From: Escherichia phage phiLLS
Sequence record: NC_047822.1
Direction: 5' to 3' (one strand)
Length of the DNA: 64,000 nt
This document shows positions 1-64,000 of this stretch, one piece after another. Both the position numbers and the translations under genes were made by a program. The notes under the pieces are model-generated. The model was not told the origin of the DNA. It saw only the letters and a list, made by a program, of their open reading frames with translations, and searched no databases. The first letter of the stretch is position 1. Every line of letters starts with the position of its first letter.

Positions 1-1
1 A

Positions 2-1588
2 GCGGGAATCGGGTATCATCTTGAAAGCAGATCAATTGCTGATCCGGTGCGAAATGGGGCATTCCCGCATTCCGGAAAACTGCCATATTATCGACACATT
101 GACCGCTCAGTAAAGGCCAATACTCAGCAAACTCGTGGTGGTTCTGCTACAGTGTCTTATCCATACTTCGACCCTGAAATCATTCAATTGATGCAGGTTA
201 AGCAACAACGTGCTACAGATGAGAATAAAATCGATAAGATGGATTATTCTCTGAGCTTCAACAATCTTTTACTAAAACGTTATCTTAAAAACGAAGATAT
301 TACGCTAATGTCATACTTCTATGCTCCAGAAGTTCATGAAGCGTTTTATAGTGATGACGAGGCTAAATTTGAAGAAATCTACGTGGCAGCGGAGAAACGT
401 GTGGCATCTCTTACAAAGATCGACCACGAAGGAAAAACAGTTCCTGCAGCTCCTAAAGTCTCTGCAAAAGAAATCCTAGATACTTGGCTACGTATCCGAA
501 TGGAAACAGGACGTATGTATGCTCATCACATCGGGGAATCTAATCGTCACGGTAACTTCCTTGATCCAATCCGTATGACAAACCTTTGTGTTGAAATTAC
601 TCAGCCTACGCGCCCGTTCCATCATATCACAGAACTGTATAAGACAAAAGAGCAGCTTGATCAAATGAAGCCGGAGGATATTGGTGAAGTATCTCTGTGT
701 AACTTAGGTGGTGTTGTACTGGGGCGCATGGAATCTCTGGCTGAGTGGGAAAAAACTTGCTACATCCTCCTGAAATTCGTTGATACAATTATTGAAATTC
801 AGGATTATCCGTTCCCAACTATGGAATATACGGCTAAGAAACGTCGTAATGTTGGTATTGGCCTAATGAACGCAGCAGGTGCAATGGCAGCAGAAGGTCT
901 GGCTTATGAAGGTATTGAAGCCCGTAACTGGATTCACCGTGAGGCTGAAAAACTGTCCTACTTCCTGCATAAAGCCTCTGTACGCCTAGCTAAAGAACAG
1001 GGTGCATGTGAGTGGTTTGATCGTACTAAACCATCTAAAGGAATTCTGGTAATCGACACGTACAAGAAAACTGTTGATGAACTGGTATCCGTAGGTCTAG
1101 AAATGGATTGGGAGTCTCTGCGTGCAGATATTCTGAAATACGGTATGCGTAACTCTGTTCTGACTGCTCAGATGCCAGGAGAAAGTTCTTCTGTTCTGTT
1201 AGGTGTTACTAATTCTATTGAACCGCCTCGTAAGATTGTATCTATCAAGGGTAGTGCAGTGAATAAAGTAATTGCAATTGCTCCGGGTGCAACCGATTGG
1301 GAAACGTTAATGAGCTATAAACTGGCTTATGATGTAGATCGTATCGAGTGGATCAAATGGGTAGCAACTATGCAGAAATTCTTCAGTCAGTCTATCAGTA
1401 CGAATATGTACTATGACTACACCAAGTTTGAGAATGAAATCATTCCTGGCCCAGTAGTAGTTCGTGATTTCATGACTGCTGTTAAGTATGGGTGGAAGAC
1501 TTTCTACTACGCAAACTTCAACACCGCAAATGGTGGGGGTGCTGGAGAAGAAGCAGCCGGTTGTGCATCCGGTGGTTGTACTATTTAA
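2..1588 (+). CDS. nrdA: Ribonucleotide reductase class Ia large subunit, C-terminal part (gene starts upstream of window)
   Basis: Frame open from window start; active-site NLCxE motif (TNLCVEI); C-terminal CASGGC redox tail. Confidence 0.8.
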   Translation, partial: AGIGYHLESRSIADPVRNGAFPHSGKLPYYRHIDRSVKANTQQTRGGSATVSYPYFDPEIIQLMQVKQQRATDENKIDKMDYSLSFNNLLLKRYLKNEDITLMSYFYAPEVHEAFYSDDEAKFEEIYVAAEKRVASLTKIDHEGKTVPAAPKVSAKEILDTWLRIRMETGRMYAHHIGESNRHGNFLDPIRMTNLCVEITQPTRPFHHITELYKTKEQLDQMKPEDIGEVSLCNLGGVVLGRMESLAEWEKTCYILLKFVDTIIEIQDYPFPTMEYTAKKRRNVGIGLMNAAGAMAAEGLAYEGIEARNWIHREAEKLSYFLHKASVRLAKEQGACEWFDRTKPSKGILVIDTYKKTVDELVSVGLEMDWESLRADILKYGMRNSVLTAQMPGESSSVLLGVTNSIEPPRKIVSIKGSAVNKVIAIAPGATDWETLMSYKLAYDVDRIEWIKWVATMQKFFSQSISTNMYYDYTKFENEIIPGPVVVRDFMTAVKYGWKTFYYANFNTANGGGAGEEAAGCASGGCTI

Positions 1589-1596
1589 TAAAAACA

Positions 1597-1621
1597 AGGA
1601 GATCTTCGGGTCTCCTTTTTC
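1597..1621 (+). terminator. Rho-independent terminator after nrdA
   Basis: GC hairpin ggagatcttcgggtctcc followed by TTTTT. Confidence 0.6.
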
Positions 1622-1634
1622 TTTGAAATTTTAC

Positions 1635-1663
1635 TTGCTAATCGCTATCAGATTTGCTATAAT
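1635..1663 (+). promoter_or_regulatory. T5-type early promoter
   Basis: -35 TTGCTA, 17-bp spacer, -10 TATAAT. Confidence 0.55.
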
Positions 1664-1689
1664 ATCTTCATTAATTAGGGAGATATAAT

Positions 1690-2190
1690 TTGATTACGCA
1701 AGAAGAATTAAAACTTTTATTGGATTATGGCCCAATAAAAGGAATCTTTATATGGAAAGAACGAAATCCAGATAAAGGTGGATTTAACAAACAATTCGCA
1801 GGAAAAGTAGCAGGAACATATGATGATCTTGGCTACCTACGAATTAAGATTAACGGTGTGCAATATTTAGCGCATAGATTGGCCTTCCTTTTCGTAAAAG
1901 GATATATGCCAGAATTAGTAGACCATAAAGACCGTAATCCTAGTAATCTAGCTTGGGACAACCTTAGAGAAGCTACCAATTCTCAAAATATAATGAACTC
2001 AGCTGCTAGATCAGATAATAAACTAGGACTAAAGAACATAAGAATCAAGGGAAACTCATATCAGGTACGAATAGGCAAGAATGGCAAATCGTACACCAAG
2101 ACTATGAAATCTCTTGAAGAAGCCATAGAATGGCGGGATACTAAACTAGCTGAACTACACCAAGAATTTGCTAACAATGGAGAAGATTAA
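1690..2190 (+). CDS. HNH homing endonuclease (TTG start)
   Basis: HNH motif VDHKDRNPSNLAWDNLREAT; sits between nrdA and nrdB; AT-rich codon usage. Confidence 0.7.
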   Translation: MITQEELKLLLDYGPIKGIFIWKERNPDKGGFNKQFAGKVAGTYDDLGYLRIKINGVQYLAHRLAFLFVKGYMPELVDHKDRNPSNLAWDNLREATNSQNIMNSAARSDNKLGLKNIRIKGNSYQVRIGKNGKSYTKTMKSLEEAIEWRDTKLAELHQEFANNGED

Positions 2191-3335
2191 TGACGACTTT
2201 ACTTAACCTAGCGTGGGATCATACTAATCCTGAACTTTTCTTAGGTGACTCCCTGGGTATTGCTGACTATGTACGAGTAGCCCACCCTGAGTTAGAACGT
2301 CTAGCACTGCTACAGCGTTCCCAATTCTGGACTGAGACAGAAATTAGTCTAGAGAGCGACAAAAAACAATGGCCTAATCTCCAACGAGAAATTCAGGAAA
2401 TTACACTCCTGAACTTAGCATGGCAGACTCAAACTGATTCCTTTATCAGTCGTGCCCCTGAAGCAGCTATTATGCCGCTTGTAAGTCGTCCAGAATTGGA
2501 AGGTATGCTCAAACAGTGGAGCTATTTTGAAGACCTGCATAGTCGTGCTTATAGCAATATTATTCGTAATGTTCTGACTGATCCAGCAGAATTTATTGAT
2601 TCTGTAACCAAAAACCAAGAAGCATTCGCACGAATCGCTGATTCTGTTGAACTATTCGATGAACTGTACCAGTTAGGTCAGTATTTCATCGCAGTACGCG
2701 ATCATCGTGGCGACAATACATATCCAGAAACTGAGTTCCCTGAAGTTAAACGTGAAACTCAGGCTAAACTATTAGACGCTTACTTTGCTATCTATGGTCT
2801 GGAAGCAATGCAGTTTTACGCATCCTTTGCATGTACCTTTGCACTAGCAGAGAACGATATTCTGCAAGGTATTGCTAAAAATCTGCAATTAATCGCTAAA
2901 GATGAGGCTCTGCATACTCAGATGTCCAAAGCAATCATCCAGATTATGTTCCAGCAGTTTGACAAAGACCTGGTGGATGAAGCCGTGGCTAAAGCACCAG
3001 CACAGCTCCTGAAAACTCTGAAAACTGAAATTGAATGGGGTCATTTCATTTTCAAAGGTCGTAGTCTGATTGGCTTGAATGCAGAACTTCTAGAAGAATA
3101 TTTGTACTTTGTGGGGCGTAATGCATTTATGCACATCGGTGTAGAATGGCCTAGTCATTTACCAGTAATCACCAAAAATCCTATTCCGTGGATCATGAAC
3201 TGGTTGGATACTACTTCTCTACAGCCTGCTCCACAAGAAATCCAGATTGGTGCAGCCTACCGTGTAGGTCAGGTAACTGAGACCTCTACTGATACTCTGA
3301 AAGATCTGGGCAATGAATTTGGAGATTTCTTATGA
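2190..3335 (+). CDS. nrdB: Ribonucleotide reductase small subunit
   Basis: 381 aa directly downstream of nrdA; translation consistent with the di-iron RNR beta family. Confidence 0.7.
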   Translation: MTTLLNLAWDHTNPELFLGDSLGIADYVRVAHPELERLALLQRSQFWTETEISLESDKKQWPNLQREIQEITLLNLAWQTQTDSFISRAPEAAIMPLVSRPELEGMLKQWSYFEDLHSRAYSNIIRNVLTDPAEFIDSVTKNQEAFARIADSVELFDELYQLGQYFIAVRDHRGDNTYPETEFPEVKRETQAKLLDAYFAIYGLEAMQFYASFACTFALAENDILQGIAKNLQLIAKDEALHTQMSKAIIQIMFQQFDKDLVDEAVAKAPAQLLKTLKTEIEWGHFIFKGRSLIGLNAELLEEYLYFVGRNAFMHIGVEWPSHLPVITKNPIPWIMNWLDTTSLQPAPQEIQIGAAYRVGQVTETSTDTLKDLGNEFGDFL

Positions 3336-3865
3336 TTACAGCAATGTATGCAGTTGGGCCGAATGGGGAGTTCGGCCTCCGCGGTAAACTTCCATGGGGT
3401 TCCTTCAAAGAAGAACTAGATGCTTTCTATTCTCAACTGGACGTGTTGAATCCAGATAACATCATCATTGGTGCGGGTACTTATTTAGCTCTTCCATACG
3501 CCGTTAGAGAACGTATGATTGGAGCTTCTGACCTATTTATTCGTGCTGATCGTCCACTGCCAGATGATATTACACATGATATTTACACCCCAATTTCTAA
3601 GATTGGGGATGCTTTACCTACTTTTCTGAAAGATCAGCAGACAGTAGTTCTAGGTGGGGCTAACCTTCTTCTAGAAATGTATATTCATGGACATATTGAA
3701 AGTGCTTTTGTATCCACAATCTTTAGTGATCAAAAACTAGAGGCAGATGTACATCTGGATAATACGATTCTAGATTACAACTATGAATCTACTCGTTTAG
3801 TTTACGCAACTGGCGCAAACAGTGATAACAGCCTGCGATTTGTACAGGAATTGGTTACTTATTAA
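3332..3865 (+). CDS. frd: Dihydrofolate reductase
   Basis: N-terminal DHFR signature (GxxxxLPW: GLRGKLPWG); 177 aa; overlaps nrdB stop. Confidence 0.7.
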   Translation: MITAMYAVGPNGEFGLRGKLPWGSFKEELDAFYSQLDVLNPDNIIIGAGTYLALPYAVRERMIGASDLFIRADRPLPDDITHDIYTPISKIGDALPTFLKDQQTVVLGGANLLLEMYIHGHIESAFVSTIFSDQKLEADVHLDNTILDYNYESTRLVYATGANSDNSLRFVQELVTY

Positions 3866-4704
3866 TGCAACAATACTTAAAAATTTTGACAGATGTAATT
3901 TTACTAGGTGAACCACGTAACGATCGTACAGGGACAGGCACAGTTTCAATTTTTGATTCCTATGCTAAGTTCGATCTACGTGAAGGGTTCCCGGCTGTAA
4001 CTACTAAACGCCTGGCCTGGAAATCAGTAGTAGGAGAACTCTTATGGTTCTTGTCTGGTTCCACAAATCTCCATGATCTACGTGTATTCACCTTTGGTCG
4101 TGACGAAGGACAGTGGACCATCTGGACTCCAAATTATGAAGACCAAGCTATAAGTATGGGGTATGATAAGGGTAATCTAGGACCAGTATATGGTAAACAA
4201 TGGCGCAACTTTGGTGGACGAGATCAGATCCTAGAACTCATTGAGGGTCTCAAGAATAATCCACATGGTCGTAGACACCTAGTATCTGCATGGAACGTAG
4301 CTGAACTTGATAAAATGGCATTACCACCCTGTCACTACGGCTTCCAGTGCTATGTAAGTAACGATGGATACCTAGATCTTAAATGGACACAACGTTCTGT
4401 AGATTGTTTCCTCGGTTTACCTTTCAATATTGCTAGTTATGCTTTATTAACGCATATATTAGCAAAACTGACAGGATTAAAACCTCGTTATCTTATCTTT
4501 AGTGGCGGTGATACTCATATCTATAATGACCACATGGAACAGGTAGAAGAACAGGTAAAACGTAAACCTCGTGCTTTACCTACTCTAGTAATGCCAGAGT
4601 TTGTAGATCTTTACGATTTATTAGAAAATAATACGGCAGCTTGGTCCTTCCAGCTTGAAGGATATGATCCGCATCCGGCTCTTAAAGCTAAAATGTCCTC
4701 TTAA
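3865..4704 (+). CDS. thyA: Thymidylate synthase
   Basis: Conserved ThyA motifs (RLAWKSVVGELLWFLSG, active-site PPCHYGFQCYV); 279 aa. Confidence 0.85.
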   Translation: MQQYLKILTDVILLGEPRNDRTGTGTVSIFDSYAKFDLREGFPAVTTKRLAWKSVVGELLWFLSGSTNLHDLRVFTFGRDEGQWTIWTPNYEDQAISMGYDKGNLGPVYGKQWRNFGGRDQILELIEGLKNNPHGRRHLVSAWNVAELDKMALPPCHYGFQCYVSNDGYLDLKWTQRSVDCFLGLPFNIASYALLTHILAKLTGLKPRYLIFSGGDTHIYNDHMEQVEEQVKRKPRALPTLVMPEFVDLYDLLENNTAAWSFQLEGYDPHPALKAKMSS

Positions 4705-4710
4705 CTTAAA

Positions 4711-4734
4711 TAGCCCTTCGGGGCTATTATATTT
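4711..4734 (+). terminator. Rho-independent terminator after thyA
   Basis: Hairpin tagcccttcggggcta followed by T-rich run. Confidence 0.6.
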
Positions 4735-4744
4735 GAAATTGTAT

Positions 4745-4774
4745 TTGCTTATTAAGTACAATTTCAAATATAAT
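4745..4774 (+). promoter_or_regulatory. T5-type early promoter
   Basis: -35 TTGCTT, 18-bp spacer, -10 TATAAT. Confidence 0.5.
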
Positions 4775-4804
4775 ATACTCAATAAGTACAAAAAGGATAA
4801 TAAA

Positions 4805-5188
4805 ATGAGTAAAGAAATTGAATTAGAACAAGCCCTTCTGAGTTACTCCAATTACTTGCAGAGTGATAAAGAAACTATTACTAAGGAACAGGTATTATTA
4901 ATACTAGACTCTATCACTTCTAAATTCAGGACTTTAGAAGACTACTACTCTGTAGGCAATGGAGATGAGAAGGTAGAGTTACGTCTAAATCTTCTAGAAG
5001 ATATGGGTTGGGACGAGGAAGATCAATTAGGATATTTAGGTATATCTACAGAAATTCTAGAAAATACAGAGCATGAAAATATACTTGAAGTAAAGAGCAA
5101 AAGTGCTATTCGATATAATACTTATGGTACAGGTATTACAGGAATAAAAGCATTACTTAGTATAGACATAGGATGGTTAGATGAGTAA
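4805..5188 (+). CDS. Hypothetical protein
   Basis: ATG with upstream AGGA-type RBS downstream of terminator and promoter; the ORF-track start at 4655 overlaps thyA. Confidence 0.5.
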   Translation: MSKEIELEQALLSYSNYLQSDKETITKEQVLLILDSITSKFRTLEDYYSVGNGDEKVELRLNLLEDMGWDEEDQLGYLGISTEILENTEHENILEVKSKSAIRYNTYGTGITGIKALLSIDIGWLDE

Positions 5189-5729
5189 AAAGTTACCTAG
5201 CCAAGAAAGATTAAAAGAAATACTAATCTATGACCCAGATACTGGTATATTTACTAATAAGGTAAGTCGTGGTAGGGGAGGAAAAGCAGGTTCGCTAGCT
5301 GGATACCTAAGAAAAGACGGCTATATAACTATTAAGATAGATAAAATAGATTATTTAGCGCATAGGTTAGCCTTTCTATACATGACAGGATCAATACCTG
5401 ATTTAATAGACCACAAAAATAGAATTAGGTCAGATAATAGGTGGATAAATCTAAGAGAAGCTACAAGCCAGTCTAATAACAGAAATTGTACCGCATCGAG
5501 TAAATCTGGATATCTAGGTGTACACTGGAACAAACAACTACAGAAATGGCAAGTACAGGTGATTGATAATAATGGTAAAAATATTTACGGGGGTGTTTTT
5601 GACTACTTAGACCTAGAAAGTGCGGTCATAAAGGCTAATGAACTAAGAAAAACACTTCATGGTAACGAAGCAGTTATAGAAGATTTCTATACCAACTATT
5701 ACCCACCAATAGAGGAACTTAATAAGTGA
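5181..5729 (+). CDS. HNH homing endonuclease
   Basis: HNH motif IDHKNRIRSDNRWINLREAT; paralogous to the 1690-2190 protein. Confidence 0.7.
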   Translation: MSKKLPSQERLKEILIYDPDTGIFTNKVSRGRGGKAGSLAGYLRKDGYITIKIDKIDYLAHRLAFLYMTGSIPDLIDHKNRIRSDNRWINLREATSQSNNRNCTASSKSGYLGVHWNKQLQKWQVQVIDNNGKNIYGGVFDYLDLESAVIKANELRKTLHGNEAVIEDFYTNYYPPIEELNK

Positions 5730-6202
5730 GCGTTTTCCACATTTACACAGATGGTGCTTGTAAGTCTAACCCAGGTCCAGGTGCTTGGGGTTTTATTGTC
5801 TATGATGATAACGACGATCGTTTAGGTTCTAAATCTGGATATAGTCCTAAAACTACAAATAATGAGATGGAACTCACGGCTATTGTAGAGGCTCTACGTT
5901 GGTCAGTTAAAAAAGATAATAGACCAATTGTTATCTATACTGACTCTGCTTATTGCAAAAATGGCATGGAAAGTTGGATGTTTTCTTGGCAAAGGAAAGG
6001 CTGGAAGAAAGCAGATGGTGAAGTTCCTCTTAATCTAGAACTTTGGCAGGAAGCATTTAAATTAACACAGCAGTATATCAACTTTCATAATACTAACCCT
6101 ACCTTTATTAAGGTTAAAGGACATTCTGGTATTAGTGGTAATGAAGCTGTAGACGCCTTATGTAACACAGTTATTACTGAAGCTGAAATGGCTGAGATGT
6201 AA
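5726..6202 (+). CDS. rnhA: Ribonuclease H
   Basis: RNase HI signature YTDGACKSNPGPGAWG; 158 aa. Confidence 0.8.
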   Translation: MSVFHIYTDGACKSNPGPGAWGFIVYDDNDDRLGSKSGYSPKTTNNEMELTAIVEALRWSVKKDNRPIVIYTDSAYCKNGMESWMFSWQRKGWKKADGEVPLNLELWQEAFKLTQQYINFHNTNPTFIKVKGHSGISGNEAVDALCNTVITEAEMAEM

Positions 6203-6222
6203 TAAATAAATTAAAAATTCTC

Positions 6223-6251
6223 TTGCTTAAATCTCTCTAATTTAGTATAAT
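6223..6251 (+). promoter_or_regulatory. T5-type early promoter
   Basis: -35 TTGCTT, 17-bp spacer, -10 TATAAT. Confidence 0.55.
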
Positions 6252-6278
6252 ATTTGTATTGAAAGTGAGGAGGGCTTT

Positions 6279-6557
6279 ATGCGGATTTATAACTCAAATT
6301 CATTAGGATTTAAACCATTGAGAAAACGTGCACAATCACCTCGTCAAATAAGAAAGGCTAATATTGGTGAGCCAGAAACACGTCTTCCACCTCCTCCAGA
6401 ACAACGTTTAGTTTATCTGGATGAAGAGTTAGCTGAACGCGAAAGAAAAGCTCAAGAAGAGATTGAGCGTAAGAAAATGTGTACTGCTCCAGCGTATAAT
6501 AAAGGAGCGTATCAATATGTTTCCGATGCAGAACAAGCCAAGATGGTTGGTAGATAA
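6279..6557 (+). CDS. Hypothetical protein
   Basis: ORF with GAGGAGG RBS immediately after promoter. Confidence 0.55.
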   Translation: MRIYNSNSLGFKPLRKRAQSPRQIRKANIGEPETRLPPPPEQRLVYLDEELAERERKAQEEIERKKMCTAPAYNKGAYQYVSDAEQAKMVGR

Positions 6558-6573
6558 TTTTTAAAAAATTCAT

Positions 6574-6602
6574 TTGCTAAACGCTTCAAATTCTCGTATA
6601 AT
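6574..6602 (+). promoter_or_regulatory. T5-type early promoter
   Basis: -35 TTGCTA, 17-bp spacer, -10 TATAAT. Confidence 0.55.
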
Positions 6603-6640
6603 ATACTTCATAAATTGATAAACAAAAAGGAAAATAAATA

Positions 6641-7156
6641 ATGGCTAAGCAGAAAAACGCAAAAACTCAAGCAGCTACTACAGTTAAAACTTTCCCTCAG
6701 ACTGAGGCTAACCGCAAAGCTCGTCTGGAACGCCACCTGCGCAAGCACCCTACTGATGCTCAAGCTGCACAGGCACTGAATCGTCCGGCTCCGATTCGTC
6801 AAAAGCCGAAGGCTAAGAACGCAACTCGTTCTGTAGCCCGCCTTGTGACCTATGTACAGGGTTACGGTCACAAATCTGTTCCAGTAGCACTGAGTTTCAA
6901 TGCTGGAGCAGAATTGTTCCCTCGTAATGGCATGGCCATGAAAGATTACGAGAAAGCAGTTAACCAGAAACGCAAACCAACGGCAGATGTATTGCGTGAT
7001 ACTCGTGGACAGTTTGGTTCTGTTAAGCCAAATATCTTTGGCGTAGAGTATAGTAAAGATAATGTTCGTGCTCTGTGTTACGGTGTAGGCATTAAGTTCA
7101 CGGGTGATTCTGCTCGTAAATCTGCTAAACCAGCTCGTAAACGTAAAGCGAAGTAA
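6641..7156 (+). CDS. Hypothetical basic protein
   Basis: 171-aa Lys/Arg-rich ORF with RBS after promoter; high-expression-like codon usage. Confidence 0.55.
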   Translation: MAKQKNAKTQAATTVKTFPQTEANRKARLERHLRKHPTDAQAAQALNRPAPIRQKPKAKNATRSVARLVTYVQGYGHKSVPVALSFNAGAELFPRNGMAMKDYEKAVNQKRKPTADVLRDTRGQFGSVKPNIFGVEYSKDNVRALCYGVGIKFTGDSARKSAKPARKRKAK

Positions 7157-7219
7157 TAGATAAATAGGGGCTTCTGCCCCTAGAATCTACTAATTCTCTA
7201 ACTAATCAAGGATATTTTT

Positions 7220-7435
7220 ATGTTCTCTAAGAAACCACGTTCTGTTACTGAAATCGTTGCTTCCTTTACCATCATCACTGATGAGCTTCAAGCTCGTATT
7301 GAGGCTGATCAAAAAATTGCTGCGGATATTCAGAAACAGCAGGAAGAACTCGCTTTAAAGTTGGCTGAAACCAACAAGAGTGAAAAATCTGCCCAAACTA
7401 TTATGGAAAATATCCTTAAACTGCTGGGCAAGTGA
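7220..7435 (+). CDS. Hypothetical protein
   Basis: 71-aa ORF with RBS; predicted helical. Confidence 0.4.
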   Translation: MFSKKPRSVTEIVASFTIITDELQARIEADQKIAADIQKQQEELALKLAETNKSEKSAQTIMENILKLLGK

Positions 7436-7741
7436 TTTAAATCAGGGGGCGAAAGCCACTCTTATTTGGAGAAACTATGCGTAATTTTGTAGCAAAGAAT
7501 GATTTTAACCGTGCTAGCACCCATAAGTCAGCTAGGGATTATACATGACTTTCTAGTCATGAGGTAATGGATGCCTGTTATGAAGAGCTGGAAGGTAGCT
7601 GGAATGAATGGCCCGACTTCTCTATGGAAGAGAACTGGGATGTCAGTGAGGATATGCTTCCTGGTTTTAAAGACCCCAAGAAGTGGGAGTCTATTAAAGA
7701 GACAGCTCTTTAATAGTTTTCTACACAATAAAGGATAAGTT

Positions 7742-8443
7742 ATGAAAGTAAAACCATTTGGTATGCTAGATATTGAATCTCTAGGAACTCCAGGAGATTG
7801 TGGTACTACTCATATCGCAATGCCTTCTTTCGCTTTTGTGGCTATGCATGGGATTGACAAAGACCCTGACTTAGTATTTGTTACTTTGGATGTGCAGGAT
7901 CAGCTTAATTCTGGTGCCAAAGTTACAGCATCTACTCTAGCATTCTGGATGGATCAAGCTAAAAATAGCCCCTCTGCTATTCACATAATGGAAGCTATGA
8001 AGGAACGTAATCCAAAACTGATTGCCTTCCAAAATGGTAAACATCACTGTACTAATAAGCTCGGCTCTAACTATGCTGCCTTCTCTATGGCTCAAAATAT
8101 TATGGAGTTGGCTCTAGGCGAAAATGCTTTGTATTATGGCAATGGCCCAGAGTTTGATATGACTATCTACTCTGCAAACACGTTCCATGCTGGAACCAAT
8201 GAAGAGGTAGTTCCGTGGAAATTCTGGAATTTGGGTAATGTTCGATCTCTTCGTAATCTCTGGATGCAAGCTGGATACAGTTATAAGGCTCTAGAGACCG
8301 AAGCTATTAGCTGGGCAATAGCTAAAATGGAGAAGATGGACACCATTCGTTATGGGATCTATCCGGTTAAGCACGACCCAGCATTCGATGCACTAGTTGA
8401 GGGCTATTGTGTTGCAGCTATGATCGAAAAAATGAAAATTTGA
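7742..8443 (+). CDS. DEDDh-type 3'-5' exonuclease (DnaQ-like)
   Basis: Exo I motif LDIESLG and Exo III-like H-x4-D (HDPAFDA). Confidence 0.6.
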   Translation: MKVKPFGMLDIESLGTPGDCGTTHIAMPSFAFVAMHGIDKDPDLVFVTLDVQDQLNSGAKVTASTLAFWMDQAKNSPSAIHIMEAMKERNPKLIAFQNGKHHCTNKLGSNYAAFSMAQNIMELALGENALYYGNGPEFDMTIYSANTFHAGTNEEVVPWKFWNLGNVRSLRNLWMQAGYSYKALETEAISWAIAKMEKMDTIRYGIYPVKHDPAFDALVEGYCVAAMIEKMKI

Positions 8444-8444
8444 T

Positions 8445-8473
8445 TTGCTTCCGGCTTCAAAATTCTGTATAAT
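8445..8473 (+). promoter_or_regulatory. T5-type early promoter
   Basis: -35 TTGCTT, 17-bp spacer, -10 TATAAT. Confidence 0.55.
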
Positions 8474-8513
8474 ATATTCATAAATTTGAGAAAACAATAA
8501 AAGGAAAACAAAT

Positions 8514-8696
8514 ATGCCAGTATCTAAAAATGTTCGTAAAAATGGTAAGAAAGCTACTCGTAATCTGGGTATCCGTCGTATGGCTGAACGTCAATCAGGT
8601 GTCCAGAAAATCTTTGATCTGCTAAATCGTGCTAATCCTAAAATTGATAACAGTAACGATACTGTTCTACGCACTCTGCTGGCAATTGGTCTGTAA
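8514..8696 (+). CDS. Hypothetical small basic protein
   Basis: 60-aa ORF with RBS after promoter. Confidence 0.45.
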   Translation: MPVSKNVRKNGKKATRNLGIRRMAERQSGVQKIFDLLNRANPKIDNSNDTVLRTLLAIGL

Positions 8697-8749
8697 TAGA
8701 CCAACTTTAAACAAATTCAAATCTCAAACTTCATATAAGGAAGCAAATA

Positions 8750-9388
8750 ATGACTACTCGTATTTCTAAAACTCGCGCTCTAGCAACTATCAAATCTCTG
8801 GAAGCTAAAATCCGTAAAGCTACTGAACAGCAGCTTCTGATCGCTGTTGGTGAAGGTAAGGATAAAAACCAGGTTGTAGTTGGCGCTGCAATCGAAGTAG
8901 CTGATCTGTCTACTCGTATTAAGACTGATTTCCAGTCTCTGCTGGATATGATGTCCCAGCGTGATTGTATCAAAGCTGCTCTGATTAAAAGCAATGCGGA
9001 AACAATCGTTGAGATTGGCTCTCGTAAGATGACTGTTGCGGAAGCAATTGAAGCTAAGCGTTCTATGGAACTTAAAGCCCAATTGCTGGCTAACATGCGT
9101 AAGCAGTTCCATGCCGCTACGGTTAAGTTTAATACGCAGAAAGCACAGTTTGATGCTAAATATGAGCGTTTGCAGGATAGCATGGCTACCCGCGATAAGA
9201 AAACTTCCGAAGATGAAGTTAAAATGCAGCTCAACCTGCTGGAACTCAAGAATACTCCATTCTTGATTGATCCGCTGGAACTGGAAAAGCTGATTAAGCA
9301 GCATGACGAGGAATACCAGGACTTTGCAACAAATGTTGACTTTGTTCTGTCCGAGTCTAACGCCTCTACCTTCATTGAAGTAGAGTAA
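8750..9388 (+). CDS. Hypothetical protein
   Basis: 212-aa ORF with RBS; helical; the overlapping minus-strand ORFs are judged spurious. Confidence 0.55.
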   Translation: MTTRISKTRALATIKSLEAKIRKATEQQLLIAVGEGKDKNQVVVGAAIEVADLSTRIKTDFQSLLDMMSQRDCIKAALIKSNAETIVEIGSRKMTVAEAIEAKRSMELKAQLLANMRKQFHAATVKFNTQKAQFDAKYERLQDSMATRDKKTSEDEVKMQLNLLELKNTPFLIDPLELEKLIKQHDEEYQDFATNVDFVLSESNASTFIEVE

Positions 9389-9771
9389 TAATTTAAAAGC
9401 TAGTAAATCGGTAGACGAAAGCCCAAGCATCTTACCTCGCAGCAGCGGTTGAAATACGAGGTTAAATAAGACCGCTGACCATACTATAAAATATAATCTA
9501 TTGGAGATTATGTTTATTACACCAGCCTTTTAAGCTGACACGTAAGAACAAAGCGTCGTTGATATTACCGACACAACTTCAAAGATCAACATTTAAGTAT
9601 GAAAGCTGAAAAGTTTAAAGAACTCAAACTTCTAAACTTCTAAAGCTAAAAGATGCAAAGTATTCGTTGATGATTCAAACCCTAGATCAAAGGTACATGG
9701 CTCATAAGATATGGCCTGTGGCGCCTCTAGGCTGTTTATCGGTTTACTAGTTTCACAATTTAAAAATGTAT

Positions 9772-9800
9772 TTGCTAATTTACTAAGTTATCTGTATAAT
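9772..9800 (+). promoter_or_regulatory. T5-type early promoter
   Basis: -35 TTGCTA, 17-bp spacer, -10 TATAAT. Confidence 0.55.
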
Positions 9801-9830
9801 ATATTTTTAAATTGATGAAACGAGGCTATT

Positions 9831-10148
9831 ATGACTTTTCATATTTTGATTGATGATGTGCGTAATCTTCACGGAATGGACATTATCATTCGAACCCCAG
9901 AAGCCGCTGTCGAGTTTCTGAATAAAACTGATACCACAGGCCACTTCGTTTATATGGATAATGACTTGGCTGTAGATGGTATGGAAGGTTATCAAATTCT
10001 TCGTTTACTCTTAGAATTTGGGCAGAGACCAAAGAAAGTGGTACTAGTAACCTCGAACCCAGTAGCTAAGCAACATATGCGTAATGATTTGCTTGACTTA
10101 GGGTACAAAGAAAGCCCCAATCGTGTTGAATATGATTGGCAGGAGTAA
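9831..10148 (+). CDS. Hypothetical protein
   Basis: 105-aa ORF with RBS after promoter. Confidence 0.5.
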   Translation: MTFHILIDDVRNLHGMDIIIRTPEAAVEFLNKTDTTGHFVYMDNDLAVDGMEGYQILRLLLEFGQRPKKVVLVTSNPVAKQHMRNDLLDLGYKESPNRVEYDWQE

Positions 10149-10153
10149 AAAGA

Positions 10154-10603
10154 ATGAAGGCAGCTTTGCTTTTAGTAGCTGCCCTTACCTTCAGCTTTAG
10201 TAGTCAGGCATCGCACGATGCAAAAGAAATAGATTGCATTGCTAAAAATATCTATTTCGAAAGTCGTGGTGAGGGCATAAAGGGAATGACGGCGATTGCA
10301 CACGTTACTAAAAACCGTGTAAACTCCGGTAAATTCCCAGATTCCTACTGTAAAGTAGTATATCAGTCTAACCAGTTCTCTTGGGTATCTAAGAGACCAA
10401 AAGTTGATAAAACTGATGAGGCTTGGCAAACCGCTAAGAATTTAGCTAGAGTGATATACTACGTTGATTTACCACAAGATCCTACACATGGAGCACTATA
10501 CTTCCATAGTGGTAAAGATAAACCTTACTGGACAAAGAAGTTTAAGAAAACAACTAAGATTAAGGGACATACGTTTTATAAACCTGTTGTCACTAAAACT
10601 TAA
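10154..10603 (+). CDS. Secreted SleB-like cell wall hydrolase (Hydrolase_2 family)
   Basis: Signal peptide then KNIYFESRGE...TAIAHVTKNR...QSNQFSW, typical of SleB-type hydrolases. Confidence 0.7.
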   Translation: MKAALLLVAALTFSFSSQASHDAKEIDCIAKNIYFESRGEGIKGMTAIAHVTKNRVNSGKFPDSYCKVVYQSNQFSWVSKRPKVDKTDEAWQTAKNLARVIYYVDLPQDPTHGALYFHSGKDKPYWTKKFKKTTKIKGHTFYKPVVTKT

Positions 10604-10611
10604 AAATTTAC

Positions 10612-10640
10612 TTGCTTAAATACTTAAATTTCCGTATAAT
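10612..10640 (+). promoter_or_regulatory. T5-type early promoter
   Basis: -35 TTGCTT, 17-bp spacer, -10 TATAAT. Confidence 0.55.
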
Positions 10641-10671
10641 ACTTCCATAAATTAATGAGAGGAAGCGAAAT

Positions 10672-10842
10672 ATGAAATCAGTTGTAATTATTGGTGTTAA
10701 CACTCGCGGTATTCGTACTACGAAAATTGTTAAAACTTCTAACGTTGCTGAGATCACTACGAACCCTAAAAAGTTTGATTTCGCCAAAGTCTCAGCAGTT
10801 ATGACAGAACAATCTTTTAACCAAGCGTTAGGAATGAAATAA
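10672..10842 (+). CDS. Hypothetical small protein (56 aa)
   Basis: ATG with GAGGAAG RBS after promoter; stop overlaps next start (TAATG); below ORF-track length cutoff. Confidence 0.45.
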   Translation: MKSVVIIGVNTRGIRTTKIVKTSNVAEITTNPKKFDFAKVSAVMTEQSFNQALGMK

Positions 10843-11285
10843 TGGAAGAGAATATTTTAGATGTTTTGCGTAGAGCTTTGCAGGATTCTAAGTTTAATGG
10901 TTCTGATAAAGAAGTCGCTAAAAGCTATCAGACCATAATCGGGGATCTTCAGCGTATTGATAAAGATTTCATCACTTCTGAACAATTTGTGTCTTATCTC
11001 AAAGCTCAACTAAAAAGCATTAACCAGATGAAAGCTAAACTTCATGGTCAAGATCTTGATAGTTATAGCTTGCAGTCCGCTCAGTATGAATACATTCTAA
11101 ATAAGTGGTTGCAGGAGTATCTGCCTCCTCAGTTATCTGATACTGAGATTCGTAAATACTTTGCAGAATTAGTTAAGCTAAACCCTGGAATTACAAAAGG
11201 TATGCTGATGAAAGCGATTAAGGAAGAATTTCCTGGGCGTTACGATGGTGGTACTGCTGCTCAGATTGCTGGCGAATTTAATTAA
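10842..11285 (+). CDS. Hypothetical protein (possible GatB/YqeY-like domain)
   Basis: 147-aa ORF; weak resemblance to YqeY-like proteins. Confidence 0.45.
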   Translation: MEENILDVLRRALQDSKFNGSDKEVAKSYQTIIGDLQRIDKDFITSEQFVSYLKAQLKSINQMKAKLHGQDLDSYSLQSAQYEYILNKWLQEYLPPQLSDTEIRKYFAELVKLNPGITKGMLMKAIKEEFPGRYDGGTAAQIAGEFN

Positions 11286-11293
11286 AAATTTAT

Positions 11294-11322
11294 TTGCTAA
11301 ATGCTTATAAATTCTGTATAAT
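11294..11322 (+). promoter_or_regulatory. T5-type early promoter driving an 0.9-kb non-coding transcript region
   Basis: -35 TTGCTA, 17-bp spacer, -10 TATAAT. Confidence 0.55.
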
Positions 11323-11560
11323 ATATTCATAAATTAGAGAACAGCGAGCCGATTACGCTGAACTTGTCTTAATGTAAGATGCGTCGAGCACTAAGATTCG
11401 TTGAATAGAGTCGGTGGGTTAGTTGTAAAACTAGTACACAGGGGGCGGCAATCCCGGTTAGTGGCTAGAACGTGTAAAATGAGGCGTCTGAAACCTCTCC
11501 CCTAAACTCTTCTCTAATTTATAAATAGTGGGGTGTGGAAATCACTTATGTAGTAACACT

Positions 11561-11632
11561 GCCGTCCTAGTATAATTGGTATTATCAAGCCGTAACCGGT
11601 GGAAGATGTAGGTTCGAATCCTACGGTCGGTA
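11561..11632 (+). tRNA. tRNA-like element (canonical T-arm and acceptor pairing; anticodon arm not resolvable by hand)
   Basis: T-arm gtagg-TTCGAAT-cctac; 6/7 acceptor pairing; no clean anticodon stem. Confidence 0.3.
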
Positions 11633-12135
11633 AGAACTGGATAACTGATGCTTTTAACGTAAAAGCTTCCGAGGTTAGTTGCGCACTGCCTAAACCACGC
11701 GGTAGTTGGTTCCAGACTAACCAACCAGTCTGCTGAATAGTTTTATTACGATTTAACTATGTCCAGGCTAAAGAAGAACTTTAGAAGGTATTCTAGGATA
11801 GTGAAGTTCTTTCTCCATATCGGAGTAGTTTTTCAAGCTATCCACAAAGTGGGAAATGCTGACATGAGAGATGTCACTAATGGTGCACAATAGCACAGGT
11901 AATTCGCGATAACTCCTGTTGAGTAGCAGCAAAAGGCGGGAAGTCATGACCCCAAGCCTAACCGAGTCCTCAATATACCGCAGGACATAACCACTAAGTC
12001 ACCCTGACTTAAACTGGAAAATAATAGACGTTACTGTATTTTGTCTTGAAATACTTAATGAGTGAGACTTATGACTCTCCCGGTATCGTCTGTATTTTTA
12101 AGAGTTTTTTACGAGAGTTCTTAAAAATACTTAAA

Positions 12136-12210
12136 CGGGGTGTAGTCTAAGGGAGAGGCAGGAGTCTTCTAAATTCCTTTATGCAGGTTCGAATCCTGTC
12201 ACCTCGGCCA
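12136..12210 (+). tRNA. tRNA-Arg (anticodon TCT), CCA encoded
   Basis: Acceptor cggggtg/cacctcg, anticodon stem ggagt/attcc with loop CTTCTAA, T-arm gcagg-TTCGAAT-cctgt. Confidence 0.6.
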
Positions 12211-12244
12211 ATTTTATTAACTGTAACTAAAACAAAGGAAATAT

Positions 12245-13192
12245 ATGTTTGCTACTAAAAATATGAAAGAACTGACTTCTGAGCAGAAAGTAATTCGTAC
12301 TATTAAACGTTGGGGTATTGGTGCTGTAGTTGGTTTAGCAGGTTTAGTCCTAGCTTTTAATTCATATACTATTGTTTCTGATGGTACGGTTAAAACCCAA
12401 ACATTCCTGGGTAAAGTAGACCCTAATCCTGTATTACCTGGTTTTCATCTTGTAAACCCATTTGCATCTTTCGATACTTTTAGTACAAAAGACATTGCTG
12501 TAAAATTAGATAAACTTCAGGTTCCTAGTCAGGATAAGTTTAAATCCACTGTTGACCTGACTGTTATGTTGCAGTTTGATGGTTCTAAGGCACCAATTAA
12601 CCGTATTAACGCAGGTACTCAGGACCAGGCGCTAGACAAGTATGTAACTGAAAAATTACTGTCTACTATTCGTGAGTTTGGTAAATCTGTACCTAAAGCA
12701 CAAGATTTATTTGATGCTAAAATTCAGGCTCAATTGCAAACTGCAATTCAACAGGAAGTTGAAGAGTATGCACGCCCATATGGTTACACAGTTAAGCAGG
12801 TGTTTCTTCAGGATATTACTTTGCCACCAGTAATTATGGAGCAAGTACAAAATACAAAAGTTCGTGAAGAACAAGTTAATGCGGCTAAAGCTGAATTGGC
12901 TCGTGTTGAACAAGAAGCACAGCAGAAAGTCAAACAAGCTGAAGCAGATCGTGAAGCACGTAACAACCAAGCTATCGCTAATGAACGTGACGCCGATGCT
13001 AAGCTGTATGCAGCTAAGAAAGAAGCTGAAGCTAACGCCGCATTGCAACGTACCATTACTCCTGAGATGATTCGTTGGAAGCAATTGGAAGTCGAAATGA
13101 TTCGTGCTCAGAAATATCAAGGTGGTGTACCTCAGACTGTGGTAGGTACTGGCTACGATGGTCAAATGATCATGGATATGCGTAATAAATAA
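12245..13192 (+). CDS. SPFH/band-7 (stomatin/prohibitin/HflC-like) membrane protein
   Basis: N-terminal TM segment, SPFH-like core, C-terminal coiled coil. Confidence 0.5.
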   Translation: MFATKNMKELTSEQKVIRTIKRWGIGAVVGLAGLVLAFNSYTIVSDGTVKTQTFLGKVDPNPVLPGFHLVNPFASFDTFSTKDIAVKLDKLQVPSQDKFKSTVDLTVMLQFDGSKAPINRINAGTQDQALDKYVTEKLLSTIREFGKSVPKAQDLFDAKIQAQLQTAIQQEVEEYARPYGYTVKQVFLQDITLPPVIMEQVQNTKVREEQVNAAKAELARVEQEAQQKVKQAEADREARNNQAIANERDADAKLYAAKKEAEANAALQRTITPEMIRWKQLEVEMIRAQKYQGGVPQTVVGTGYDGQMIMDMRNK

Positions 13193-13216
13193 TATCCGCA
13201 CGTAACATCTGAAGTA

Positions 13217-13250
13217 AGCCCTGCGTTCCCTGGAGAGCGCAGGGCTTTTC
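13217..13250 (+). terminator. Rho-independent terminator
   Basis: Hairpin agccctgcg...cgcagggct followed by TTTTCT. Confidence 0.65.
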
Positions 13251-13269
13251 TGTACTTAAGATAAAAGAA

Positions 13270-13298
13270 AAGCCCCTAAGTCTTTCTACTAGGGGCTT
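13270..13298. terminator. Bidirectional terminator hairpin
   Basis: Perfect stem aagcccct...aggggctt with T-rich flanks on both strands; lies between convergent genes. Confidence 0.5.
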
Positions 13299-13516
13299 TA
13301 TTGTTTGGTTTCTTAGAACCATATACTCTTGTTACAGCAACCACCCATACGGGAGGCCAATCTTGACTGAAAATCTACTCTAGGGGGCAGGATAAGAGTA
13401 GGCTTAAAGGCAAAGGGATTGAACGCCGGTATTTGTGTAAACATTGCTGGAGAGCAACAACGTGCTACAGGCATTGGGCAGCACGAAACAGATTTTCTGC
13501 AACACATAATTTCTCC

Positions 13517-13933
13517 TTAGGAGTTATTACCACCATTTTGAGCTTTTGCAACTTGGCTTTGGCAGAAGCTATTAAACTTACCCATAAGTGATACAAGCTG
13601 TTTCCCATCCTCTGTCTTTGCGAAGTCTTCGAAAAGGGCTAGTACTGCCTGTCCTTCCGCAGAAACCTGCGGTTGTTGGGTTTGTTGCTGAACTTGCTGC
13701 TGAGCCACCTGTTGCTGCATTTGTTGAGGCATTTGCGACTGCCCGCTCATTTGCTGCATCATTTGCATAGGACTCACACTTCCAGGGTTTTGCTGGAGTT
13801 GTTGCTGCATCTGTTGCGCTTCTGCTAAACGCTGTTGCAATTGTTGTAAGTAGGGGTTATCCAGACCCGGAATGGGCTGCTGGGAGCCCCTACTTTGATT
13901 AAGTCCGTTATTTACAAAACCATATTTACTCAT
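13517..13933 (-). CDS. Hypothetical Gln-rich low-complexity protein
   Basis: 138-aa minus-strand ORF, poly-Q/QM repeats; AGGAGG RBS. Confidence 0.5.
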   Translation of the reverse strand: MSKYGFVNNGLNQSRGSQQPIPGLDNPYLQQLQQRLAEAQQMQQQLQQNPGSVSPMQMMQQMSGQSQMPQQMQQQVAQQQVQQQTQQPQVSAEGQAVLALFEDFAKTEDGKQLVSLMGKFNSFCQSQVAKAQNGGNNS

Positions 13934-13954
13934 AATGGGCTCCTCCCCCTAATA

Positions 13955-14947
13955 TTAAGCCGGCAGTTTAGCCTGCAGACCAGCCAGAGTCTGAGTGATA
14001 GCACCAAGACTTACAGCGATTTGATTAATTACCTGACCGTTAGCACCGTTACCCGCAGCGATTGCTTCACGTAGGCGACATGCATCTAACTCATCCTGAA
14101 TACGAGCAGTAGTTACACCAGCGATAGCAGTCTGAAGTTCACAGCAACATTCAGCGATCTGACGTTCCAGAGAGTTCTGGTTAGCACACATCTGAGCCTG
14201 AACAGCGGCAAACTGGTTATTAGTTTGTAAAGTCTGCTGGAAAGCGATCTGTGCAGAATCAAACTTATCTTGTGCACGAGCTATCTGATTAGCTGCGAAA
14301 GATTGATCAATCTGGCGAGAAAGATCGAACTGACCCTGAATAACGTTGCGAGTTTCCTGACAGATCTGATTAGACAGATTAGCACCTGTACCATAGATCG
14401 TAGTTAGTACAGACTGAGTATCACGGCTCTGGTTTTGGGATGTCTGGCTAAACCCATTGTTAACTGCGCTTAAAACAGCTCCAGTACCCTGGTTAGCTTC
14501 TGTACGAGTAGTGTTAATAGCTGCTAGAATACTAGCGGTATCTTGGTTCTGAAGTACTGCATCAACTGCGGTACCATCACCAACTACACCACGTCCACCG
14601 AATCCACCGAAACCACCGAATCCGCCTGTTAATAGAGCACCGATTAGGATAGCTCCGAATAGTCCCATACCTTCACCACCGAAAGCACCTGCGTTTGCTG
14701 GGTAACCACCCAGTAGGCCAGGGAAGCCACTAGTAAATACGTTTACTGGTTCTTGCATTTTATGTTTTCCATATTTATGACAATGTTCATCGTCATCTTC
14801 TTCATCATCGTGTTCACGATGTTTTTCTTCGTAGGCTCTGACCTTCTCCCACTTTTTCTTATCTGATTCCTCGTGACGGTGCAGTTCTGCTGCAACGCTA
14901 GCGACGGTCTCAGGACTCTTAGCTACTTCTTCTGTCATTTTTGACAC
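13955..14947 (-). CDS. Hypothetical Gly-rich and Gln/Asn-rich protein
   Basis: 330 aa; acidic His-rich N-terminus, glycine-zipper hydrophobic segment (GGFGGFGGFGG), C-terminal Cys cluster; strong AGGAGGTG RBS. Confidence 0.55.
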   Translation of the reverse strand: MSKMTEEVAKSPETVASVAAELHRHEESDKKKWEKVRAYEEKHREHDDEEDDDEHCHKYGKHKMQEPVNVFTSGFPGLLGGYPANAGAFGGEGMGLFGAILIGALLTGGFGGFGGFGGRGVVGDGTAVDAVLQNQDTASILAAINTTRTEANQGTGAVLSAVNNGFSQTSQNQSRDTQSVLTTIYGTGANLSNQICQETRNVIQGQFDLSRQIDQSFAANQIARAQDKFDSAQIAFQQTLQTNNQFAAVQAQMCANQNSLERQIAECCCELQTAIAGVTTARIQDELDACRLREAIAAGNGANGQVINQIAVSLGAITQTLAGLQAKLPA

Positions 14948-15145
14948 CTCCTAGTATATAGAAAATGTGTGTCTCTTTGATCACTCATCCATAACATATA
15001 CTTTACACTACCCCAGCGAAAATGTCAAGGGGTCTTTAAAAATTGCCCCTGAATTTTTAGTGGGGTCACAAATTTTGGTCCTCACCACTTATCTGCTATC
15101 CTTAAGTGCCCTATGATTTTCCTCTAAAAAGTTAAAAAAATTTGA

Positions 15146-15174
15146 TTGCTTGAATGCTAAATTCTCTGTATAAT
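15146..15174 (+). promoter_or_regulatory. T5-type early promoter
   Basis: -35 TTGCTT, 17-bp spacer, -10 TATAAT. Confidence 0.55.
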
Positions 15175-15204
15175 ATATCTATAAATTTGAAAGAGGAACC
15201 AAAT

Positions 15205-15723
15205 ATGAATGTTGATGAGCTAACACAGCACCTCTTATCTAGAGGATTTGATACAGATAAATATCATTGCTGGTTAAGTCCGGAAGGATGGCTAACAGTC
15301 CCGTTGTATGACTTCTCTGGGATGTTGAGGGGCTATCAAACTTATAATCCTTCTGCTCCAAAAGGTCATGGTAAGTGCCCCTTTGAAGCTAAATACTTTA
15401 CTTATTCTACTACCCAGTGTGTATGGGGACTAGAAACTCTCAATGGAGATGAAAAAGTAGTATTGATTGCTGAATCTGTATTTAAGGCAGTTGCGTTACA
15501 TAATGCTGGTTATCCAGCCCTAGCAATGTTGGGTTCTTCTCCAGGAAAAGCGTTATTAAAGCAACTGAAATTACTACCTTTTAAATTGGTAGCTGTCGGA
15601 GATAATGATCCTGCGGGTGAAAAATTTGCTAGAAAATTAAACGGCTTTGTTTCTCCCGTAGATGTGGATGAGATGTCTACCGAAAACTTGAAAAATTTTC
15701 TTGCTATGAAGCTAAATTTCTAA
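15205..15723 (+). CDS. Hypothetical protein, possible Toprim-domain protein
   Basis: ATG with AGAGGAAC RBS; IAES...GDNDPAGE resembles Toprim acidic motifs. Confidence 0.4.
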   Translation: MNVDELTQHLLSRGFDTDKYHCWLSPEGWLTVPLYDFSGMLRGYQTYNPSAPKGHGKCPFEAKYFTYSTTQCVWGLETLNGDEKVVLIAESVFKAVALHNAGYPALAMLGSSPGKALLKQLKLLPFKLVAVGDNDPAGEKFARKLNGFVSPVDVDEMSTENLKNFLAMKLNF

Positions 15724-15729
15724 TATAAT
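15701..15729 (+). promoter_or_regulatory. T5-type promoter upstream of tRNA genes
   Basis: -35 TTGCTA, 17-bp spacer, -10 TATAAT overlapping the 3' end of the preceding CDS. Confidence 0.5.
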
Positions 15730-15744
15730 ATATCTTATAAATTC

Positions 15745-15833
15745 GGAAGAATAGCATAACGGTATTGCAGCAGATTGCTAATCTGTCGGTTTGAAATATA
15801 GCCTTGTGGGTTCGATTCCCGCTTCTTCCGCCA
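15745..15833 (+). tRNA. tRNA-Ser (anticodon GCT), class II, CCA encoded
   Basis: Acceptor ggaagaa/ttcttcc, anticodon loop TTGCTAA, long variable arm, T-arm gtggg-TTCGATT-cccgc. Confidence 0.65.
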
Positions 15834-15839
15834 AATTCT

Positions 15840-15917
15840 GGTTCTCAAGCTCATATGGTATGAGCACCCGGCTCATAACCGGAAGGTACGTAGGTTCGAA
15901 TCCTCGGGGAGCCACCA
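15840..15917 (+). tRNA. tRNA with anticodon CAT (Met or Ile2)
   Basis: D-stem gctc/gagc, anticodon loop CTCATAA, T-loop TTCGAAT, acceptor with two G-U pairs, CCA encoded. Confidence 0.55.
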
Positions 15918-15936
15918 AATTAAATAGAGGTCACAA

Positions 15937-16125
15937 ATGGATCTATATATAGTTTATGTTGTGTTTATCCAAGATAGAGAATACCCGGATGAATATAAAA
16001 AAGGGTATAGGTTGGCCAGAGCTACCTCTGAAGCCCAAGCTATGGATAAAGTGGCAGATTATATGATTACGGTAGAAAACATACACTATATCGACTACCT
16101 TGAAGCCTCAAAAGTAATTGACTAA
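15937..16125 (+). CDS. Hypothetical small protein
   Basis: 62-aa ORF with GAGG RBS between tRNA genes. Confidence 0.45.
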   Translation: MDLYIVYVVFIQDREYPDEYKKGYRLARATSEAQAMDKVADYMITVENIHYIDYLEASKVID

Positions 16126-16132
16126 ACTACAC

Positions 16133-16209
16133 GGGGGTGTAATCGAATTGGCATAGGTACTGGACTTAAAATTCAGGTTTTGTGGGTTCGAATCCCACCA
16201 CCCCTACCA
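16133..16209 (+). tRNA. tRNA with anticodon TAA (Leu-type anticodon) but short variable loop
   Basis: Acceptor gggggtg/cacccct, anticodon stem ctgga/ttcag with loop CTTAAAA, T-arm gtggg-TTCGAAT-cccac, CCA encoded. Confidence 0.5.
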
Positions 16210-16224
16210 AACTAAGGAAATAAG

Positions 16225-16392
16225 ATGTATAGACATCCACCTCCGCCAACACGTCGTTCTAGAGAAGTTATCCTCATGGAATTGACTAAAAACTTCAAGG
16301 CAACTCTTGAAGATAGAGATCTAGGTACAGATGAAGACGTTGATTTCATTTGTAAACTATTAAAAATGAAGCTGGAGAAACATCATGGCTAA
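16225..16392 (+). CDS. Hypothetical small protein (55 aa)
   Basis: ATG with AGGAAA RBS; below ORF-track length cutoff. Confidence 0.35.
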   Translation: MYRHPPPPTRRSREVILMELTKNFKATLEDRDLGTDEDVDFICKLLKMKLEKHHG

Positions 16393-16591
16393 CCGTGAAA
16401 TTACTATGCAACGAATCATGACTAAAGGCATGATAGCCGAGGCAGGTATTGAACAAGAAGTAAAAGGCTATTACGAACAGATTAAGACTATTATAGACTC
16501 TGCTAAAAACACCGGAGAAAAAGAGCATGGTGCGGCAATTATGGCTATAACTCTTATTAGTCTAGACTTGGCCGAAGAATCTGGAGTTTAG
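16385..16591 (+). CDS. Hypothetical small protein
   Basis: 68-aa ORF; start overlaps the preceding small ORF. Confidence 0.4.
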   Translation: MANREITMQRIMTKGMIAEAGIEQEVKGYYEQIKTIIDSAKNTGEKEHGAAIMAITLISLDLAEESGV

Positions 16592-16621
16592 CTCCTCCAA
16601 ACAGAATTTTTAAAAATGTAC

Positions 16622-16651
16622 TTGCCTTTTGCTTTAAATTTCTGATATAAT
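16622..16651 (+). promoter_or_regulatory. T5-type early promoter
   Basis: -35 TTGCCT, 18-bp spacer, -10 TATAAT. Confidence 0.5.
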
Positions 16652-16681
16652 AGTTATATAAATTGATGGAGGAGTTAACGA

Positions 16682-16957
16682 ATGCAAAATCGTGTTGTAG
16701 CAACTGGTATTGAAAGTGCAATCTGTAAATCCTGGGAAGGCTGGGAAGGTGAGATTGAATGGCTTTATTTCTATGATGTAGAACTTCTACCGGAAGTTAA
16801 AGCTAAATGTATTGAAGCTGGCATGGCTCCAGATGCAAAAGCTGATATTGATATTTTAATGTCTGAACTTAAAGGTCGTGTAGTTACCGTTAGTAATGAG
16901 GGCGAAGAAGTTTTCGAACTTCCGTTCTCCTTAACTGTCACTCCTAAGTTCGACTAA
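16682..16957 (+). CDS. Hypothetical protein
   Basis: 91-aa ORF with GGAGG RBS after promoter. Confidence 0.5.
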   Translation: MQNRVVATGIESAICKSWEGWEGEIEWLYFYDVELLPEVKAKCIEAGMAPDAKADIDILMSELKGRVVTVSNEGEEVFELPFSLTVTPKFD

Positions 16958-16993
16958 CTAATACAGCACTGAGCAAGTTCTTTAAAATTTGAC

Positions 16994-17022
16994 TTGCTCA
17001 GTGCTATAAAACTTGATATAAT
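16994..17022 (+). promoter_or_regulatory. Promoter embedded in a terminator hairpin, upstream of tRNA genes
   Basis: -35 TTGCTC, 17-bp spacer, -10 TATAAT; the -35 lies in the 3' arm of hairpin agcactgagcaagt...acttgctcagtgct. Confidence 0.5.
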
Positions 17023-17156
17023 AGTTATCTAATTTGGAAAGTTCTTTTTAAGGTAGTTCCTACTTTAGTAGAGTAAATTTTTGGCAGATGGCCCCCACCA
17101 TTTTACCGATAACTCCTAGTCAGTGCGGCAACACTGGCTACCTTAAAGAGAATTTT

Positions 17157-17244
17157 GGGCGTTTATTCCGTAAGTGGTAGCGGAGGGGATTGTAAATCCC
17201 TGGTCATTGCGACTCGAGTGGTTCGACTCCATTAACGCCCACCA
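17157..17244 (+). tRNA. tRNA-Tyr (anticodon GTA), class II, CCA encoded
   Basis: Perfect acceptor gggcgtt/aacgccc, anticodon loop TTGTAAA, long variable arm, T-arm agtgg-TTCGACT-ccatt. Confidence 0.6.
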
Positions 17245-17251
17245 ATTTAAT

Positions 17252-17326
17252 GCACCTATCGTCTAGCGGTTAGGACACCACTCTTTCACAGTGGGAACAC
17301 GAGTTCGACCCTCGTTGGGTGTGCCA
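17252..17326 (+). tRNA. tRNA-Glu (anticodon TTC), CCA encoded
   Basis: D-arm GTCTAGCGGTTAGGAC as in bacterial tRNA-Glu, anticodon stem ccact/agtgg with loop CTTTCAC, T-arm acgag-TTCGACC-ctcgt. Confidence 0.7.
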
Positions 17327-17335
17327 ATTAATAAT

Positions 17336-17406
17336 TGGGGTACGCATAGGTTGCAAATGGGCCTCCAAAACCCATGAAAAGGTTTCGAATACCTTTACCC
17401 CTGCCA
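17336..17406 (+). tRNA. tRNA-Trp (anticodon CCA), compact, CCA encoded
   Basis: Anticodon loop CTCCAAA, T-arm aaggt-TTCGAAT-acctt, acceptor tggggta/tacccct with 1:72 mismatch. Confidence 0.5.
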
Positions 17407-17412
17407 AAATTT

Positions 17413-17487
17413 GCACCTTTAGCTGAGATGGATTAGCGCTTGCCTGAAGAGCTTGAGAGGTTCGTTCGATTCGAACAGGGTGCACCA
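17413..17487 (+). tRNA. tRNA, probable Phe (anticodon GAA), CCA encoded
   Basis: Acceptor gcacctt/agggtgc, D-arm gctg-agatggat-tagc, loop CTGAAGA, T-arm gttcg-TTCGATT-cgaac; anticodon stem weak. Confidence 0.5.
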
Positions 17488-17504
17488 ATTTGAAGGAGCT
17501 GCTG

Positions 17505-17777
17505 ATGCATACTGAAAACTTCTTTATTTACTGCGCGGATAAGTCGCTGAAACGTAGAATTAACAAAGTCTATCATTATCGTGTTAGTCAACAGCCTTAT
17601 GTATATGCTTTTGACGGTGATCACATTCCACTAGAACAATTATCTTGTGATTACATGATATTGAAGAACTTTGACGAGACAAAGATCTCAAGCGTTCATA
17701 ATCGACAGAATCCATTAACGTGGAAATATAAGAAGAAAAAGAAAGGCATCAAATTCTTAAAAAATGTAGTTGCTTAG
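17505..17777 (+). CDS. Hypothetical protein
   Basis: ATG with GAAGGAG RBS right after the tRNA; the ORF-track TTG start at 17490 is less likely. Confidence 0.45.
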   Translation: MHTENFFIYCADKSLKRRINKVYHYRVSQQPYVYAFDGDHIPLEQLSCDYMILKNFDETKISSVHNRQNPLTWKYKKKKKGIKFLKNVVA

Positions 17778-17797
17778 TTTCCAAAAGTTCTGTATAA
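17769..17797 (+). promoter_or_regulatory. T5-type early promoter
   Basis: -35 TTGCTT, 17-bp spacer, -10 TATAAT. Confidence 0.55.
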
Positions 17798-17845
17798 TAA
17801 TTACATAAATTGAACTGGAGAAGCAACATGACAGAATAAGATAAA

Positions 17846-17921
17846 CCGACCGTTGGCTGAATGGCTTAGGCGAAGGATTGCAAATCCTTTTTATGTGAGT
17901 TCAAATCTCATGCGGTCGTCC
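17846..17921 (+). tRNA. tRNA-Cys (anticodon GCA), CCA encoded
   Basis: Acceptor cgaccgt/gcggtcg, anticodon stem aagga/tcctt with loop TTGCAAA, T-arm gtgag-TTCAAAT-ctcat. Confidence 0.7.
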
Positions 17922-17943
17922 AAATTACTAAAGGAAAGAAGTA

Positions 17944-18462
17944 GTGCATACAAAAGTTTTTGATAGTTTGGTAAAGAAAGGCATTGTTACTAATAAGCCT
18001 TTCTGTATAACCGCAGAACTAATCCAAAGATTTATGGAAGAATATATAAATCTTTCAGGAACTAATGGTAATACCAAAAAGAATACAAATACTATGTATT
18101 CGAGAAAACTTGCCGCACTTTCCTTTATAAAGTTTAAGCAGGAAAATAAACTTCCTATTTCTGAAGGTTTTGTATACTGTATTAGTAATCCTGCATGGAA
18201 AAATCAGTATAAAATAGGTATGAGTCAAAATCCAAAAGAGAGATTAGCTCAATATCAGACCTATTCCCCCTATAGGGATTATAAATTAGAGCATTGGTCG
18301 TTTTGGTTTGACAAACGAAAAGGTGAAAAACTAATTCACCAGTATTTCAAAGATTTAAAAGAACATGAGTGGTTTAGTATAAATTCTAGGGATCTTAGTA
18401 AATATCTAGAACGTATTAACTCTAGTTCTGACTTATATGGTTCCTTAGCTCTAATTGGTTAG
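17944..18462 (+). CDS. T5orf172 / GIY-YIG-like domain protein (GTG start)
   Basis: GFVYCISNPAWKNQYKIGMSQNPKERL resembles the GIY-YIG-like T5orf172 domain; AT-rich; 3' end overlaps the next tRNA. Confidence 0.55.
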   Translation: MHTKVFDSLVKKGIVTNKPFCITAELIQRFMEEYINLSGTNGNTKKNTNTMYSRKLAALSFIKFKQENKLPISEGFVYCISNPAWKNQYKIGMSQNPKERLAQYQTYSPYRDYKLEHWSFWFDKRKGEKLIHQYFKDLKEHEWFSINSRDLSKYLERINSSSDLYGSLALIG

Positions 18463-18516
18463 AGCGGCATCTTGTTAAGTTGAGGGTTGCTGGTTCGAAT
18501 CCAGCAGGAACCGCCA
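18439..18516 (+). tRNA. tRNA, probable Asn (anticodon GTT), CCA encoded
   Basis: Perfect acceptor ggttcct/aggaacc, D-stem gctc/gagc, loop TTGTTAA, T-arm gctgg-TTCGAAT-ccagc; anticodon stem weak. Confidence 0.5.
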
Positions 18517-18618
18517 AATTCTGTGTAGAGTTAAGTAAACCGGTAGCCAACCAGCTATCATTGCTGACATCGAATTCAGCCACAGATACCATTTTCATTA
18601 ATAACTGAGGAAATAAGC

Positions 18619-18804
18619 ATGTCCAAGAATGTAATTGCGCAGCTAGAAGTTCATCGTGATAGCACTATCAACAATATTGAAGTTGAAAAGAAATACATCG
18701 AAGAACTTAAACACGATATACTAATAAGTCTCAATCGTCTTAATGTACGAAAAGAGTTTCTTAAAGAACTTAATGCAGCTATTGAAAAACTCAAAGCTGA
18801 GTAA
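18619..18804 (+). CDS. Hypothetical small coiled-coil protein
   Basis: 61-aa ORF with GAGGAAA RBS. Confidence 0.45.
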   Translation: MSKNVIAQLEVHRDSTINNIEVEKKYIEELKHDILISLNRLNVRKEFLKELNAAIEKLKAE

Positions 18805-18813
18805 ATGAATTAT

Positions 18814-18890
18814 GCGACCGGGGCTGGCTTGGTAATGGTACTCCCCTGTCACGGGAGGGAATGTGGGTTCAAATCCCATCGGTCGCGCCA
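18814..18890 (+). tRNA. tRNA-Asp (anticodon GTC), CCA encoded
   Basis: Perfect acceptor gcgaccg/cggtcgc, anticodon stem ctccc/gggag with loop CTGTCAC, T-arm gtggg-TTCAAAT-cccat. Confidence 0.7.
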
Positions 18891-18915
18891 AATTAATTTA
18901 GTATGAGAATATACT

Positions 18916-19263
18916 ATGCGTAATGCCAAAGAAGAGCTGTTACTTGCCTTAAAAAATACTAATTCTGAAGTTAAATGTATTAAAATAGAATTCGGGTATT
19001 ATGGGGATAAAAAAGTTTGGGTATTGCCTTTAGGTTACACAGAAGAAGATATTGAGGATTTTCTTAATAACCTAGACTTTAAATATGACTCTGGGTACGG
19101 TGGACAATTACTTTATGGTAATGTATGGTTTGCCGATGGAACTTGGCTAGAACGTGGAGAATATGATGGTGCTGAGTGGTGGGAATACAAAGCCACACCA
19201 GCAATTCCAGAGGAATGCCGAACAATTAATGGTGAAGTAGATAATACTTTACGGTTAAACTAA
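18916..19263 (+). CDS. Hypothetical protein
   Basis: 115-aa ORF between tRNA genes. Confidence 0.45.
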   Translation: MRNAKEELLLALKNTNSEVKCIKIEFGYYGDKKVWVLPLGYTEEDIEDFLNNLDFKYDSGYGGQLLYGNVWFADGTWLERGEYDGAEWWEYKATPAIPEECRTINGEVDNTLRLN

Positions 19264-19385
19264 TAAAATTTCAGTGCAGAACACGGAGCTAGCAATTCGG
19301 AAGTGCTGACTCATGATAAGCTGCCTATGTACTTGCGAAGCGGTCGTGTCCAAGACTCGGACTCTTGCACTGAAAACAATCAAAC

Positions 19386-19506
19386 ATTCTAGCGTGGTTG
19401 ATGGGGAAACCAGCTTGGCTAGGGCAGAAGCTCGTTCGATTCGAGTGAAAGAATGGTTCTCGTAAGTCCGCACAAGTGATAACAGGTTCGAGTCCTGTCT
19501 AGAATG
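19386..19506 (+). ncRNA. Atypical tRNA-like element with two T-arm-like hairpins enclosed by a perfect 7-bp acceptor-like stem
   Basis: attctag...ctagaat closing stem; D-like arm tggtt-gatgggga-aacca; T-arms gctcg-TTCGATT-cgagt and acagg-TTCGAGT-cctgt; 121 nt. Confidence 0.3.
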
Positions 19507-19692
19507 ACATATTCTGGAGATTCTATGGATTATGAAGAGTTAGATAAATTAGCTGATACATTATCAGAACTATCTGATAATGTAGTAATAAAAGATTCTA
19601 GGATAGACAGTTTTATTGCTGATTATCGTAATGGTATTATCTCTAGGCAAGAACTAGTAGATAAAACTTATCAATATTTAAAGGGAAAGTAA
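19504..19692 (+). CDS. Hypothetical small acidic protein
   Basis: 62-aa ORF. Confidence 0.4.
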   Translation: MTYSGDSMDYEELDKLADTLSELSDNVVIKDSRIDSFIADYRNGIISRQELVDKTYQYLKGK

Positions 19693-19710
19693 ACGAAAGT
19701 TTACTTATTA
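19689..19710 (+). terminator. Terminator-like hairpin
   Basis: gtaaacgaaagtttac followed by TTATTA. Confidence 0.4.
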
Positions 19711-19837
19711 TGTAGGTTCCGATAGATCGGCGGGTCTATTCTGGCATTTAAGAGAAGTCTCGCAAACTTCTTTGTCAGCCGTGGGGTTGGTAGCCTCCAG
19801 GTGGCCTACACAATAAGTAAATTTATTAAAAATTCAT

Positions 19838-19866
19838 TTGCTATTCTGCTTTATTATCTGTATAAT
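19838..19866 (+). promoter_or_regulatory. T5-type early promoter
   Basis: -35 TTGCTA, 17-bp spacer, -10 TATAAT. Confidence 0.55.
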
Positions 19867-19898
19867 ATATTTTATAAAGTGAAGAGAAGGAAAGCAAA

Positions 19899-20057
19899 AT
19901 GAAACACAAGATAGCTCAAGTTTTTATGGCATTATGGTGTATGCCAATAGCTATAACAGCATTTAATCTAGATACTTTTACTATAGAAGAAAAATGTATC
20001 GGATTAGTTAGCGGTTTTAGTATGCTGGGCTTATCTTTGCTGTGGTTAAAGAAATAA
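19899..20057 (+). CDS. Hypothetical small membrane protein (52 aa)
   Basis: ATG with AGAAGGAAAG RBS after promoter; hydrophobic; below ORF-track cutoff. Confidence 0.4.
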   Translation: MKHKIAQVFMALWCMPIAITAFNLDTFTIEEKCIGLVSGFSMLGLSLLWLKK

Positions 20058-20061
20058 TATT

Positions 20062-20139
20062 CTCCGTGTAGCTCAGTTTGGCCAGAGCGTTTCGTTTGGG
20101 GCGATAGGGTCGGGGGTTCAAATCCTCCCACGGAGACCA
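20062..20139 (+). tRNA. tRNA-Pro (anticodon TGG), CCA encoded
   Basis: Perfect acceptor ctccgtg/cacggag, D-stem gctc/gagc, loop TTTGGGG, T-arm ggggg-TTCAAAT-cctcc. Confidence 0.65.
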
Positions 20140-20145
20140 AACAAT

Positions 20146-20223
20146 TGCGGGTTAGATCTCTGGTAGAGATCGCTAGTCTCATAAGCTAGAAAGAGGTAGG
20201 TTCGATTCCTGCACCCGCTTCCA
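20146..20223 (+). tRNA. tRNA with anticodon CAT (Met or Ile2), CCA encoded
   Basis: D-stem gatc/gatc, anticodon stem ctagt/gctag with loop CTCATAA, T-arm gtagg-TTCGATT-cctgc, 1:72 mismatch. Confidence 0.55.
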
Positions 20224-20243
20224 TTTTAATAGAGGATTTCGAA

Positions 20244-20411
20244 ATGAAAGTATTTCGATTAGTAGTAAGTGACAAACGTTTAGGTAATAATACCTCAAGA
20301 TCCTTACTTGCACATTATGGAAAAGATGAAAAAGAAGTAATGGCGGAGTTTGGGATTAATCATTCTTACTTAAAAGTCCATTCTATTAAAGAAGTATACA
20401 ATGGTTACTAA
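20244..20411 (+). CDS. Hypothetical small protein (55 aa)
   Basis: ATG with AGAGGA RBS; below ORF-track cutoff. Confidence 0.35.
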   Translation: MKVFRLVVSDKRLGNNTSRSLLAHYGKDEKEVMAEFGINHSYLKVHSIKEVYNGY

Positions 20412-20412
20412 T

Positions 20413-20491
20413 AGATCGCTAGCTCAATAGGTTTAGTAGCATCCGACTTTTAATCGGAAGGTTCTGGGTTCGAGTCCCAGGCGATCTACCA
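20413..20491 (+). tRNA. tRNA-Lys (anticodon TTT), CCA encoded
   Basis: Perfect acceptor agatcgc/gcgatct, anticodon stem tccga/tcgga with loop CTTTTAA, T-arm ctggg-TTCGAGT-cccag. Confidence 0.7.
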
Positions 20492-20509
20492 ATTTCAAGA
20501 AAAACGCAG

Positions 20510-20538
20510 TTGCTTGATGCTTAATTTCTTGTTATAAT
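20510..20538 (+). promoter_or_regulatory. T5-type promoter driving a 1.3-kb ORF-free RNA-gene region
   Basis: -35 TTGCTT, 17-bp spacer, -10 TATAAT. Confidence 0.55.
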
Positions 20539-20871
20539 ATTTATATAAATTGATGCGAAAATAGCTGCCTAGATACCAGGTGTATGACGTCTACACTAGC
20601 AGAGCTACCGAAAAAGAGATCCTCAGGATAAACGTCGTAGCAAAATTAGTCTGGTATCCATCAATTTAGTTCACTAAGGTATTAGCTCGACCTAGGACTG
20701 GCTGCCAAAAAGCACGATCCCTACGATTCGGGAGAAGTTCTAGATTAGTCCACTAGATTCAGCGGCAACTGAATAGTGTATTGGGTTTGCGAGATGACGC
20801 AGTTCCTTCCGCTCGAAGCGAAGGTGCTGTAGTTACGCCGAGCTAATAGCCTTAGTAAACTAAAGAATTTG

Positions 20872-20947
20872 GGGGAATGGGTCTGCATGGAGTGGACACC
20901 TCGCTTGCACCGAGGACATCAGAACGGTTCGATTCCGTTATTCTCCA
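20872..20947 (+). tRNA. tRNA-Ala (anticodon TGC)
   Basis: Acceptor ggggaat/attctcc, D-stem gtct/ggac, perfect anticodon stem cctcg/cgagg with loop CTTGCAC, T-arm aacgg-TTCGATT-ccgtt. Confidence 0.6.
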
Positions 20948-20955
20948 CAAAATAC

Positions 20956-21033
20956 GCGTGATTGATGGAATTGGCATACATACCGTCCTTAGAAGTCGGG
21001 TTTTGAGGGTTCGAATCCCTTGTCACGCACCAA
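20956..21033 (+). tRNA. tRNA with anticodon TAG (Leu-type anticodon) but short variable loop, CCA encoded
   Basis: Acceptor gcgtgat/gtcacgc, loop CTTAGAA, 5-nt variable loop, T-arm gaggg-TTCGAAT-ccctt. Confidence 0.5.
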
Positions 21034-21144
21034 ATTTGATGGTCAGAGTAAATTAAACCTACTATCTCGGTTGAGCTGTTTTAATGGGTTCGAATCCCAG
21101 CGGGGCGTAACTGCCTGGTGTGATAGAGGCATCATCTTATTATT

Positions 21145-21235
21145 GGAAGAGCAAATCGAATTGGCGACGAAAACCGCTTGGAAAGTGGCTGACTGGTAAA
21201 ACGGCTTGAGAGTTCAAATCTCTCCTCTTCCGCCA
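21145..21235 (+). tRNA. tRNA-Ser (anticodon GGA), class II, CCA encoded
   Basis: Perfect acceptor ggaagag/ctcttcc, loop TTGGAAA, long variable arm, T-arm gagag-TTCAAAT-ctctc. Confidence 0.55.
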
Positions 21236-21247
21236 AACAATTTATAT

Positions 21248-21342
21248 GGTAGGTCAATCCAACGGCTGGCGCTGGACTCCGACTTGAAATCGGTTGATCG
21301 TAGTGATACGGTGTAAGGGTTCGATCCCCTTACCTACCTCCA
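21248..21342 (+). tRNA. tRNA-Ser (anticodon TGA), class II, CCA encoded
   Basis: Perfect acceptor ggtaggt/acctacc, anticodon stem ccga/tcgg with loop CTTGAAA, long variable arm, T-arm aaggg-TTCGATC-ccctt. Confidence 0.55.
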
Positions 21343-21707
21343 AATCTTGGAATATGCCGGAATTGGTAGACGGGACTGCCGAATAGGTTTACTAGGAACA
21401 TCCACTCCTAGAAATATACCTTAAAAGCGGTTGAGTTAAATGGTCTAACTCATGAAGGTTCAAATCCTTCTATTCCTTGATACATCAATGGCTCAAAGTG
21501 TAACGGTGCTATTTGATGCACTTGGAAAGACTTTCCCGACATGCGTTCGGGGGTAAGCTTCTGAGGCTAGAATAGAAGAGTTTCTGGGAGCCGCCACAAT
21601 CGAAAATTCGTACTCGTCTTGAGCTGCGTGCAATAGGAGATAACTTGATTAGTATTCTAGAACATGCTAATTGAGGATGGTTTCGCTAACCCTGCGAGTT
21701 TTCAATT

Positions 21708-21784
21708 GTGGCTATATCATAATTGGTTAATGATCCTGATTGTGAATCAGGCCTATGTGGATTCGAATTCCACTAGCCACCCCA
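21708..21784 (+). tRNA. tRNA-His (anticodon GTG), CCA encoded
   Basis: Perfect acceptor gtggcta/tagccac with C73 discriminator, anticodon stem cctga/tcagg with loop TTGTGAA, T-arm gtgga-TTCGAAT-tccac. Confidence 0.7.
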
Positions 21785-21809
21785 AATTAATTTAAATAGG
21801 AAATAAAAT

Positions 21810-22004
21810 ATGGCTGATTTCTGCAAACAATGCTCCATTGATATGTGGGGCAGAGATACTGGTGACTTAGCTGGTCTGATTACAGAAGCCGAAGTCAAAG
21901 AAGGTTATGGTGCAGTTGTGGTTTGCGAAGGATGCGGAGTCATTCGAGTAGACCATAAAGGTAAGCGCCTTGAAGAACCTGAGCCAGTTACTCTATTTCC
22001 ATAG
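21810..22004 (+). CDS. Hypothetical small Cys-rich (zinc-ribbon-like) protein
   Basis: 64-aa ORF with CxxC...CxxC pairs. Confidence 0.45.
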   Translation: MADFCKQCSIDMWGRDTGDLAGLITEAEVKEGYGAVVVCEGCGVIRVDHKGKRLEEPEPVTLFP

Positions 22005-22017
22005 AGTAAAGAATTAT

Positions 22018-22093
22018 TGGGATGTAGATCAATTGGCAGATCGTCGGCCTCTGACTCCGAAGGTTCCACGTTCGATCCGTGGCATCCCAGCCA
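22018..22093 (+). tRNA. tRNA-Gln (anticodon CTG), CCA encoded
   Basis: Perfect acceptor tgggatg/catccca, D-stem gatc/gatc, loop CTCTGAC, T-arm ccacg-TTCGATC-cgtgg. Confidence 0.6.
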
Positions 22094-22099
22094 AATTAT

Positions 22100-22175
22100 T
22101 GGAGAGTAGTGTAACGGTTAGCACAACGGCCTTTGACTCCGTTAATGGTAGGTTCGATTCCTCCTTCTCCAGCCA
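22100..22175 (+). tRNA. tRNA-Gln (anticodon TTG), CCA encoded
   Basis: Acceptor tggagag/ttctcca, anticodon stem acgg/ccgt with loop CTTTGAC, T-arm gtagg-TTCGATT-cctcc. Confidence 0.6.
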
Positions 22176-22192
22176 ACTTAAAAGGTAAAAAT

Positions 22193-22753
22193 GTGAAGGT
22201 AATACCGGAATTTCCATTATATAGTATATCTGAGGATGGTAAAGTTTGGTCAACTTATTCTAATAAGTTTTTATCCTCTTATATTAACAATGATGGGTAT
22301 CCCTGTTATAAATTACATAAGAAGGGGGTTCAGTATACTCAACTAATACATAGATTATTAGCTAGAGTATACAAAGATCTGCCTTCTCTGGATTCTGACC
22401 TAGAGGTAGATCACAAAGATACTAATATTCTTAACTATGCACTAGAGAATATACAAGTTCTCAGTAAAGAGGATCACAGAAAGAAAACCTTACTAGATAA
22501 TGGGTATACTGCGTATAACAAGGTATGTCCAACTTGCTCAGGATACAAAGATCCCGGAGCTATTCAGTGTAAGGGATGTTCTTCGCTATCCCAAGTAAAG
22601 AATAAAGATGTTACTGCTGAGCAAATAGAATACTGGGTGTCCAAGTATTCATGGGTTAGAGCAGCCAAAGAATTTGGATACTCAGATAATGGACTTCGTA
22701 AAAGGTATAAATCCCTTACTGGTAAAGATCCAAAAACAATAAAACGCGGTTAG
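22193..22753 (+). CDS. HNH homing endonuclease (probable GTG start)
   Basis: HNH motif EVDHKDTNILNYALENIQVL plus Cys-rich C-terminus; ORF-track start overlaps tRNA-Gln; stop overlaps tRNA-Gly. Confidence 0.6.
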   Translation: MKVIPEFPLYSISEDGKVWSTYSNKFLSSYINNDGYPCYKLHKKGVQYTQLIHRLLARVYKDLPSLDSDLEVDHKDTNILNYALENIQVLSKEDHRKKTLLDNGYTAYNKVCPTCSGYKDPGAIQCKGCSSLSQVKNKDVTAEQIEYWVSKYSWVRAAKEFGYSDNGLRKRYKSLTGKDPKTIKRG

Positions 22754-22817
22754 CCTCATGGTGGGGACTCAGCCTTCCAAGCTGATGGAGAGGGTTCGAT
22801 TCCCTCTAGCCGCTCCA
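22746..22817 (+). tRNA. tRNA-Gly (anticodon TCC), compact, CCA encoded
   Basis: Acceptor gcggtta/tagccgc, perfect anticodon stem tcagc/gctga with loop CTTCCAA, T-arm gaggg-TTCGATT-ccctc. Confidence 0.55.
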
Positions 22818-22833
22818 ACTTTAAGGAAACACT

Positions 22834-23085
22834 ATGCACGTTTTTGAGTTTCGTAATAAAAGTACTGATAAGCGAGTTATCATTATTGGAGAAACATATC
22901 GAGCATATGAACAAACTGACGGCTCTGTTATCTTGAATGATGAGAAAGGAGGTTTTAGCTTTTATCCAGAAGAACCTTATGAAGAGTTTCGAAAACAATT
23001 TAACCTAGACTGGAGAAAGCATTTAAACACTGTTGCTCCATCTGTAGTATTGCCAACTACCAGTACTGTACCCTCTAATGGCTGA
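22834..23085 (+). CDS. Hypothetical protein
   Basis: 83-aa ORF with AGGAAAC RBS. Confidence 0.45.
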   Translation: MHVFEFRNKSTDKRVIIIGETYRAYEQTDGSVILNDEKGGFSFYPEEPYEEFRKQFNLDWRKHLNTVAPSVVLPTTSTVPSNG

Positions 23086-23242
23086 CAACCTAAAAGTAAA
23101 GATTGATAAACAAAAGAAACGTGTAGAAGTAGAGATTGGCGAAGAACGTGTTGCCTTTACTTTCGAGTTTCTTCAGCAGTTGGCAATGACAGTAATGTCA
23201 GATAAATCCCCTGTATTTGAAAAAGAAATCCCGTTGAAATAA
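23078..23242 (+). CDS. Hypothetical small protein (54 aa)
   Basis: ATG overlapping the stop of the preceding gene (ATGGCTGA); below ORF-track cutoff. Confidence 0.35.
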   Translation: MADNLKVKIDKQKKRVEVEIGEERVAFTFEFLQQLAMTVMSDKSPVFEKEIPLK

Positions 23243-23252
23243 CGGGATTATC

Positions 23253-23327
23253 GCTCCTAAAGCATTGCTGGCGATGCAGTTGCCTTGTAAGCATCTGAAC
23301 CGGGTTCGATTCCTGGTGGGAGCACCA
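23253..23327 (+). tRNA. tRNA-Thr (anticodon TGT), CCA encoded
   Basis: Acceptor gctccta/tgggagc, D-stem gcat/atgc, loop CTTGTAA, T-arm ccggg-TTCGATT-cctgg. Confidence 0.6.
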
Positions 23328-23342
23328 AATTTAAAAATTCAT

Positions 23343-23371
23343 TTGCTTTCTCCCTTATTTATTGCTATAAT
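23343..23371 (+). promoter_or_regulatory. T5-type early promoter
   Basis: -35 TTGCTT, 17-bp spacer, -10 TATAAT. Confidence 0.55.
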
Positions 23372-23401
23372 ATTTATATAAATTAATGAGAGGGAAACCA
23401 A

Positions 23402-23692
23402 ATGAAACGTTATCTTTCTGTAATATTCCAAACTGGTGGCCAAAGATACACCTATGAATTTCCATCCTCTTGGAAAATCAAAGAGGGTGATCAAGTAGTA
23501 GTGCTAACACCGCGTGAAGGATATAAAGTAGTAACGGTTAAACAAGTATTTCCAAAAGATCATGAACCAGCTAAAGGCATCCGCTATAAGATGATTCATG
23601 GTGTGGTTCGTCAAGTACCACGAACTGAGGTAGAAGTAGATAAGACTGGAGAAACTAAATTCCATTATACTTCTTACTTAGACAGTGTGTGA
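23402..23692 (+). CDS. Hypothetical protein
   Basis: 96-aa ORF with GAGAGGGAAAC RBS after promoter. Confidence 0.5.
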   Translation: MKRYLSVIFQTGGQRYTYEFPSSWKIKEGDQVVVLTPREGYKVVTVKQVFPKDHEPAKGIRYKMIHGVVRQVPRTEVEVDKTGETKFHYTSYLDSV

Positions 23693-23707
23693 TGTAAATA
23701 TTTTAAT

Positions 23708-23784
23708 GCTTCGGTAGCTTAGCGATCTAAAGCACTCGGCCGATAACCGAGAGATCGGGGGTTTAAATCCCTCCCGGAGTACCA
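23708..23784 (+). tRNA. tRNA-Ile (anticodon GAT), atypical loops, CCA encoded
   Basis: Acceptor gcttcgg/ccggagt, perfect anticodon stem ctcgg/ccgag with loop CCGATAA, T-arm ggggg-TTTAAAT-ccctc. Confidence 0.5.
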
Positions 23785-23880
23785 AATTTAGGAATTAAGA
23801 CTATGCGTCCAGGAAAGTTTAAAAAAGCTAATTGGTCTAAAGAGTATAAAGAATACTTACTTAGTCTAGTAAAACATAAC

Positions 23881-23956
23881 AGTTAGTTGGCAGAGTGGTT
23901 ATGCACCTCCTTCATACGGAGCGACTACAGTGGTTCAAATCCACTACTAACTACCA
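23881..23956 (+). tRNA. tRNA with anticodon CAT (Met or Ile2), CCA encoded
   Basis: Perfect acceptor agttagt/actaact, D-stem gca/tgc, loop TTCATAC, perfect T-arm agtgg-TTCAAAT-ccact. Confidence 0.6.
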
Positions 23957-23993
23957 TTAAAATAGCTAGAGATAGCTAAATTTAGGAGCAGCT

Positions 23994-24188
23994 ATGTTAA
24001 CAATTAAAATAATGTCAGCCAAGAATGGGGAGCAGATTCATACAGGCAAAAGTGTAAGCTTTAATCCTAGAAATAAAAGATTAGCTATAGTTGGAGTAGA
24101 CCAAGCCATCTTTTTAAAAGAAGATGAAGTAGCATATGTTATGAACCAAACTGGTAAGACAGTTTCCGTATACTATGGAAAAGTATAA
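23994..24188 (+). CDS. Hypothetical small protein
   Basis: 64-aa ORF with AGGAG RBS. Confidence 0.45.
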   Translation: MLTIKIMSAKNGEQIHTGKSVSFNPRNKRLAIVGVDQAIFLKEDEVAYVMNQTGKTVSVYYGKV

Positions 24189-24230
24189 AGAATAAAGAGC
24201 TGAGCCAAATTCTAACATCGGGGAGATCTA

Positions 24231-24599
24231 ATGAAAGCATATCAAAACCTTAAATCTGGCGTAATTAATATTGTTCATAATAATCAGATCATTCAGCTAT
24301 ACTCCGACAATGGTGAACTTAAACAGAAAGTTCTAGTTGAAGATCTAGAAGGTATTACACCACAATTCGATCCTGAATCCTTCCGTGAAGTTAAGGTGGA
24401 AGTCGCCCCTCAAATCGAAGGTGGTCAGCACCTAAATGTCAATGTATTAAGCCGTGATCAGCTTTTGGATGCACAGAAACATCCTGAAAAGTACCCTCAA
24501 TTAACTATCCGTGTTTCAGGGTACGCTGTACGTTTTAATGCACTGACTCGTGAACAGCAGAACGACGTTATTAGTCGTACATTTACTCAGGCGATGTAA
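24231..24599 (+). CDS. Hypothetical protein
   Basis: 122-aa ORF with GGGGAG RBS. Confidence 0.5.
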
Positions 24600-24680
24600 T
24601 GGGGTTTGGATACGATTTCTCCGAATTACGTGAGGTAGTCGAGCAAATTCCATTTATCTCCCAAGTTTTAGGAGAAATGT

Positions 24681-24995
24681 GTGGATCGAGCATTAAGACG
24701 CCATCACCGGCAACGTGTGAAGAACAACCGCAAGAAGTATTGGACAGTATTTCCACATGAAGAAAGCCCTAAGCGGTTAGGTATTATCACTACTACTCCT
24801 TGCATCTGTTCTTGTTGGATGTGCGGGAACCCTCGCAAATATTATAAGAATAGTAAAGCAGGCATGAAAATTTCGGAGATTAGGAAAATGGAAGCAATGA
24901 TTATGGGCATCTCAAATGATGAATTTGATGGCTTTGTAGGATTCGGAGAAGGAATTAGCTCAGGCTGTTTCGAAGATGAACGCCCCGATCTGTAA
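24681..24995 (+). CDS. Hypothetical Cys-rich protein
   Basis: 104-aa ORF (CICSCWMC motif); terminator follows. Confidence 0.45.
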   Translation: MDRALRRHHRQRVKNNRKKYWTVFPHEESPKRLGIITTTPCICSCWMCGNPRKYYKNSKAGMKISEIRKMEAMIMGISNDEFDGFVGFGEGISSGCFEDERPDL

Positions 24996-25006
24996 TTAAT
25001 AACAAA

Positions 25007-25040
25007 CCCCAGCTATTGAATAAGTAGTCTGGGGTTTTTC
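25007..25040 (+). terminator. Rho-independent terminator
   Basis: Hairpin ccccag...ctgggg followed by TTTTTCT. Confidence 0.65.
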
Positions 25041-25116
25041 TGTATAAAGGTACATAATATATGTATAACAAAATTCATCCACATTAGGTTAATTTAAAAG
25101 ACTTAATGGAGGTAAT

Positions 25117-25464
25117 ATGAGCCGTACTTATCGTAAACAATCTGGTGATCAGTGGTGGAAGTCTAAAGAACAATTCTCTCAAGAATATTCTTTCATCAAA
25201 GAAAATGGCTACTGGATTCGTGTTATTTATGCTAAATCCTGGGATGATGTAGAACAGGAAATGAAGGAAGCAACCATTCGTAATGAGAAAAAGGATGGTT
25301 ATAACTGGAATTCTATTAGTAAGAATGTTAAGTGGCATTCTAATAAAATGGTTCGTCAAGGGAATCGTCAAGAACTCCACCGCGTGATGAAAGATCCAGA
25401 AAATTATGATTATAATCGCGATCATGACATGCGTAAGCGTGGATTATGGTGGTGCTATGACTAA
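25117..25464 (+). CDS. Hypothetical protein
   Basis: 115-aa ORF with GGAGG RBS. Confidence 0.5.
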   Translation: MSRTYRKQSGDQWWKSKEQFSQEYSFIKENGYWIRVIYAKSWDDVEQEMKEATIRNEKKDGYNWNSISKNVKWHSNKMVRQGNRQELHRVMKDPENYDYNRDHDMRKRGLWWCYD

Positions 25465-25481
25465 ATTCTGAAATAATTCAT

Positions 25482-25510
25482 TTGCTAAACCTCTCTTTTC
25501 TTGCTATAAT
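25482..25510 (+). promoter_or_regulatory. T5-type early promoter
   Basis: -35 TTGCTA, 17-bp spacer, -10 TATAAT. Confidence 0.55.
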
Positions 25511-25540
25511 ATATTTATAAATTGATGAGAGAGGTTTGAA

Positions 25541-25822
25541 ATGAAAACTCGTCTAGACTGTGCTGTTCATGTTCTTGAACATGATGTTGTGGGAACCTGT
25601 ATGTCTTATCACGAAGCAGGTCGTTTAATTAAAGAACGTGTGGCAGATGTGTGCGGATTGAAGATTACTGCTGAGGAAGCTGATGATCTTTTAGGTCAAG
25701 CACTAGAGAAAACCGAAATGTTTCTCTGCGATTCTTGTTCTTGGTGGTGTGAAGCTCACGAACGTTCTTTCAACGATTATGATGTATGTCGTGATTGTAG
25801 TGGGGAGGATGAAGATGAATAA
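25541..25822 (+). CDS. Hypothetical Cys-rich protein with acidic C-terminal tail
   Basis: 93-aa ORF after promoter; ends CRDCSGEDEDE. Confidence 0.5.
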   Translation: MKTRLDCAVHVLEHDVVGTCMSYHEAGRLIKERVADVCGLKITAEEADDLLGQALEKTEMFLCDSCSWWCEAHERSFNDYDVCRDCSGEDEDE

Positions 25823-26114
25823 GTTTATTATTGCACTGATGATCTCCACAGTTAGTTTCGGTTCTCTGGCATCTACCAAAGTTTCTATGAAAAATGGTAA
25901 TGTTAAAGTCCAACAGAACGGCATTATTACCGAGTATGGTAAAGTTCGTGATGTTAAGGAACGTAATGGTAAAGTAGAAATATATACTAATAAAAACTTC
26001 TCTACTCCAGCCGTTACTATTAGCAAACGCGGTGAAATAACCACTCAACGTACTAATAGCTCCAGTTCTTTTACTTGTCGTTATGATTGCGGCTTTGAAG
26101 GTGAAGATGAATAA
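25809..26114 (+). CDS. Hypothetical secreted protein with acidic C-terminal tail
   Basis: Signal peptide MKMNKFIIALMISTVSFGSLAS; ends CRYDCGFEGEDE, paralogous tail to the preceding gene. Confidence 0.45.
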   Translation: MKMNKFIIALMISTVSFGSLASTKVSMKNGNVKVQQNGIITEYGKVRDVKERNGKVEIYTNKNFSTPAVTISKRGEITTQRTNSSSSFTCRYDCGFEGEDE

Positions 26115-26502
26115 TTTAGACCCTAGAATTAAATTTGCAATTACAGAAATCCAAGATCAAATTGATGAGGATTTCACTGTTTGGTCAAGATCTGGTAATG
26201 GAGAATATTGCCAGCTTTATAGCATGAAAATGGGTATCTCAATTGATCTTAATATCAACTCTGAAGGTAGAGTGGAAGCCCAACCCATGTTCAGTGTTCC
26301 AGGCTTCTCTGGATTTGTTGCAGGTATAAAATTGTGTCTACCAAATAACCATCTTCATCGAGTTATTTGTCAGCTAGAGACTATTAAGCATTTCTTGCCA
26401 GAAGGTAACATTAATGACTACTATCATGAAGTTGTAGCAGCTCATATGATGAAAGAATGCAAACGTCGGAGAGAAGAGCGTGAAAAAGCTAAACATCAAT
26501 AG
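26107..26502 (+). CDS. Hypothetical protein
   Basis: ORF translationally coupled to the preceding gene. Confidence 0.45.
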   Translation: MNNLDPRIKFAITEIQDQIDEDFTVWSRSGNGEYCQLYSMKMGISIDLNINSEGRVEAQPMFSVPGFSGFVAGIKLCLPNNHLHRVICQLETIKHFLPEGNINDYYHEVVAAHMMKECKRRREEREKAKHQ

Positions 26503-26776
26503 CACAGTGCAGATTCCAGCAACTAAGGATATTTTAACATTCCTACGTAGTGAGAATACCCAGTTTTGGCATGACTATATTCAGGAAAATAAAAATAATC
26601 CAGACATAGTTGCTTTTGCCAAAAAACGTATTGGGGAATATAAAGATCCAGAGATTAAAGATGGCATGATTACTATGCAATTGTGGGTAGCCATGAATAC
26701 GTTTGGACCTACTATGAGTCTAGGAGTTACTCCACTGTTTACTAATATTCTAATTAATGAAAAGGATCTAAAATGA
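26480..26776 (+). CDS. Hypothetical protein
   Basis: 98-aa ORF. Confidence 0.45.
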   Translation: MKKLNINSTVQIPATKDILTFLRSENTQFWHDYIQENKNNPDIVAFAKKRIGEYKDPEIKDGMITMQLWVAMNTFGPTMSLGVTPLFTNILINEKDLK

Positions 26777-27057
26777 TTATCTCTCCCTTTGCTCTTTGGT
26801 TCGTCATTGGATCTATAGTAGCTATTTACAGCTTGGTTGATGATCTGTATATTTCTAAGAATAAAGATGTAATATTATACGTTATACATAAAACTCGACC
26901 GTTAGATATACCTCCTCTTGATGATAAAACATTACTGAGATGTGCTAGATCTATGATATTTATTGTGGATATTCTTCTAGGCCCAACATCTGTGTTTTTC
27001 TTTTATAGAAAGACTCGTAATATGAAAAAATTTAAAGCTGAAATGCAGAATACCTAA
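26773..27057 (+). CDS. Hypothetical membrane protein
   Basis: 94-aa ORF with N-terminal TM helix. Confidence 0.45.
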   Translation: MIISPFALWFVIGSIVAIYSLVDDLYISKNKDVILYVIHKTRPLDIPPLDDKTLLRCARSMIFIVDILLGPTSVFFFYRKTRNMKKFKAEMQNT

Positions 27058-27131
27058 AGAACTCGCGTAGGACCGAGTTGCGTCACCTGCAACTGTTACG
27101 GATAAGGGAGTCGTGCCCCTTAGTGCGGTAA

Positions 27132-27512
27132 GTGGTGAGGTGGCTGCTAGCCCTAACTGGAGATAATATGACTATATTACTAATTCTTGTTACAACTTGG
27201 TTTTTAATCGGTGCTGGATACGCGATAGCTATTATTAGACATTTGGATGAACATTCTGCTGAATGGTTTGTTAAGTATCTACGTATTGATGGTCAAGAAC
27301 AGAAGTTTAAAGACGAAAAGCAGAAAAAAGCAGTAAATAATATGACAGCCAAAGAATGCTTGTTCTACATGCGTATTGTAGGGTTCTTTGGACTATTAGT
27401 TGCTGGCCCAATTGGTTCTACCATTGCTCCGTATAAGGAAACAGTTGCTGACATCAAATTGTGGAGAAATGCAGGGGTACTGCACAAAGCTAGAAAAACT
27501 AATATTACATAA
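27132..27512 (+). CDS. Hypothetical membrane protein
   Basis: 126-aa ORF with two hydrophobic segments. Confidence 0.45.
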   Translation: MVRWLLALTGDNMTILLILVTTWFLIGAGYAIAIIRHLDEHSAEWFVKYLRIDGQEQKFKDEKQKKAVNNMTAKECLFYMRIVGFFGLLVAGPIGSTIAPYKETVADIKLWRNAGVLHKARKTNIT

Positions 27513-27556
27513 GATTGACACTAAGTCAGCTTACTAGCAAAAGCAAATAATGACAA

Positions 27557-27591
27557 AGCCCAGCCTGCACTTTTGCGACTGGGCTATTTTT
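27557..27591 (+). terminator. Rho-independent terminator
   Basis: Hairpin agcccag...ctgggct followed by ATTTTT. Confidence 0.6.
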
Positions 27592-27606
27592 ATAATAAAA
27601 TTTTAG

Positions 27607-27635
27607 TTGCTTAGATGCCCAAACTTTTGTATAAT
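27607..27635 (+). promoter_or_regulatory. T5-type early promoter
   Basis: -35 TTGCTT, 17-bp spacer, -10 TATAAT. Confidence 0.55.
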
Positions 27636-27666
27636 ATGTTTATAGATTGAGGCAAGAGGATTAAAT

Positions 27667-28365
27667 ATGAGGATTATTTCTAAGTTCGCCGATGTGTATG
27701 ATTTGCAGAACAGTTTGTTTGACCCAGATCGTGTGTGGGAACGTAAAACTGAGGAGTTACTGGTTAAAGTAACCGATGATGCAGAAAAGAACATTGTGCA
27801 TACTCGCCAGGTATTTCGTGATGGTTCGCTATCTTTCCATGGTGATTTCGAATATTTTGTAAACCCACTATTTGTTGCAGGTGAAGTTTACTGGTTACAC
27901 GAGCTGTACTGCTGGCATCCAGCATTTAGCTTCAAAACGTTCAACCTCGACACTATGTTCGATAAAATGGAAGAGATGGGATTGCATGCTCGCTCTTACT
28001 TAATGGATAAAAGTCGTGGGGATGTTCGTGAAACAATGCGTGATCTGCTAGTTGAAGCAAAACCTAAAGCAGAACGTATCTTATCCGAACTGCGTGTACC
28101 GATTGCATATGTGAAAGGTATTAAAAAGAATGATAACGATGATGTTCGTAACTTCGTAATTCAGACTAACATTCGTTTCCATCAGTCAGGTATTCCGTGG
28201 CAGGAAATTGAAAGTAACTTATACCGTTTACACCAAGTTCTCGAACAGTATATCTTTGGTGTACTAGGAACTGGTGAGCCTGATATGATTAAAGTATCAG
28301 ATAAAGACAGGTTAGCAGCGCATGGATTTGATACAAAAACTTCTTTCAGGAATATGGCAAGGTAA
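27667..28365 (+). CDS. Hypothetical protein
   Basis: 232-aa ORF with AGAGGA RBS after promoter. Confidence 0.55.
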   Translation: MRIISKFADVYDLQNSLFDPDRVWERKTEELLVKVTDDAEKNIVHTRQVFRDGSLSFHGDFEYFVNPLFVAGEVYWLHELYCWHPAFSFKTFNLDTMFDKMEEMGLHARSYLMDKSRGDVRETMRDLLVEAKPKAERILSELRVPIAYVKGIKKNDNDDVRNFVIQTNIRFHQSGIPWQEIESNLYRLHQVLEQYIFGVLGTGEPDMIKVSDKDRLAAHGFDTKTSFRNMAR

Positions 28366-28771
28366 GTGGTATATCCTGGGAGCAGGTCTAGCGATAGGCA
28401 TCGGGTTCGGTGCTTATCACTTAGTAAATAAAGTGGAGACTTTGGCGGGAGATCTTGCGGTAGCTACTAAAAAGATTTCTTCTCTAGAGACTTCCCTTAA
28501 CAAGGTGAAAGCTGAAAGCGAACTTCGTGAGACTAGAATGAATCAGTATTTCACAATGAATAATATTTCGCAAGCAGATCTAGACAAAAAGATTAAGCAG
28601 CTAGATAAAGCTCTTAGTCGTCAAGATGTTATCGCTGCAAAGCCTGGATTGGTAACATTAATTGCTAAAAAGCAGAATAAAGAATTCGAGGAAAGATTAG
28701 CGTGTTTAACTGGAAACTTGGAGTACTGCTCGCAGCCACAATCACAATCGCAGGCTGTGCAGAAGAAATAA
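28322..28771 (+). CDS. Putative i-spanin (Rz-like)
   Basis: N-terminal TM helix then coiled coil; 3' end overlaps, in another frame, a lipoprotein gene. Confidence 0.45.
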   Translation: MDLIQKLLSGIWQGKWYILGAGLAIGIGFGAYHLVNKVETLAGDLAVATKKISSLETSLNKVKAESELRETRMNQYFTMNNISQADLDKKIKQLDKALSRQDVIAAKPGLVTLIAKKQNKEFEERLACLTGNLEYCSQPQSQSQAVQKK

Positions 28772-29055
28772 AACCAGAGCCATCTCATGAGTTAAAGCAA
28801 GCTCATGTAGACTGGCCTAAAGGACTTCAACCTTGTAGCTTTGACTTTAAGTTTGAAAAGAAATTAGCTACAAATGGAGAAGATGGCGTAGTAGTTGTTG
28901 TACCGTATAAAGATTGGAATGCAAAAGCAAAATGTGAGGAAGCAGTTTACTCTTACATTTCACGACTGACTGGTATGGTTTGCTTCTATCGCCAAGATTT
29001 ACAAGAAAAACGTTGCTTAGTTTACTATCCACCAATTAACAATAGGAAAGATTAA
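28702..29055 (+). CDS. Putative o-spanin (Rz1-like) lipoprotein
   Basis: Signal peptide with lipobox (TIAGC); several Cys; start embedded in the preceding gene. Confidence 0.45.
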   Translation: MFNWKLGVLLAATITIAGCAEEIKPEPSHELKQAHVDWPKGLQPCSFDFKFEKKLATNGEDGVVVVVPYKDWNAKAKCEEAVYSYISRLTGMVCFYRQDLQEKRCLVYYPPINNRKD

Positions 29056-29807
29056 TGTCAGTATTAGTCGGTTTACATGGTGAAGCTGGTTCGGGAAAAG
29101 ATACCGTTGCAAAATTAATTATCGATTGGTGTAATGACACGTATCCAACGTGTTTATCCCGTCGTTATAGTTTTGCTAAGCCCGTTTATGAACTTGCATC
29201 CGTAATCCTCGGTGTAACTCCAGAGTTTTTAGGAGAGCGCAGGGGAAAAGAGATTGACCAATGGTTTACGGTCACACAATCTCAACTGGAGCGAGCCAGA
29301 GATGTGTGGTTTAAGTACGGTATCGATAAGTTTGAAGACTTCTCGTACGTTTGGCCTATTTTTGAGGAAAAATATCTTAATCCTCAACAACTTATCTCAG
29401 AGAATAAAGAAGACGGACTTTATAGTTTATTTATTTCTCCGAGAAAAATGTTACAGCTCGTAGGGACAGAGCTAGGAAGGCAGCTGGTGCATGAACGCAT
29501 TTGGCTCATAATTCTGGAGCAATCCATCGCTAAAGACGACCCAGATGTCGCCGTAATAACAGATGTTAGATTCCCCAATGAAGGAGAGTTACTCAGAGAA
29601 ACAAACCATTTAGATATGGATTCTTTGATAGTAAATGTAGTACCCGCTGAGCAGAAGTTCACTATTAAATCAGATCATCCATCTGAAAGTGGTATTCCTG
29701 CAAAATATATTACTCACGAATTAGTTAATAAATTCGATGGTATCAATAACCTTAAACTAGAAGTTTATAACTTCTGTGACTTAGAGCTAGAACCACTAGT
29801 TGGATAA
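29055..29807 (+). CDS. Deoxynucleoside monophosphate kinase (P-loop)
   Basis: Walker A GEAGSGKDT; 250 aa, matching T5-type dNMP kinase size. Confidence 0.55.
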   Translation: MSVLVGLHGEAGSGKDTVAKLIIDWCNDTYPTCLSRRYSFAKPVYELASVILGVTPEFLGERRGKEIDQWFTVTQSQLERARDVWFKYGIDKFEDFSYVWPIFEEKYLNPQQLISENKEDGLYSLFISPRKMLQLVGTELGRQLVHERIWLIILEQSIAKDDPDVAVITDVRFPNEGELLRETNHLDMDSLIVNVVPAEQKFTIKSDHPSESGIPAKYITHELVNKFDGINNLKLEVYNFCDLELEPLVG

Positions 29808-29819
29808 TCAAGGATCGCT

Positions 29820-30416
29820 ATGGCTAATAAAAAAGAAAAGACTAATCTGTTTCACTCCATTCGCCAATCTAACGAGTATACCTTCTTCTTTGATGAAGAA
29901 TTAGGCCCGCCGGATGAATACCGTGATTTATCAATGGTACTTATGCAGGCAAATGAGGACGACGAAATTAATCTGATGATTAATGGTCCGGGTGGTTATG
30001 TTGATACTGCTGCACAGTTATCTAACTTAATTGCTAATTGCCGTGGAACAGTTATAGGACACCTGATTGGTCCTAGTGCTTCTGCTTACTGCACAATTTT
30101 CCTATCCTGTCATGGATGGGTAGTACATCCACATGCTACGCTAATGGGACACACGTTCTCTGGCGGATTCTGTGAGAAGGGTCAAGAAATTAAGAAAGCC
30201 TATGAATCTTACAACAAGTTCGTAGAAGATATGATGCTAGATGTCTACTATCCGTTCTTCTCAATAGACGAAATCGACGAGATGGTAAAAGACAACAAAA
30301 ATATCTATCTAGATAGCAAAGAAATCCATAAGCGTATTGAAATCTTGGCAAAATATCGATCTGAGCAATATAATAAAGCCCAGTTACCTCAATTTGAGGA
30401 GCACAGTGGAGAGTAA
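29820..30416 (+). CDS. ClpP-like serine peptidase family protein
   Basis: NGPGGYV and GPSASA resemble ClpP/S14 motifs. Confidence 0.45.
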   Translation: MANKKEKTNLFHSIRQSNEYTFFFDEELGPPDEYRDLSMVLMQANEDDEINLMINGPGGYVDTAAQLSNLIANCRGTVIGHLIGPSASAYCTIFLSCHGWVVHPHATLMGHTFSGGFCEKGQEIKKAYESYNKFVEDMMLDVYYPFFSIDEIDEMVKDNKNIYLDSKEIHKRIEILAKYRSEQYNKAQLPQFEEHSGE

Positions 30417-30425
30417 GTAGTTTTA

Positions 30426-30457
30426 AGCCAGGGTTTAACGACCCTGGCTTTTCTTTT
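30426..30457 (+). terminator. Rho-independent terminator
   Basis: Hairpin agccagggt...accctggct followed by TTTTCTTTT. Confidence 0.65.
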
Positions 30458-30519
30458 ATCTAAAATTCTTCTTGACAACGACAAAATTTTATGCTCCAGA
30501 AGTGATCTTTAAAAACACA

Positions 30520-30549
30520 TTGTAATTTTCCTCCAAAATTAGTATAATG
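30520..30549 (+). promoter_or_regulatory. Sigma70-like promoter upstream of the lysis genes
   Basis: -35 TTGTAA, 18-bp spacer, -10 TATAAT; not the stereotyped early-promoter context. Confidence 0.4.
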
Positions 30550-30572
30550 GTACTGGTTAGAGGAGGTTACAA

Positions 30573-31229
30573 TTGGAAAAGTTCTTACAATTATTAACGG
30601 TACTGCTCCAAGAAGCGAAAGATCCAGCATCGCTTCTTAAACGTCTGCTAACTATCTTAGTTGCTGTCATTATTTTCTTATTTGTTAGTAATACTAGCGA
30701 GGTGATGTCATTCTTAAAGACTTTCTCCACGTCTGCGGTCCTACAGGATGTTCAAACTCAAAGGATAGATAACTTTCCTAATGTAGCTAGAGAAAAGAGC
30801 ATGGTACTCTTTTCTCAAACGGGTGCGGATGCTGTTTTTGTCGTCAAGTATAAACCCGATGCCATTAATGATTATTCTAACATTATTGCATGGGAAAGCA
30901 ATGCGCAATTAGATAGGGCTGACTTGGCCGATAAAGCGGTAAATAAAACGTCTGAGCTATATAGACGTCACTTGGAAGGCTTTAACTACGCATCGGATTT
31001 AAGTGTAAAAGTAAATAAATACATGGGGTTAAATATACCTGCGTTTAAGAACGTTACTTTTAATTACATATACACTTGTCCATATTTCAATCTAAACAAT
31101 ATCTATGCTGGATATATTGGTATTGCTTGGAAAGATAATCCTGTAGATGCAGCCGATTCTGAGAAATTTAACGAGTATTTAACAAAGCTCTGTTCCCCAC
31201 AACAGAGATCTTTAGGTAGATCAATATGA
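30573..31229 (+). CDS. Holin (T4 gpT-like class, TTG start)
   Basis: 218 aa, single N-terminal TM helix plus large periplasmic domain; immediately upstream of and overlapping the endolysin. Confidence 0.55.
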   Translation: MEKFLQLLTVLLQEAKDPASLLKRLLTILVAVIIFLFVSNTSEVMSFLKTFSTSAVLQDVQTQRIDNFPNVAREKSMVLFSQTGADAVFVVKYKPDAINDYSNIIAWESNAQLDRADLADKAVNKTSELYRRHLEGFNYASDLSVKVNKYMGLNIPAFKNVTFNYIYTCPYFNLNNIYAGYIGIAWKDNPVDAADSEKFNEYLTKLCSPQQRSLGRSI

Positions 31230-31639
31230 GTTTTAAATTTGGTAAAAATAGCGAAAAACAATTAGCTACCGTTAAGCCAGAGCTACAAAAAGTAGCTCGT
31301 AGAGCTTTAGAATTATCTCCATATGATTTCACGATCGTACAGGGTATTCGTACAGTAGCACAAAGTGCCCAGAATATTGCTAATGGTACTTCATTTTTAA
31401 AAGATCCTAGTAAAAGCAAGCATATTACTGGTGATGCTCTTGATTTTGCTCCATACATTAATGGCAAAATTGATTGGAATGACTTAGAAGCATTTTGGGC
31501 AGTTAAAAAGGCTTTTGAACAAGCGGGTAAAGAACTAGGCATTAAACTTCGTTTTGGTGCTGATTGGAATGCTTCGGGAGACTATCACGATGAAATAAAA
31601 CGTGGTACCTATGATGGCGGTCATGTCGAACTAGTTTAA
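31226..31639 (+). CDS. Endolysin, L-alanyl-D-glutamate peptidase (M15 family)
   Basis: 137 aa; zinc-ligand motifs HITGDALDF and DGGHVE. Confidence 0.75.
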   Translation: MSFKFGKNSEKQLATVKPELQKVARRALELSPYDFTIVQGIRTVAQSAQNIANGTSFLKDPSKSKHITGDALDFAPYINGKIDWNDLEAFWAVKKAFEQAGKELGIKLRFGADWNASGDYHDEIKRGTYDGGHVELV

Positions 31640-31650
31640 TTAATAACTGA

Positions 31651-31674
31651 GGCGGGAATATTCCCGCCTTTTTA
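31651..31674 (+). terminator. Rho-independent terminator after the lysis genes
   Basis: Perfect hairpin ggcgggaatattcccgcc followed by TTTTT. Confidence 0.7.
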
Positions 31675-31716
31675 GGCAAAGGGGGCTTTAATAATTTTTA
31701 AAGATAGGAGAAAGCC

Positions 31717-32133
31717 ATGTTTGCAGAACTATTCACTATGATGCTGCTAGGTATCTGGAAAATAAGTCTAGTAGTATTCGTTTTAATGATAGTCTTTACT
31801 ATCATTGCATTAACTACCCGAAATAGCTTATTAATAAAGGTTATTCACGGACTAGAGTATATAATTATGGGTTCATTCGGCGTTTGTAAATGCAATTGCC
31901 ATAGAGATACGAAATATTGTTGGTTATGGATGGAACTAGAGAATCCTATATCCATAGCTTTGGCTGTTTCATTCGGCATGATTCTTATGGCCCTTACTCT
32001 AGCATTAATACCTTTGATGTTAGCTGGGGGAGTTACAGCGTATTTCACCCTTTTCTCCCCGATACTTATGTACTCAATTTACCCAATAACTATGTATCTA
32101 GTTAGGAAAAGATTTATACATGCAGTAGATTAA
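31717..32133 (+). CDS. Hypothetical multi-pass membrane protein
   Basis: 138-aa ORF, four hydrophobic segments. Confidence 0.5.
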   Translation: MFAELFTMMLLGIWKISLVVFVLMIVFTIIALTTRNSLLIKVIHGLEYIIMGSFGVCKCNCHRDTKYCWLWMELENPISIALAVSFGMILMALTLALIPLMLAGGVTAYFTLFSPILMYSIYPITMYLVRKRFIHAVD

Positions 32134-32146
32134 GATAAAAAAGTAG

Positions 32147-32175
32147 TTGACTTTTAGCCCTAGTTATTATATAAT
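32147..32175 (+). promoter_or_regulatory. Early promoter
   Basis: -35 TTGACT, 17-bp spacer, -10 TATAAT. Confidence 0.55.
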
Positions 32176-32208
32176 ATATACATAAATTAGTTAAGAGAGG
32201 TATATAAT

Positions 32209-32640
32209 ATGTCTGATCGTTTCTACACTCAAATGGCGGAACATTTTCGTATACCACATTACGAGCTAAACATTGCACTCCGCGATCATGACTCTCCTGA
32301 GTACAAAAAGCTCGAAAAGAAAGCGGAAAAATCTATTGATACAAAGGTAGGTGCATCTATGTCTAAGGGCAAAAAGTTAACTCGTCTTGATCTTAATAAA
32401 ATTTTAACTGAACTTTTGGGTACTGATATTGAGGGTGCTAAATTACCGCTTCTTGTACTAGAGACTATGATTAAAAAGGTCAAAAATAAAGAATATAAGA
32501 AGGTAGAAGTCCCAGAAGGCAGATTAAAGGCTCCTTATCAGGAAGCATTAACCGAGTGTTTGGGTGTAAATCTTGATCTGAGCACCGCAACCGTAAAAAC
32601 TATGAAAAACTTCTTAGAGGCCATTAATAACTATGAGTAA
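32209..32640 (+). CDS. Hypothetical protein
   Basis: 143-aa ORF with AGAGAGG RBS after promoter. Confidence 0.5.
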   Translation: MSDRFYTQMAEHFRIPHYELNIALRDHDSPEYKKLEKKAEKSIDTKVGASMSKGKKLTRLDLNKILTELLGTDIEGAKLPLLVLETMIKKVKNKEYKKVEVPEGRLKAPYQEALTECLGVNLDLSTATVKTMKNFLEAINNYE

Positions 32641-32923
32641 ATTAGTATATCTATTGAAAGGTTCTACTTGCAATCCTTGCAAAATGTTTGAGCCAGTATT
32701 TGATAAAGTAGTCAATGACTATAATTTGGAAGTCCATAAAGAGACTGATAATACAGAATTAATGCAGAAATTTGGTGTACGCCAAGTTCCTGTAGTAGTT
32801 CTAGCGGATCGCTTACCTAATGGTCGAGTAGAAGCTAATCATATTTTGATTGGACGCCAGCTTCGTAAAGAAACTATGCACGAAGCTATTAAAAATTTCC
32901 TGGATGATAATCCAGAGGATTAA
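32633..32923 (+). CDS. Thioredoxin/glutaredoxin-like protein
   Basis: 96 aa with CxxC (CNPC) near the N-terminus. Confidence 0.4.
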   Translation: MSKLVYLLKGSTCNPCKMFEPVFDKVVNDYNLEVHKETDNTELMQKFGVRQVPVVVLADRLPNGRVEANHILIGRQLRKETMHEAIKNFLDDNPED

Positions 32924-32930
32924 TAAACCA

Positions 32931-32962
32931 AGCCTGATCTTAGCGGATCAGGCTTTTATTTT
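32931..32962 (+). terminator. Rho-independent terminator
   Basis: Hairpin agcctgatc...gatcaggct followed by TTTTATTTT. Confidence 0.65.
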
Positions 32963-32964
32963 AC

Positions 32965-32993
32965 TTGCTTTTTGCTAAAAATTTTGGTATAAT
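32965..32993 (+). promoter_or_regulatory. T5-type early promoter
   Basis: -35 TTGCTT, 17-bp spacer, -10 TATAAT. Confidence 0.55.
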
Positions 32994-33050
32994 AATTATA
33001 TAAATTGATAAGAAGGCTATCTACACACTACAAGAAATAGGGGTATTCCA

Positions 33051-33428
33051 ATGAACTATGCATATCTAATTATTAATAATAACGTAGTTTGTGGTACTCG
33101 CGCTGTTGAGATGGGTATTACAGAAGAAAAGTATAAGTCACTTCCAGAAAAGGAACAACAATATTATGTTGAAGAAGCTGCTTGGGAGTATGCTGAGGTT
33201 TATCCCGAAGAACGTGAAGATTGTCTTACTCTTGTTGTGTCTCTGGGTTTGGTTGGCTGTGATACCGAAGTTGATACAGACCTAGAGACTTTAGAGGAGT
33301 GGGAAGAGTTAGATATTTCAGCTAAAAACTCCTTAATCCGTGAAGCCTTTTGGGAAGCTGTAGATTGCCATGTAGTATTTGAGCCTAATGATGAAGAGGC
33401 TGAAAAACATACTAACCATTGGAGATAA
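33051..33428 (+). CDS. Hypothetical acidic protein
   Basis: 125-aa Glu-rich ORF. Confidence 0.5.
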   Translation: MNYAYLIINNNVVCGTRAVEMGITEEKYKSLPEKEQQYYVEEAAWEYAEVYPEEREDCLTLVVSLGLVGCDTEVDTDLETLEEWEELDISAKNSLIREAFWEAVDCHVVFEPNDEEAEKHTNHWR

Positions 33429-33432
33429 TCAA

Positions 33433-33678
33433 ATGTTAGCAGAACAAGCAAAACGTTTAGCTAGAATAAATAGAGCTGCACTCCTTAAGAGCCGAAAGAA
33501 AACGTATAGATGGGTTAAGCGGAGGATAGTATCTTCTGTAGAGATTGGAGGTTCCTTTGTACAGCTTAATCGTGACGAAATTAGTTATGAAGCTATAAAA
33601 GCCCTCAATAAAGAGGGTTATACTCTCCAATTATCTAATGAGTATGGCACAACTATTTTAACTGTTATTTGGGAATAA
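33433..33678 (+). CDS. Hypothetical protein
   Basis: ATG at 33433 with GGAGATAA RBS; the ORF-track start overlaps the preceding gene. Confidence 0.45.
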   Translation: MLAEQAKRLARINRAALLKSRKKTYRWVKRRIVSSVEIGGSFVQLNRDEISYEAIKALNKEGYTLQLSNEYGTTILTVIWE

Positions 33679-34544
33679 TTATGAAAAAAGAATTTAATGT
33701 GCATAAAACACTAGTAGTACCTGATGATGTTAACTTATTCTTTGTTGGTGATATTCATGGATGCAACGATTTACTAGAAGATGCACTACAATTAGCTGGC
33801 TATAACGGCAAGAAAGACTGCGTTGTATGCGTGGGGGATTTAATTGATCGAGGCACGCAGAACCTACAAGTTTTAGCCAAATTCCTGTATAATCCACGCT
33901 TTATCAGTGTCCGTGGTAATCATGACCAATTTATGATTGTGGGAGATTGGGCTAACTGGATGTATAACGGTGGTATGTGGGCCATGAATGAACTAGATGC
34001 AGATACCATTAAAAATATTGCTGAAGACATGGCTGAAAAAATGCCAGTATTTCTGACTGTATTGCATCGTGGTAAAAAGTATGGTGTTGTTCATGGTGGT
34101 GTACCTTTTACGTACAAAGAATGCGGTAACGAAGTAGAAACCCCAGTATGGGATAGTCTTATTGCACAAGTAGAAGCAGCTAAGGAAGACCCCCATGACC
34201 ATCCTGGATACCATGTTGAGCCATACTTATGGGATCGAGATGTAATCCAAGAAATAGGTTTTCACTTAGCTAAAAATGGTGAAGAACACTCATATTTCCA
34301 GCGTTATGCAGGGTTTAAAGAGAAATACATGGTAGAAGTACCTCCGGTTAATGGAGTAGACTTTGTATTTCATGGGCATACCGGAGTACCTTACCCGATT
34401 TTATACCAGAACCGTGTTTACCTAGATACTGGCGGTGTTTTCAACGGGCAGTTGACGGTTGCGCAAGTTAACGATGAAACTGGCAAAATCACCACATTTA
34501 CCACAGACAAAAATGATAGCTGCGGTGTACAGAGGATCCTTTAA
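33669..34544 (+). CDS. Serine/threonine protein phosphatase (metallophosphatase)
   Basis: GDIHG, GDLIDRG, GNHD motifs. Confidence 0.7.
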   Translation: MGIIMKKEFNVHKTLVVPDDVNLFFVGDIHGCNDLLEDALQLAGYNGKKDCVVCVGDLIDRGTQNLQVLAKFLYNPRFISVRGNHDQFMIVGDWANWMYNGGMWAMNELDADTIKNIAEDMAEKMPVFLTVLHRGKKYGVVHGGVPFTYKECGNEVETPVWDSLIAQVEAAKEDPHDHPGYHVEPYLWDRDVIQEIGFHLAKNGEEHSYFQRYAGFKEKYMVEVPPVNGVDFVFHGHTGVPYPILYQNRVYLDTGGVFNGQLTVAQVNDETGKITTFTTDKNDSCGVQRIL

Positions 34545-34843
34545 TGAATGATAGAATGAAAGAAGTACAAGAAGAATTACGAGCAATGCGTATTGATGCC
34601 CTTCGTTGGAGGGCATTAGTTAATGCTTTCGTCAAAGGAGACACCGGAGTAATATATTCTGGAATAGCAGTCAATTTTTGTTTTAATTCTCCTGCTGAAA
34701 TAGAGATAGAAACAAGGCTTACTACCTACCTTAATGAGGTAGATCTTAAGGAAGGAGAGACTCCTGAGGAGTTTAAAACCAAAGTGTTAACCTCTTGGGT
34801 TGATAGTTTAATACAGAATAAGGAAAAGAGTAATGAAAGTTAA
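34544..34843 (+). CDS. Hypothetical protein
   Basis: 99-aa ORF translationally coupled to the phosphatase. Confidence 0.45.
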   Translation: MNDRMKEVQEELRAMRIDALRWRALVNAFVKGDTGVIYSGIAVNFCFNSPAEIEIETRLTTYLNEVDLKEGETPEEFKTKVLTSWVDSLIQNKEKSNES

Positions 34844-35423
34844 ATTCTGGTCAGACTTGCATCTAGACCACCCTGGAGCGTTACGTTTCCGTCCGTGGTT
34901 TAAGAACATGAAAGAGCACGATGAGTATATTCTAGATACTTTGTCTAAGCATATTGGTAAACGAACAAAACTTATTTTGCTAGGAGATATTGCAGTAGGT
35001 CGTGAAGGTCTAACCAAATTAAAGTCGGTTATCCACAATGTCCCTAATCAACTTATTATGGGTAATCATGATGCGGAACGTCAAGGACTGAGCATCAGGG
35101 ATTTAGCGGAAGTTTATGACGATATCCAGGCTCTAGGTAAACAGACTGGAGGCGGCAAAAAGTTTTGGCTATCTCACTGCCCTTTGCACCCTAATGAACT
35201 TCGTGGCAAACTAAATATTCACGGACATGTACATACTACTTCTCTACGTGATCCACGTTATATTAATGTCTCATTTGAAATGAGTAAAACTCCAATCCCA
35301 CTGGAGGATATTGTATCTGGTAAGTTTACTAGCTATGATAGAGTAGTTAATTGTACTACCGGCGAAGTATTACAAATAGGGGAAGATGTAGCTGCCGTAT
35401 TGCGTGGAGATATAAATGTCTAA
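34833..35423 (+). CDS. Calcineurin-like metallophosphoesterase
   Basis: SDLHLD, GD and GNHD motifs. Confidence 0.6.
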   Translation: MKVKFWSDLHLDHPGALRFRPWFKNMKEHDEYILDTLSKHIGKRTKLILLGDIAVGREGLTKLKSVIHNVPNQLIMGNHDAERQGLSIRDLAEVYDDIQALGKQTGGGKKFWLSHCPLHPNELRGKLNIHGHVHTTSLRDPRYINVSFEMSKTPIPLEDIVSGKFTSYDRVVNCTTGEVLQIGEDVAAVLRGDINV

Positions 35424-35531
35424 GTATATAGCTGAGGCTATTATTAAACGAATCATACAAACAGTAGCAATACTTATAATCATTTGTATTGCTATTGGCA
35501 CAGGATTAGGCATTTTAACTAAAAGTTTTAT

Positions 35532-35560
35532 TTGCTAAAATGCTTAAGTTTCTGTATAAT
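35532..35560 (+). promoter_or_regulatory. T5-type early promoter
   Basis: -35 TTGCTA, 17-bp spacer, -10 TATAAT. Confidence 0.55.
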
Positions 35561-35590
35561 TACTTTATAAATTGATGAGAAGGAATCAAA

Positions 35591-36022
35591 ATGAACAAAG
35601 TTGATAAAGCTCTAGTTTTCGCAGCAGCAGATAAGTTTGAACAAGTTAAGGCAACTTTCCGAACCTTGTTCCAGTCTTACGTTCAGGATAAGTCCAATCC
35701 TATCTCTGAACGTTTGATGGTCTGGGAATGTTATGCTTGCAATGCCCTGCTAATTGCTGATTACCGTAGTGACATAGATAAAGATCTTTGTGAAATCCTT
35801 ATCCCTGAGGAAGCAGAACGTTATCAGCTAATCTCTTTCCAAGATTTGGCAGAGCACATCATCCCTGATGATCTTTGGGACAAGTATTATGGTGATCCTG
35901 AAGATGAAGGAATGACTCCAGAAGCCTGTATTGAGCTGATCTGCAAAGATCATCCTGAAATTGCAGAGAAATTTGAAAAAGTTTTTGCTTCTGAGTTCTC
36001 CGGCGTTGTTAACGATTGGTAA
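35591..36022 (+). CDS. Hypothetical protein
   Basis: 143-aa ORF with AGAAGGAA RBS after promoter. Confidence 0.5.
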   Translation: MNKVDKALVFAAADKFEQVKATFRTLFQSYVQDKSNPISERLMVWECYACNALLIADYRSDIDKDLCEILIPEEAERYQLISFQDLAEHIIPDDLWDKYYGDPEDEGMTPEACIELICKDHPEIAEKFEKVFASEFSGVVNDW

Positions 36023-36039
36023 GTAATTAAAAAATTCAG

Positions 36040-36068
36040 TTGCTTTAGGCCTTAAAATTCTGTATAAT
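36040..36068 (+). promoter_or_regulatory. T5-type early promoter
   Basis: -35 TTGCTT, 17-bp spacer, -10 TATAAT. Confidence 0.55.
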
Positions 36069-36100
36069 AAGTTCATAAATTAATGAGAGAGGAAATTCTA

Positions 36101-36352
36101 ATGGAAAACATGACTAAAAACGAAATGGCTAACGTTCTGGCAATTCTCCTCGACATGCAGGGTTTTGAGGGTCAGCTAATGAAGATGTCTATTCCGGCGA
36201 TGAAAAAGATGTATGATTCTCTGAATAAGAATGCTATGGCGTTCAACCTTGCAAAACAGGAAGCTCGTTTTGCTAAAGAGCATCAAGCGACTGCCGAACG
36301 TCGTGCAGCATCTTTTGAGCGTGAAGTTAAGCAACTGAAAGGTAAGAAATAA
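36101..36352 (+). CDS. Hypothetical protein
   Basis: ATG at 36101 with GAGAGAGG RBS; 36083 is an alternative start. Confidence 0.5.
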   Translation: MENMTKNEMANVLAILLDMQGFEGQLMKMSIPAMKKMYDSLNKNAMAFNLAKQEARFAKEHQATAERRAASFEREVKQLKGKK

Positions 36353-36513
36353 TGGAGAGTAAACTAGCATTAGTAGCAATAATGGTAGTTTTCCAAGCGA
36401 TATTTTTGGGACTTATTCACAATAAAGTTTCTAAACTAGAAAACTCAGCAAAAGAACTGAAAGTAGAAATGTGTAAACTAGTTCCAAACAATGAAAAATG
36501 TAAGGACATTTAA
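36352..36513 (+). CDS. Hypothetical small membrane protein (53 aa)
   Basis: ATG overlaps the upstream stop (TAATG); hydrophobic N-terminus; below ORF-track cutoff. Confidence 0.35.
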   Translation: MESKLALVAIMVVFQAIFLGLIHNKVSKLENSAKELKVEMCKLVPNNEKCKDI

Positions 36514-36794
36514 TGTTGATTGAAATTCTCATTGGATTGCTAGTGCTTATGACACTAGTAGCTATAGGTGGGATTATTGGTATTGTAAGCATGCGAAAAA
36601 ATATAGAGAGTATGCTTACTACTAATAGTGGACTTCACTGCCGCTTAATAGAACAAGAACAAGATATTGAACTAGCGCAAAGACGCTCAGATATTCTAAA
36701 AGAAAAACTAAATAATATTGAAGCAATAGCTGGGAATACAAAATTACCTAATAAAGTAATGCGTGCACAGATAATTACGGAGATTAAAAAATGA
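36513..36794 (+). CDS. Hypothetical membrane protein
   Basis: 93-aa ORF with N-terminal TM helix and coiled coil. Confidence 0.45.
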   Translation: MLIEILIGLLVLMTLVAIGGIIGIVSMRKNIESMLTTNSGLHCRLIEQEQDIELAQRRSDILKEKLNNIEAIAGNTKLPNKVMRAQIITEIKK

Positions 36795-37036
36795 TGATGT
36801 TTATTCTAGCGTTTTATTTGATTGTGGTTGGTGTACTGGTTACCAAGTACCACACATGGACGCCAAAGAATGTTGTTAAGGTAGCTTTATTTGTTATTCC
36901 AGTTCCACTTATTATCTTTTCTATGTTACTGGTGATGTTAGTTGGTAAAGTAACAAAAACCGATATTAAACGTATTGCTGATGAATTACAACAGTCTTGT
37001 GATATGGTAGAGGACATTCTTAAAGATGAAGCTTAA
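36791..37036 (+). CDS. Hypothetical membrane protein
   Basis: 81-aa ORF, two TM helices. Confidence 0.45.
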   Translation: MMMFILAFYLIVVGVLVTKYHTWTPKNVVKVALFVIPVPLIIFSMLLVMLVGKVTKTDIKRIADELQQSCDMVEDILKDEA

Positions 37037-37352
37037 TTTTAACGAATTAAATACCTTACATGAGATATTACAGTTTGTGAATAATAATATTAGTATTCCA
37101 GATGATACACTAGAAGTTCTCATGTTAATCGAGAAAAAGGTAGGAATTGAGATTGAGGACTCCTGGAAACCACTTTCTGTATTAACACCTCTTAATATGA
37201 AAGTGATAGTTAAAAATATCGATACTGGTGAAGAATGTAAGATGATTCGTAAAGAGCTAGCTGATAGCTATTCACCAAAGTCTGTAGTAATGTATCGTGA
37301 TGACACACCTAAGGTTCTACAGACAGCTAATTACGTATGGCGTCTCCCATGA
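37026..37352 (+). CDS. Hypothetical protein
   Basis: 108-aa ORF. Confidence 0.45.
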   Translation: MKLNFNELNTLHEILQFVNNNISIPDDTLEVLMLIEKKVGIEIEDSWKPLSVLTPLNMKVIVKNIDTGEECKMIRKELADSYSPKSVVMYRDDTPKVLQTANYVWRLP

Positions 37353-37451
37353 TTGATTTAGTACCAATTACTGCGGGGCTAATAGCACTATTAGTGCTCG
37401 CAGTTTTCATTATTGTGGAGCAGGCCAAAGTAATAAGGAGACTTAAAAACA

Positions 37452-37652
37452 ATGATAAAACGTCTTGTTTATCGGGCACCAAAGATTGTAACTGAGTATT
37501 TTGTATTACTGCCCCAGATTGTATTTCTAACAGCATTATTTAATATACTTTTTCGACATCTAGGAATAACGGAAAATATCTTCTACACTTCTGAACTACT
37601 TCCTTTTATGTATGAAGGCATCATCGTGGCAATTAACGGAGTTCGTAAATGA
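37452..37652 (+). CDS. Hypothetical small membrane protein
   Basis: 66-aa ORF with AAGGAGA RBS. Confidence 0.45.
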   Translation: MIKRLVYRAPKIVTEYFVLLPQIVFLTALFNILFRHLGITENIFYTSELLPFMYEGIIVAINGVRK

Positions 37653-38110
37653 CAGCACTACAACAACTACAGAATTACTGGTTTGATAACCAATTTAACG
37701 ATCTCTTCATCCAGTTATTTGTCGAAACGAACGGACGCTTCAACTACCGATTCTTTAATAAGTTTCACGAAACAAAATTCTCGCATACAGAAATTAATGC
37801 AGCGATCCAAGACCTAACTGGTTCTAAAGTAGTTCAATATCGTGAAGTAGACTTTACACCAGATTGTTTTGGATTTAAATTGTTTAAGAAAGCATATAAA
37901 TTTGGTAAGTTTGAAGATGCTCGTCAATGGGTTCACGATTTTTGGTATAACACCGATATTGTTCCTAGTCGTGTACTGATTTTTAACTGGATTGCTAAAC
38001 AACATCCGCCTAAAGCTCAATCATCCTTCTTACCAACTGACACAGGAAACCTCTACCATGACAGAAAAGAAAAATCCATTATTGGAGCAGATGAAGGAGT
38101 GGGAGAGTAA
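37649..38110 (+). CDS. Hypothetical protein
   Basis: 153-aa ORF. Confidence 0.5.
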   Translation: MTALQQLQNYWFDNQFNDLFIQLFVETNGRFNYRFFNKFHETKFSHTEINAAIQDLTGSKVVQYREVDFTPDCFGFKLFKKAYKFGKFEDARQWVHDFWYNTDIVPSRVLIFNWIAKQHPPKAQSSFLPTDTGNLYHDRKEKSIIGADEGVGE

Positions 38111-38429
38111 TATTGAATCTGGTCTAGTAGACGGAGAAGATATTGTTAACTCCATGCTAGAAGTAACAGTAGATAATATTAATCCTATTTTGGCCAAAGA
38201 AACCTCCGATCTTATAGGACTCTCTAGCACATTTGATTCTTTGGCTAAATTAGCTTTAGACGATGAAGAGATAACCAAAGAAGATCTCGCTACAGCTATG
38301 AATATGGCTATTAACGCTTACATTGGTAAACGTACCGATGAACTTGGTAAACAGATCAATAAGCGTGATACTACGCTAGGTCTTATGGAAACGGCCACTA
38401 TGTTACGAAGTGGTAAACAACTTCACTAA
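38058..38429 (+). CDS. Hypothetical acidic protein (start uncertain)
   Basis: Internal ATG of the 37992 ORF-track entry; overlaps the upstream gene. Confidence 0.35.
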   Translation: MTEKKNPLLEQMKEWESNIESGLVDGEDIVNSMLEVTVDNINPILAKETSDLIGLSSTFDSLAKLALDDEEITKEDLATAMNMAINAYIGKRTDELGKQINKRDTTLGLMETATMLRSGKQLH

Positions 38430-38436
38430 TTCTAGA

Positions 38437-38468
38437 GGCCAGGACTTAATTGTTCTGGCCTTTTATGT
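38437..38468 (+). terminator. Rho-independent terminator
   Basis: Hairpin ggccaggac...gttctggcc followed by TTTTATGTTTT. Confidence 0.55.
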
Positions 38469-38484
38469 TTTCAAGGAACTTCAA

Positions 38485-38688
38485 ATGCAAGTATATGTCC
38501 TTACCAGAGATATAAATGAGTATAATCAGGATGGTGAGTATTTTGTAAAAGTATTCGCTGAAAAGCCAAGTAAACAACAATTATTAGATGCTGGAGTACC
38601 GGAAGACCAAGCTAAGTGTTTACTACAAGATAAAGAGTTTACTGGAGATGCTTACGAATGTTTCTACCTTAACTGTGAGACTATTTAA
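38485..38688 (+). CDS. Hypothetical small protein
   Basis: ATG at 38485 with AAGGAA RBS downstream of terminator. Confidence 0.4.
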   Translation: MQVYVLTRDINEYNQDGEYFVKVFAEKPSKQQLLDAGVPEDQAKCLLQDKEFTGDAYECFYLNCETI

Positions 38689-38689
38689 T

Positions 38690-39136
38690 ATGAGAGAGAA
38701 AGTAAATGAATTATTAATCGAGGAAGCTAACAACTTTCCAATAAATAGGTTCATTAAATCGGATGGTTCTATTAATAGAACTAGGATTAAGCAGCTACAT
38801 CCCGACTTCCAGCAAGAAGCACTAAACCTTATATTTATCAAGAAAGCCGTTGCAGCTCACGGGGCTTTCTTCGGATATGAGCGTGTAAATTATAAAACAA
38901 TGCAGCAGCAAGTCGAGATTTATTGTCCAGATCATGATGGTTATTACTGGCAGACTGCTAGATCTCATTTAGAAGGGCATGGTTGTCGACTGTGTGCACA
39001 CAAAGTTGTGCAGCGTGTCACGGATTATGGAACTTATACCGTACCAGCATGTTACCATAAATTTGTAATTGACGATAATCATATAGTTTGGTATAATAAG
39101 TTTTCAAAGCTAAGAATGGAGATAAGTAGTGAGTAG
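38690..39136 (+). CDS. Hypothetical Cys/His-rich protein
   Basis: ATG at 38690 after the upstream stop; CPDHDG...HGCRLCAHK suggests metal binding. Confidence 0.45.
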   Translation: MREKVNELLIEEANNFPINRFIKSDGSINRTRIKQLHPDFQQEALNLIFIKKAVAAHGAFFGYERVNYKTMQQQVEIYCPDHDGYYWQTARSHLEGHGCRLCAHKVVQRVTDYGTYTVPACYHKFVIDDNHIVWYNKFSKLRMEISSE

Positions 39137-39419
39137 CTATATTGTATGGTCAAATCCACTAGCAGCACTTAGTAACAAACTATTTAAAACAACATGGGGG
39201 TATAATGAGATAGACTTAGGTAGTCGTCCAATACCAAACAAACACCCTTTAGTTCCAGAGCTGTATAGGGTAGTGATAAATGGCACAGAATATTTGGTTG
39301 ATAAATTTGACAGAAAACGTTTACTAGAGGGTATCTACGATAATTCTACATCGATAAATGAATTAGTAGAACATGCCCAAATATATGATAAAAGCTGGAT
39401 GTTAATATGGAGATCATAG
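39129..39419 (+). CDS. Hypothetical protein (GTG start)
   Basis: 96-aa ORF. Confidence 0.4.
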   Translation: MSSYIVWSNPLAALSNKLFKTTWGYNEIDLGSRPIPNKHPLVPELYRVVINGTEYLVDKFDRKRLLEGIYDNSTSINELVEHAQIYDKSWMLIWRS

Positions 39420-39640
39420 TAATTATTTTAGCAGTTATGTTATTTATTGTAACATTTGTATCATTTGCTATTATGCGTAGAGCTAGAGAACTAGCAGAAG
39501 ATCTAATAAAATTACGTGGTGAGTTAGCTGCTCTTAAATTACAACGTGAGGCTTTAAAGTTGTTTGTGGTTCAGGGTAGCGTAGAACATACAACAGAAGA
39601 CTTCATCACGTACCTCAAACGTTACATGGGAATTAAATAA
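39407..39640 (+). CDS. Hypothetical membrane protein
   Basis: 77-aa ORF, N-terminal TM helix plus coiled coil. Confidence 0.45.
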   Translation: MEIIVIILAVMLFIVTFVSFAIMRRARELAEDLIKLRGELAALKLQREALKLFVVQGSVEHTTEDFITYLKRYMGIK

Positions 39641-39825
39641 TGGAAACTCTTTTTCTTTTAATGCTCGTAGGTTCCCTGCTAGTTATACTAGCACTTCTAC
39701 TAATCTGTAATATTCTTAATAATAAGAATTTAGAGTTAAAGTGTGAGAACCAAATCCTTAATCGTGAACTTAAACAATATAACATAGCAGCGCACAAGCT
39801 ACTAGACAAACTGGAGAATAAGTAA
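39640..39825 (+). CDS. Hypothetical small membrane protein
   Basis: 61-aa ORF, N-terminal TM helix. Confidence 0.4.
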   Translation: METLFLLMLVGSLLVILALLLICNILNNKNLELKCENQILNRELKQYNIAAHKLLDKLENK

Positions 39826-40385
39826 TGACCTTATATGCACAACAATCTATTCAAGTAGTACCGGATCATGAACTGAACACATGGGATTATAGCTTTAAAG
39901 ATTTAACTGCTACTGTACAATTCAAATCTATGAAGCTAACATTTGCACACACTGACCTTAGAGCCTGTAAAGATCTTGAAGGTAAGCTCGAAGATGCTCG
40001 TAAGATTTTTGGCACGGCTCGCATCCCAGCTGATAACCTGATTAATGCACTGATCGATGCTGGGTACAAACTCGTGAAGACCGAGGTGAACCGCCCTAGT
40101 ACTCCAGTGACTATTAGAGATCCGTGGCAGTCAGGGACAATCTCAATGCTGAATAACTCCGATAAAAGATTAATGTCGGATATGCACAATGTTCCATGTG
40201 GTGGTGTGGTAAGTAGTACGCAGTCATATAAGTTTGGGGAAGATTATGGGCCTTCTATACAGTTGAAACATACTCAAGAAGCTCTTGAGTCTGACATGAA
40301 AAGCGTAGCACCTGCGGATGCTGGAGTTTTTAATAAGTCTGTTTATACTATTCCTATGAACAATCCTGTAAGAGTGGAAGTCTAG
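39825..40385 (+). CDS. Hypothetical protein
   Basis: 186-aa ORF. Confidence 0.5.
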   Translation: MTLYAQQSIQVVPDHELNTWDYSFKDLTATVQFKSMKLTFAHTDLRACKDLEGKLEDARKIFGTARIPADNLINALIDAGYKLVKTEVNRPSTPVTIRDPWQSGTISMLNNSDKRLMSDMHNVPCGGVVSSTQSYKFGEDYGPSIQLKHTQEALESDMKSVAPADAGVFNKSVYTIPMNNPVRVEV

Positions 40386-40521
40386 AAGATGCAATTATGG
40401 AAGCACTAGGAGCTGTTATTAATGAGAATAAAAAGGATTAATAATTCCTAATACATGAGCCTCTACGGAGGCTCTAAAATAAAAAGAAGGTCATCCAGAC
40501 CTTAAAAATGAGAGATAAATA

Positions 40522-41406
40522 ATGTATAACTTTAAAGATAAACTAAGACAAAATGCTGGTAAAACAAAACCTAAAGAGAACAATAATGTTCCTAATGCCA
40601 AAGTATTATCATTTCCAGAACTGTCTCAAGAAGAAAAAGATAAGTTAGCATTTATGTTTGATGCCCTTCTAGAGCTAAATGGACGTTTATATTCCTCACT
40701 CAATATTAATGAGAAACGTTTAGTAGAGATGTTTTGTAAGCGTTATCAAGTTACTTCAAAGGGCAATTCTTATAAAGAAGGTGAGAAAGCATTCACAGTC
40801 TTAAAGATTAGCGCATATGCACATCGTTTCTTAGTTTATGGGTTACAGATGGAATACTTCACCATCCCATCATTTAGCTCTTTCCATATCTTTGAAGATG
40901 AACGAATGAATATTGATGATCTCTATGGGGATACATACAAATACTCAGGAAGTCCATTCCATGATGCATTAAGGAGTTACCCAACTAACTATTTACCAGT
41001 TAGGGCATCACAAGGTAAAGCTAGCATCTTCGCTGTTTACTCAGGATCTAAAGCATCGGATCTAGAAACTTATATATTTAAAGAGCGTAAATCTGTGCTT
41101 CCAGATGAAGCATTGTATAACAATCCATTGCTTCCAGAAAAAGAACCAGAAAAAGTTGATGTAACCCCACCAATCCCATCTGATTCTCAGTATTTAATTT
41201 ATGAGAAACAAGTTAAGTTATCCCTAGAAATTGGGTTAGTTACACCGCTTGCTGCAGCGTTCATAAATAGATACCTAGAAATCCCAGAAGAGTTCCACCA
41301 ACGTTATAGTACGAATGTTCAGATAACGGATGAACTAATTGCGTTAGCAAAAGATACACCTACAGATACTGAGGCGTATCAAAAAGCATACCAAGAGTTA
41401 CTGTAA
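40522..41406 (+). CDS. Hypothetical protein
   Basis: 294-aa ORF with RBS; last + strand CDS before the repeat region. Confidence 0.55.
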   Translation: MYNFKDKLRQNAGKTKPKENNNVPNAKVLSFPELSQEEKDKLAFMFDALLELNGRLYSSLNINEKRLVEMFCKRYQVTSKGNSYKEGEKAFTVLKISAYAHRFLVYGLQMEYFTIPSFSSFHIFEDERMNIDDLYGDTYKYSGSPFHDALRSYPTNYLPVRASQGKASIFAVYSGSKASDLETYIFKERKSVLPDEALYNNPLLPEKEPEKVDVTPPIPSDSQYLIYEKQVKLSLEIGLVTPLAAAFINRYLEIPEEFHQRYSTNVQITDELIALAKDTPTDTEAYQKAYQELL

Positions 41407-41918
41407 GATCCTGCATGTCTCGGTGCACAATACCTGTACCGAGACAGAAATACAAACTCTCGTTGACAGATAGCTAAATGTATGTTATCATAACTCTATG
41501 AGTTAATAGAATTAACCATTTAGAGTTGCCACACAGAAGGTGTGGTGGTTCAGTAATTTAAAATTACTAACTTGTAGCGGAGGATACGGAGCGACAGGAC
41601 AAGTTAATAAGTAATTTAATATAAATTGCTAGAAACATCACGAGACCTTCTGGCGGGGGCAAAGCTCTATATGAGAACCCTGGGGGATCTTATATTTAAA
41701 ATAAAAGTAAAACTTTTGACCACATAATTTACATTCAAGATGATACACCTGTTGCCGCTCTTCTGTTAGGATGGCACAACACTTTCCTAGAAACTCCAGA
41801 GTTCTCACGAGATACCACTCTTTCTAGGAACATATACTAGGCGGTTAATACAGGGCGGTTATAGGGAGGGCGGTTATTTCTAGAAGACATTTTTTGAAAA
41901 CACATTTCCAGAAATTAC

Positions 41919-42519
41919 TGTCGGATTTGCACACTGATATTCTAGAAATTTATGGTAGGATTTGCACAAATGCCTAAGTTTTTAGGAACTCTTACTCTCC
42001 TGAAAATAGCAGCATTATTTCGGGCCGAAGGCCCATGATTGCCTGAGTTTTTAGAGCCACAGAAATTTTCACTTGTCAAGCTATTTTGCCCCATTTTGCT
42101 AATAAAATTTCGCTTTTTCTGCACCTATCTCAAATTAACCCAAGTTATCTCACATCTCCTCCAAAATCCCCGCGGATCAGGTGCTCCGCACCAAACATGC
42201 GCTACATCCTTCTAGCCCCCAAATTTCTCTCACTCTCTCATCTTCTCCTCAAACCCACACAATCACACACCCTCCAATCGAAGTCACAAAAATCTTGTCG
42301 GATTCGCACATCTTAATCCTAGAAAAACCGTGTCGGATTTGCACATACTCCACAGGATTGATGCGCAGCATCGGATTGCTGGAGTTTTTGGAAAAATTCA
42401 TTGTCGGATTTGCACACTATAAAAATTTTTCGGGTCGGATTTGCACACTACCAAAAATTGTCGGATTTGCACATACGTGCCCGCACGTAACACCCGTGGA
42501 GCAATGTCGGATTTGCACA
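41919..42519. repeat. Array of at least 6 direct repeats TGTCGGATTTGCACA with degenerate copies
   Basis: Copies at 41919, 42332, 42402, 42435, 42459, 42505; variants at 41957 and 42296; irregular spacing. Confidence 0.8.
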
Positions 42520-42520
42520 A

Positions 42521-42546
42521 AAGCGCAGGGCAATTGCCCTGCGCTA
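42521..42546. repeat. Perfect palindrome agcgcagggcaattgccctgcgct
   Basis: 11-bp arms around a central AATT. Confidence 0.8.
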
Positions 42547-42770
42547 AATACGAATGATAATAAGAATCATTCTCATTTAAAAAGCGGAATGAGAATGATA
42601 ATAATTCGCATTTAGAAAGTGAAATGAGAATCAATCTCATTTAAGAAAGGGAATGAGAACTATTCAAAAAGTGAAATGATTCTCATTTAGGAAAGGAAAT
42701 GATTATCGGTTAGATAGTGGAATGCGAATGATAATGATTTGCATTTAAGAATGGAAGTGAGAAACACTGT
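42547..42770. repeat. Array of about 8 imperfect AT-rich palindromic units (Fur-box-like)
   Basis: Units contain AATGATAAT / GATAATGAT / ATTCTCATT; spacing 21-40 bp, each ending CATTTAAGAAAG-like. Confidence 0.7.
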
Positions 42771-42845
42771 TATTTAAGTTATCCACAGACTTATCAACAG
42801 CACGATTTGACTTGACAGAATCCTAGCCATTTTGAAGCGTTATTA

Positions 42846-42886
42846 ACAGACTTATCCACAGCTTATCCTACTGTATAAATATACAG
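42846..42886. repeat. Inverted repeat, left arm (41 bp, contains a DnaA-box-like TTATCCACA)
   Basis: 40/41 match to the reverse complement of 45894-45934. Confidence 0.85.
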
Positions 42887-43001
42887 TATTCCTACGTAGT
42901 GAATAATTCTAATATACCGCTAAAACGTCCTGAATCGCATTCTAACGCGTTTAATTTTGGTGGGGATACTAAAACAAGGGGGTATTTAACTGGAGGCATG
43001 G

Positions 43002-43023
43002 AAAAACGGGGAGCTAATCCCCG
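43002..43023 (-). terminator. Rho-independent terminator for the minus-strand cassette
   Basis: Minus-strand hairpin cggggattagctccccg followed by TTTTT. Confidence 0.55.
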
Positions 43024-43139
43024 TCGTTCTCAGAGTAGCGGGCAACCGTTACGCTTTGCCCACTCCCGCCACTCATCTTGATGTCTAGATTTGCGACGGC
43101 GTACTAAAAACCGCTTATACCAGTGATTAAACCATCGTT

Positions 43140-43343
43140 TCATAAACCATCCTCCGGTAATTGATGCGTGATCTTTTCCTCTTCCCCATAGGAATCGACC
43201 AAATGCTGATAATAACCATCGTGATCATAAATCACTTTATCATACTCGCCACGCTCGACCGCTTGCCGGTTTTCTGGCGTATCGGGCACGTAAAAAACGT
43301 CAACCATTGTACTGATTTTGGTTACAACAATTTTATTGCTCAT
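43140..43343 (-). CDS. Hypothetical acidic protein
   Basis: 67-aa minus-strand ORF inside the inverted-repeat-bounded segment. Confidence 0.45.
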   Translation of the reverse strand: MSNKIVVTKISTMVDVFYVPDTPENRQAVERGEYDKVIYDHDGYYQHLVDSYGEEEKITHQLPEDGL

Positions 43344-43361
43344 AATAACCCCCGTTATTAA

Positions 43362-43520
43362 TTATTTGCGTAAATATACGCTTGCCAATAGTCCAGCTAG
43401 AAAGCCCGCCGATACACCAAATGAAGCCACACCGGGAACACTAGCACCATGAGCATATAAAGCCCAGCAAATTACATAAGGCAACAACGGAAACATGCCA
43501 GCTATTAAAAACTTTTTCAT
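43362..43520 (-). CDS. Hypothetical small membrane protein (52 aa)
   Basis: Hydrophobic ORF whose ATG overlaps the upstream stop; below ORF-track cutoff. Confidence 0.35.
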   Translation of the reverse strand: MKKFLIAGMFPLLPYVICWALYAHGASVPGVASFGVSAGFLAGLLASVYLRK

Positions 43521-43861
43521 TGCGCCACCTTTCGAAACGCTGTTTCAATACTATCCGCAGTGGATTGAATATACGCGCCTTTCATTACTAGGCGCTCGGT
43601 GCATATCTTGCGGAAAATATTAATAAAATCATCTTCATTTTCTGCAATTAACGCTTCACCCATAACCTGAACGTCACAAGATGCAAAGGTCAAAAATTGA
43701 AACGCTAGTTCACGGGCAACGACCGCATTAATCTTATAATGCGCTTTGCCCTCATAAATATTAATAACGCCCTTATAAGCTGGTGAAAGCTGGTTTAAAT
43801 AGTTTGCTAACAATGCCGGGCGGCAATTAGCAACAAAGCGGTTGCCTTCATAAATAACCAT
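43517..43861 (-). CDS. Hypothetical protein
   Basis: ORF-track 43517-43900; internal ATG at 43861 avoids overlap with the upstream gene. Confidence 0.45.
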   Translation of the reverse strand: MVIYEGNRFVANCRPALLANYLNQLSPAYKGVINIYEGKAHYKINAVVARELAFQFLTFASCDVQVMGEALIAENEDDFINIFRKICTERLVMKGAYIQSTADSIETAFRKVAQ

Positions 43862-43862
43862 T

Positions 43863-44075
43863 TTATAACACCCCACGAAACGCAGCGTAAAAGGTGGCAA
43901 AGTGTTTAACCGTTTCAGCGATCACGTTGCCGCGCTTGTCAAATTTCTTTTCTGTAACACGAAAGGCATTCTTATTACGTGCTACATATTCGATTTTACA
44001 ATCTTCACGCTCGAACGTGTTAACATCCACCAGCTTAAAGCCTTTCGAACGAGCAAGAGAAACGTTGCGGATCAT
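43863..44075 (-). CDS. Hypothetical small basic protein
   Basis: 70-aa minus-strand ORF. Confidence 0.45.
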   Translation of the reverse strand: MIRNVSLARSKGFKLVDVNTFEREDCKIEYVARNKNAFRVTEKKFDKRGNVIAETVKHFATFYAAFRGVL

Positions 44076-44273
44076 TTTTATTCTCCTTTACTAGTCATGC
44101 AGCCCAGCAGATAAGAAAAAACGGCGATACCCGCGCCGACAATAACGGCGTGAACGTCGAAAGCTATAGCAAAAAGTGATAAAATAGCACCCAAGATACC
44201 TGCTAGAATTGACCGAAAAATAACCATTTTCATTCCCCTAGTTAATGGGGCGAAAGTAACGCCCCGTTATTAA

Positions 44274-44504
44274 TTACATTAAAACAATTTTTGCAGCTTG
44301 TTTTTTAGTACAGTGTTCCGCTTTCAGGGTATCCAGCAAAAAGCCCGCTGTTTGCTGATCAATCTTATCAGCGTTGTATAGTTCTTGGATGGTGTTATAG
44401 GTTTTAGCAATGCCGAACTCCTGCACCATTTCATGAATAACAACACGATTAGATACCCAACCTTGCGCGGTGAACAGATGACTAGCAGAAGAATAAGCAA
44501 CCAT
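44274..44504 (-). CDS. Hypothetical protein
   Basis: Internal ATG of ORF-track 44274-44561 preceded by a strong GGAGG RBS. Confidence 0.5.
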   Translation of the reverse strand: MVAYSSASHLFTAQGWVSNRVVIHEMVQEFGIAKTYNTIQELYNADKIDQQTAGFLLDTLKAEHCTKKQAAKIVLM

Positions 44505-44621
44505 TTTAAACCTCCAAATTTTTGGGAAAATTTTCAATCCACCGTTTTGGTGTAAAAGCATTATAACAAAAAAGGCCGCCTATTATGGCGACCTTTACAA
44601 AACTTTACACTAAATTAATTA

Positions 44622-45626
44622 TTACTCGCTTTCGGTGCTAGTGGTAAAAGTAGAAATATCAATACCTTTCACCATTTCATCGATCATTTCAGCGATGTTA
44701 AAACTTTGCACCATTTCTAACATTGCCGCTTCCATAGCGGCCCCTGCTACCGCTTTCGCTTTCTGGTTGCTTGGGGCATACTGGTCAACCGCTACGCTCA
44801 GCAGGTTGGCAATTACTACTCGACCGATAGGCGTATCAATATAACCTTTAATCATGAACGGTGCTTTTTTAGCCGCTACTTTCGTAATTTGAGTAAGTGC
44901 AATTTTACCCGCTTCCAGTTTTGCAGCGTTTACAACAGCGGATTTATTAGCGGCAACAATGTTAGCAATCTTGGTCATAGTATTTTTTCCTTTGTTTTCA
45001 GTGATTTGAGTATTAACGCTTTGAGTGTTAGAATTTACAACATGGTTTTCTGTATTGTCAACTGGTTTTAGCGTAAATCCAGCATTTGCAACATTTGATT
45101 CATTCCCATATTCTAAATAATCGCTAGGGATCAACATGTTGCCACTAGCGCGTTCAAAACATAACACGCCAGTTGTAGAAATTACATCACTATCAGCACT
45201 TTTGTAATTAGCTGATAGTTCACGCCAAATGCTAGTTAATAACGATCCGACACTATCAGTCCTGATATTACTTACTTTTGTTGCTGTTACTTGCTCTTTT
45301 TCTTGCACGTTATATAATCGCGCAATGTAGCCACTATTAGATTCACTATAACCAACAATGATAAAATCAATATCACTCCCACGTTGATTGCGGAAAATGT
45401 GATAATCACGGTTGAAAATTACTAGCGCCCTTTTCTGGTCTAGTAATTGTGTGAAATCTTCAACTGAATAATGAGTATCATTACTGTCTAAAATTTCATC
45501 ATGAATCTTTTCAACCATGCTAGCGGTATGTTGTACACTTGCCGCGCTACTACCATCTAGCAGGTTGCGCAAACTACCCTTTACAATAGTTGCGTTTGCT
45601 GGTACTGCAATTCTAGTAAAAGACAT
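44622..45626 (-). CDS. Hypothetical protein (334 aa)
   Basis: Long minus-strand ORF with GAGGGAG RBS; first gene of the cassette; no motif recognised. Confidence 0.6.
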   Translation of the reverse strand: MSFTRIAVPANATIVKGSLRNLLDGSSAASVQHTASMVEKIHDEILDSNDTHYSVEDFTQLLDQKRALVIFNRDYHIFRNQRGSDIDFIIVGYSESNSGYIARLYNVQEKEQVTATKVSNIRTDSVGSLLTSIWRELSANYKSADSDVISTTGVLCFERASGNMLIPSDYLEYGNESNVANAGFTLKPVDNTENHVVNSNTQSVNTQITENKGKNTMTKIANIVAANKSAVVNAAKLEAGKIALTQITKVAAKKAPFMIKGYIDTPIGRVVIANLLSVAVDQYAPSNQKAKAVAGAAMEAAMLEMVQSFNIAEMIDEMVKGIDISTFTTSTESE

Positions 45627-45893
45627 TTTCTTGTCTCCCTCGTTAATCGGTGAGTAAATGATAAAGGTATTTTCTTTCTAGGGGCAAATATTATTTTACC
45701 TTTTTATTTTCCTTGCCTAGCGCCTAGTTTTATGCTAACCGCGCAGCGGTACAGTAAAGAGCAAAACACGGTGAAGCCGCTAGGGCGGCGCATTGAGGCT
45801 TTACTTTAATATTACCCCCACTGCATTTAGCTCGTTAGAAAGCGATTTAGGCCGCTTAAAATTGATTGCAGTTGTTAACACTACCTTTCTACC

Positions 45894-45934
45894 CTGTATA
45901 TTTATACAGTAGGATAATCTGTGGATAAGTCTGT
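45894..45934. repeat. Inverted repeat, right arm (41 bp)
   Basis: Reverse complement of 42846-42886 with one mismatch; contains CTGTGGATAAG. Confidence 0.85.
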
Positions 45935-46440
45935 GTAAAAGTCCTTATATCGCCGCCTATCGTGTCAAATCATTTTGTGCTGTGGATAACGTTGGGGATA
46001 ACTTAAATGATAGTGGTTCTCACTCAGGCCGATAGTTTCTTATAGTTATTATTTCTATCGGTTACGATTTCTTATAGTTATTATTTCTCATTAATTTATA
46101 AGTATATTATATATTATGGAATAGTTAGTTGGCTAATGAGATTTTCCGTGATTAATAGTCTGCTAATAGTTTAAGCCGTTACAATCCACCAGCATGATTA
46201 TCGTTCTAGCAATTATTAGTCTGCTATCTTTCCGATGCATACTAACAAATAAAAGTCAATTAATTTATTTCATAAAATAAGTAGTTATCCACTGGAAAAT
46301 AAAAGTCAAGTGGATAACTAGGAAAATTTCATTTTTGCTTCTGGGGATAAGTTATCAACAAGGCTAGAATGCGCCTAAAACGCCCTACAACGCAGTAAAG
46401 TTTTTAGCCATCCCATCATAAGGGGATAAGCCGTTTATCG
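45920..46440. promoter_or_regulatory. Cluster of DnaA-box-like 9-mers (TTATCCACA family)
   Basis: GTGGATAAG 45922, TGTGGATAA 45981, GGGGATAAC 45995, TTATCCACT 46285, GTGGATAAC 46310, GGGGATAAG 46343 and 46432, TTATCAACA 46352. Confidence 0.5.
46036..46088. repeat. Tandem direct repeat, 2 x 21 bp (TTTCTTATAGTTATTATTTCT)
   Basis: Identical copies at 46036-46056 and 46068-46088. Confidence 0.8.
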
Positions 46441-46764
46441 CTGCCACGAGCTTTTTAGATTTTGTCAAGTAGGGCAAGGCAAATATAAATGAAAAAATTA
46501 CTTGCTTATCTGCTGGGTTTTATGGTATTCGCGCGCCCGTTTCTTTTAATTTTAGGCCGTCGCCGGACGCGGTGCGAGTATTTGCCTTCTTTACATTTCT
46601 TTACAAAAATAAGGTTGCGCCTTTTTCGTTGTTTGTTATTATTTATCTCGTAGGGCGGCAATGACGAACTACACGGCGGGAAGTTTACCGCCGCGCTCTT
46701 TAAAAATTGGGTATATCTTAAAGTCTATCGGCGGTAAACTTATCAATTATAAGGAATCGACGAT

Positions 46765-46968
46765 ATGAAACAAACTTTACTAATCACTGGTAAACCTAGC
46801 AAGGCACTGGACAGCAAAACAAAAAATTTGTTGACAGTAGCGCAAAGATCGGTAAAATATCGATTTAAGCAGTACAAGAAAGGCCGCCAGCAAGGTCTGG
46901 AAATGATCTGGCGAAATATTATGATTGACCTGAAAGAAAATCATAAAAAACTGCAAAAAATAGTTTGA
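46765..46968 (+). CDS. Hypothetical small basic protein
   Basis: 67-aa ORF with AAGGAA RBS; first + strand gene after the repeat region. Confidence 0.45.
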   Translation: MKQTLLITGKPSKALDSKTKNLLTVAQRSVKYRFKQYKKGRQQGLEMIWRNIMIDLKENHKKLQKIV

Positions 46969-47196
46969 CTTCCTAGCCGATAGGCTTTAAGATGTACCCA
47001 GTTCGATGAGAGTGATAACTTGATACAATTTGACGGCCGGTACTTGCCATAATGTGCCCCGCCCCCTAACTGGGATATAGCGGCCTGAGTGGAGTTCTTT
47101 AATTTGATTATAATGGCGAGTGGATTTTTTCTTATTATCTGCTACTTTCTAGCAGATAATGCGGAACAATCCACTGAATAAACTGGAGTTTATACC

Positions 47197-47448
47197 ATGA
47201 AAAACGTTATTACCGCGCCGAAAGTTGGTCAATCCGTTTTTATTCCTTTCGTTACTAAAACGGACGAATTAACCGGAAAAGCCGAACGTATTAAAGGTGC
47301 GGCGCTTATGCCGTTCGATACAATCGACGCGGTATACGCTGAAAATGAACGCAGCAACAACGGAAAGCCCGTTTTTAGCGTTCGCGTTAAATCCGGCGAC
47401 GTTGTAAAGGTTGTTCAACGCAACGAAAAATGGGAAGCTGTGTTGTAA
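47197..47448 (+). CDS. Hypothetical protein
   Basis: 83-aa ORF; 10-bp perfect hairpin downstream. Confidence 0.5.
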   Translation: MKNVITAPKVGQSVFIPFVTKTDELTGKAERIKGAALMPFDTIDAVYAENERSNNGKPVFSVRVKSGDVVKVVQRNEKWEAVL

Positions 47449-47546
47449 TTTAGTGTTAACTTTATATTCCCCTGAAATATGGGGAATATAACGATTAACA
47501 TTATGTTAATCTTATCCCTTAAATTAAATCAACAGGAGTTACAATC

Positions 47547-47954
47547 ATGACTAACGTTAAAACCGCAAAATTCGCATGGAATGAAGAAAACACTCAGAAA
47601 GCTGTTTCCATGTACCAGCAGTTAATCAATGAAAACGGTTTAGATTTCGCAAATAGCGACGGCCTGAAAGAGATTGCAAAAGCAGTAGGCGCGGCTTCTC
47701 CCGTATCCGTTCGCTCAAAATTGACCAGCGCGAAAGCGTATCAGAAAAGCGATAAGCCGCGCAAAGTTGGCGGCGGCAGTTCAATCCGCAAAGCTCACTA
47801 TGTACGCGTTATTGCAAAACATGCCATTGATTCCGGCATTATCAAAGACGCTGACGATCTGGCATCACTGGAAAGCGCAAAACTGGAAACGCTGGACGCA
47901 GTAGCACAACTGTTAGGCGTTGCCGATGAAGTAAAACAAGCCGCAGGCGAATAA
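47547..47954 (+). CDS. Pre-early A2-like protein (putative)
   Basis: 135 aa with AGGAG RBS, immediately upstream of the A1-like gene; assignment from synteny and size only. Confidence 0.4.
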   Translation: MTNVKTAKFAWNEENTQKAVSMYQQLINENGLDFANSDGLKEIAKAVGAASPVSVRSKLTSAKAYQKSDKPRKVGGGSSIRKAHYVRVIAKHAIDSGIIKDADDLASLESAKLETLDAVAQLLGVADEVKQAAGE

Positions 47955-48012
47955 ATTTAATTAGTGGGGAATACTCCCCACTATAATTTCCCTTAAATCA
48001 GGAGTTATTAAA

Positions 48013-48210
48013 ATGATCTTTTACCCTACTGAATCGTTAATTCTAGGCTTGTTTATTATGGCGGCCTCATTACTATTCGCTTATTTTCAAAATGATCTGG
48101 ATTCGTATTATTTTAAGCGCAAAGCTAATCTAGCAAAGCGTTTGGGCTTATTTTGCTTTATTGCCGCCGTTGTTTGTGGTGTTAGTTCTAGCCTGATGCC
48201 GATTAGTTAA
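48013..48210 (+). CDS. Hypothetical small membrane protein
   Basis: 65-aa ORF, two hydrophobic segments, AGGAG RBS. Confidence 0.45.
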   Translation: MIFYPTESLILGLFIMAASLLFAYFQNDLDSYYFKRKANLAKRLGLFCFIAAVVCGVSSSLMPIS

Positions 48211-48306
48211 ATGTTGCAAATTATAACGCCTATTATTCAAGGCGTTATATCTGGCAATATTGCCAATAACAAACGTTTTTAATCCCTTTAATGGAGTTTT
48301 ATTATC

Positions 48307-49977
48307 ATGGTTATTTCCGCAGAAAAACAAACCCAGATCCTCAATCTTGCCGCTGATTTCAATTTCTATGGTAAACGTCTGCGCGCTACTAAACTGGAAG
48401 TTTGTGACGATATATCAAAAGCGGTTTACGATACTGCAAAACATTCCACCGCGATTTGTGACTGGTTGGAAGCAAATAAACCAGCGAAACCAAAAGCGGC
48501 GAAAGTAGCAAAAGCCATTAAAAACGATGACCGCCCTGAAGCCGCCGGAGTTATTTCTAGCACGGTGGAGCAATGGGAAGTAAAGCAGGGCAACCGCTTC
48601 ATTATCACATCAATCCAGAACAACACGTTCCCGCATAAAAACTTTTTAGCCTCGCTCGAGCAATATGCCCAGTTTATTGGCGCTGATTTGCTTGTTAGCA
48701 AGTTTATTTATAACAAAAACGGTTTTCAAAATGGGGAAGGCGCGGACGGAATAAAATACGATTCCGCGTTTGACAAATATATCTGCAATAAGAACGTATT
48801 TTTAAACAATCGCCGTTTTGCTTTCATGGCTGAGATTAATGTTTTGCCCACCGCAGATTATCCGCTATCTGGATTCGCTGAAACTGCAACGGCTTTAAAT
48901 ATTGAGGGTCTGGCAATTGGGGCGGCTAAAATCACCGCCGAAAGCGTGCCAGCTTTAAAAGGTGAAGTAGTGCGCCGCATGTATTCAACGGGAACGGCAA
49001 CGCTAAAAAACTATATTCAGCAAAAAGCAGGGCAAAAAGCGGAGGCGCTACATAACTTTGGGGCGCTGATTGTTGAGTTCGACGAAGACGGTGAATTTTT
49101 TGTTCGCCAGCTTGAAACGATGGATGAAAGCGGCGTTTTTTACGATTTGAATATTTGCGCTACTCCCGCCGGATGCTATGAAACATCGGGGCATGTTTTA
49201 GGCTTGCAATATGGTGACGTCCACGCTGAAAAACTAGATGAAGAGTGCGCCGCAGCGTCATGGGGACACGGTGACACCTACGGGCTTGTGGATATTCTCA
49301 AGCCAAAATATCAATTCGTCCATGACGTGCATGATTTTACATCACGCAACCATCACAACCGCGCCTCTGGTGTATTCCTAGCAAAACAATACGCCGCCGG
49401 ACGTGATAAGGTTCTGGATGATCTTATCGATACGGGGCGCGTACTGGAAGCAATGGAGCGCGATTTCTCGCAAACAATCATTGTTGAATCTAACCATGAT
49501 CTGGCGTTATCTCGTTGGCTTGATGATCGTAATGCTAACATTAAAGACGACCCAGCAAACGCGGAACTATATCACCGCCTTAATGCTGCAATTTACGGAG
49601 CTATTGCAGAAAAAGACGACACTTTCAACGTGCTAGATTATGCGCTGCGCAAGGTTGCAGGCTGCGAGTTTAACGCTATTTTCCTAACGACTGACCAATC
49701 ATTTAAAATTGCAGGCATCGAGTGCGGCGTACACGGTCACAATGGCATAAACGGCAGTCGTGGCAATCCGAAACAGTTCAAGAAATTGGGCAAATTAAAC
49801 ACGGGGCACACTCATACCGCCAGCATTTACGGCGGCGTATATACCGCTGGCGTGTCTGGTAGTCTGGACATGGGCTATAATGTTGGCGCGTCAAGCTGGA
49901 CGCAAACGCATGTTATTACCTATGCAAACGGTCAGCGCACTTTGATTGACTTTAAAAACGGTAAATTTTTCGCGTAA
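48307..49977 (+). CDS. Pre-early A1-like protein, metallophosphatase-fold nuclease
   Basis: 556 aa; metallophosphatase motifs GDVH, HDVHD, ESNHD. Confidence 0.6.
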   Translation: MVISAEKQTQILNLAADFNFYGKRLRATKLEVCDDISKAVYDTAKHSTAICDWLEANKPAKPKAAKVAKAIKNDDRPEAAGVISSTVEQWEVKQGNRFIITSIQNNTFPHKNFLASLEQYAQFIGADLLVSKFIYNKNGFQNGEGADGIKYDSAFDKYICNKNVFLNNRRFAFMAEINVLPTADYPLSGFAETATALNIEGLAIGAAKITAESVPALKGEVVRRMYSTGTATLKNYIQQKAGQKAEALHNFGALIVEFDEDGEFFVRQLETMDESGVFYDLNICATPAGCYETSGHVLGLQYGDVHAEKLDEECAAASWGHGDTYGLVDILKPKYQFVHDVHDFTSRNHHNRASGVFLAKQYAAGRDKVLDDLIDTGRVLEAMERDFSQTIIVESNHDLALSRWLDDRNANIKDDPANAELYHRLNAAIYGAIAEKDDTFNVLDYALRKVAGCEFNAIFLTTDQSFKIAGIECGVHGHNGINGSRGNPKQFKKLGKLNTGHTHTASIYGGVYTAGVSGSLDMGYNVGASSWTQTHVITYANGQRTLIDFKNGKFFA

Positions 49978-50050
49978 ATAAATCAGGTTGGCGGCTTGAA
50001 ATATGGCCGCCATTATAAAAGTTTATTAAATTAATTGGAGTTTTATAAAT

Positions 50051-50443
50051 ATGAAAAAGCAAAATATCCCATTCGATCGCGCTCAGTCTTCTATTGTTCT
50101 AGTTTATTCTAGTGGTGAGCGCTATCACGTCGAGGCGGGGCACGTTGTTGATGATTTAATCGAGTTTAACGAGGCGCTACAGATCACTACTTTCGCCTAT
50201 ACCACGGGCAAACTATCAAGCCGCATCAAGGCGAAAGGCGTTTATATTGACACGATGAAGCAGGAAACGATTATCATTGACGCGGTGAAGTCCGGTCTAG
50301 CCTTTGCAGTTGTCGCGCCTTGTCCCGCTTGTCTTGATGATCAGTTAATGAGCGCGAAGGTATTCACATGCGCGGGCATTCGTTCCAGCGTATCAGGTGA
50401 GGATATTAGTTTTATCGCTGATGCGCTTGCGTTTGGCCTTTAA
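50051..50443 (+). CDS. Hypothetical protein
   Basis: 130-aa ORF with GGAG RBS. Confidence 0.5.
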   Translation: MKKQNIPFDRAQSSIVLVYSSGERYHVEAGHVVDDLIEFNEALQITTFAYTTGKLSSRIKAKGVYIDTMKQETIIIDAVKSGLAFAVVAPCPACLDDQLMSAKVFTCAGIRSSVSGEDISFIADALAFGL

Positions 50444-50517
50444 TAGCTGGACTAGTCCAGCCCATCCAGCGGGCTGGATTAATTTAATTTAATCCCTTAA
50501 ACGGAGAACGTAACAAA

Positions 50518-51237
50518 ATGAAGATTACCCGTAATTTCCCGCATGTTTCCCGCGTCATGATTTGGGATCTGGATGGCACTATCGTTAACTCATTCCATCG
50601 CGTAGCGCCTTGCTTTGATAGTGAGGGCAATCTAGATCTAAATAAGTATAAAAATGAAGCGTGTAAACATGCTTTGATAATGCAAGATACACTGTTACCG
50701 CTTGTTACCTATATGCGCCAGTGCATGAATGACGCCAACACGTTAAACATTATTTGTACCGCTCGACTAATGAGCAAATCAGATTACTATTACCTACGGA
50801 AGCAAGGGCTGCGAGGGCGTGGGGGTAGCAATATCCGCGTATTTTCCCGCGATACACTGCACAAATATTTTGAAGCTGATAAGGTTAGCGAAATATACCA
50901 CAGCAAAGACGCTATATATAAAAGCCACTATTTTGAGTTATTTAAGCAATTATATCCGAACGCTGATTTCACGATGATTGATGATCATAAAGGCGTGCTA
51001 TCAGCGGCGGCATCATACGGATTTAAAACGCTGGACGCGCAAGCCGTTAACGATATTCTATCGATTGGGGTTACATTGATAGGTGAAACCTTTATCGATG
51101 AATCTCTTGAGGATGATAATGATTATCAGTTCCTGGCCGACCGCCTGCAATTATGTTGGGAAGGTATGACCGAAGAAGAACGCGCAGAATATAGTTGCAG
51201 CCCGCAACAATATATTGAGAAATTAAAAGTTGCGTAA
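50518..51237 (+). CDS. HAD-superfamily 5'-deoxyribonucleotidase-like protein (dmp-like)
   Basis: HAD motif I (IWDLDGTIV) near the N-terminus; 239 aa. Confidence 0.5.
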   Translation: MKITRNFPHVSRVMIWDLDGTIVNSFHRVAPCFDSEGNLDLNKYKNEACKHALIMQDTLLPLVTYMRQCMNDANTLNIICTARLMSKSDYYYLRKQGLRGRGGSNIRVFSRDTLHKYFEADKVSEIYHSKDAIYKSHYFELFKQLYPNADFTMIDDHKGVLSAAASYGFKTLDAQAVNDILSIGVTLIGETFIDESLEDDNDYQFLADRLQLCWEGMTEEERAEYSCSPQQYIEKLKVA

Positions 51238-51401
51238 TAATTAAAGTTGAAATTGTTTCACCTTGCAATTAAAATGGTTGCAGGGTGAAACAGTTAGCAT
51301 GGTAATAGTAACGGGGGTGGCGGTTAGCAGACTAAGTATTTTCGCCGGAGGCAGTGAGCACATCCTCATGTGTAATCTTATGAAATTTCGAGATTTCCAA
51401 A

Positions 51402-51647
51402 TTAGCGCATAGAAGGGTCACCAAACCGATGTTCAGGTCTGAACTCACGGAATCTCTTCCGCGACGCCCGAGAACCATCCGACCATTCTCGTTCAAACTC
51501 CGCACGTTTCTCGTCAAACTTCCGCTCCCTTTCCGCAATCTCCCGCGTCACTCCCGCAATATATTTACGATGCTTGTTGATTGCCGCAGTTGTCCCGAAA
51601 ACCCCCGCGAGTATCCCGATAATAAAAGCAATTACAATACTAAACAT
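51402..51647 (-). CDS. Hypothetical membrane protein
   Basis: 81-aa minus-strand ORF with N-terminal TM helix. Confidence 0.4.
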   Translation of the reverse strand: MFSIVIAFIIGILAGVFGTTAAINKHRKYIAGVTREIAERERKFDEKRAEFEREWSDGSRASRKRFREFRPEHRFGDPSMR

Positions 51648-51831
51648 CTAATTCCCTCTCAATTTGCAGAATACGGGTACTATCACAACGTTGCAGTAGT
51701 GCTAGCTTTTCTAGAGTAACTTGTTGTTTTACCTGAGCTTCTAGAGTTTTTAGGCGGAGATACACGATACGAGAGACAATGAGGATTACCCAGACTAATA
51801 TTACCATTAGTGTAATTGCCACTTCCATCAT
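51640..51831 (-). CDS. Hypothetical membrane protein
   Basis: 63-aa minus-strand ORF with N-terminal TM helix. Confidence 0.4.
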   Translation of the reverse strand: MMEVAITLMVILVWVILIVSRIVYLRLKTLEAQVKQQVTLEKLALLQRCDSTRILQIERELDV

Positions 51832-52239
51832 TTACGTTTCTCCGATAGTAAGGTTTCGATTCTAGCTAAGTGATTATCTAAGATACATTGCCCAATAATC
51901 ACAACCCCCAGTAGTGCAATAATTACCCATTCCATTAAATCCACCCCGCCATAGCTGCTAACCAAAAACCTACGAAGATTAGGAATAATACAAAACCAAA
52001 TCCGTAAATATTAATCCACGCTTCGTACACTTCTCCGCGTCTGTTCTTTCTTTTATTTGACATATCTTTCGTACTCCCGTAAATGTGATTTTTGAAATAT
52101 TCTATAATTTGTGCACAACCAACCGTGCCTGTGGACCCCTAGAAGGGCTTCTACTTTTCTTATATAGTGTTTTCTGCCAGTATACCGTCCAAGAAATAAA
52201 AAATTTAGTTTACTTGGATGTCTTTTTGCTTTATACTAA

Positions 52240-52506
52240 TTACAAGTAATTAGATTGCTCTAGTTTAAATTTACAATCACCGTATTTAAGGTCAAACTGA
52301 CTGAGATCCCACCACCCAAACTTAGTACGGAGCTGTACTACTGGAAAGCGATCTCCCTTAATACGAACTTTTTGAACCTTGAGGCCGTAATGTTCCTCTC
52401 CCGCACCACCAAAAGATTTTACAAATCCCGTACAAAATGGTTTGGGGGCAGGTGCACAACCAGATAACATAACTGCGGCAACTAGTGCAATCACAAACTT
52501 TTTCAT
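52240..52506 (-). CDS. Lipoprotein, putative receptor-blocking lytic-conversion protein (Llp-like)
   Basis: Signal peptide with lipobox (LSGC); divergent from the adjacent receptor-binding protein gene. Confidence 0.55.
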   Translation of the reverse strand: MKKFVIALVAAVMLSGCAPAPKPFCTGFVKSFGGAGEEHYGLKVQKVRIKGDRFPVVQLRTKFGWWDLSQFDLKYGDCKFKLEQSNYL

Positions 52507-52591
52507 ATTTATCTCTCCATTTCTAATTTATGAATCTATTATAGCAAAATAGAGAGATGAAAGCAAATACATTTTTATAATAGGAGATTAT

Positions 52592-54349
52592 ATGGGTTTT
52601 TTCGCTGGAAAATATAGCGATGGTAAGACCGTACTATCTTTAAATACTGAATCTGGTGGTGACATTAATCGTCACTATAGTCCAAATAATAATAGTATTT
52701 TTCATAGTGATATGCCATTTGTCCTAGTTGATGGTACTTATGAGGCAGGATTAGGAGATGCCGGGAATGGGTTTTTTGTCTGTCAGATGCCCTCTGACAT
52801 AATAAATATTAAATCCAACGACCCGGGTAGAGTTATACTAACTGCTATTGAGATTAATGGTACTCATAGGGCTTTTCTTAATGGTACTCAAAGTAAGGTT
52901 GGCCAAACTATAGTTGCTACTCAAGCAGATCCCTTTAGATCTTTTGCTAGTGTTTCTCAAACCAGTGGATTTGCATTTGGTAATAGTCTAGCATCTGGCA
53001 CTTATAATTATAATCCCTCTCTAGGGCATGAAGAATCTATCTCTAGAAATGGTACTGGAGGTACTACGTTACATAGTACCTATCACGGTATAGTTAGGCC
53101 CGGTGCGGGAGCTCCTGTAGGTATTACTGTTGCACAAGCTTTTGAGCAATTGGGTTTCCCTACTAATAGTAGCACAGTACCTGTAGATGGGAATAACCCG
53201 TACTATTGGGATCCCGGATGGATGTCGCCTCTAGGAGCAGCGCATAGAGGGCATGATTGGTTTTATGTCTGCAATTCTAATATACGTGGATATGGTGGAG
53301 TTAGACAAGGGCTCCCAGGTAATGTAAATACTATGTACCACGACGGTGGGAACAGGTTTGTTTGTAGGGGATCTACTACTAATCTAGCTAACCAGTCGGG
53401 TGACTCTACAATACTACAGGATTGGTATAATATAACTCCTACTAAGGTTATTTGGTATGTTCTTAATTTAAGGTACTCGAATGGTGGAATGAGTATTTCA
53501 GGTAATCCCTTTACTGGTTCTGATATTCTTATATCTCCTTCTAATTTCATAATTAAAGGGGTAAGTCTCCCTAATACCGGGTATAAATTTATTAATCAGA
53601 ATGCTTTTGGTAACTTAGGTTATCGTCCTGATATGGAGTATATAGGGAATAACGCAGCGTATACTGGAGCCTTCGGAGATACCACTGCAAGGTGTGAACT
53701 TGTAGGATCTAGTAATGGAGGGTTGTGGTCTCCTGTAGATTATGGAGGGGCTAAATCCCAAATTAGCATTTACAAATTTGGAGCAGGTAAACAGTGGTAT
53801 GTAAACTCTAACGATAATACTATTGGTAATGAGCATGGGGTTGTTTGGGGACCCTCAGCAGTTCCACTGCGACTTTTTGGTGGAAATGTAGGTAGTTCCT
53901 ATATGGGAGATGATATTACTCCCCACTATCCAGGAACGGGTGATAGATACGTTGGTTTATCAACTATTGGGCTAGGTATACCAGGCGGAAATGCTACAGT
54001 AATTCTTACTACTGAAGTTATATCAGGTAATCTTAATTGTGCGGGTGTTCCAGCTAATACATGGAATAATGGTGTGTTTCAAGTGCAAGGAAGAAGAGCG
54101 TATAGCTATAGCGGCGGGGATGCAATATTCCACCAGATTTTAACGCTACCTGTGGGCTATCTAGTACCTTTTCATACTACATCTGCTTTTAGATACACGC
54201 CTAACAATGCTCTTAGTAGAAACAGTTTTATATATACCGTTAAAAATCTAGGAAATGGAAATGTAGAGTTAGGAGTAGTTATGCATGTGAGTTTGGGTAG
54301 CGCAGTTTTCCTACCTAGATTAAGAGTAACAGTTCAACGCCTTACCTAA
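52592..54349 (+). CDS. Putative receptor-binding tail protein (pb5/Oad-like position)
   Basis: 585 aa, Gly/Asn/Ser/Thr-rich; strong AGGAGA RBS; divergent from the lipoprotein gene. Confidence 0.5.
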
Positions 54350-54359
54350 AGGAGGAAAT

Positions 54360-54842
54360 ATGGCAAATGATGTATTAGTACCAGATCTTATGTCCCCTGA
54401 AGGGATGGATGTAATTGAAGCTTATTTACAGTGCGGCAGCGATGTGCCTTCTGCCGCACGTAGTCTTGGAATGTCCGAAATTGCTTTCCGAGATATTATG
54501 AATCGTAGTGAAGTTAAGAACTACTTAAATGATATTTTTATGGAGAGTGGTTTCCGTAATAGGGATCGTTTATTTGGTGTTCTGGATGAAGTTATTAAGC
54601 GTAAGCTGGAGGAACTAGAAGAAACGGGCATGGGTTCTGACCAGGATATTATGGATATTCTCTGGAAAGCACACAAAATGAAGATGGAAGAAATGAAAAT
54701 GATGGTGGAGTTAGAAAAAGCTAAAGCTGCCGTTCGAGCTCCTGCTAATCAGACTAATATCCAGAATAACATTATTGCTGGAGCTGGGGATCAAAACTAC
54801 ATGGATTTAATTACTTCCCTAGCTACTGGAGGTAAGAAGTAA
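54360..54842 (+). CDS. Terminase small subunit (putative)
   Basis: 160 aa immediately upstream of and coupled to the large terminase; HTH-like N-terminus. Confidence 0.5.
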
Positions 54843-56158
54843 TGGAAGTATCAAGACCCTATGTTAATACAGTAGATGTTATTGATTTCGGAATAGATAA
54901 GCGTTTCTTTCGTCTACCTGTTTCAGGAATACTAGCGCAAGAAGGTATTACACCTAATGGTCCTCAAATAGCAATTATCAATGCCCTAGAAGACCCTAGA
55001 CATCGTTTTGTAACGGCGTGTGTATCACGCCGTGTAGGTAAATCTTTTATAGCATATACACTTGGGTTCCTAAAATTGCTGGAACCTAATGTGAAGGTGC
55101 TAGTAGTTGCCCCTAACTACTCACTGGCCAATATCGGATGGTCTCAGATTCGTGGTCTTATTAAGAAGTACGGTCTACAAACCGAACGTGAAAACGCTAA
55201 AGATAAAGAGATTGAGTTAGCTAATGGTTCTCTATTTAAACTAGCTTCCGCGGCTCAGGCTGACTCCGCAGTTGGACGTTCATATGATTTTATCATCTTT
55301 GACGAGGCGGCAATTTCCGATGTGGGTGGTGATGCCTTTAGGGTTCAGCTGCGCCCTACTCTAGATAAACCTAATTCTAAGGCTCTATTTATTTCCACCC
55401 CTCGTGGAGGTAACTGGTTTAAAGAGTTTTATGCCTACGGATTTGATGATACGTTGCCTAACTGGGTATCTATTCATGGTACATACCGTGATAACCCTCG
55501 TGCTGACCTGAATGACATTGAGGAAGCACGTCGTACGGTTAGTAAAAACTACTTCCGCCAAGAATACGAGGCTGACTTCTCTGTATTCGAAGGACAGATA
55601 TTTGATACTTTCAATGCTATCGATCATGTTAAAGACCTCAAAGGTATGCGCCACTTCTTTAAAGATGATGAAGCATTCGAAACGTTGCTGGGTATTGACG
55701 TTGGTTATCGTGATCCTACAGCAGTTCTCACTATTAAATATCATTACGATACGGATACTTACTATGTATTAGAAGAGTACCAGCAGGCGGAGAAAACTAC
55801 AGCTCAGCATGCTGCTTATATTCAGCATTGTATAGATCGTTATAATGTTGATCGTATTTTTGTTGACTCTGCAGCAGCTCAGTTCCGCCAGGACTTAGCT
55901 TATGAGCATGAAATTGCCTCAGCTCCAGCCAAAAAATCTGTCCTAGATGGCCTAGCATGTCTGCAAGCACTGTTCCAACAGGGCAAGATTATTGTAGATG
56001 CCTCATGTTCCTCCTTAATTCATGCATTGCAGAATTATAAGTGGGACTTCCAAGAAGGTGAAGAGAAATTATCACGTGAAAAACCACGTCATGATGCTAA
56101 CTCTCACCTTTGTGATGCGCTGCGCTATGGAATTTACTCTATTTCCCGTGGTAAATAA
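54842..56158 (+). CDS. Terminase large subunit
   Basis: Walker A SRRVGKSF and Walker B DFIIFDEAA, then nuclease-like C-terminus. Confidence 0.8.
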   Translation: MEVSRPYVNTVDVIDFGIDKRFFRLPVSGILAQEGITPNGPQIAIINALEDPRHRFVTACVSRRVGKSFIAYTLGFLKLLEPNVKVLVVAPNYSLANIGWSQIRGLIKKYGLQTERENAKDKEIELANGSLFKLASAAQADSAVGRSYDFIIFDEAAISDVGGDAFRVQLRPTLDKPNSKALFISTPRGGNWFKEFYAYGFDDTLPNWVSIHGTYRDNPRADLNDIEEARRTVSKNYFRQEYEADFSVFEGQIFDTFNAIDHVKDLKGMRHFFKDDEAFETLLGIDVGYRDPTAVLTIKYHYDTDTYYVLEEYQQAEKTTAQHAAYIQHCIDRYNVDRIFVDSAAAQFRQDLAYEHEIASAPAKKSVLDGLACLQALFQQGKIIVDASCSSLIHALQNYKWDFQEGEEKLSREKPRHDANSHLCDALRYGIYSISRGK

Positions 56159-56272
56159 ATAAATATAGGATGGGATACTACTCAGTTGGTATCCCATTCC
56201 TGTATTTTAAAATCCCCTTTACAAATTCGATACGATTATGTATACTATATTCATACAGTTGAGGAGAACACT

Positions 56273-56710
56273 ATGGCAAGCAATATAAAATATAAACGCG
56301 ATGCTATATCCCTTATGAGAGACGGAATAAAAAGTCAATATAAAAAAGACTCTCAATGTGCTATCTGCGGTTGTGCTGAAGAATTAGAGCTTCATCATTA
56401 CCATACGGTGTCTCTACTAGTTAAAAAATTTGCTAAAGAACTCCAATTGGATTTCACTGACGAAGAAACAGTCCTTTCAAATAGGACGGCATTCTATGAT
56501 CGATATAGGCATGAGCTAGTAGAAGACACTGTTACCCTCTGTGTACACCATCACCAATTATTACATAAGGTTTACACAAAAGAACCTCCTTTATTTTCTG
56601 CTAATAAGCAAAAAGTGTGGGTTCAAAAGCAGAAAGACAAATTACAGAATCCTCAAGAAAAGACACAAGTCAAGACTGAAACAAAATCAGGATTCGCAAG
56701 GTTCTTATAA
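56273..56710 (+). CDS. HNH endonuclease (packaging-associated)
   Basis: Cys/His zinc motifs CAICGC...HHYH...CVHHHQLLH; ATG at 56273 with GAGGAG RBS. Confidence 0.55.
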   Translation: MASNIKYKRDAISLMRDGIKSQYKKDSQCAICGCAEELELHHYHTVSLLVKKFAKELQLDFTDEETVLSNRTAFYDRYRHELVEDTVTLCVHHHQLLHKVYTKEPPLFSANKQKVWVQKQKDKLQNPQEKTQVKTETKSGFARFL

Positions 56711-57927
56711 TGGGTTTTAAAAGCTGGATTACTGAAAAGCTAAATCCGGGTCAACGTATTATAAGAGACATGGAACCAGTTAGTCATCGCACTAACCGTA
56801 AGCCTTTTACCACTGGACAAGCCTACAGTAAAATTGAGATTCTCAATAGAACTGCTAATATGGTTATAGATAGTGCGGCGGAGTGTTCTTATACTGTCGG
56901 AGATAAATATAATATTGTTACGTACGCTAATGGCGTCAAAACAAAGACTCTAGACACTCTCTTAAATGTACGACCTAATCCATTCATGGATATAAGCACA
57001 TTCCGTAGACTTGTAGTCACTGACCTACTTTTTGAAGGTTGTGCATACATCTATTGGGATGGCACATCGCTTTACCACGTCCCGGCTGCTCTTATGCAGG
57101 TCGAGGCAGATGCCAATAAGTTTATCAAAAAATTTATATTTAATAATCAGATAGACTATCGCGTAGATGAGATTATCTTTATAAAGGATAACAGTTACGT
57201 GTGTGGCACAAATTCTCAAATTTCTGGACAATCTCGTGTTGCTACTGTTATTGATTCTCTTGAGAAGCGTTCTAAGATGCTTAACTTTAAAGAGAAATTC
57301 CTCGATAACGGAACCGTGATTGGTCTTATTCTTGAAACGGATGAAATCCTGAACAAGAAATTGCGTGAGCGTAAACAAGAAGAATTACAACTCGATTATA
57401 ATCCTAGTACTGGTCAGTCTTCTGTCCTGATTCTAGATGGTGGTATGAAAGCTAAACCGTACTCCCAAATATCCTCTTTTAAAGATCTAGACTTTAAGGA
57501 AGACATCGAAGGATTTAATAAATCTATTTGTCTAGCCTTTGGAGTTCCGCAAGTACTGCTTGATGGTGGTAATAATGCGAATATTCGACCAAACATCGAA
57601 TTGTTTTATTATATGACTATCATTCCTATGCTGAACAAACTGACTAGTTCTCTTACTTTCTTTTTTGGTTATAAGATTACTCCTAATACTAAGGAGGTAG
57701 CTGCATTAACACCAGATAAAGAAGCTGAGGCTAAACATTTAACCTCATTGGTTAATAATGGTATTATGACTGGTAACGAAGCTCGTTTAGAGCTGAACCT
57801 TGAACCTTTAGATGATGAGCAGATGGATAGGATTCGTATTCCTGCTAACGTTGCTGGTTCTGCAACAGGTGTATCTGGTCAAGAAGGTGGTAGACCTCAA
57901 GGTTCCACCGAGGGAGATAAAGAATGA
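56710..57927 (+). CDS. Portal protein
   Basis: 405 aa between terminase and prohead protease. Confidence 0.6.
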   Translation: MGFKSWITEKLNPGQRIIRDMEPVSHRTNRKPFTTGQAYSKIEILNRTANMVIDSAAECSYTVGDKYNIVTYANGVKTKTLDTLLNVRPNPFMDISTFRRLVVTDLLFEGCAYIYWDGTSLYHVPAALMQVEADANKFIKKFIFNNQIDYRVDEIIFIKDNSYVCGTNSQISGQSRVATVIDSLEKRSKMLNFKEKFLDNGTVIGLILETDEILNKKLRERKQEELQLDYNPSTGQSSVLILDGGMKAKPYSQISSFKDLDFKEDIEGFNKSICLAFGVPQVLLDGGNNANIRPNIELFYYMTIIPMLNKLTSSLTFFFGYKITPNTKEVAALTPDKEAEAKHLTSLVNNGIMTGNEARLELNLEPLDDEQMDRIRIPANVAGSATGVSGQEGGRPQGSTEGDKE

Positions 57928-58418
57928 TTGATTATAATGGTCTAAAGACCATTTTTGGTGAAAAACTGCCAGAATCTCATATCTTCTTTGCTACGGTTGC
58001 TGCGCATAAATATGTTCCTAGCTATGCTTTTCTGCGTAGAGAACTAGGGCTTTCATCTGCGCATACTAACCGTAAAGTATGGAAGAAATTTGTAGAGGCT
58101 TATGGTAAAGCAGTTCCTCCTGCTCCACCGGCTCCACCATTAACTCTTTCTAAAGATTTAACTGCTAGCATGTCAGTTGAAGAGGGAGCAGCATTAACAC
58201 TTTCTGTTACTGCAACTGGTGGTACTGGTCCATATACCTATGCATGGACTAAAGATGGTTCTCCTATTCCTGGTGCTTCAGGAGCTACCTATACTAAGCC
58301 TGCAGCAGCTACGGAGGATTCTGGAGCCTATAAAGTAACTGTGACAGATAGTAAGCAAGTAAGCAAGGACTCTACTACATGTGCTGTGACAGTTAATCCT
58401 ACTGTTCCTGGAGGCTAA
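57924..58418 (+). CDS. Capsid decoration protein with Ig-like domain (pb10-like)
   Basis: 164 aa; C-terminal Ig-like segment LTLSVTATGGTGPYTYAWTKDG. Confidence 0.5.
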   Translation: MIDYNGLKTIFGEKLPESHIFFATVAAHKYVPSYAFLRRELGLSSAHTNRKVWKKFVEAYGKAVPPAPPAPPLTLSKDLTASMSVEEGAALTLSVTATGGTGPYTYAWTKDGSPIPGASGATYTKPAAATEDSGAYKVTVTDSKQVSKDSTTCAVTVNPTVPGG

Positions 58419-58421
58419 TAA

Positions 58422-59054
58422 ATGACACAAGCTGCTATTGACTATAACAAGTTAAAATCAGCACCCGTTCATTTAGATGCTTATATTAAATCTATTGATA
58501 GCGAATCCAAAGAAGGTGTTGTAAAAATCCGCGGATTCGCTAATACAATTAGTAAAGATCGCGCTGGCGATGTAATCCCTGCTTCCGCATGGAAAACATC
58601 TAATGCACTTACTAACTATATGAAAAACCCGATTATTCTTTTTGGACACGATCATCGTCGTCCAATCGGTAAGTGTATTGATCTTAACCCTACTGAAATG
58701 GGTCTCGAAATCGAATGCGAGATCTATGAAAGTTCTGACCCGGCTATCTTTTCACTAATTAAAAACGGTGTACTGAAAACTTTTAGTATCGGATTCCGCT
58801 GCCTAGATGCAGAGTGGGATGAAGCTACTGATATATTTATTATTAAAGATTTAGAACTATACGAAGTTTCGGTAGTTTCTGTACCTTGTAATCAGGACTC
58901 AACGTTCAATCTCGCTAAGAGCATGAATGGTCATGATTATACTGAATGGCGTAAATCTTTTACTGCAATAAGTTCTAAAGCTGTCCCAGCTCAAGAACGT
59001 AATCTTTCTGAACTAGAAAAACTTGCGATAGCTTTAGGCTACGTTAAAGAATAA
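58422..59054 (+). CDS. Prohead protease (HK97-family)
   Basis: 210 aa immediately upstream of the major capsid gene. Confidence 0.6.
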   Translation: MTQAAIDYNKLKSAPVHLDAYIKSIDSESKEGVVKIRGFANTISKDRAGDVIPASAWKTSNALTNYMKNPIILFGHDHRRPIGKCIDLNPTEMGLEIECEIYESSDPAIFSLIKNGVLKTFSIGFRCLDAEWDEATDIFIIKDLELYEVSVVSVPCNQDSTFNLAKSMNGHDYTEWRKSFTAISSKAVPAQERNLSELEKLAIALGYVKE

Positions 59055-59071
59055 CGGAGAATTATTTAAAA

Positions 59072-60448
59072 ATGACTATTGATATTAATAAGCTGAAAGA
59101 AGAACTTGGTCTGGGTGATCTGGCTAAATCTCTGGAAGGTCTGACCGCTGCTCAGAAAGCTCAGGAAGCTGAACGTATGCGTAAAGAGCAGGAAGAAAAA
59201 GAACTGGCTCGTATGAATGACCTGGTTTCTAAAGCAGTTGGCGAAGATCGTAAGCGTCTGGAAGAGGCTCTGGATCTGGTTAAGTCTCTGGATGAGAAAT
59301 CTAAGAAGAGCGCAGAACTGTTTGCACAAACTGTAGAAAAACAACAGGAAACTATTGTTGGTCTTCAGGATGAAATTAAATCTCTGCTGACAGCTCGTGA
59401 AGGTCGTTCCTTCGTTGGTGATAGTGTTGCTAAAGCACTGTACGGTACTCAGGAAAACTTTGAAGATGAAGTTGAAAAACTGGTTCTGTTATCTTATGTA
59501 ATGGAAAAGGGCGTATTCGAGACCGAACACGGTCAAAAACACCTGAAAGCAGTGAATCAGTCTTCTTCTGTAGAAGTTTCTAGTGAAAGCTATGAAACTA
59601 TTTTCTCTCAGCGTATTATCCGTGACCTGCAGAAAGAGCTTGTAGTTGGCGCACTGTTCGAAGAACTGCCGATGTCCAGTAAGATTCTTACTATGCTGGT
59701 TGAACCGGATGCTGGTAAAGCTACTTGGGTTGCTGCTTCTACTTATGGTACTGATGCAACTACTGGTGATGAAGTTAAAGGTGCTCTTAAAGAAATCCAC
59801 TTCAGTACTTACAAACTGGCTGCTAAGTCCTTCATTACTGATGAAACTGAAGAAGATGCAATCTTCTCCCTGCTGCCACTGCTTCGTAAGCGTCTGATCG
59901 AAGCACACGCTGTTTCTATTGAAGAAGCCTTCATGACTGGTGATGGTTCCGGTAAACCGAAAGGTCTGCTGACTCTTGCTAGTGAAGATAGTGCTAAAGT
60001 TATTACTGAAGCTAAAGCTGATGGTTCCGTACTGGTAACTGCTAAAACTATCTCTAAATTGCGTCGTAAACTGGGCCGTCATGGTCTGAAACTGAGCAAA
60101 CTGGTACTGATTGTATCTATGGATGCTTACTATGATCTGCTGGAAGATGAAGAATGGCAGGATGTTGCCCAAGTTGGTAATGATGCTGTTAAACTGCAGG
60201 GTCAGGTTGGTCGTATTTATGGTCTGCCGGTTGTAGTTTCTGAGTATTTCCCAGCTAAAGCTACTTCCGCAGAGTTCGCAGTTATTGTTTATAAAGATAA
60301 CTTCGTAATGCCACGCCAGCGTGCTGTTACTGTTGAACGTGAGCGCCAAGCTGGTAAACAGCGTGACGCATACTACGTTACTCAGCGTGTTAACCTGCAA
60401 CGTTACTTTGCAAATGGCGTTGTATCTGGTGCTTACGCTGCATCTTAA
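59072..60448 (+). CDS. Major capsid protein precursor with N-terminal scaffolding domain
   Basis: 458 aa; N-terminal coiled coil then HK97-like fold; high-expression codon usage; strong terminator follows. Confidence 0.75.
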   Translation: MTIDINKLKEELGLGDLAKSLEGLTAAQKAQEAERMRKEQEEKELARMNDLVSKAVGEDRKRLEEALDLVKSLDEKSKKSAELFAQTVEKQQETIVGLQDEIKSLLTAREGRSFVGDSVAKALYGTQENFEDEVEKLVLLSYVMEKGVFETEHGQKHLKAVNQSSSVEVSSESYETIFSQRIIRDLQKELVVGALFEELPMSSKILTMLVEPDAGKATWVAASTYGTDATTGDEVKGALKEIHFSTYKLAAKSFITDETEEDAIFSLLPLLRKRLIEAHAVSIEEAFMTGDGSGKPKGLLTLASEDSAKVITEAKADGSVLVTAKTISKLRRKLGRHGLKLSKLVLIVSMDAYYDLLEDEEWQDVAQVGNDAVKLQGQVGRIYGLPVVVSEYFPAKATSAEFAVIVYKDNFVMPRQRAVTVERERQAGKQRDAYYVTQRVNLQRYFANGVVSGAYAAS

Positions 60449-60467
60449 TACAGGCTTTTCAGCCGAT

Positions 60468-60494
60468 AAGGAGAGCTTCGGCTCTCCTTTTTTA
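60468..60494 (+). terminator. Rho-independent terminator after the major capsid gene
   Basis: Hairpin aaggagagcttcggctctcctt followed by TTTTTT. Confidence 0.75.
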
Positions 60495-60507
60495 TTGGGA
60501 AAAATAA

Positions 60508-61020
60508 ATGCAAATAATCACAGCTGAAGACTATAGATTATATGGTGGGTTAAAACGACCTGAACTAGAATCTGGAGTAGAGATGATGATTACTGCTGCC
60601 AATGCGCTGATTACTAGCCTTTTAGGTATGGATGATGCTGATGCGGTAGACCAGTTAATCAATACAAAACCTACTCGTAAAAAATACTTCTTAAGTTCTC
60701 CCTCGGCTACTTCAGTAACCAAAATGACTATTAACGACAAGGAGATAGATCCAGAACAATATAAGTTGTATTCTGATGGGGTTATACTTCTTAAATTTAA
60801 TCCCCCAGAAGGTTATATGGATGTAGAATACACACAAGGTGGATTTAATCCAATACCTGAGGATCTCAAACTTGCAGCATGTATGCTAGTAGATCATTGG
60901 CATAAACAGGATTACCGTCAAGCTAAAACAATTGGCGGAGAAACAGTTACTTTTAATAATACTAAGTCTGGTATTCCAGAGCATATTCGTACTATTATTG
61001 AAGTTTACAGGAGAGTATAA
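60508..61020 (+). CDS. Putative head completion / head-tail adaptor protein
   Basis: 170-aa ORF directly after the capsid gene; position-based. Confidence 0.4.
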   Translation: MQIITAEDYRLYGGLKRPELESGVEMMITAANALITSLLGMDDADAVDQLINTKPTRKKYFLSSPSATSVTKMTINDKEIDPEQYKLYSDGVILLKFNPPEGYMDVEYTQGGFNPIPEDLKLAACMLVDHWHKQDYRQAKTIGGETVTFNNTKSGIPEHIRTIIEVYRRV

Positions 61021-61787
61021 TGTCTCTTTCTGATTTAGCTACACAAATTATTAAGGAGCAGCTAGATAATGTTGGGCGTTCCGAGAACAATAAGAATACT
61101 GTTGTATATTCTGTTGAAACAGGACTGAAAGATCCTACTAGAGATGGTACTGTTGCTCAGGTATCTTTTAAATTCTCAAAACCTGTATCCCAAGATCTCC
61201 TTAATGTTAGGACCGCTTCTATTCTAAAAGCAGTTTCTTCTAGCTTAGATCTAACAGGAGATTTAGGTGCTCTAGAGAATTTAATACAAGCAACCGCTGG
61301 TAAAAAATCTGCTGTAGGTAAAAAACGTTCTACTGGTAGAGTTCAAGTAAACTTTGGGGATCCTAGAGACGTAGAAGATGGATATTCTGGTGCAGTAACA
61401 GGTGCTTCTGGTCGTTTTGTATCAAATAGTAATATGAAGGTTATTCTGGAGTTGGTTGCTAAAGAATACTTAATAAAGGATATGAAAAAAGCAGGAGCTC
61501 CACTTAAATTTAGAACAGGTCGTTTTGCAAACTCTCTAAAAGTTAAAGATGTTATGCTTAGAGATGCTGGAACTAGCAAAGGTGCTCCGGAATTAAACGT
61601 TACATATAATTATATGGTACGTCCATATTCAGTATTTAATCCTGCAGTATCTACATATCGAAGATTGTCACTACGACCCTACCCAGGTGCTAGAAACCCT
61701 CAAAGACTAATTGGAGAGGCGATAGCTAAAGCTGCAAGAGACTTAATTCACTCCAGATACAAAATTAAGGTTAATCAAGGAACCTAA
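61020..61787 (+). CDS. Hypothetical structural protein
   Basis: 255-aa ORF in the structural module. Confidence 0.45.
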   Translation: MSLSDLATQIIKEQLDNVGRSENNKNTVVYSVETGLKDPTRDGTVAQVSFKFSKPVSQDLLNVRTASILKAVSSSLDLTGDLGALENLIQATAGKKSAVGKKRSTGRVQVNFGDPRDVEDGYSGAVTGASGRFVSNSNMKVILELVAKEYLIKDMKKAGAPLKFRTGRFANSLKVKDVMLRDAGTSKGAPELNVTYNYMVRPYSVFNPAVSTYRRLSLRPYPGARNPQRLIGEAIAKAARDLIHSRYKIKVNQGT

Positions 61788-61790
61788 TAA

Positions 61791-62276
61791 ATGGATCACA
61801 GAACAAGTATAGCACAAGCTCTGGTTGATCGAATAGCCAAACAAATGGATGGCTCTCAACCAGATGAATATTTTAATAACTTGTATGGAAACGTCTCACG
61901 TCAAACTTATAAGTTTGAGGAGATACGAGAGTTTCCTTATGTTGCAGTTCATATCGGAACTGAAACTGGGCAGTATCTTCCCTCAGGTCAACAGTGGATG
62001 TTTTTAGAACTTCCTATCCTGGTGTATGATAAAGAGAAAACAGACATTCAAGAGCAACTTGAAAAACTCGTAGCGGATATAAAAACCGTTATTGACACAG
62101 GTGGAAATTTAGAATATACTGTTAGTAAACCTAATGGATCGACCTTCCCATGTGAGGCGACTGATATGAGCATTACATCAGTTAGTACAGATGAGGGTCT
62201 ACTGGCCCCATATGGTTTAGCAGAAATAAATGTAACAGTGAGGTATCAGCCTCCACGTAGGTCACTTCGCAGATAA
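61791..62276 (+). CDS. Hypothetical structural protein
   Basis: 161-aa ORF in the structural module. Confidence 0.45.
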   Translation: MDHRTSIAQALVDRIAKQMDGSQPDEYFNNLYGNVSRQTYKFEEIREFPYVAVHIGTETGQYLPSGQQWMFLELPILVYDKEKTDIQEQLEKLVADIKTVIDTGGNLEYTVSKPNGSTFPCEATDMSITSVSTDEGLLAPYGLAEINVTVRYQPPRRSLRR

Positions 62277-62302
62277 GTTACAGATTAGGAGAAAATAATT
62301 AA

Positions 62303-63709
62303 ATGTCTTTACAACTATTACGTAATACTCGAATCTTCGTGTCTACGGTTAAGACTGGTCACGATAAGACCAACACGCAAGAGATTCTAGTTCAGGATGA
62401 TATTTCTTGGGGTCAGGACAGTAACTCAACAGATATTACTGTTAACGAAGCTGGTCCGCGTCCTACTCGTGGTTCTAAACGTTTTAACGATTCCTTGAAT
62501 GCAGCTGAGTGGAGCTTCTCCACCTATATCCTGCCATACATGGATAAAACTACTAGCAAACAAATTGTTCCTGACTATATGTTATGGCATGCACTTTCTA
62601 GTGGTAAAGCTATTAACCTTGATGGAGATACTGGAGCACATAATAATGCTACTAACTTCATGGTTAACTTCAAAGATAACGCATATCACGAACTGGCTAT
62701 GCTGCATATTTACATTCTAACTGACAATGCGTGGAGTTACATTGACTCTTGCCAGATCAACCAGGCAGAAGTTAACGTTGATATTGAAGATATTGGTCGT
62801 GTAACTTGGTCTGGTAACGGTAATCAGCTCATTCCGTTAGATAGCCAACCATTTGACCCTGATGCATTAGGTATTGATGATGAAACTTATATGACTATTC
62901 AGAGTTCTTACATTAAGAACAAGTTAACTATCCTAAAAATTAAGGATATGGATTCTGATAAGGCATATGATATTCCTATTACTGGTGGTACTTTTACCAT
63001 TAATAACAACATCACGTACCTAACCCCGAATATTATGTCACGTGTAAATATTCCAATCGGCTCATTTACGGGTGCGTTTGAGTTAACGGGTTCTTTGACA
63101 GCTTACCTTAATGATAAGTCTCTTGGTTCTATGGAACTGTACAAAGATCTGATTAAAACCCTTAAGGTAGTTAACCGTTTTGAAATCGCACTTATTTTGG
63201 GTGGAGAATATGACGAGGAACGTCCGGCAGCTGTGTTAGTTGCTAAACAGGCGCACGTTAATATCCCTACTATTGAGACTGATGATGTACTTGGTACTTC
63301 AGTAGAGTTTAAAGCTATTCCTACTGATTTGGATACTGGTGACGAAGGTTATCTTGGATTTTCTAACAAGTATACAAAAACTACTGTGGCTAATCTGATT
63401 GCTACGGGGGATGGTGCTAAAACTCCTCCAGTTCCCGTTAAATCCATTACAGTTAAGTCGGCAGGTGAGGCTGTTTCTGTAACAAATAGTAATACTTTAC
63501 AGATGTCTGTTGAGGTAACACCTTCAGAAGCTACTAATAAGGCTGTAACTTGGTCTATTTCTAGTGGTAACGCAGCTACAATTGATGCAGAATCTGGGTT
63601 ATTAACAGCTGATGCCTCTAAAACTGGTGCAGTTACTGTGAAGGCTGTAGCTAAAGATGGTTCTGGTGTAGAAGGTACTAAAACTATCACAGTTAGTGCT
63701 GGTGGTTAA
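62303..63709 (+). CDS. Major tail tube protein with C-terminal Ig-like (Big_2) domain
   Basis: 468 aa; C-terminal VKSITVKSAGEAVSV...VTWSISSGNAATIDAESGLLTA is Big_2-like. Confidence 0.6.
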   Translation: MSLQLLRNTRIFVSTVKTGHDKTNTQEILVQDDISWGQDSNSTDITVNEAGPRPTRGSKRFNDSLNAAEWSFSTYILPYMDKTTSKQIVPDYMLWHALSSGKAINLDGDTGAHNNATNFMVNFKDNAYHELAMLHIYILTDNAWSYIDSCQINQAEVNVDIEDIGRVTWSGNGNQLIPLDSQPFDPDALGIDDETYMTIQSSYIKNKLTILKIKDMDSDKAYDIPITGGTFTINNNITYLTPNIMSRVNIPIGSFTGAFELTGSLTAYLNDKSLGSMELYKDLIKTLKVVNRFEIALILGGEYDEERPAAVLVAKQAHVNIPTIETDDVLGTSVEFKAIPTDLDTGDEGYLGFSNKYTKTTVANLIATGDGAKTPPVPVKSITVKSAGEAVSVTNSNTLQMSVEVTPSEATNKAVTWSISSGNAATIDAESGLLTADASKTGAVTVKAVAKDGSGVEGTKTITVSAGG

Positions 63710-63713
63710 ATAA

Positions 63714-64000
63714 ATGTACTACTCTCTAATGCGAGAGTCAAAAGTTATAGTTGAGTATGATGGTAGGGCATTTCATTTTGATGCCCTATCAAACTATGAT
63801 ATACAGACTTCCTACGAGGAATTCAAGACTCTTCGTAGGACTGTTCATCGTAGAACTAACTATGCAGACTCTATTATAAATGCTCAAACCCCCTCTTCTA
63901 TCTCTCTAGCAATAAATTTCAGTAATACTCTTACAGAGGCTAACTTCTTTGAATGGTTAGGTTTTGATAGAAAAGGTAATACTTTCTTACTCCCACTATA
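63714..64000 (+). CDS. Structural protein, N-terminal part (runs off window end)
   Basis: ATG at 63714 after the tail tube stop; frame open to window end. Confidence 0.45.
   Translation, partial: MYYSLMRESKVIVEYDGRAFHFDALSNYDIQTSYEEFKTLRRTVHRRTNYADSIINAQTPSSISLAINFSNTLTEANFFEWLGFDRKGNTFLLPL

Follow-up and report, generated by a model that had tools for sequence, protein, structure and literature searches.

The 64,000-nucleotide stretch of Escherichia phage phiLLS DNA analysed here (sequence record NC_047822.1; hereafter the window) derives from a Tequintavirus and carries a divergently transcribed pair of genes for a lipoprotein (Llp) and a receptor-binding protein (RBP), which we interpret, with a probability of about 0.9, as a BtuB-specific host-recognition and lytic-conversion module, in which the RBP would bind BtuB and Llp would block it. 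Judged by sequence, the RBP is a member of the pb5/Oad/Hrs family that falls in the AKFV33/SPLA5b subtype within the BtuB-binding clade, and Llp is classified as a BF23-type receptor-blocking, superinfection-exclusion lipoprotein. Already known for T5-like phages are the layout of the module, the RBP subtype of 585 aa, the receptor and exclusion by the identical Llp. The subtype is present in about 100 sequenced phages and the module is a textbook one, offering little new biology. The receptor assignment matters for combining T5-like phages in biocontrol cocktails: if BtuB is the receptor, resistance would arise through btuB and not fhuA, and Cit2-like phages would be redundant with, rather than complementary to, BtuB-dependent Tequintavirus and Epseptimavirus phages.

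In the proposed mechanism, the RBP would be located at the tip of the central tail fibre and bind the TonB-dependent vitamin B12 transporter BtuB irreversibly, leading to commitment to DNA ejection. Expression of llp from a T5-type promoter, probably early by analogy with T5 llp, would yield a lipoprotein that is exported, lipidated at Cys17 and held in the outer membrane facing the periplasm, where it would bind BtuB and fix it in a form unusable by the RBP. This block would exclude superinfecting BtuB-dependent relatives and spare the progeny from loss on the debris of lysed cells.

Organization of the divergent gene pair

The exact ORFs of the pair (Table 1) bear out the original prediction of an 88-aa lipoprotein gene transcribed divergently from a 585-aa gene. 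As the RBP gene is directly followed by terS, terL, a small HNH-like ORF and the portal gene, in that order, it heads the late/structural block, in line with its predicted position at the start of the structural module. Its location upstream of terS-terL and its divergent orientation relative to the lipoprotein gene are common to T5, BF23, DT57C, AKFV33 and SPLA5b. Homologues of the RBP and the lipoprotein were identified in 539 and 400 phage records, respectively, and this conservation across hundreds of records indicates that both ORFs are genuine genes and not chance ORFs. The hrs-llp module of BF23 (genome OR083247; Mondigler et al. 2006) is alike in gene order, orientation and receptor family (BtuB), and shares 98% DNA identity across llp and the intergenic region.

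Table 1. Coordinates of the llp-RBP gene pair and neighbouring features in the window.
Feature	Coordinates	Strand	Basis or remark
Four small ORFs downstream of llp, co-oriented	51402..52063	minus	PHROGs 8596, 6369, 5851, 6447
llp, 88-aa prolipoprotein	52240..52506	minus	ATG start, ORF listing; Pfam LPAM_1; PHROG 1119
Signal peptide of llp product (aa 1-16), ending in lipobox LSG/C	52459..52506	minus	Translation; Pfam LPAM_1
Divergent intergenic region, 85 bp	52507..52591		Between llp and RBP gene
llp promoter	52538..52566	minus	Regex match to T5 promoter consensus
RBP gene, 585 aa, pb5/Oad/Hrs family (by sequence)	52592..54349	plus	ATG start; PHROG 4815; PDB 8a8c_B
terS	54360..54842	plus	Terminase pair supported by PHROG 3802 / PHROG 2 and Pfam Terminase_6N/6C
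terL	54842..56158	plus	Terminase pair supported by PHROG 3802 / PHROG 2 and Pfam Terminase_6N/6C
Small HNH-like ORF between terL and portal	56186-56710	plus	PHROG 3497
Portal gene	56710..57927		Downstream of terL and HNH-like ORF

The llp promoter, found by a regular expression search of the reverse complement of the intergenic region, has the form TTGCTT-N17-TATAAT(A). The consensus TTGCTT(N17-18)TATAATA is annotated at the same site in the AKFV33 record as a T5 promoter, and a Shine-Dalgarno sequence (GGAGAG) is located between the promoter and the llp ATG. The intergenic DNA as a whole is 97-99% identical to its counterparts in BF23, DT57C and AKFV33. A generic sigma-70/terminator scan of positions 51300-54900 detected promoter-like sites less often than in shuffled controls, with no site between llp and the RBP gene; it missed the llp promoter because TTGCTT matches TTGACA at only three of six positions. 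Neither the generic sigma-70 scan nor the search for the T5 consensus yielded a convincing promoter for the RBP gene in 52507-52591, where the plus strand contains a single TATAAT (52576-52581) that overlaps with the Shine-Dalgarno sequence and is not accompanied by a -35 element. A late promoter of non-canonical type may drive the RBP gene.

The four small ORFs beyond llp encode products of 42, about 35, 63 and 81 aa and are homologues of T5.159-162, labelled single-pass membrane proteins in the record of T5. The same arrangement is found in T5, BF23, DT57C and Bas34. In the JLBYU40 record, one of these four ORFs is labelled 'putative receptor blocking protein' without evidence. On the other side of the gene pair, the ORF between terL and the portal gene contains a CxxC...HHH motif and weakly matches a PHROG of HNH endonucleases. 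Its position is that of T5.153 and of an ORF in BF23 with the annotation 'nicking endonuclease'. The true start of this HNH-like ORF is probably an internal ATG (MASNIKYK...).

The lipoprotein Llp

The N-terminus of Llp, MKKFVIALVAAVMLSGC, represents a signal peptide that ends in an L-S-G-C lipobox, and residues 1-18 match Pfam LPAM_1 (E = 5e-5). The predicted mature protein comprises 72 aa and starts at Cys17. Sorting of lipoproteins to the outer membrane is governed by the +2 rule, and Llp has Ala at position +2, directly after the lipidated Cys, which is consistent with an outer membrane location. Llp is identical to its counterparts in BF23 (88 of 88 residues), AKFV33 and Bas34 (SelmaRatti), and shares 98.9% aa identity with Llp of DT57C, from which it differs in one residue, and 95.5% with that of SPLA5b; in total, 179 phage records contain an Llp that is at least 95% identical. 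A protein-database search retrieved only 11 clusters of homologues with 58-99% identity, indicating that the family is narrow, and the alignment available for AlphaFold2 modelling was therefore shallow.

Functional tests of BF23-type Llp date from 2006 and 2016. Exclusion activity has been attributed to the BF23 Llp (Mondigler 2006, as cited in PMC4728585). The module of DT57C and DT571/2 likewise combines a divergent RBP gene with a conserved llp, and leaky expression of cloned DT57C llp lowered the plating of BF23 and DT57C-group phages more than 100-fold and left T5 unaffected (Golomidova et al., PMC4728585). In T5, the periplasmic Llp recognizes the FhuA plug in a non-native conformation and thereby causes two of the extracellular loops to turn inward and cover the pb5 site (PMC9586334). 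By analogy, we infer that the window Llp may bind the BtuB plug from the periplasm and cause an allosteric closure of the extracellular loops.

Both Llp and T5 Llp match PHROG 1119 over its full length (E = 1.8e-26 and 1.1e-19, respectively). In contrast, the mature proteins share no significant sequence similarity, with an hhalign probability of 0.3% and a two-sequence BLASTP E-value of 0.009 over 30 aa, and homology to T5 Llp is therefore not claimed. A phmmer search of Llp against the PDB did not recover T5 Llp and returned only chance matches to ovomucoid and a CBM. The AlphaFold2 model of mature Llp, based on the shallow alignment, has a pLDDT of 83.7 and contains five strands and a C-terminal helix; a Foldseek search with this model gave no significant match. 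A fold shared with T5 Llp (8A60 chain B, 7QJF) is regarded as no more than plausible. Cys1, Cys9 and Cys62 of mature Llp are invariant in 12 homologues, and the Cys residues of T5 Llp are Cys1, Cys11 and Cys58. As an intramolecular disulfide has been described for T5 Llp and Cor (PMC9586334), the two conserved Cys residues of Llp would be expected to form a disulfide as well.

Llp might instead act mainly in a manner unlike that of T5 Llp, by occluding BtuB at the cell surface or by changing BtuB levels, and not by jamming the plug from the periplasm. We regard this as rather unlikely, as the two lipoproteins have in common their PHROG and a lipidated Cys with two conserved Cys residues, their genes match in genomic position and orientation, both kinds target a TonB-dependent transporter, and T5 Llp ranked first among structural matches in the PDB, alongside a Foldseek search that gave none of significance.

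The Cor lipoproteins of T1/phi80-like phages are further small outer membrane lipoproteins that inactivate the TonB-dependent receptor of their own phage, and they share the PHROG 1119 label. In contrast to the proposed BtuB-blocking Llp, they act on FhuA, and small siphoviruses encode them downstream of gpJ. Their similarity to Llp is marginal, as illustrated by the weak tblastn match to Cor of phage grams (34% identity, E = 7e-4).

The receptor-binding protein and its receptor

The RBP is rich in Gly (14.0%), Asn (9.1%) and Ser (8.7%), as originally noted, and its residues 1-585 match PHROG 4815 "receptor binding tail protein" (E = 1.7e-275), which is also matched by T5 pb5 and BF23 Hrs. A phmmer search against the PDB retrieved the T5 pb5 chains 8a8c_B and 8b14_B (E about 7e-51), and a Pfam search returned no match for either the RBP or terS. 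Assignment of the RBP to the pb5 family, along with an Llp identical to that of BF23, corroborates the predicted llp-oad arrangement. T5 pb5, the FhuA-binding counterpart encoded by oad in the T5 oad-llp pair (structures 8A8C, 8B14, 8A60), is 640 aa in length (NC_005859, T5.157), so that the predicted difference in size stands, and it is only about 30-36% identical to the window RBP (36.4% globally).

At the level of global aa identity, the RBP is closest to those of Cit2 (99.8%, one residue different), JLBYU40 (97.9%), SPLA5b (97.6%, with 14 mostly conservative substitutions) and AKFV33 (95.9%). The AKFV33/SPLA5b/Cit2-type RBPs are equal in length to the window RBP, from which they differ by 1 to 24 substitutions, and are accompanied by Llps with 95.5-100% identity; by this sequence comparison the window RBP is assigned to the same subtype, whose 585-aa form was first described in AKFV33 in 2012. 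Global identity is lower to the RBPs of DT57C (586 aa, 73.5%) and Bas34 (70.7%) and to BF23 Hrs (595 aa, only 68.3%). Searches of phage genomes by tblastn resolved sharp identity bands, with about 98 records at 95% or above, followed by DT571/2 (73%), SPC35 (72%), many Salmonella phages (67-70%) and Yersinia phage phiR2-01 (55%), whereas RBP types of 640 aa and longer reached about 27-31%, with about 31% for 640-aa RBPs other than T5 pb5.

Three clusters have been distinguished in the phylogeny of T5-like RBPs (PMC8594841). The window RBP groups with those of the BtuB-dependent phages BF23, DT57C, SPC35 and SPLA5b, apart from the FhuA and FepA types. For SPLA5b, btuB emerged as a susceptibility gene of S. 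Typhimurium in a TraDIS screen, and no plaques were formed on a btuB deletion mutant (PMC10949491). The use of BtuB by DT57C was demonstrated by sequenced resistant clones with inactivated btuB genes and by cross-exclusion (PMC4728585), and that by BF23 goes back to classic work as cited in later literature. Based on these relationships, BtuB is the supported receptor of the window RBP, and the suspected departure from T5 specificity takes the form of a BF23/BtuB type, as suggested by the near-identity to the SPLA5b RBP and the shared BF23 Llp.

The RBP differs most from BF23 Hrs in residues 91-120 and 151-270, where identity drops to 33-53% (33-47% in residues 150-270). These stretches overlap the N-terminal part of the protein that earlier work has linked to receptor recognition (PMC4728585). 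Given the strong divergence in residues 150-270, the contacts of the RBP with BtuB may differ from those of BF23 Hrs. A broader proposition, to which we assign slightly less than even odds, is that the BF23-type and T5 Llps are deep structural homologues and that the former jams BtuB on its periplasmic side through the same reverse allostery, making exclusion independent of the loops that each RBP contacts, and that the RBP subtypes contact BtuB differently, tracking the variation of BtuB loops among Escherichia, Salmonella and Citrobacter. If both parts were true, the mechanism of T5 Llp and FhuA would extend to a second TonB-dependent transporter.

Relative to T5, DNA homology extends up to position 52104 and resumes at 54312, and between 52105 and 54311 only a 117-bp patch around the intergenic region can be aligned (69% identity). 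The whole llp-RBP cassette of ~2.2 kb thus represents a BF23-type alternative to that of T5. In comparison with BF23 and DT57C, DNA identity is 97-99% across llp and the intergenic region and 95-96% in terS, but only 60-76% in the RBP gene, which thus stands out as the only divergent island amid near-identical flanks. Golomidova et al. (PMC4728585) had already noted this divergence and located a recombination point between hrs and llp. The near-invariant Llp pairs with at least three RBP subtypes, namely the BF23 type (595 aa), the DT57C type (586 aa) and the AKFV33/SPLA5b type (585 aa), whose mutual identity is only 68-74%.

This mosaic structure, with an RBP gene of low DNA identity between flanks of 95-99%, indicates that recombination between llp and RBP genes did occur, and it might be taken to mean that the RBP recognizes another outer membrane protein (FepA as in H8, or one specific to Citrobacter) and that Llp is a mismatched leftover of such an event. 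We consider this very improbable, since each of the three RBP subtypes paired with this Llp includes a member with experimentally established BtuB dependence (BF23, DT57C and SPLA5b), identity to the FepA binders H8 and S124 is reported as only 27.7% in the Cit2 paper (PMC12980165), and the 585-aa subtype is widely found together with this Llp (about 98 RBP and 179 Llp records, each at least 95% identical), whereas a mismatched pair would be expected to be counterselected.

Even less credible is that the RBP binds FhuA like T5 pb5, as published for Cit2 on the basis of a stated 96.9% identity of its RBP to the T5 RBP (NC_005859) and its clustering with T5 (PMC12980165, 2026), because pb5 in the cited record is a 640-aa protein with only 36% global identity to the window RBP, itself a 99.8% match to the RBP of Cit2; the same paper lists 30.8% identity between Cit2 and S131 (FhuA proposed), near the value measured here for genuine T5 pb5, and groups Cit2 with BF23 and SPC35 in its Llp tree; the cognate Llp has the same sequence as the BtuB blocker from BF23, and its one-residue variant in DT57C does not exclude T5; and the btuB-dependent SPLA5b carries a 97.6% identical RBP. 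Other identities given for Cit2 in that paper (73.2% to DT57C, 71.8% to SPC35 and 66.7% to BF23) agree with those computed here. As the window RBP is 97.1-97.4% identical (tblastn) to those in records named 'T5-like' or 'T5_ev219', the published 96.9% probably came from such a record as a mislabelled reference, and the FhuA assignment for Cit2 appears to be wrong.

Cit2 reportedly fails to plate on the BtuB-carrying E. coli K-12 (PMC12980165). However, phages whose RBPs share 97.6-97.9% identity with the window RBP were isolated on K-12 strains (JLBYU40 on MG1655 and vB_EcoS_MM-1 on W3110), and the block to Cit2 in K-12 is therefore probably not at the level of the receptor. JLBYU40 was also considered as a clue to the receptor by way of an fhuA-deleted isolation host; its host carries a pstSCAB-phoU deletion, which is uninformative in this respect.

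Wider genomic context of the window

The 2.4-kb region around the gene pair produced megablast matches in 280 phage records, nearly all of them T5-like (Demerecviridae, Markadamsvirinae). The best match to the DNA of the llp-RBP cassette was Citrobacter phage vB_CfrD-Cit2 with 99.8% identity, whereas over 25 kb the best DNA matches were only about 90-92% identical.

The window also contains 21 tRNA genes clustered at 12136-23956, all on the plus strand and including two each for tRNA-Met, tRNA-Gln and tRNA-Leu, as well as the pre-early A1 DNA-transfer gene (48307-49977) and a dmp-like phosphatase gene (50518-51237). The tRNA cluster and the A1 and dmp-like genes are typical of T5-like phages. 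The end of the AKFV33 record corresponds to about position 51359 of the window, where the alignment with Cit2 also stops, 57 nt before the end of the Cit2 record. In BF23, the equivalent position marks the inner edge of the terminal repeat. As the window runs on beyond this position into the pre-early genes, the long terminal repeat appears to have been collapsed or circularly joined in the source assembly.
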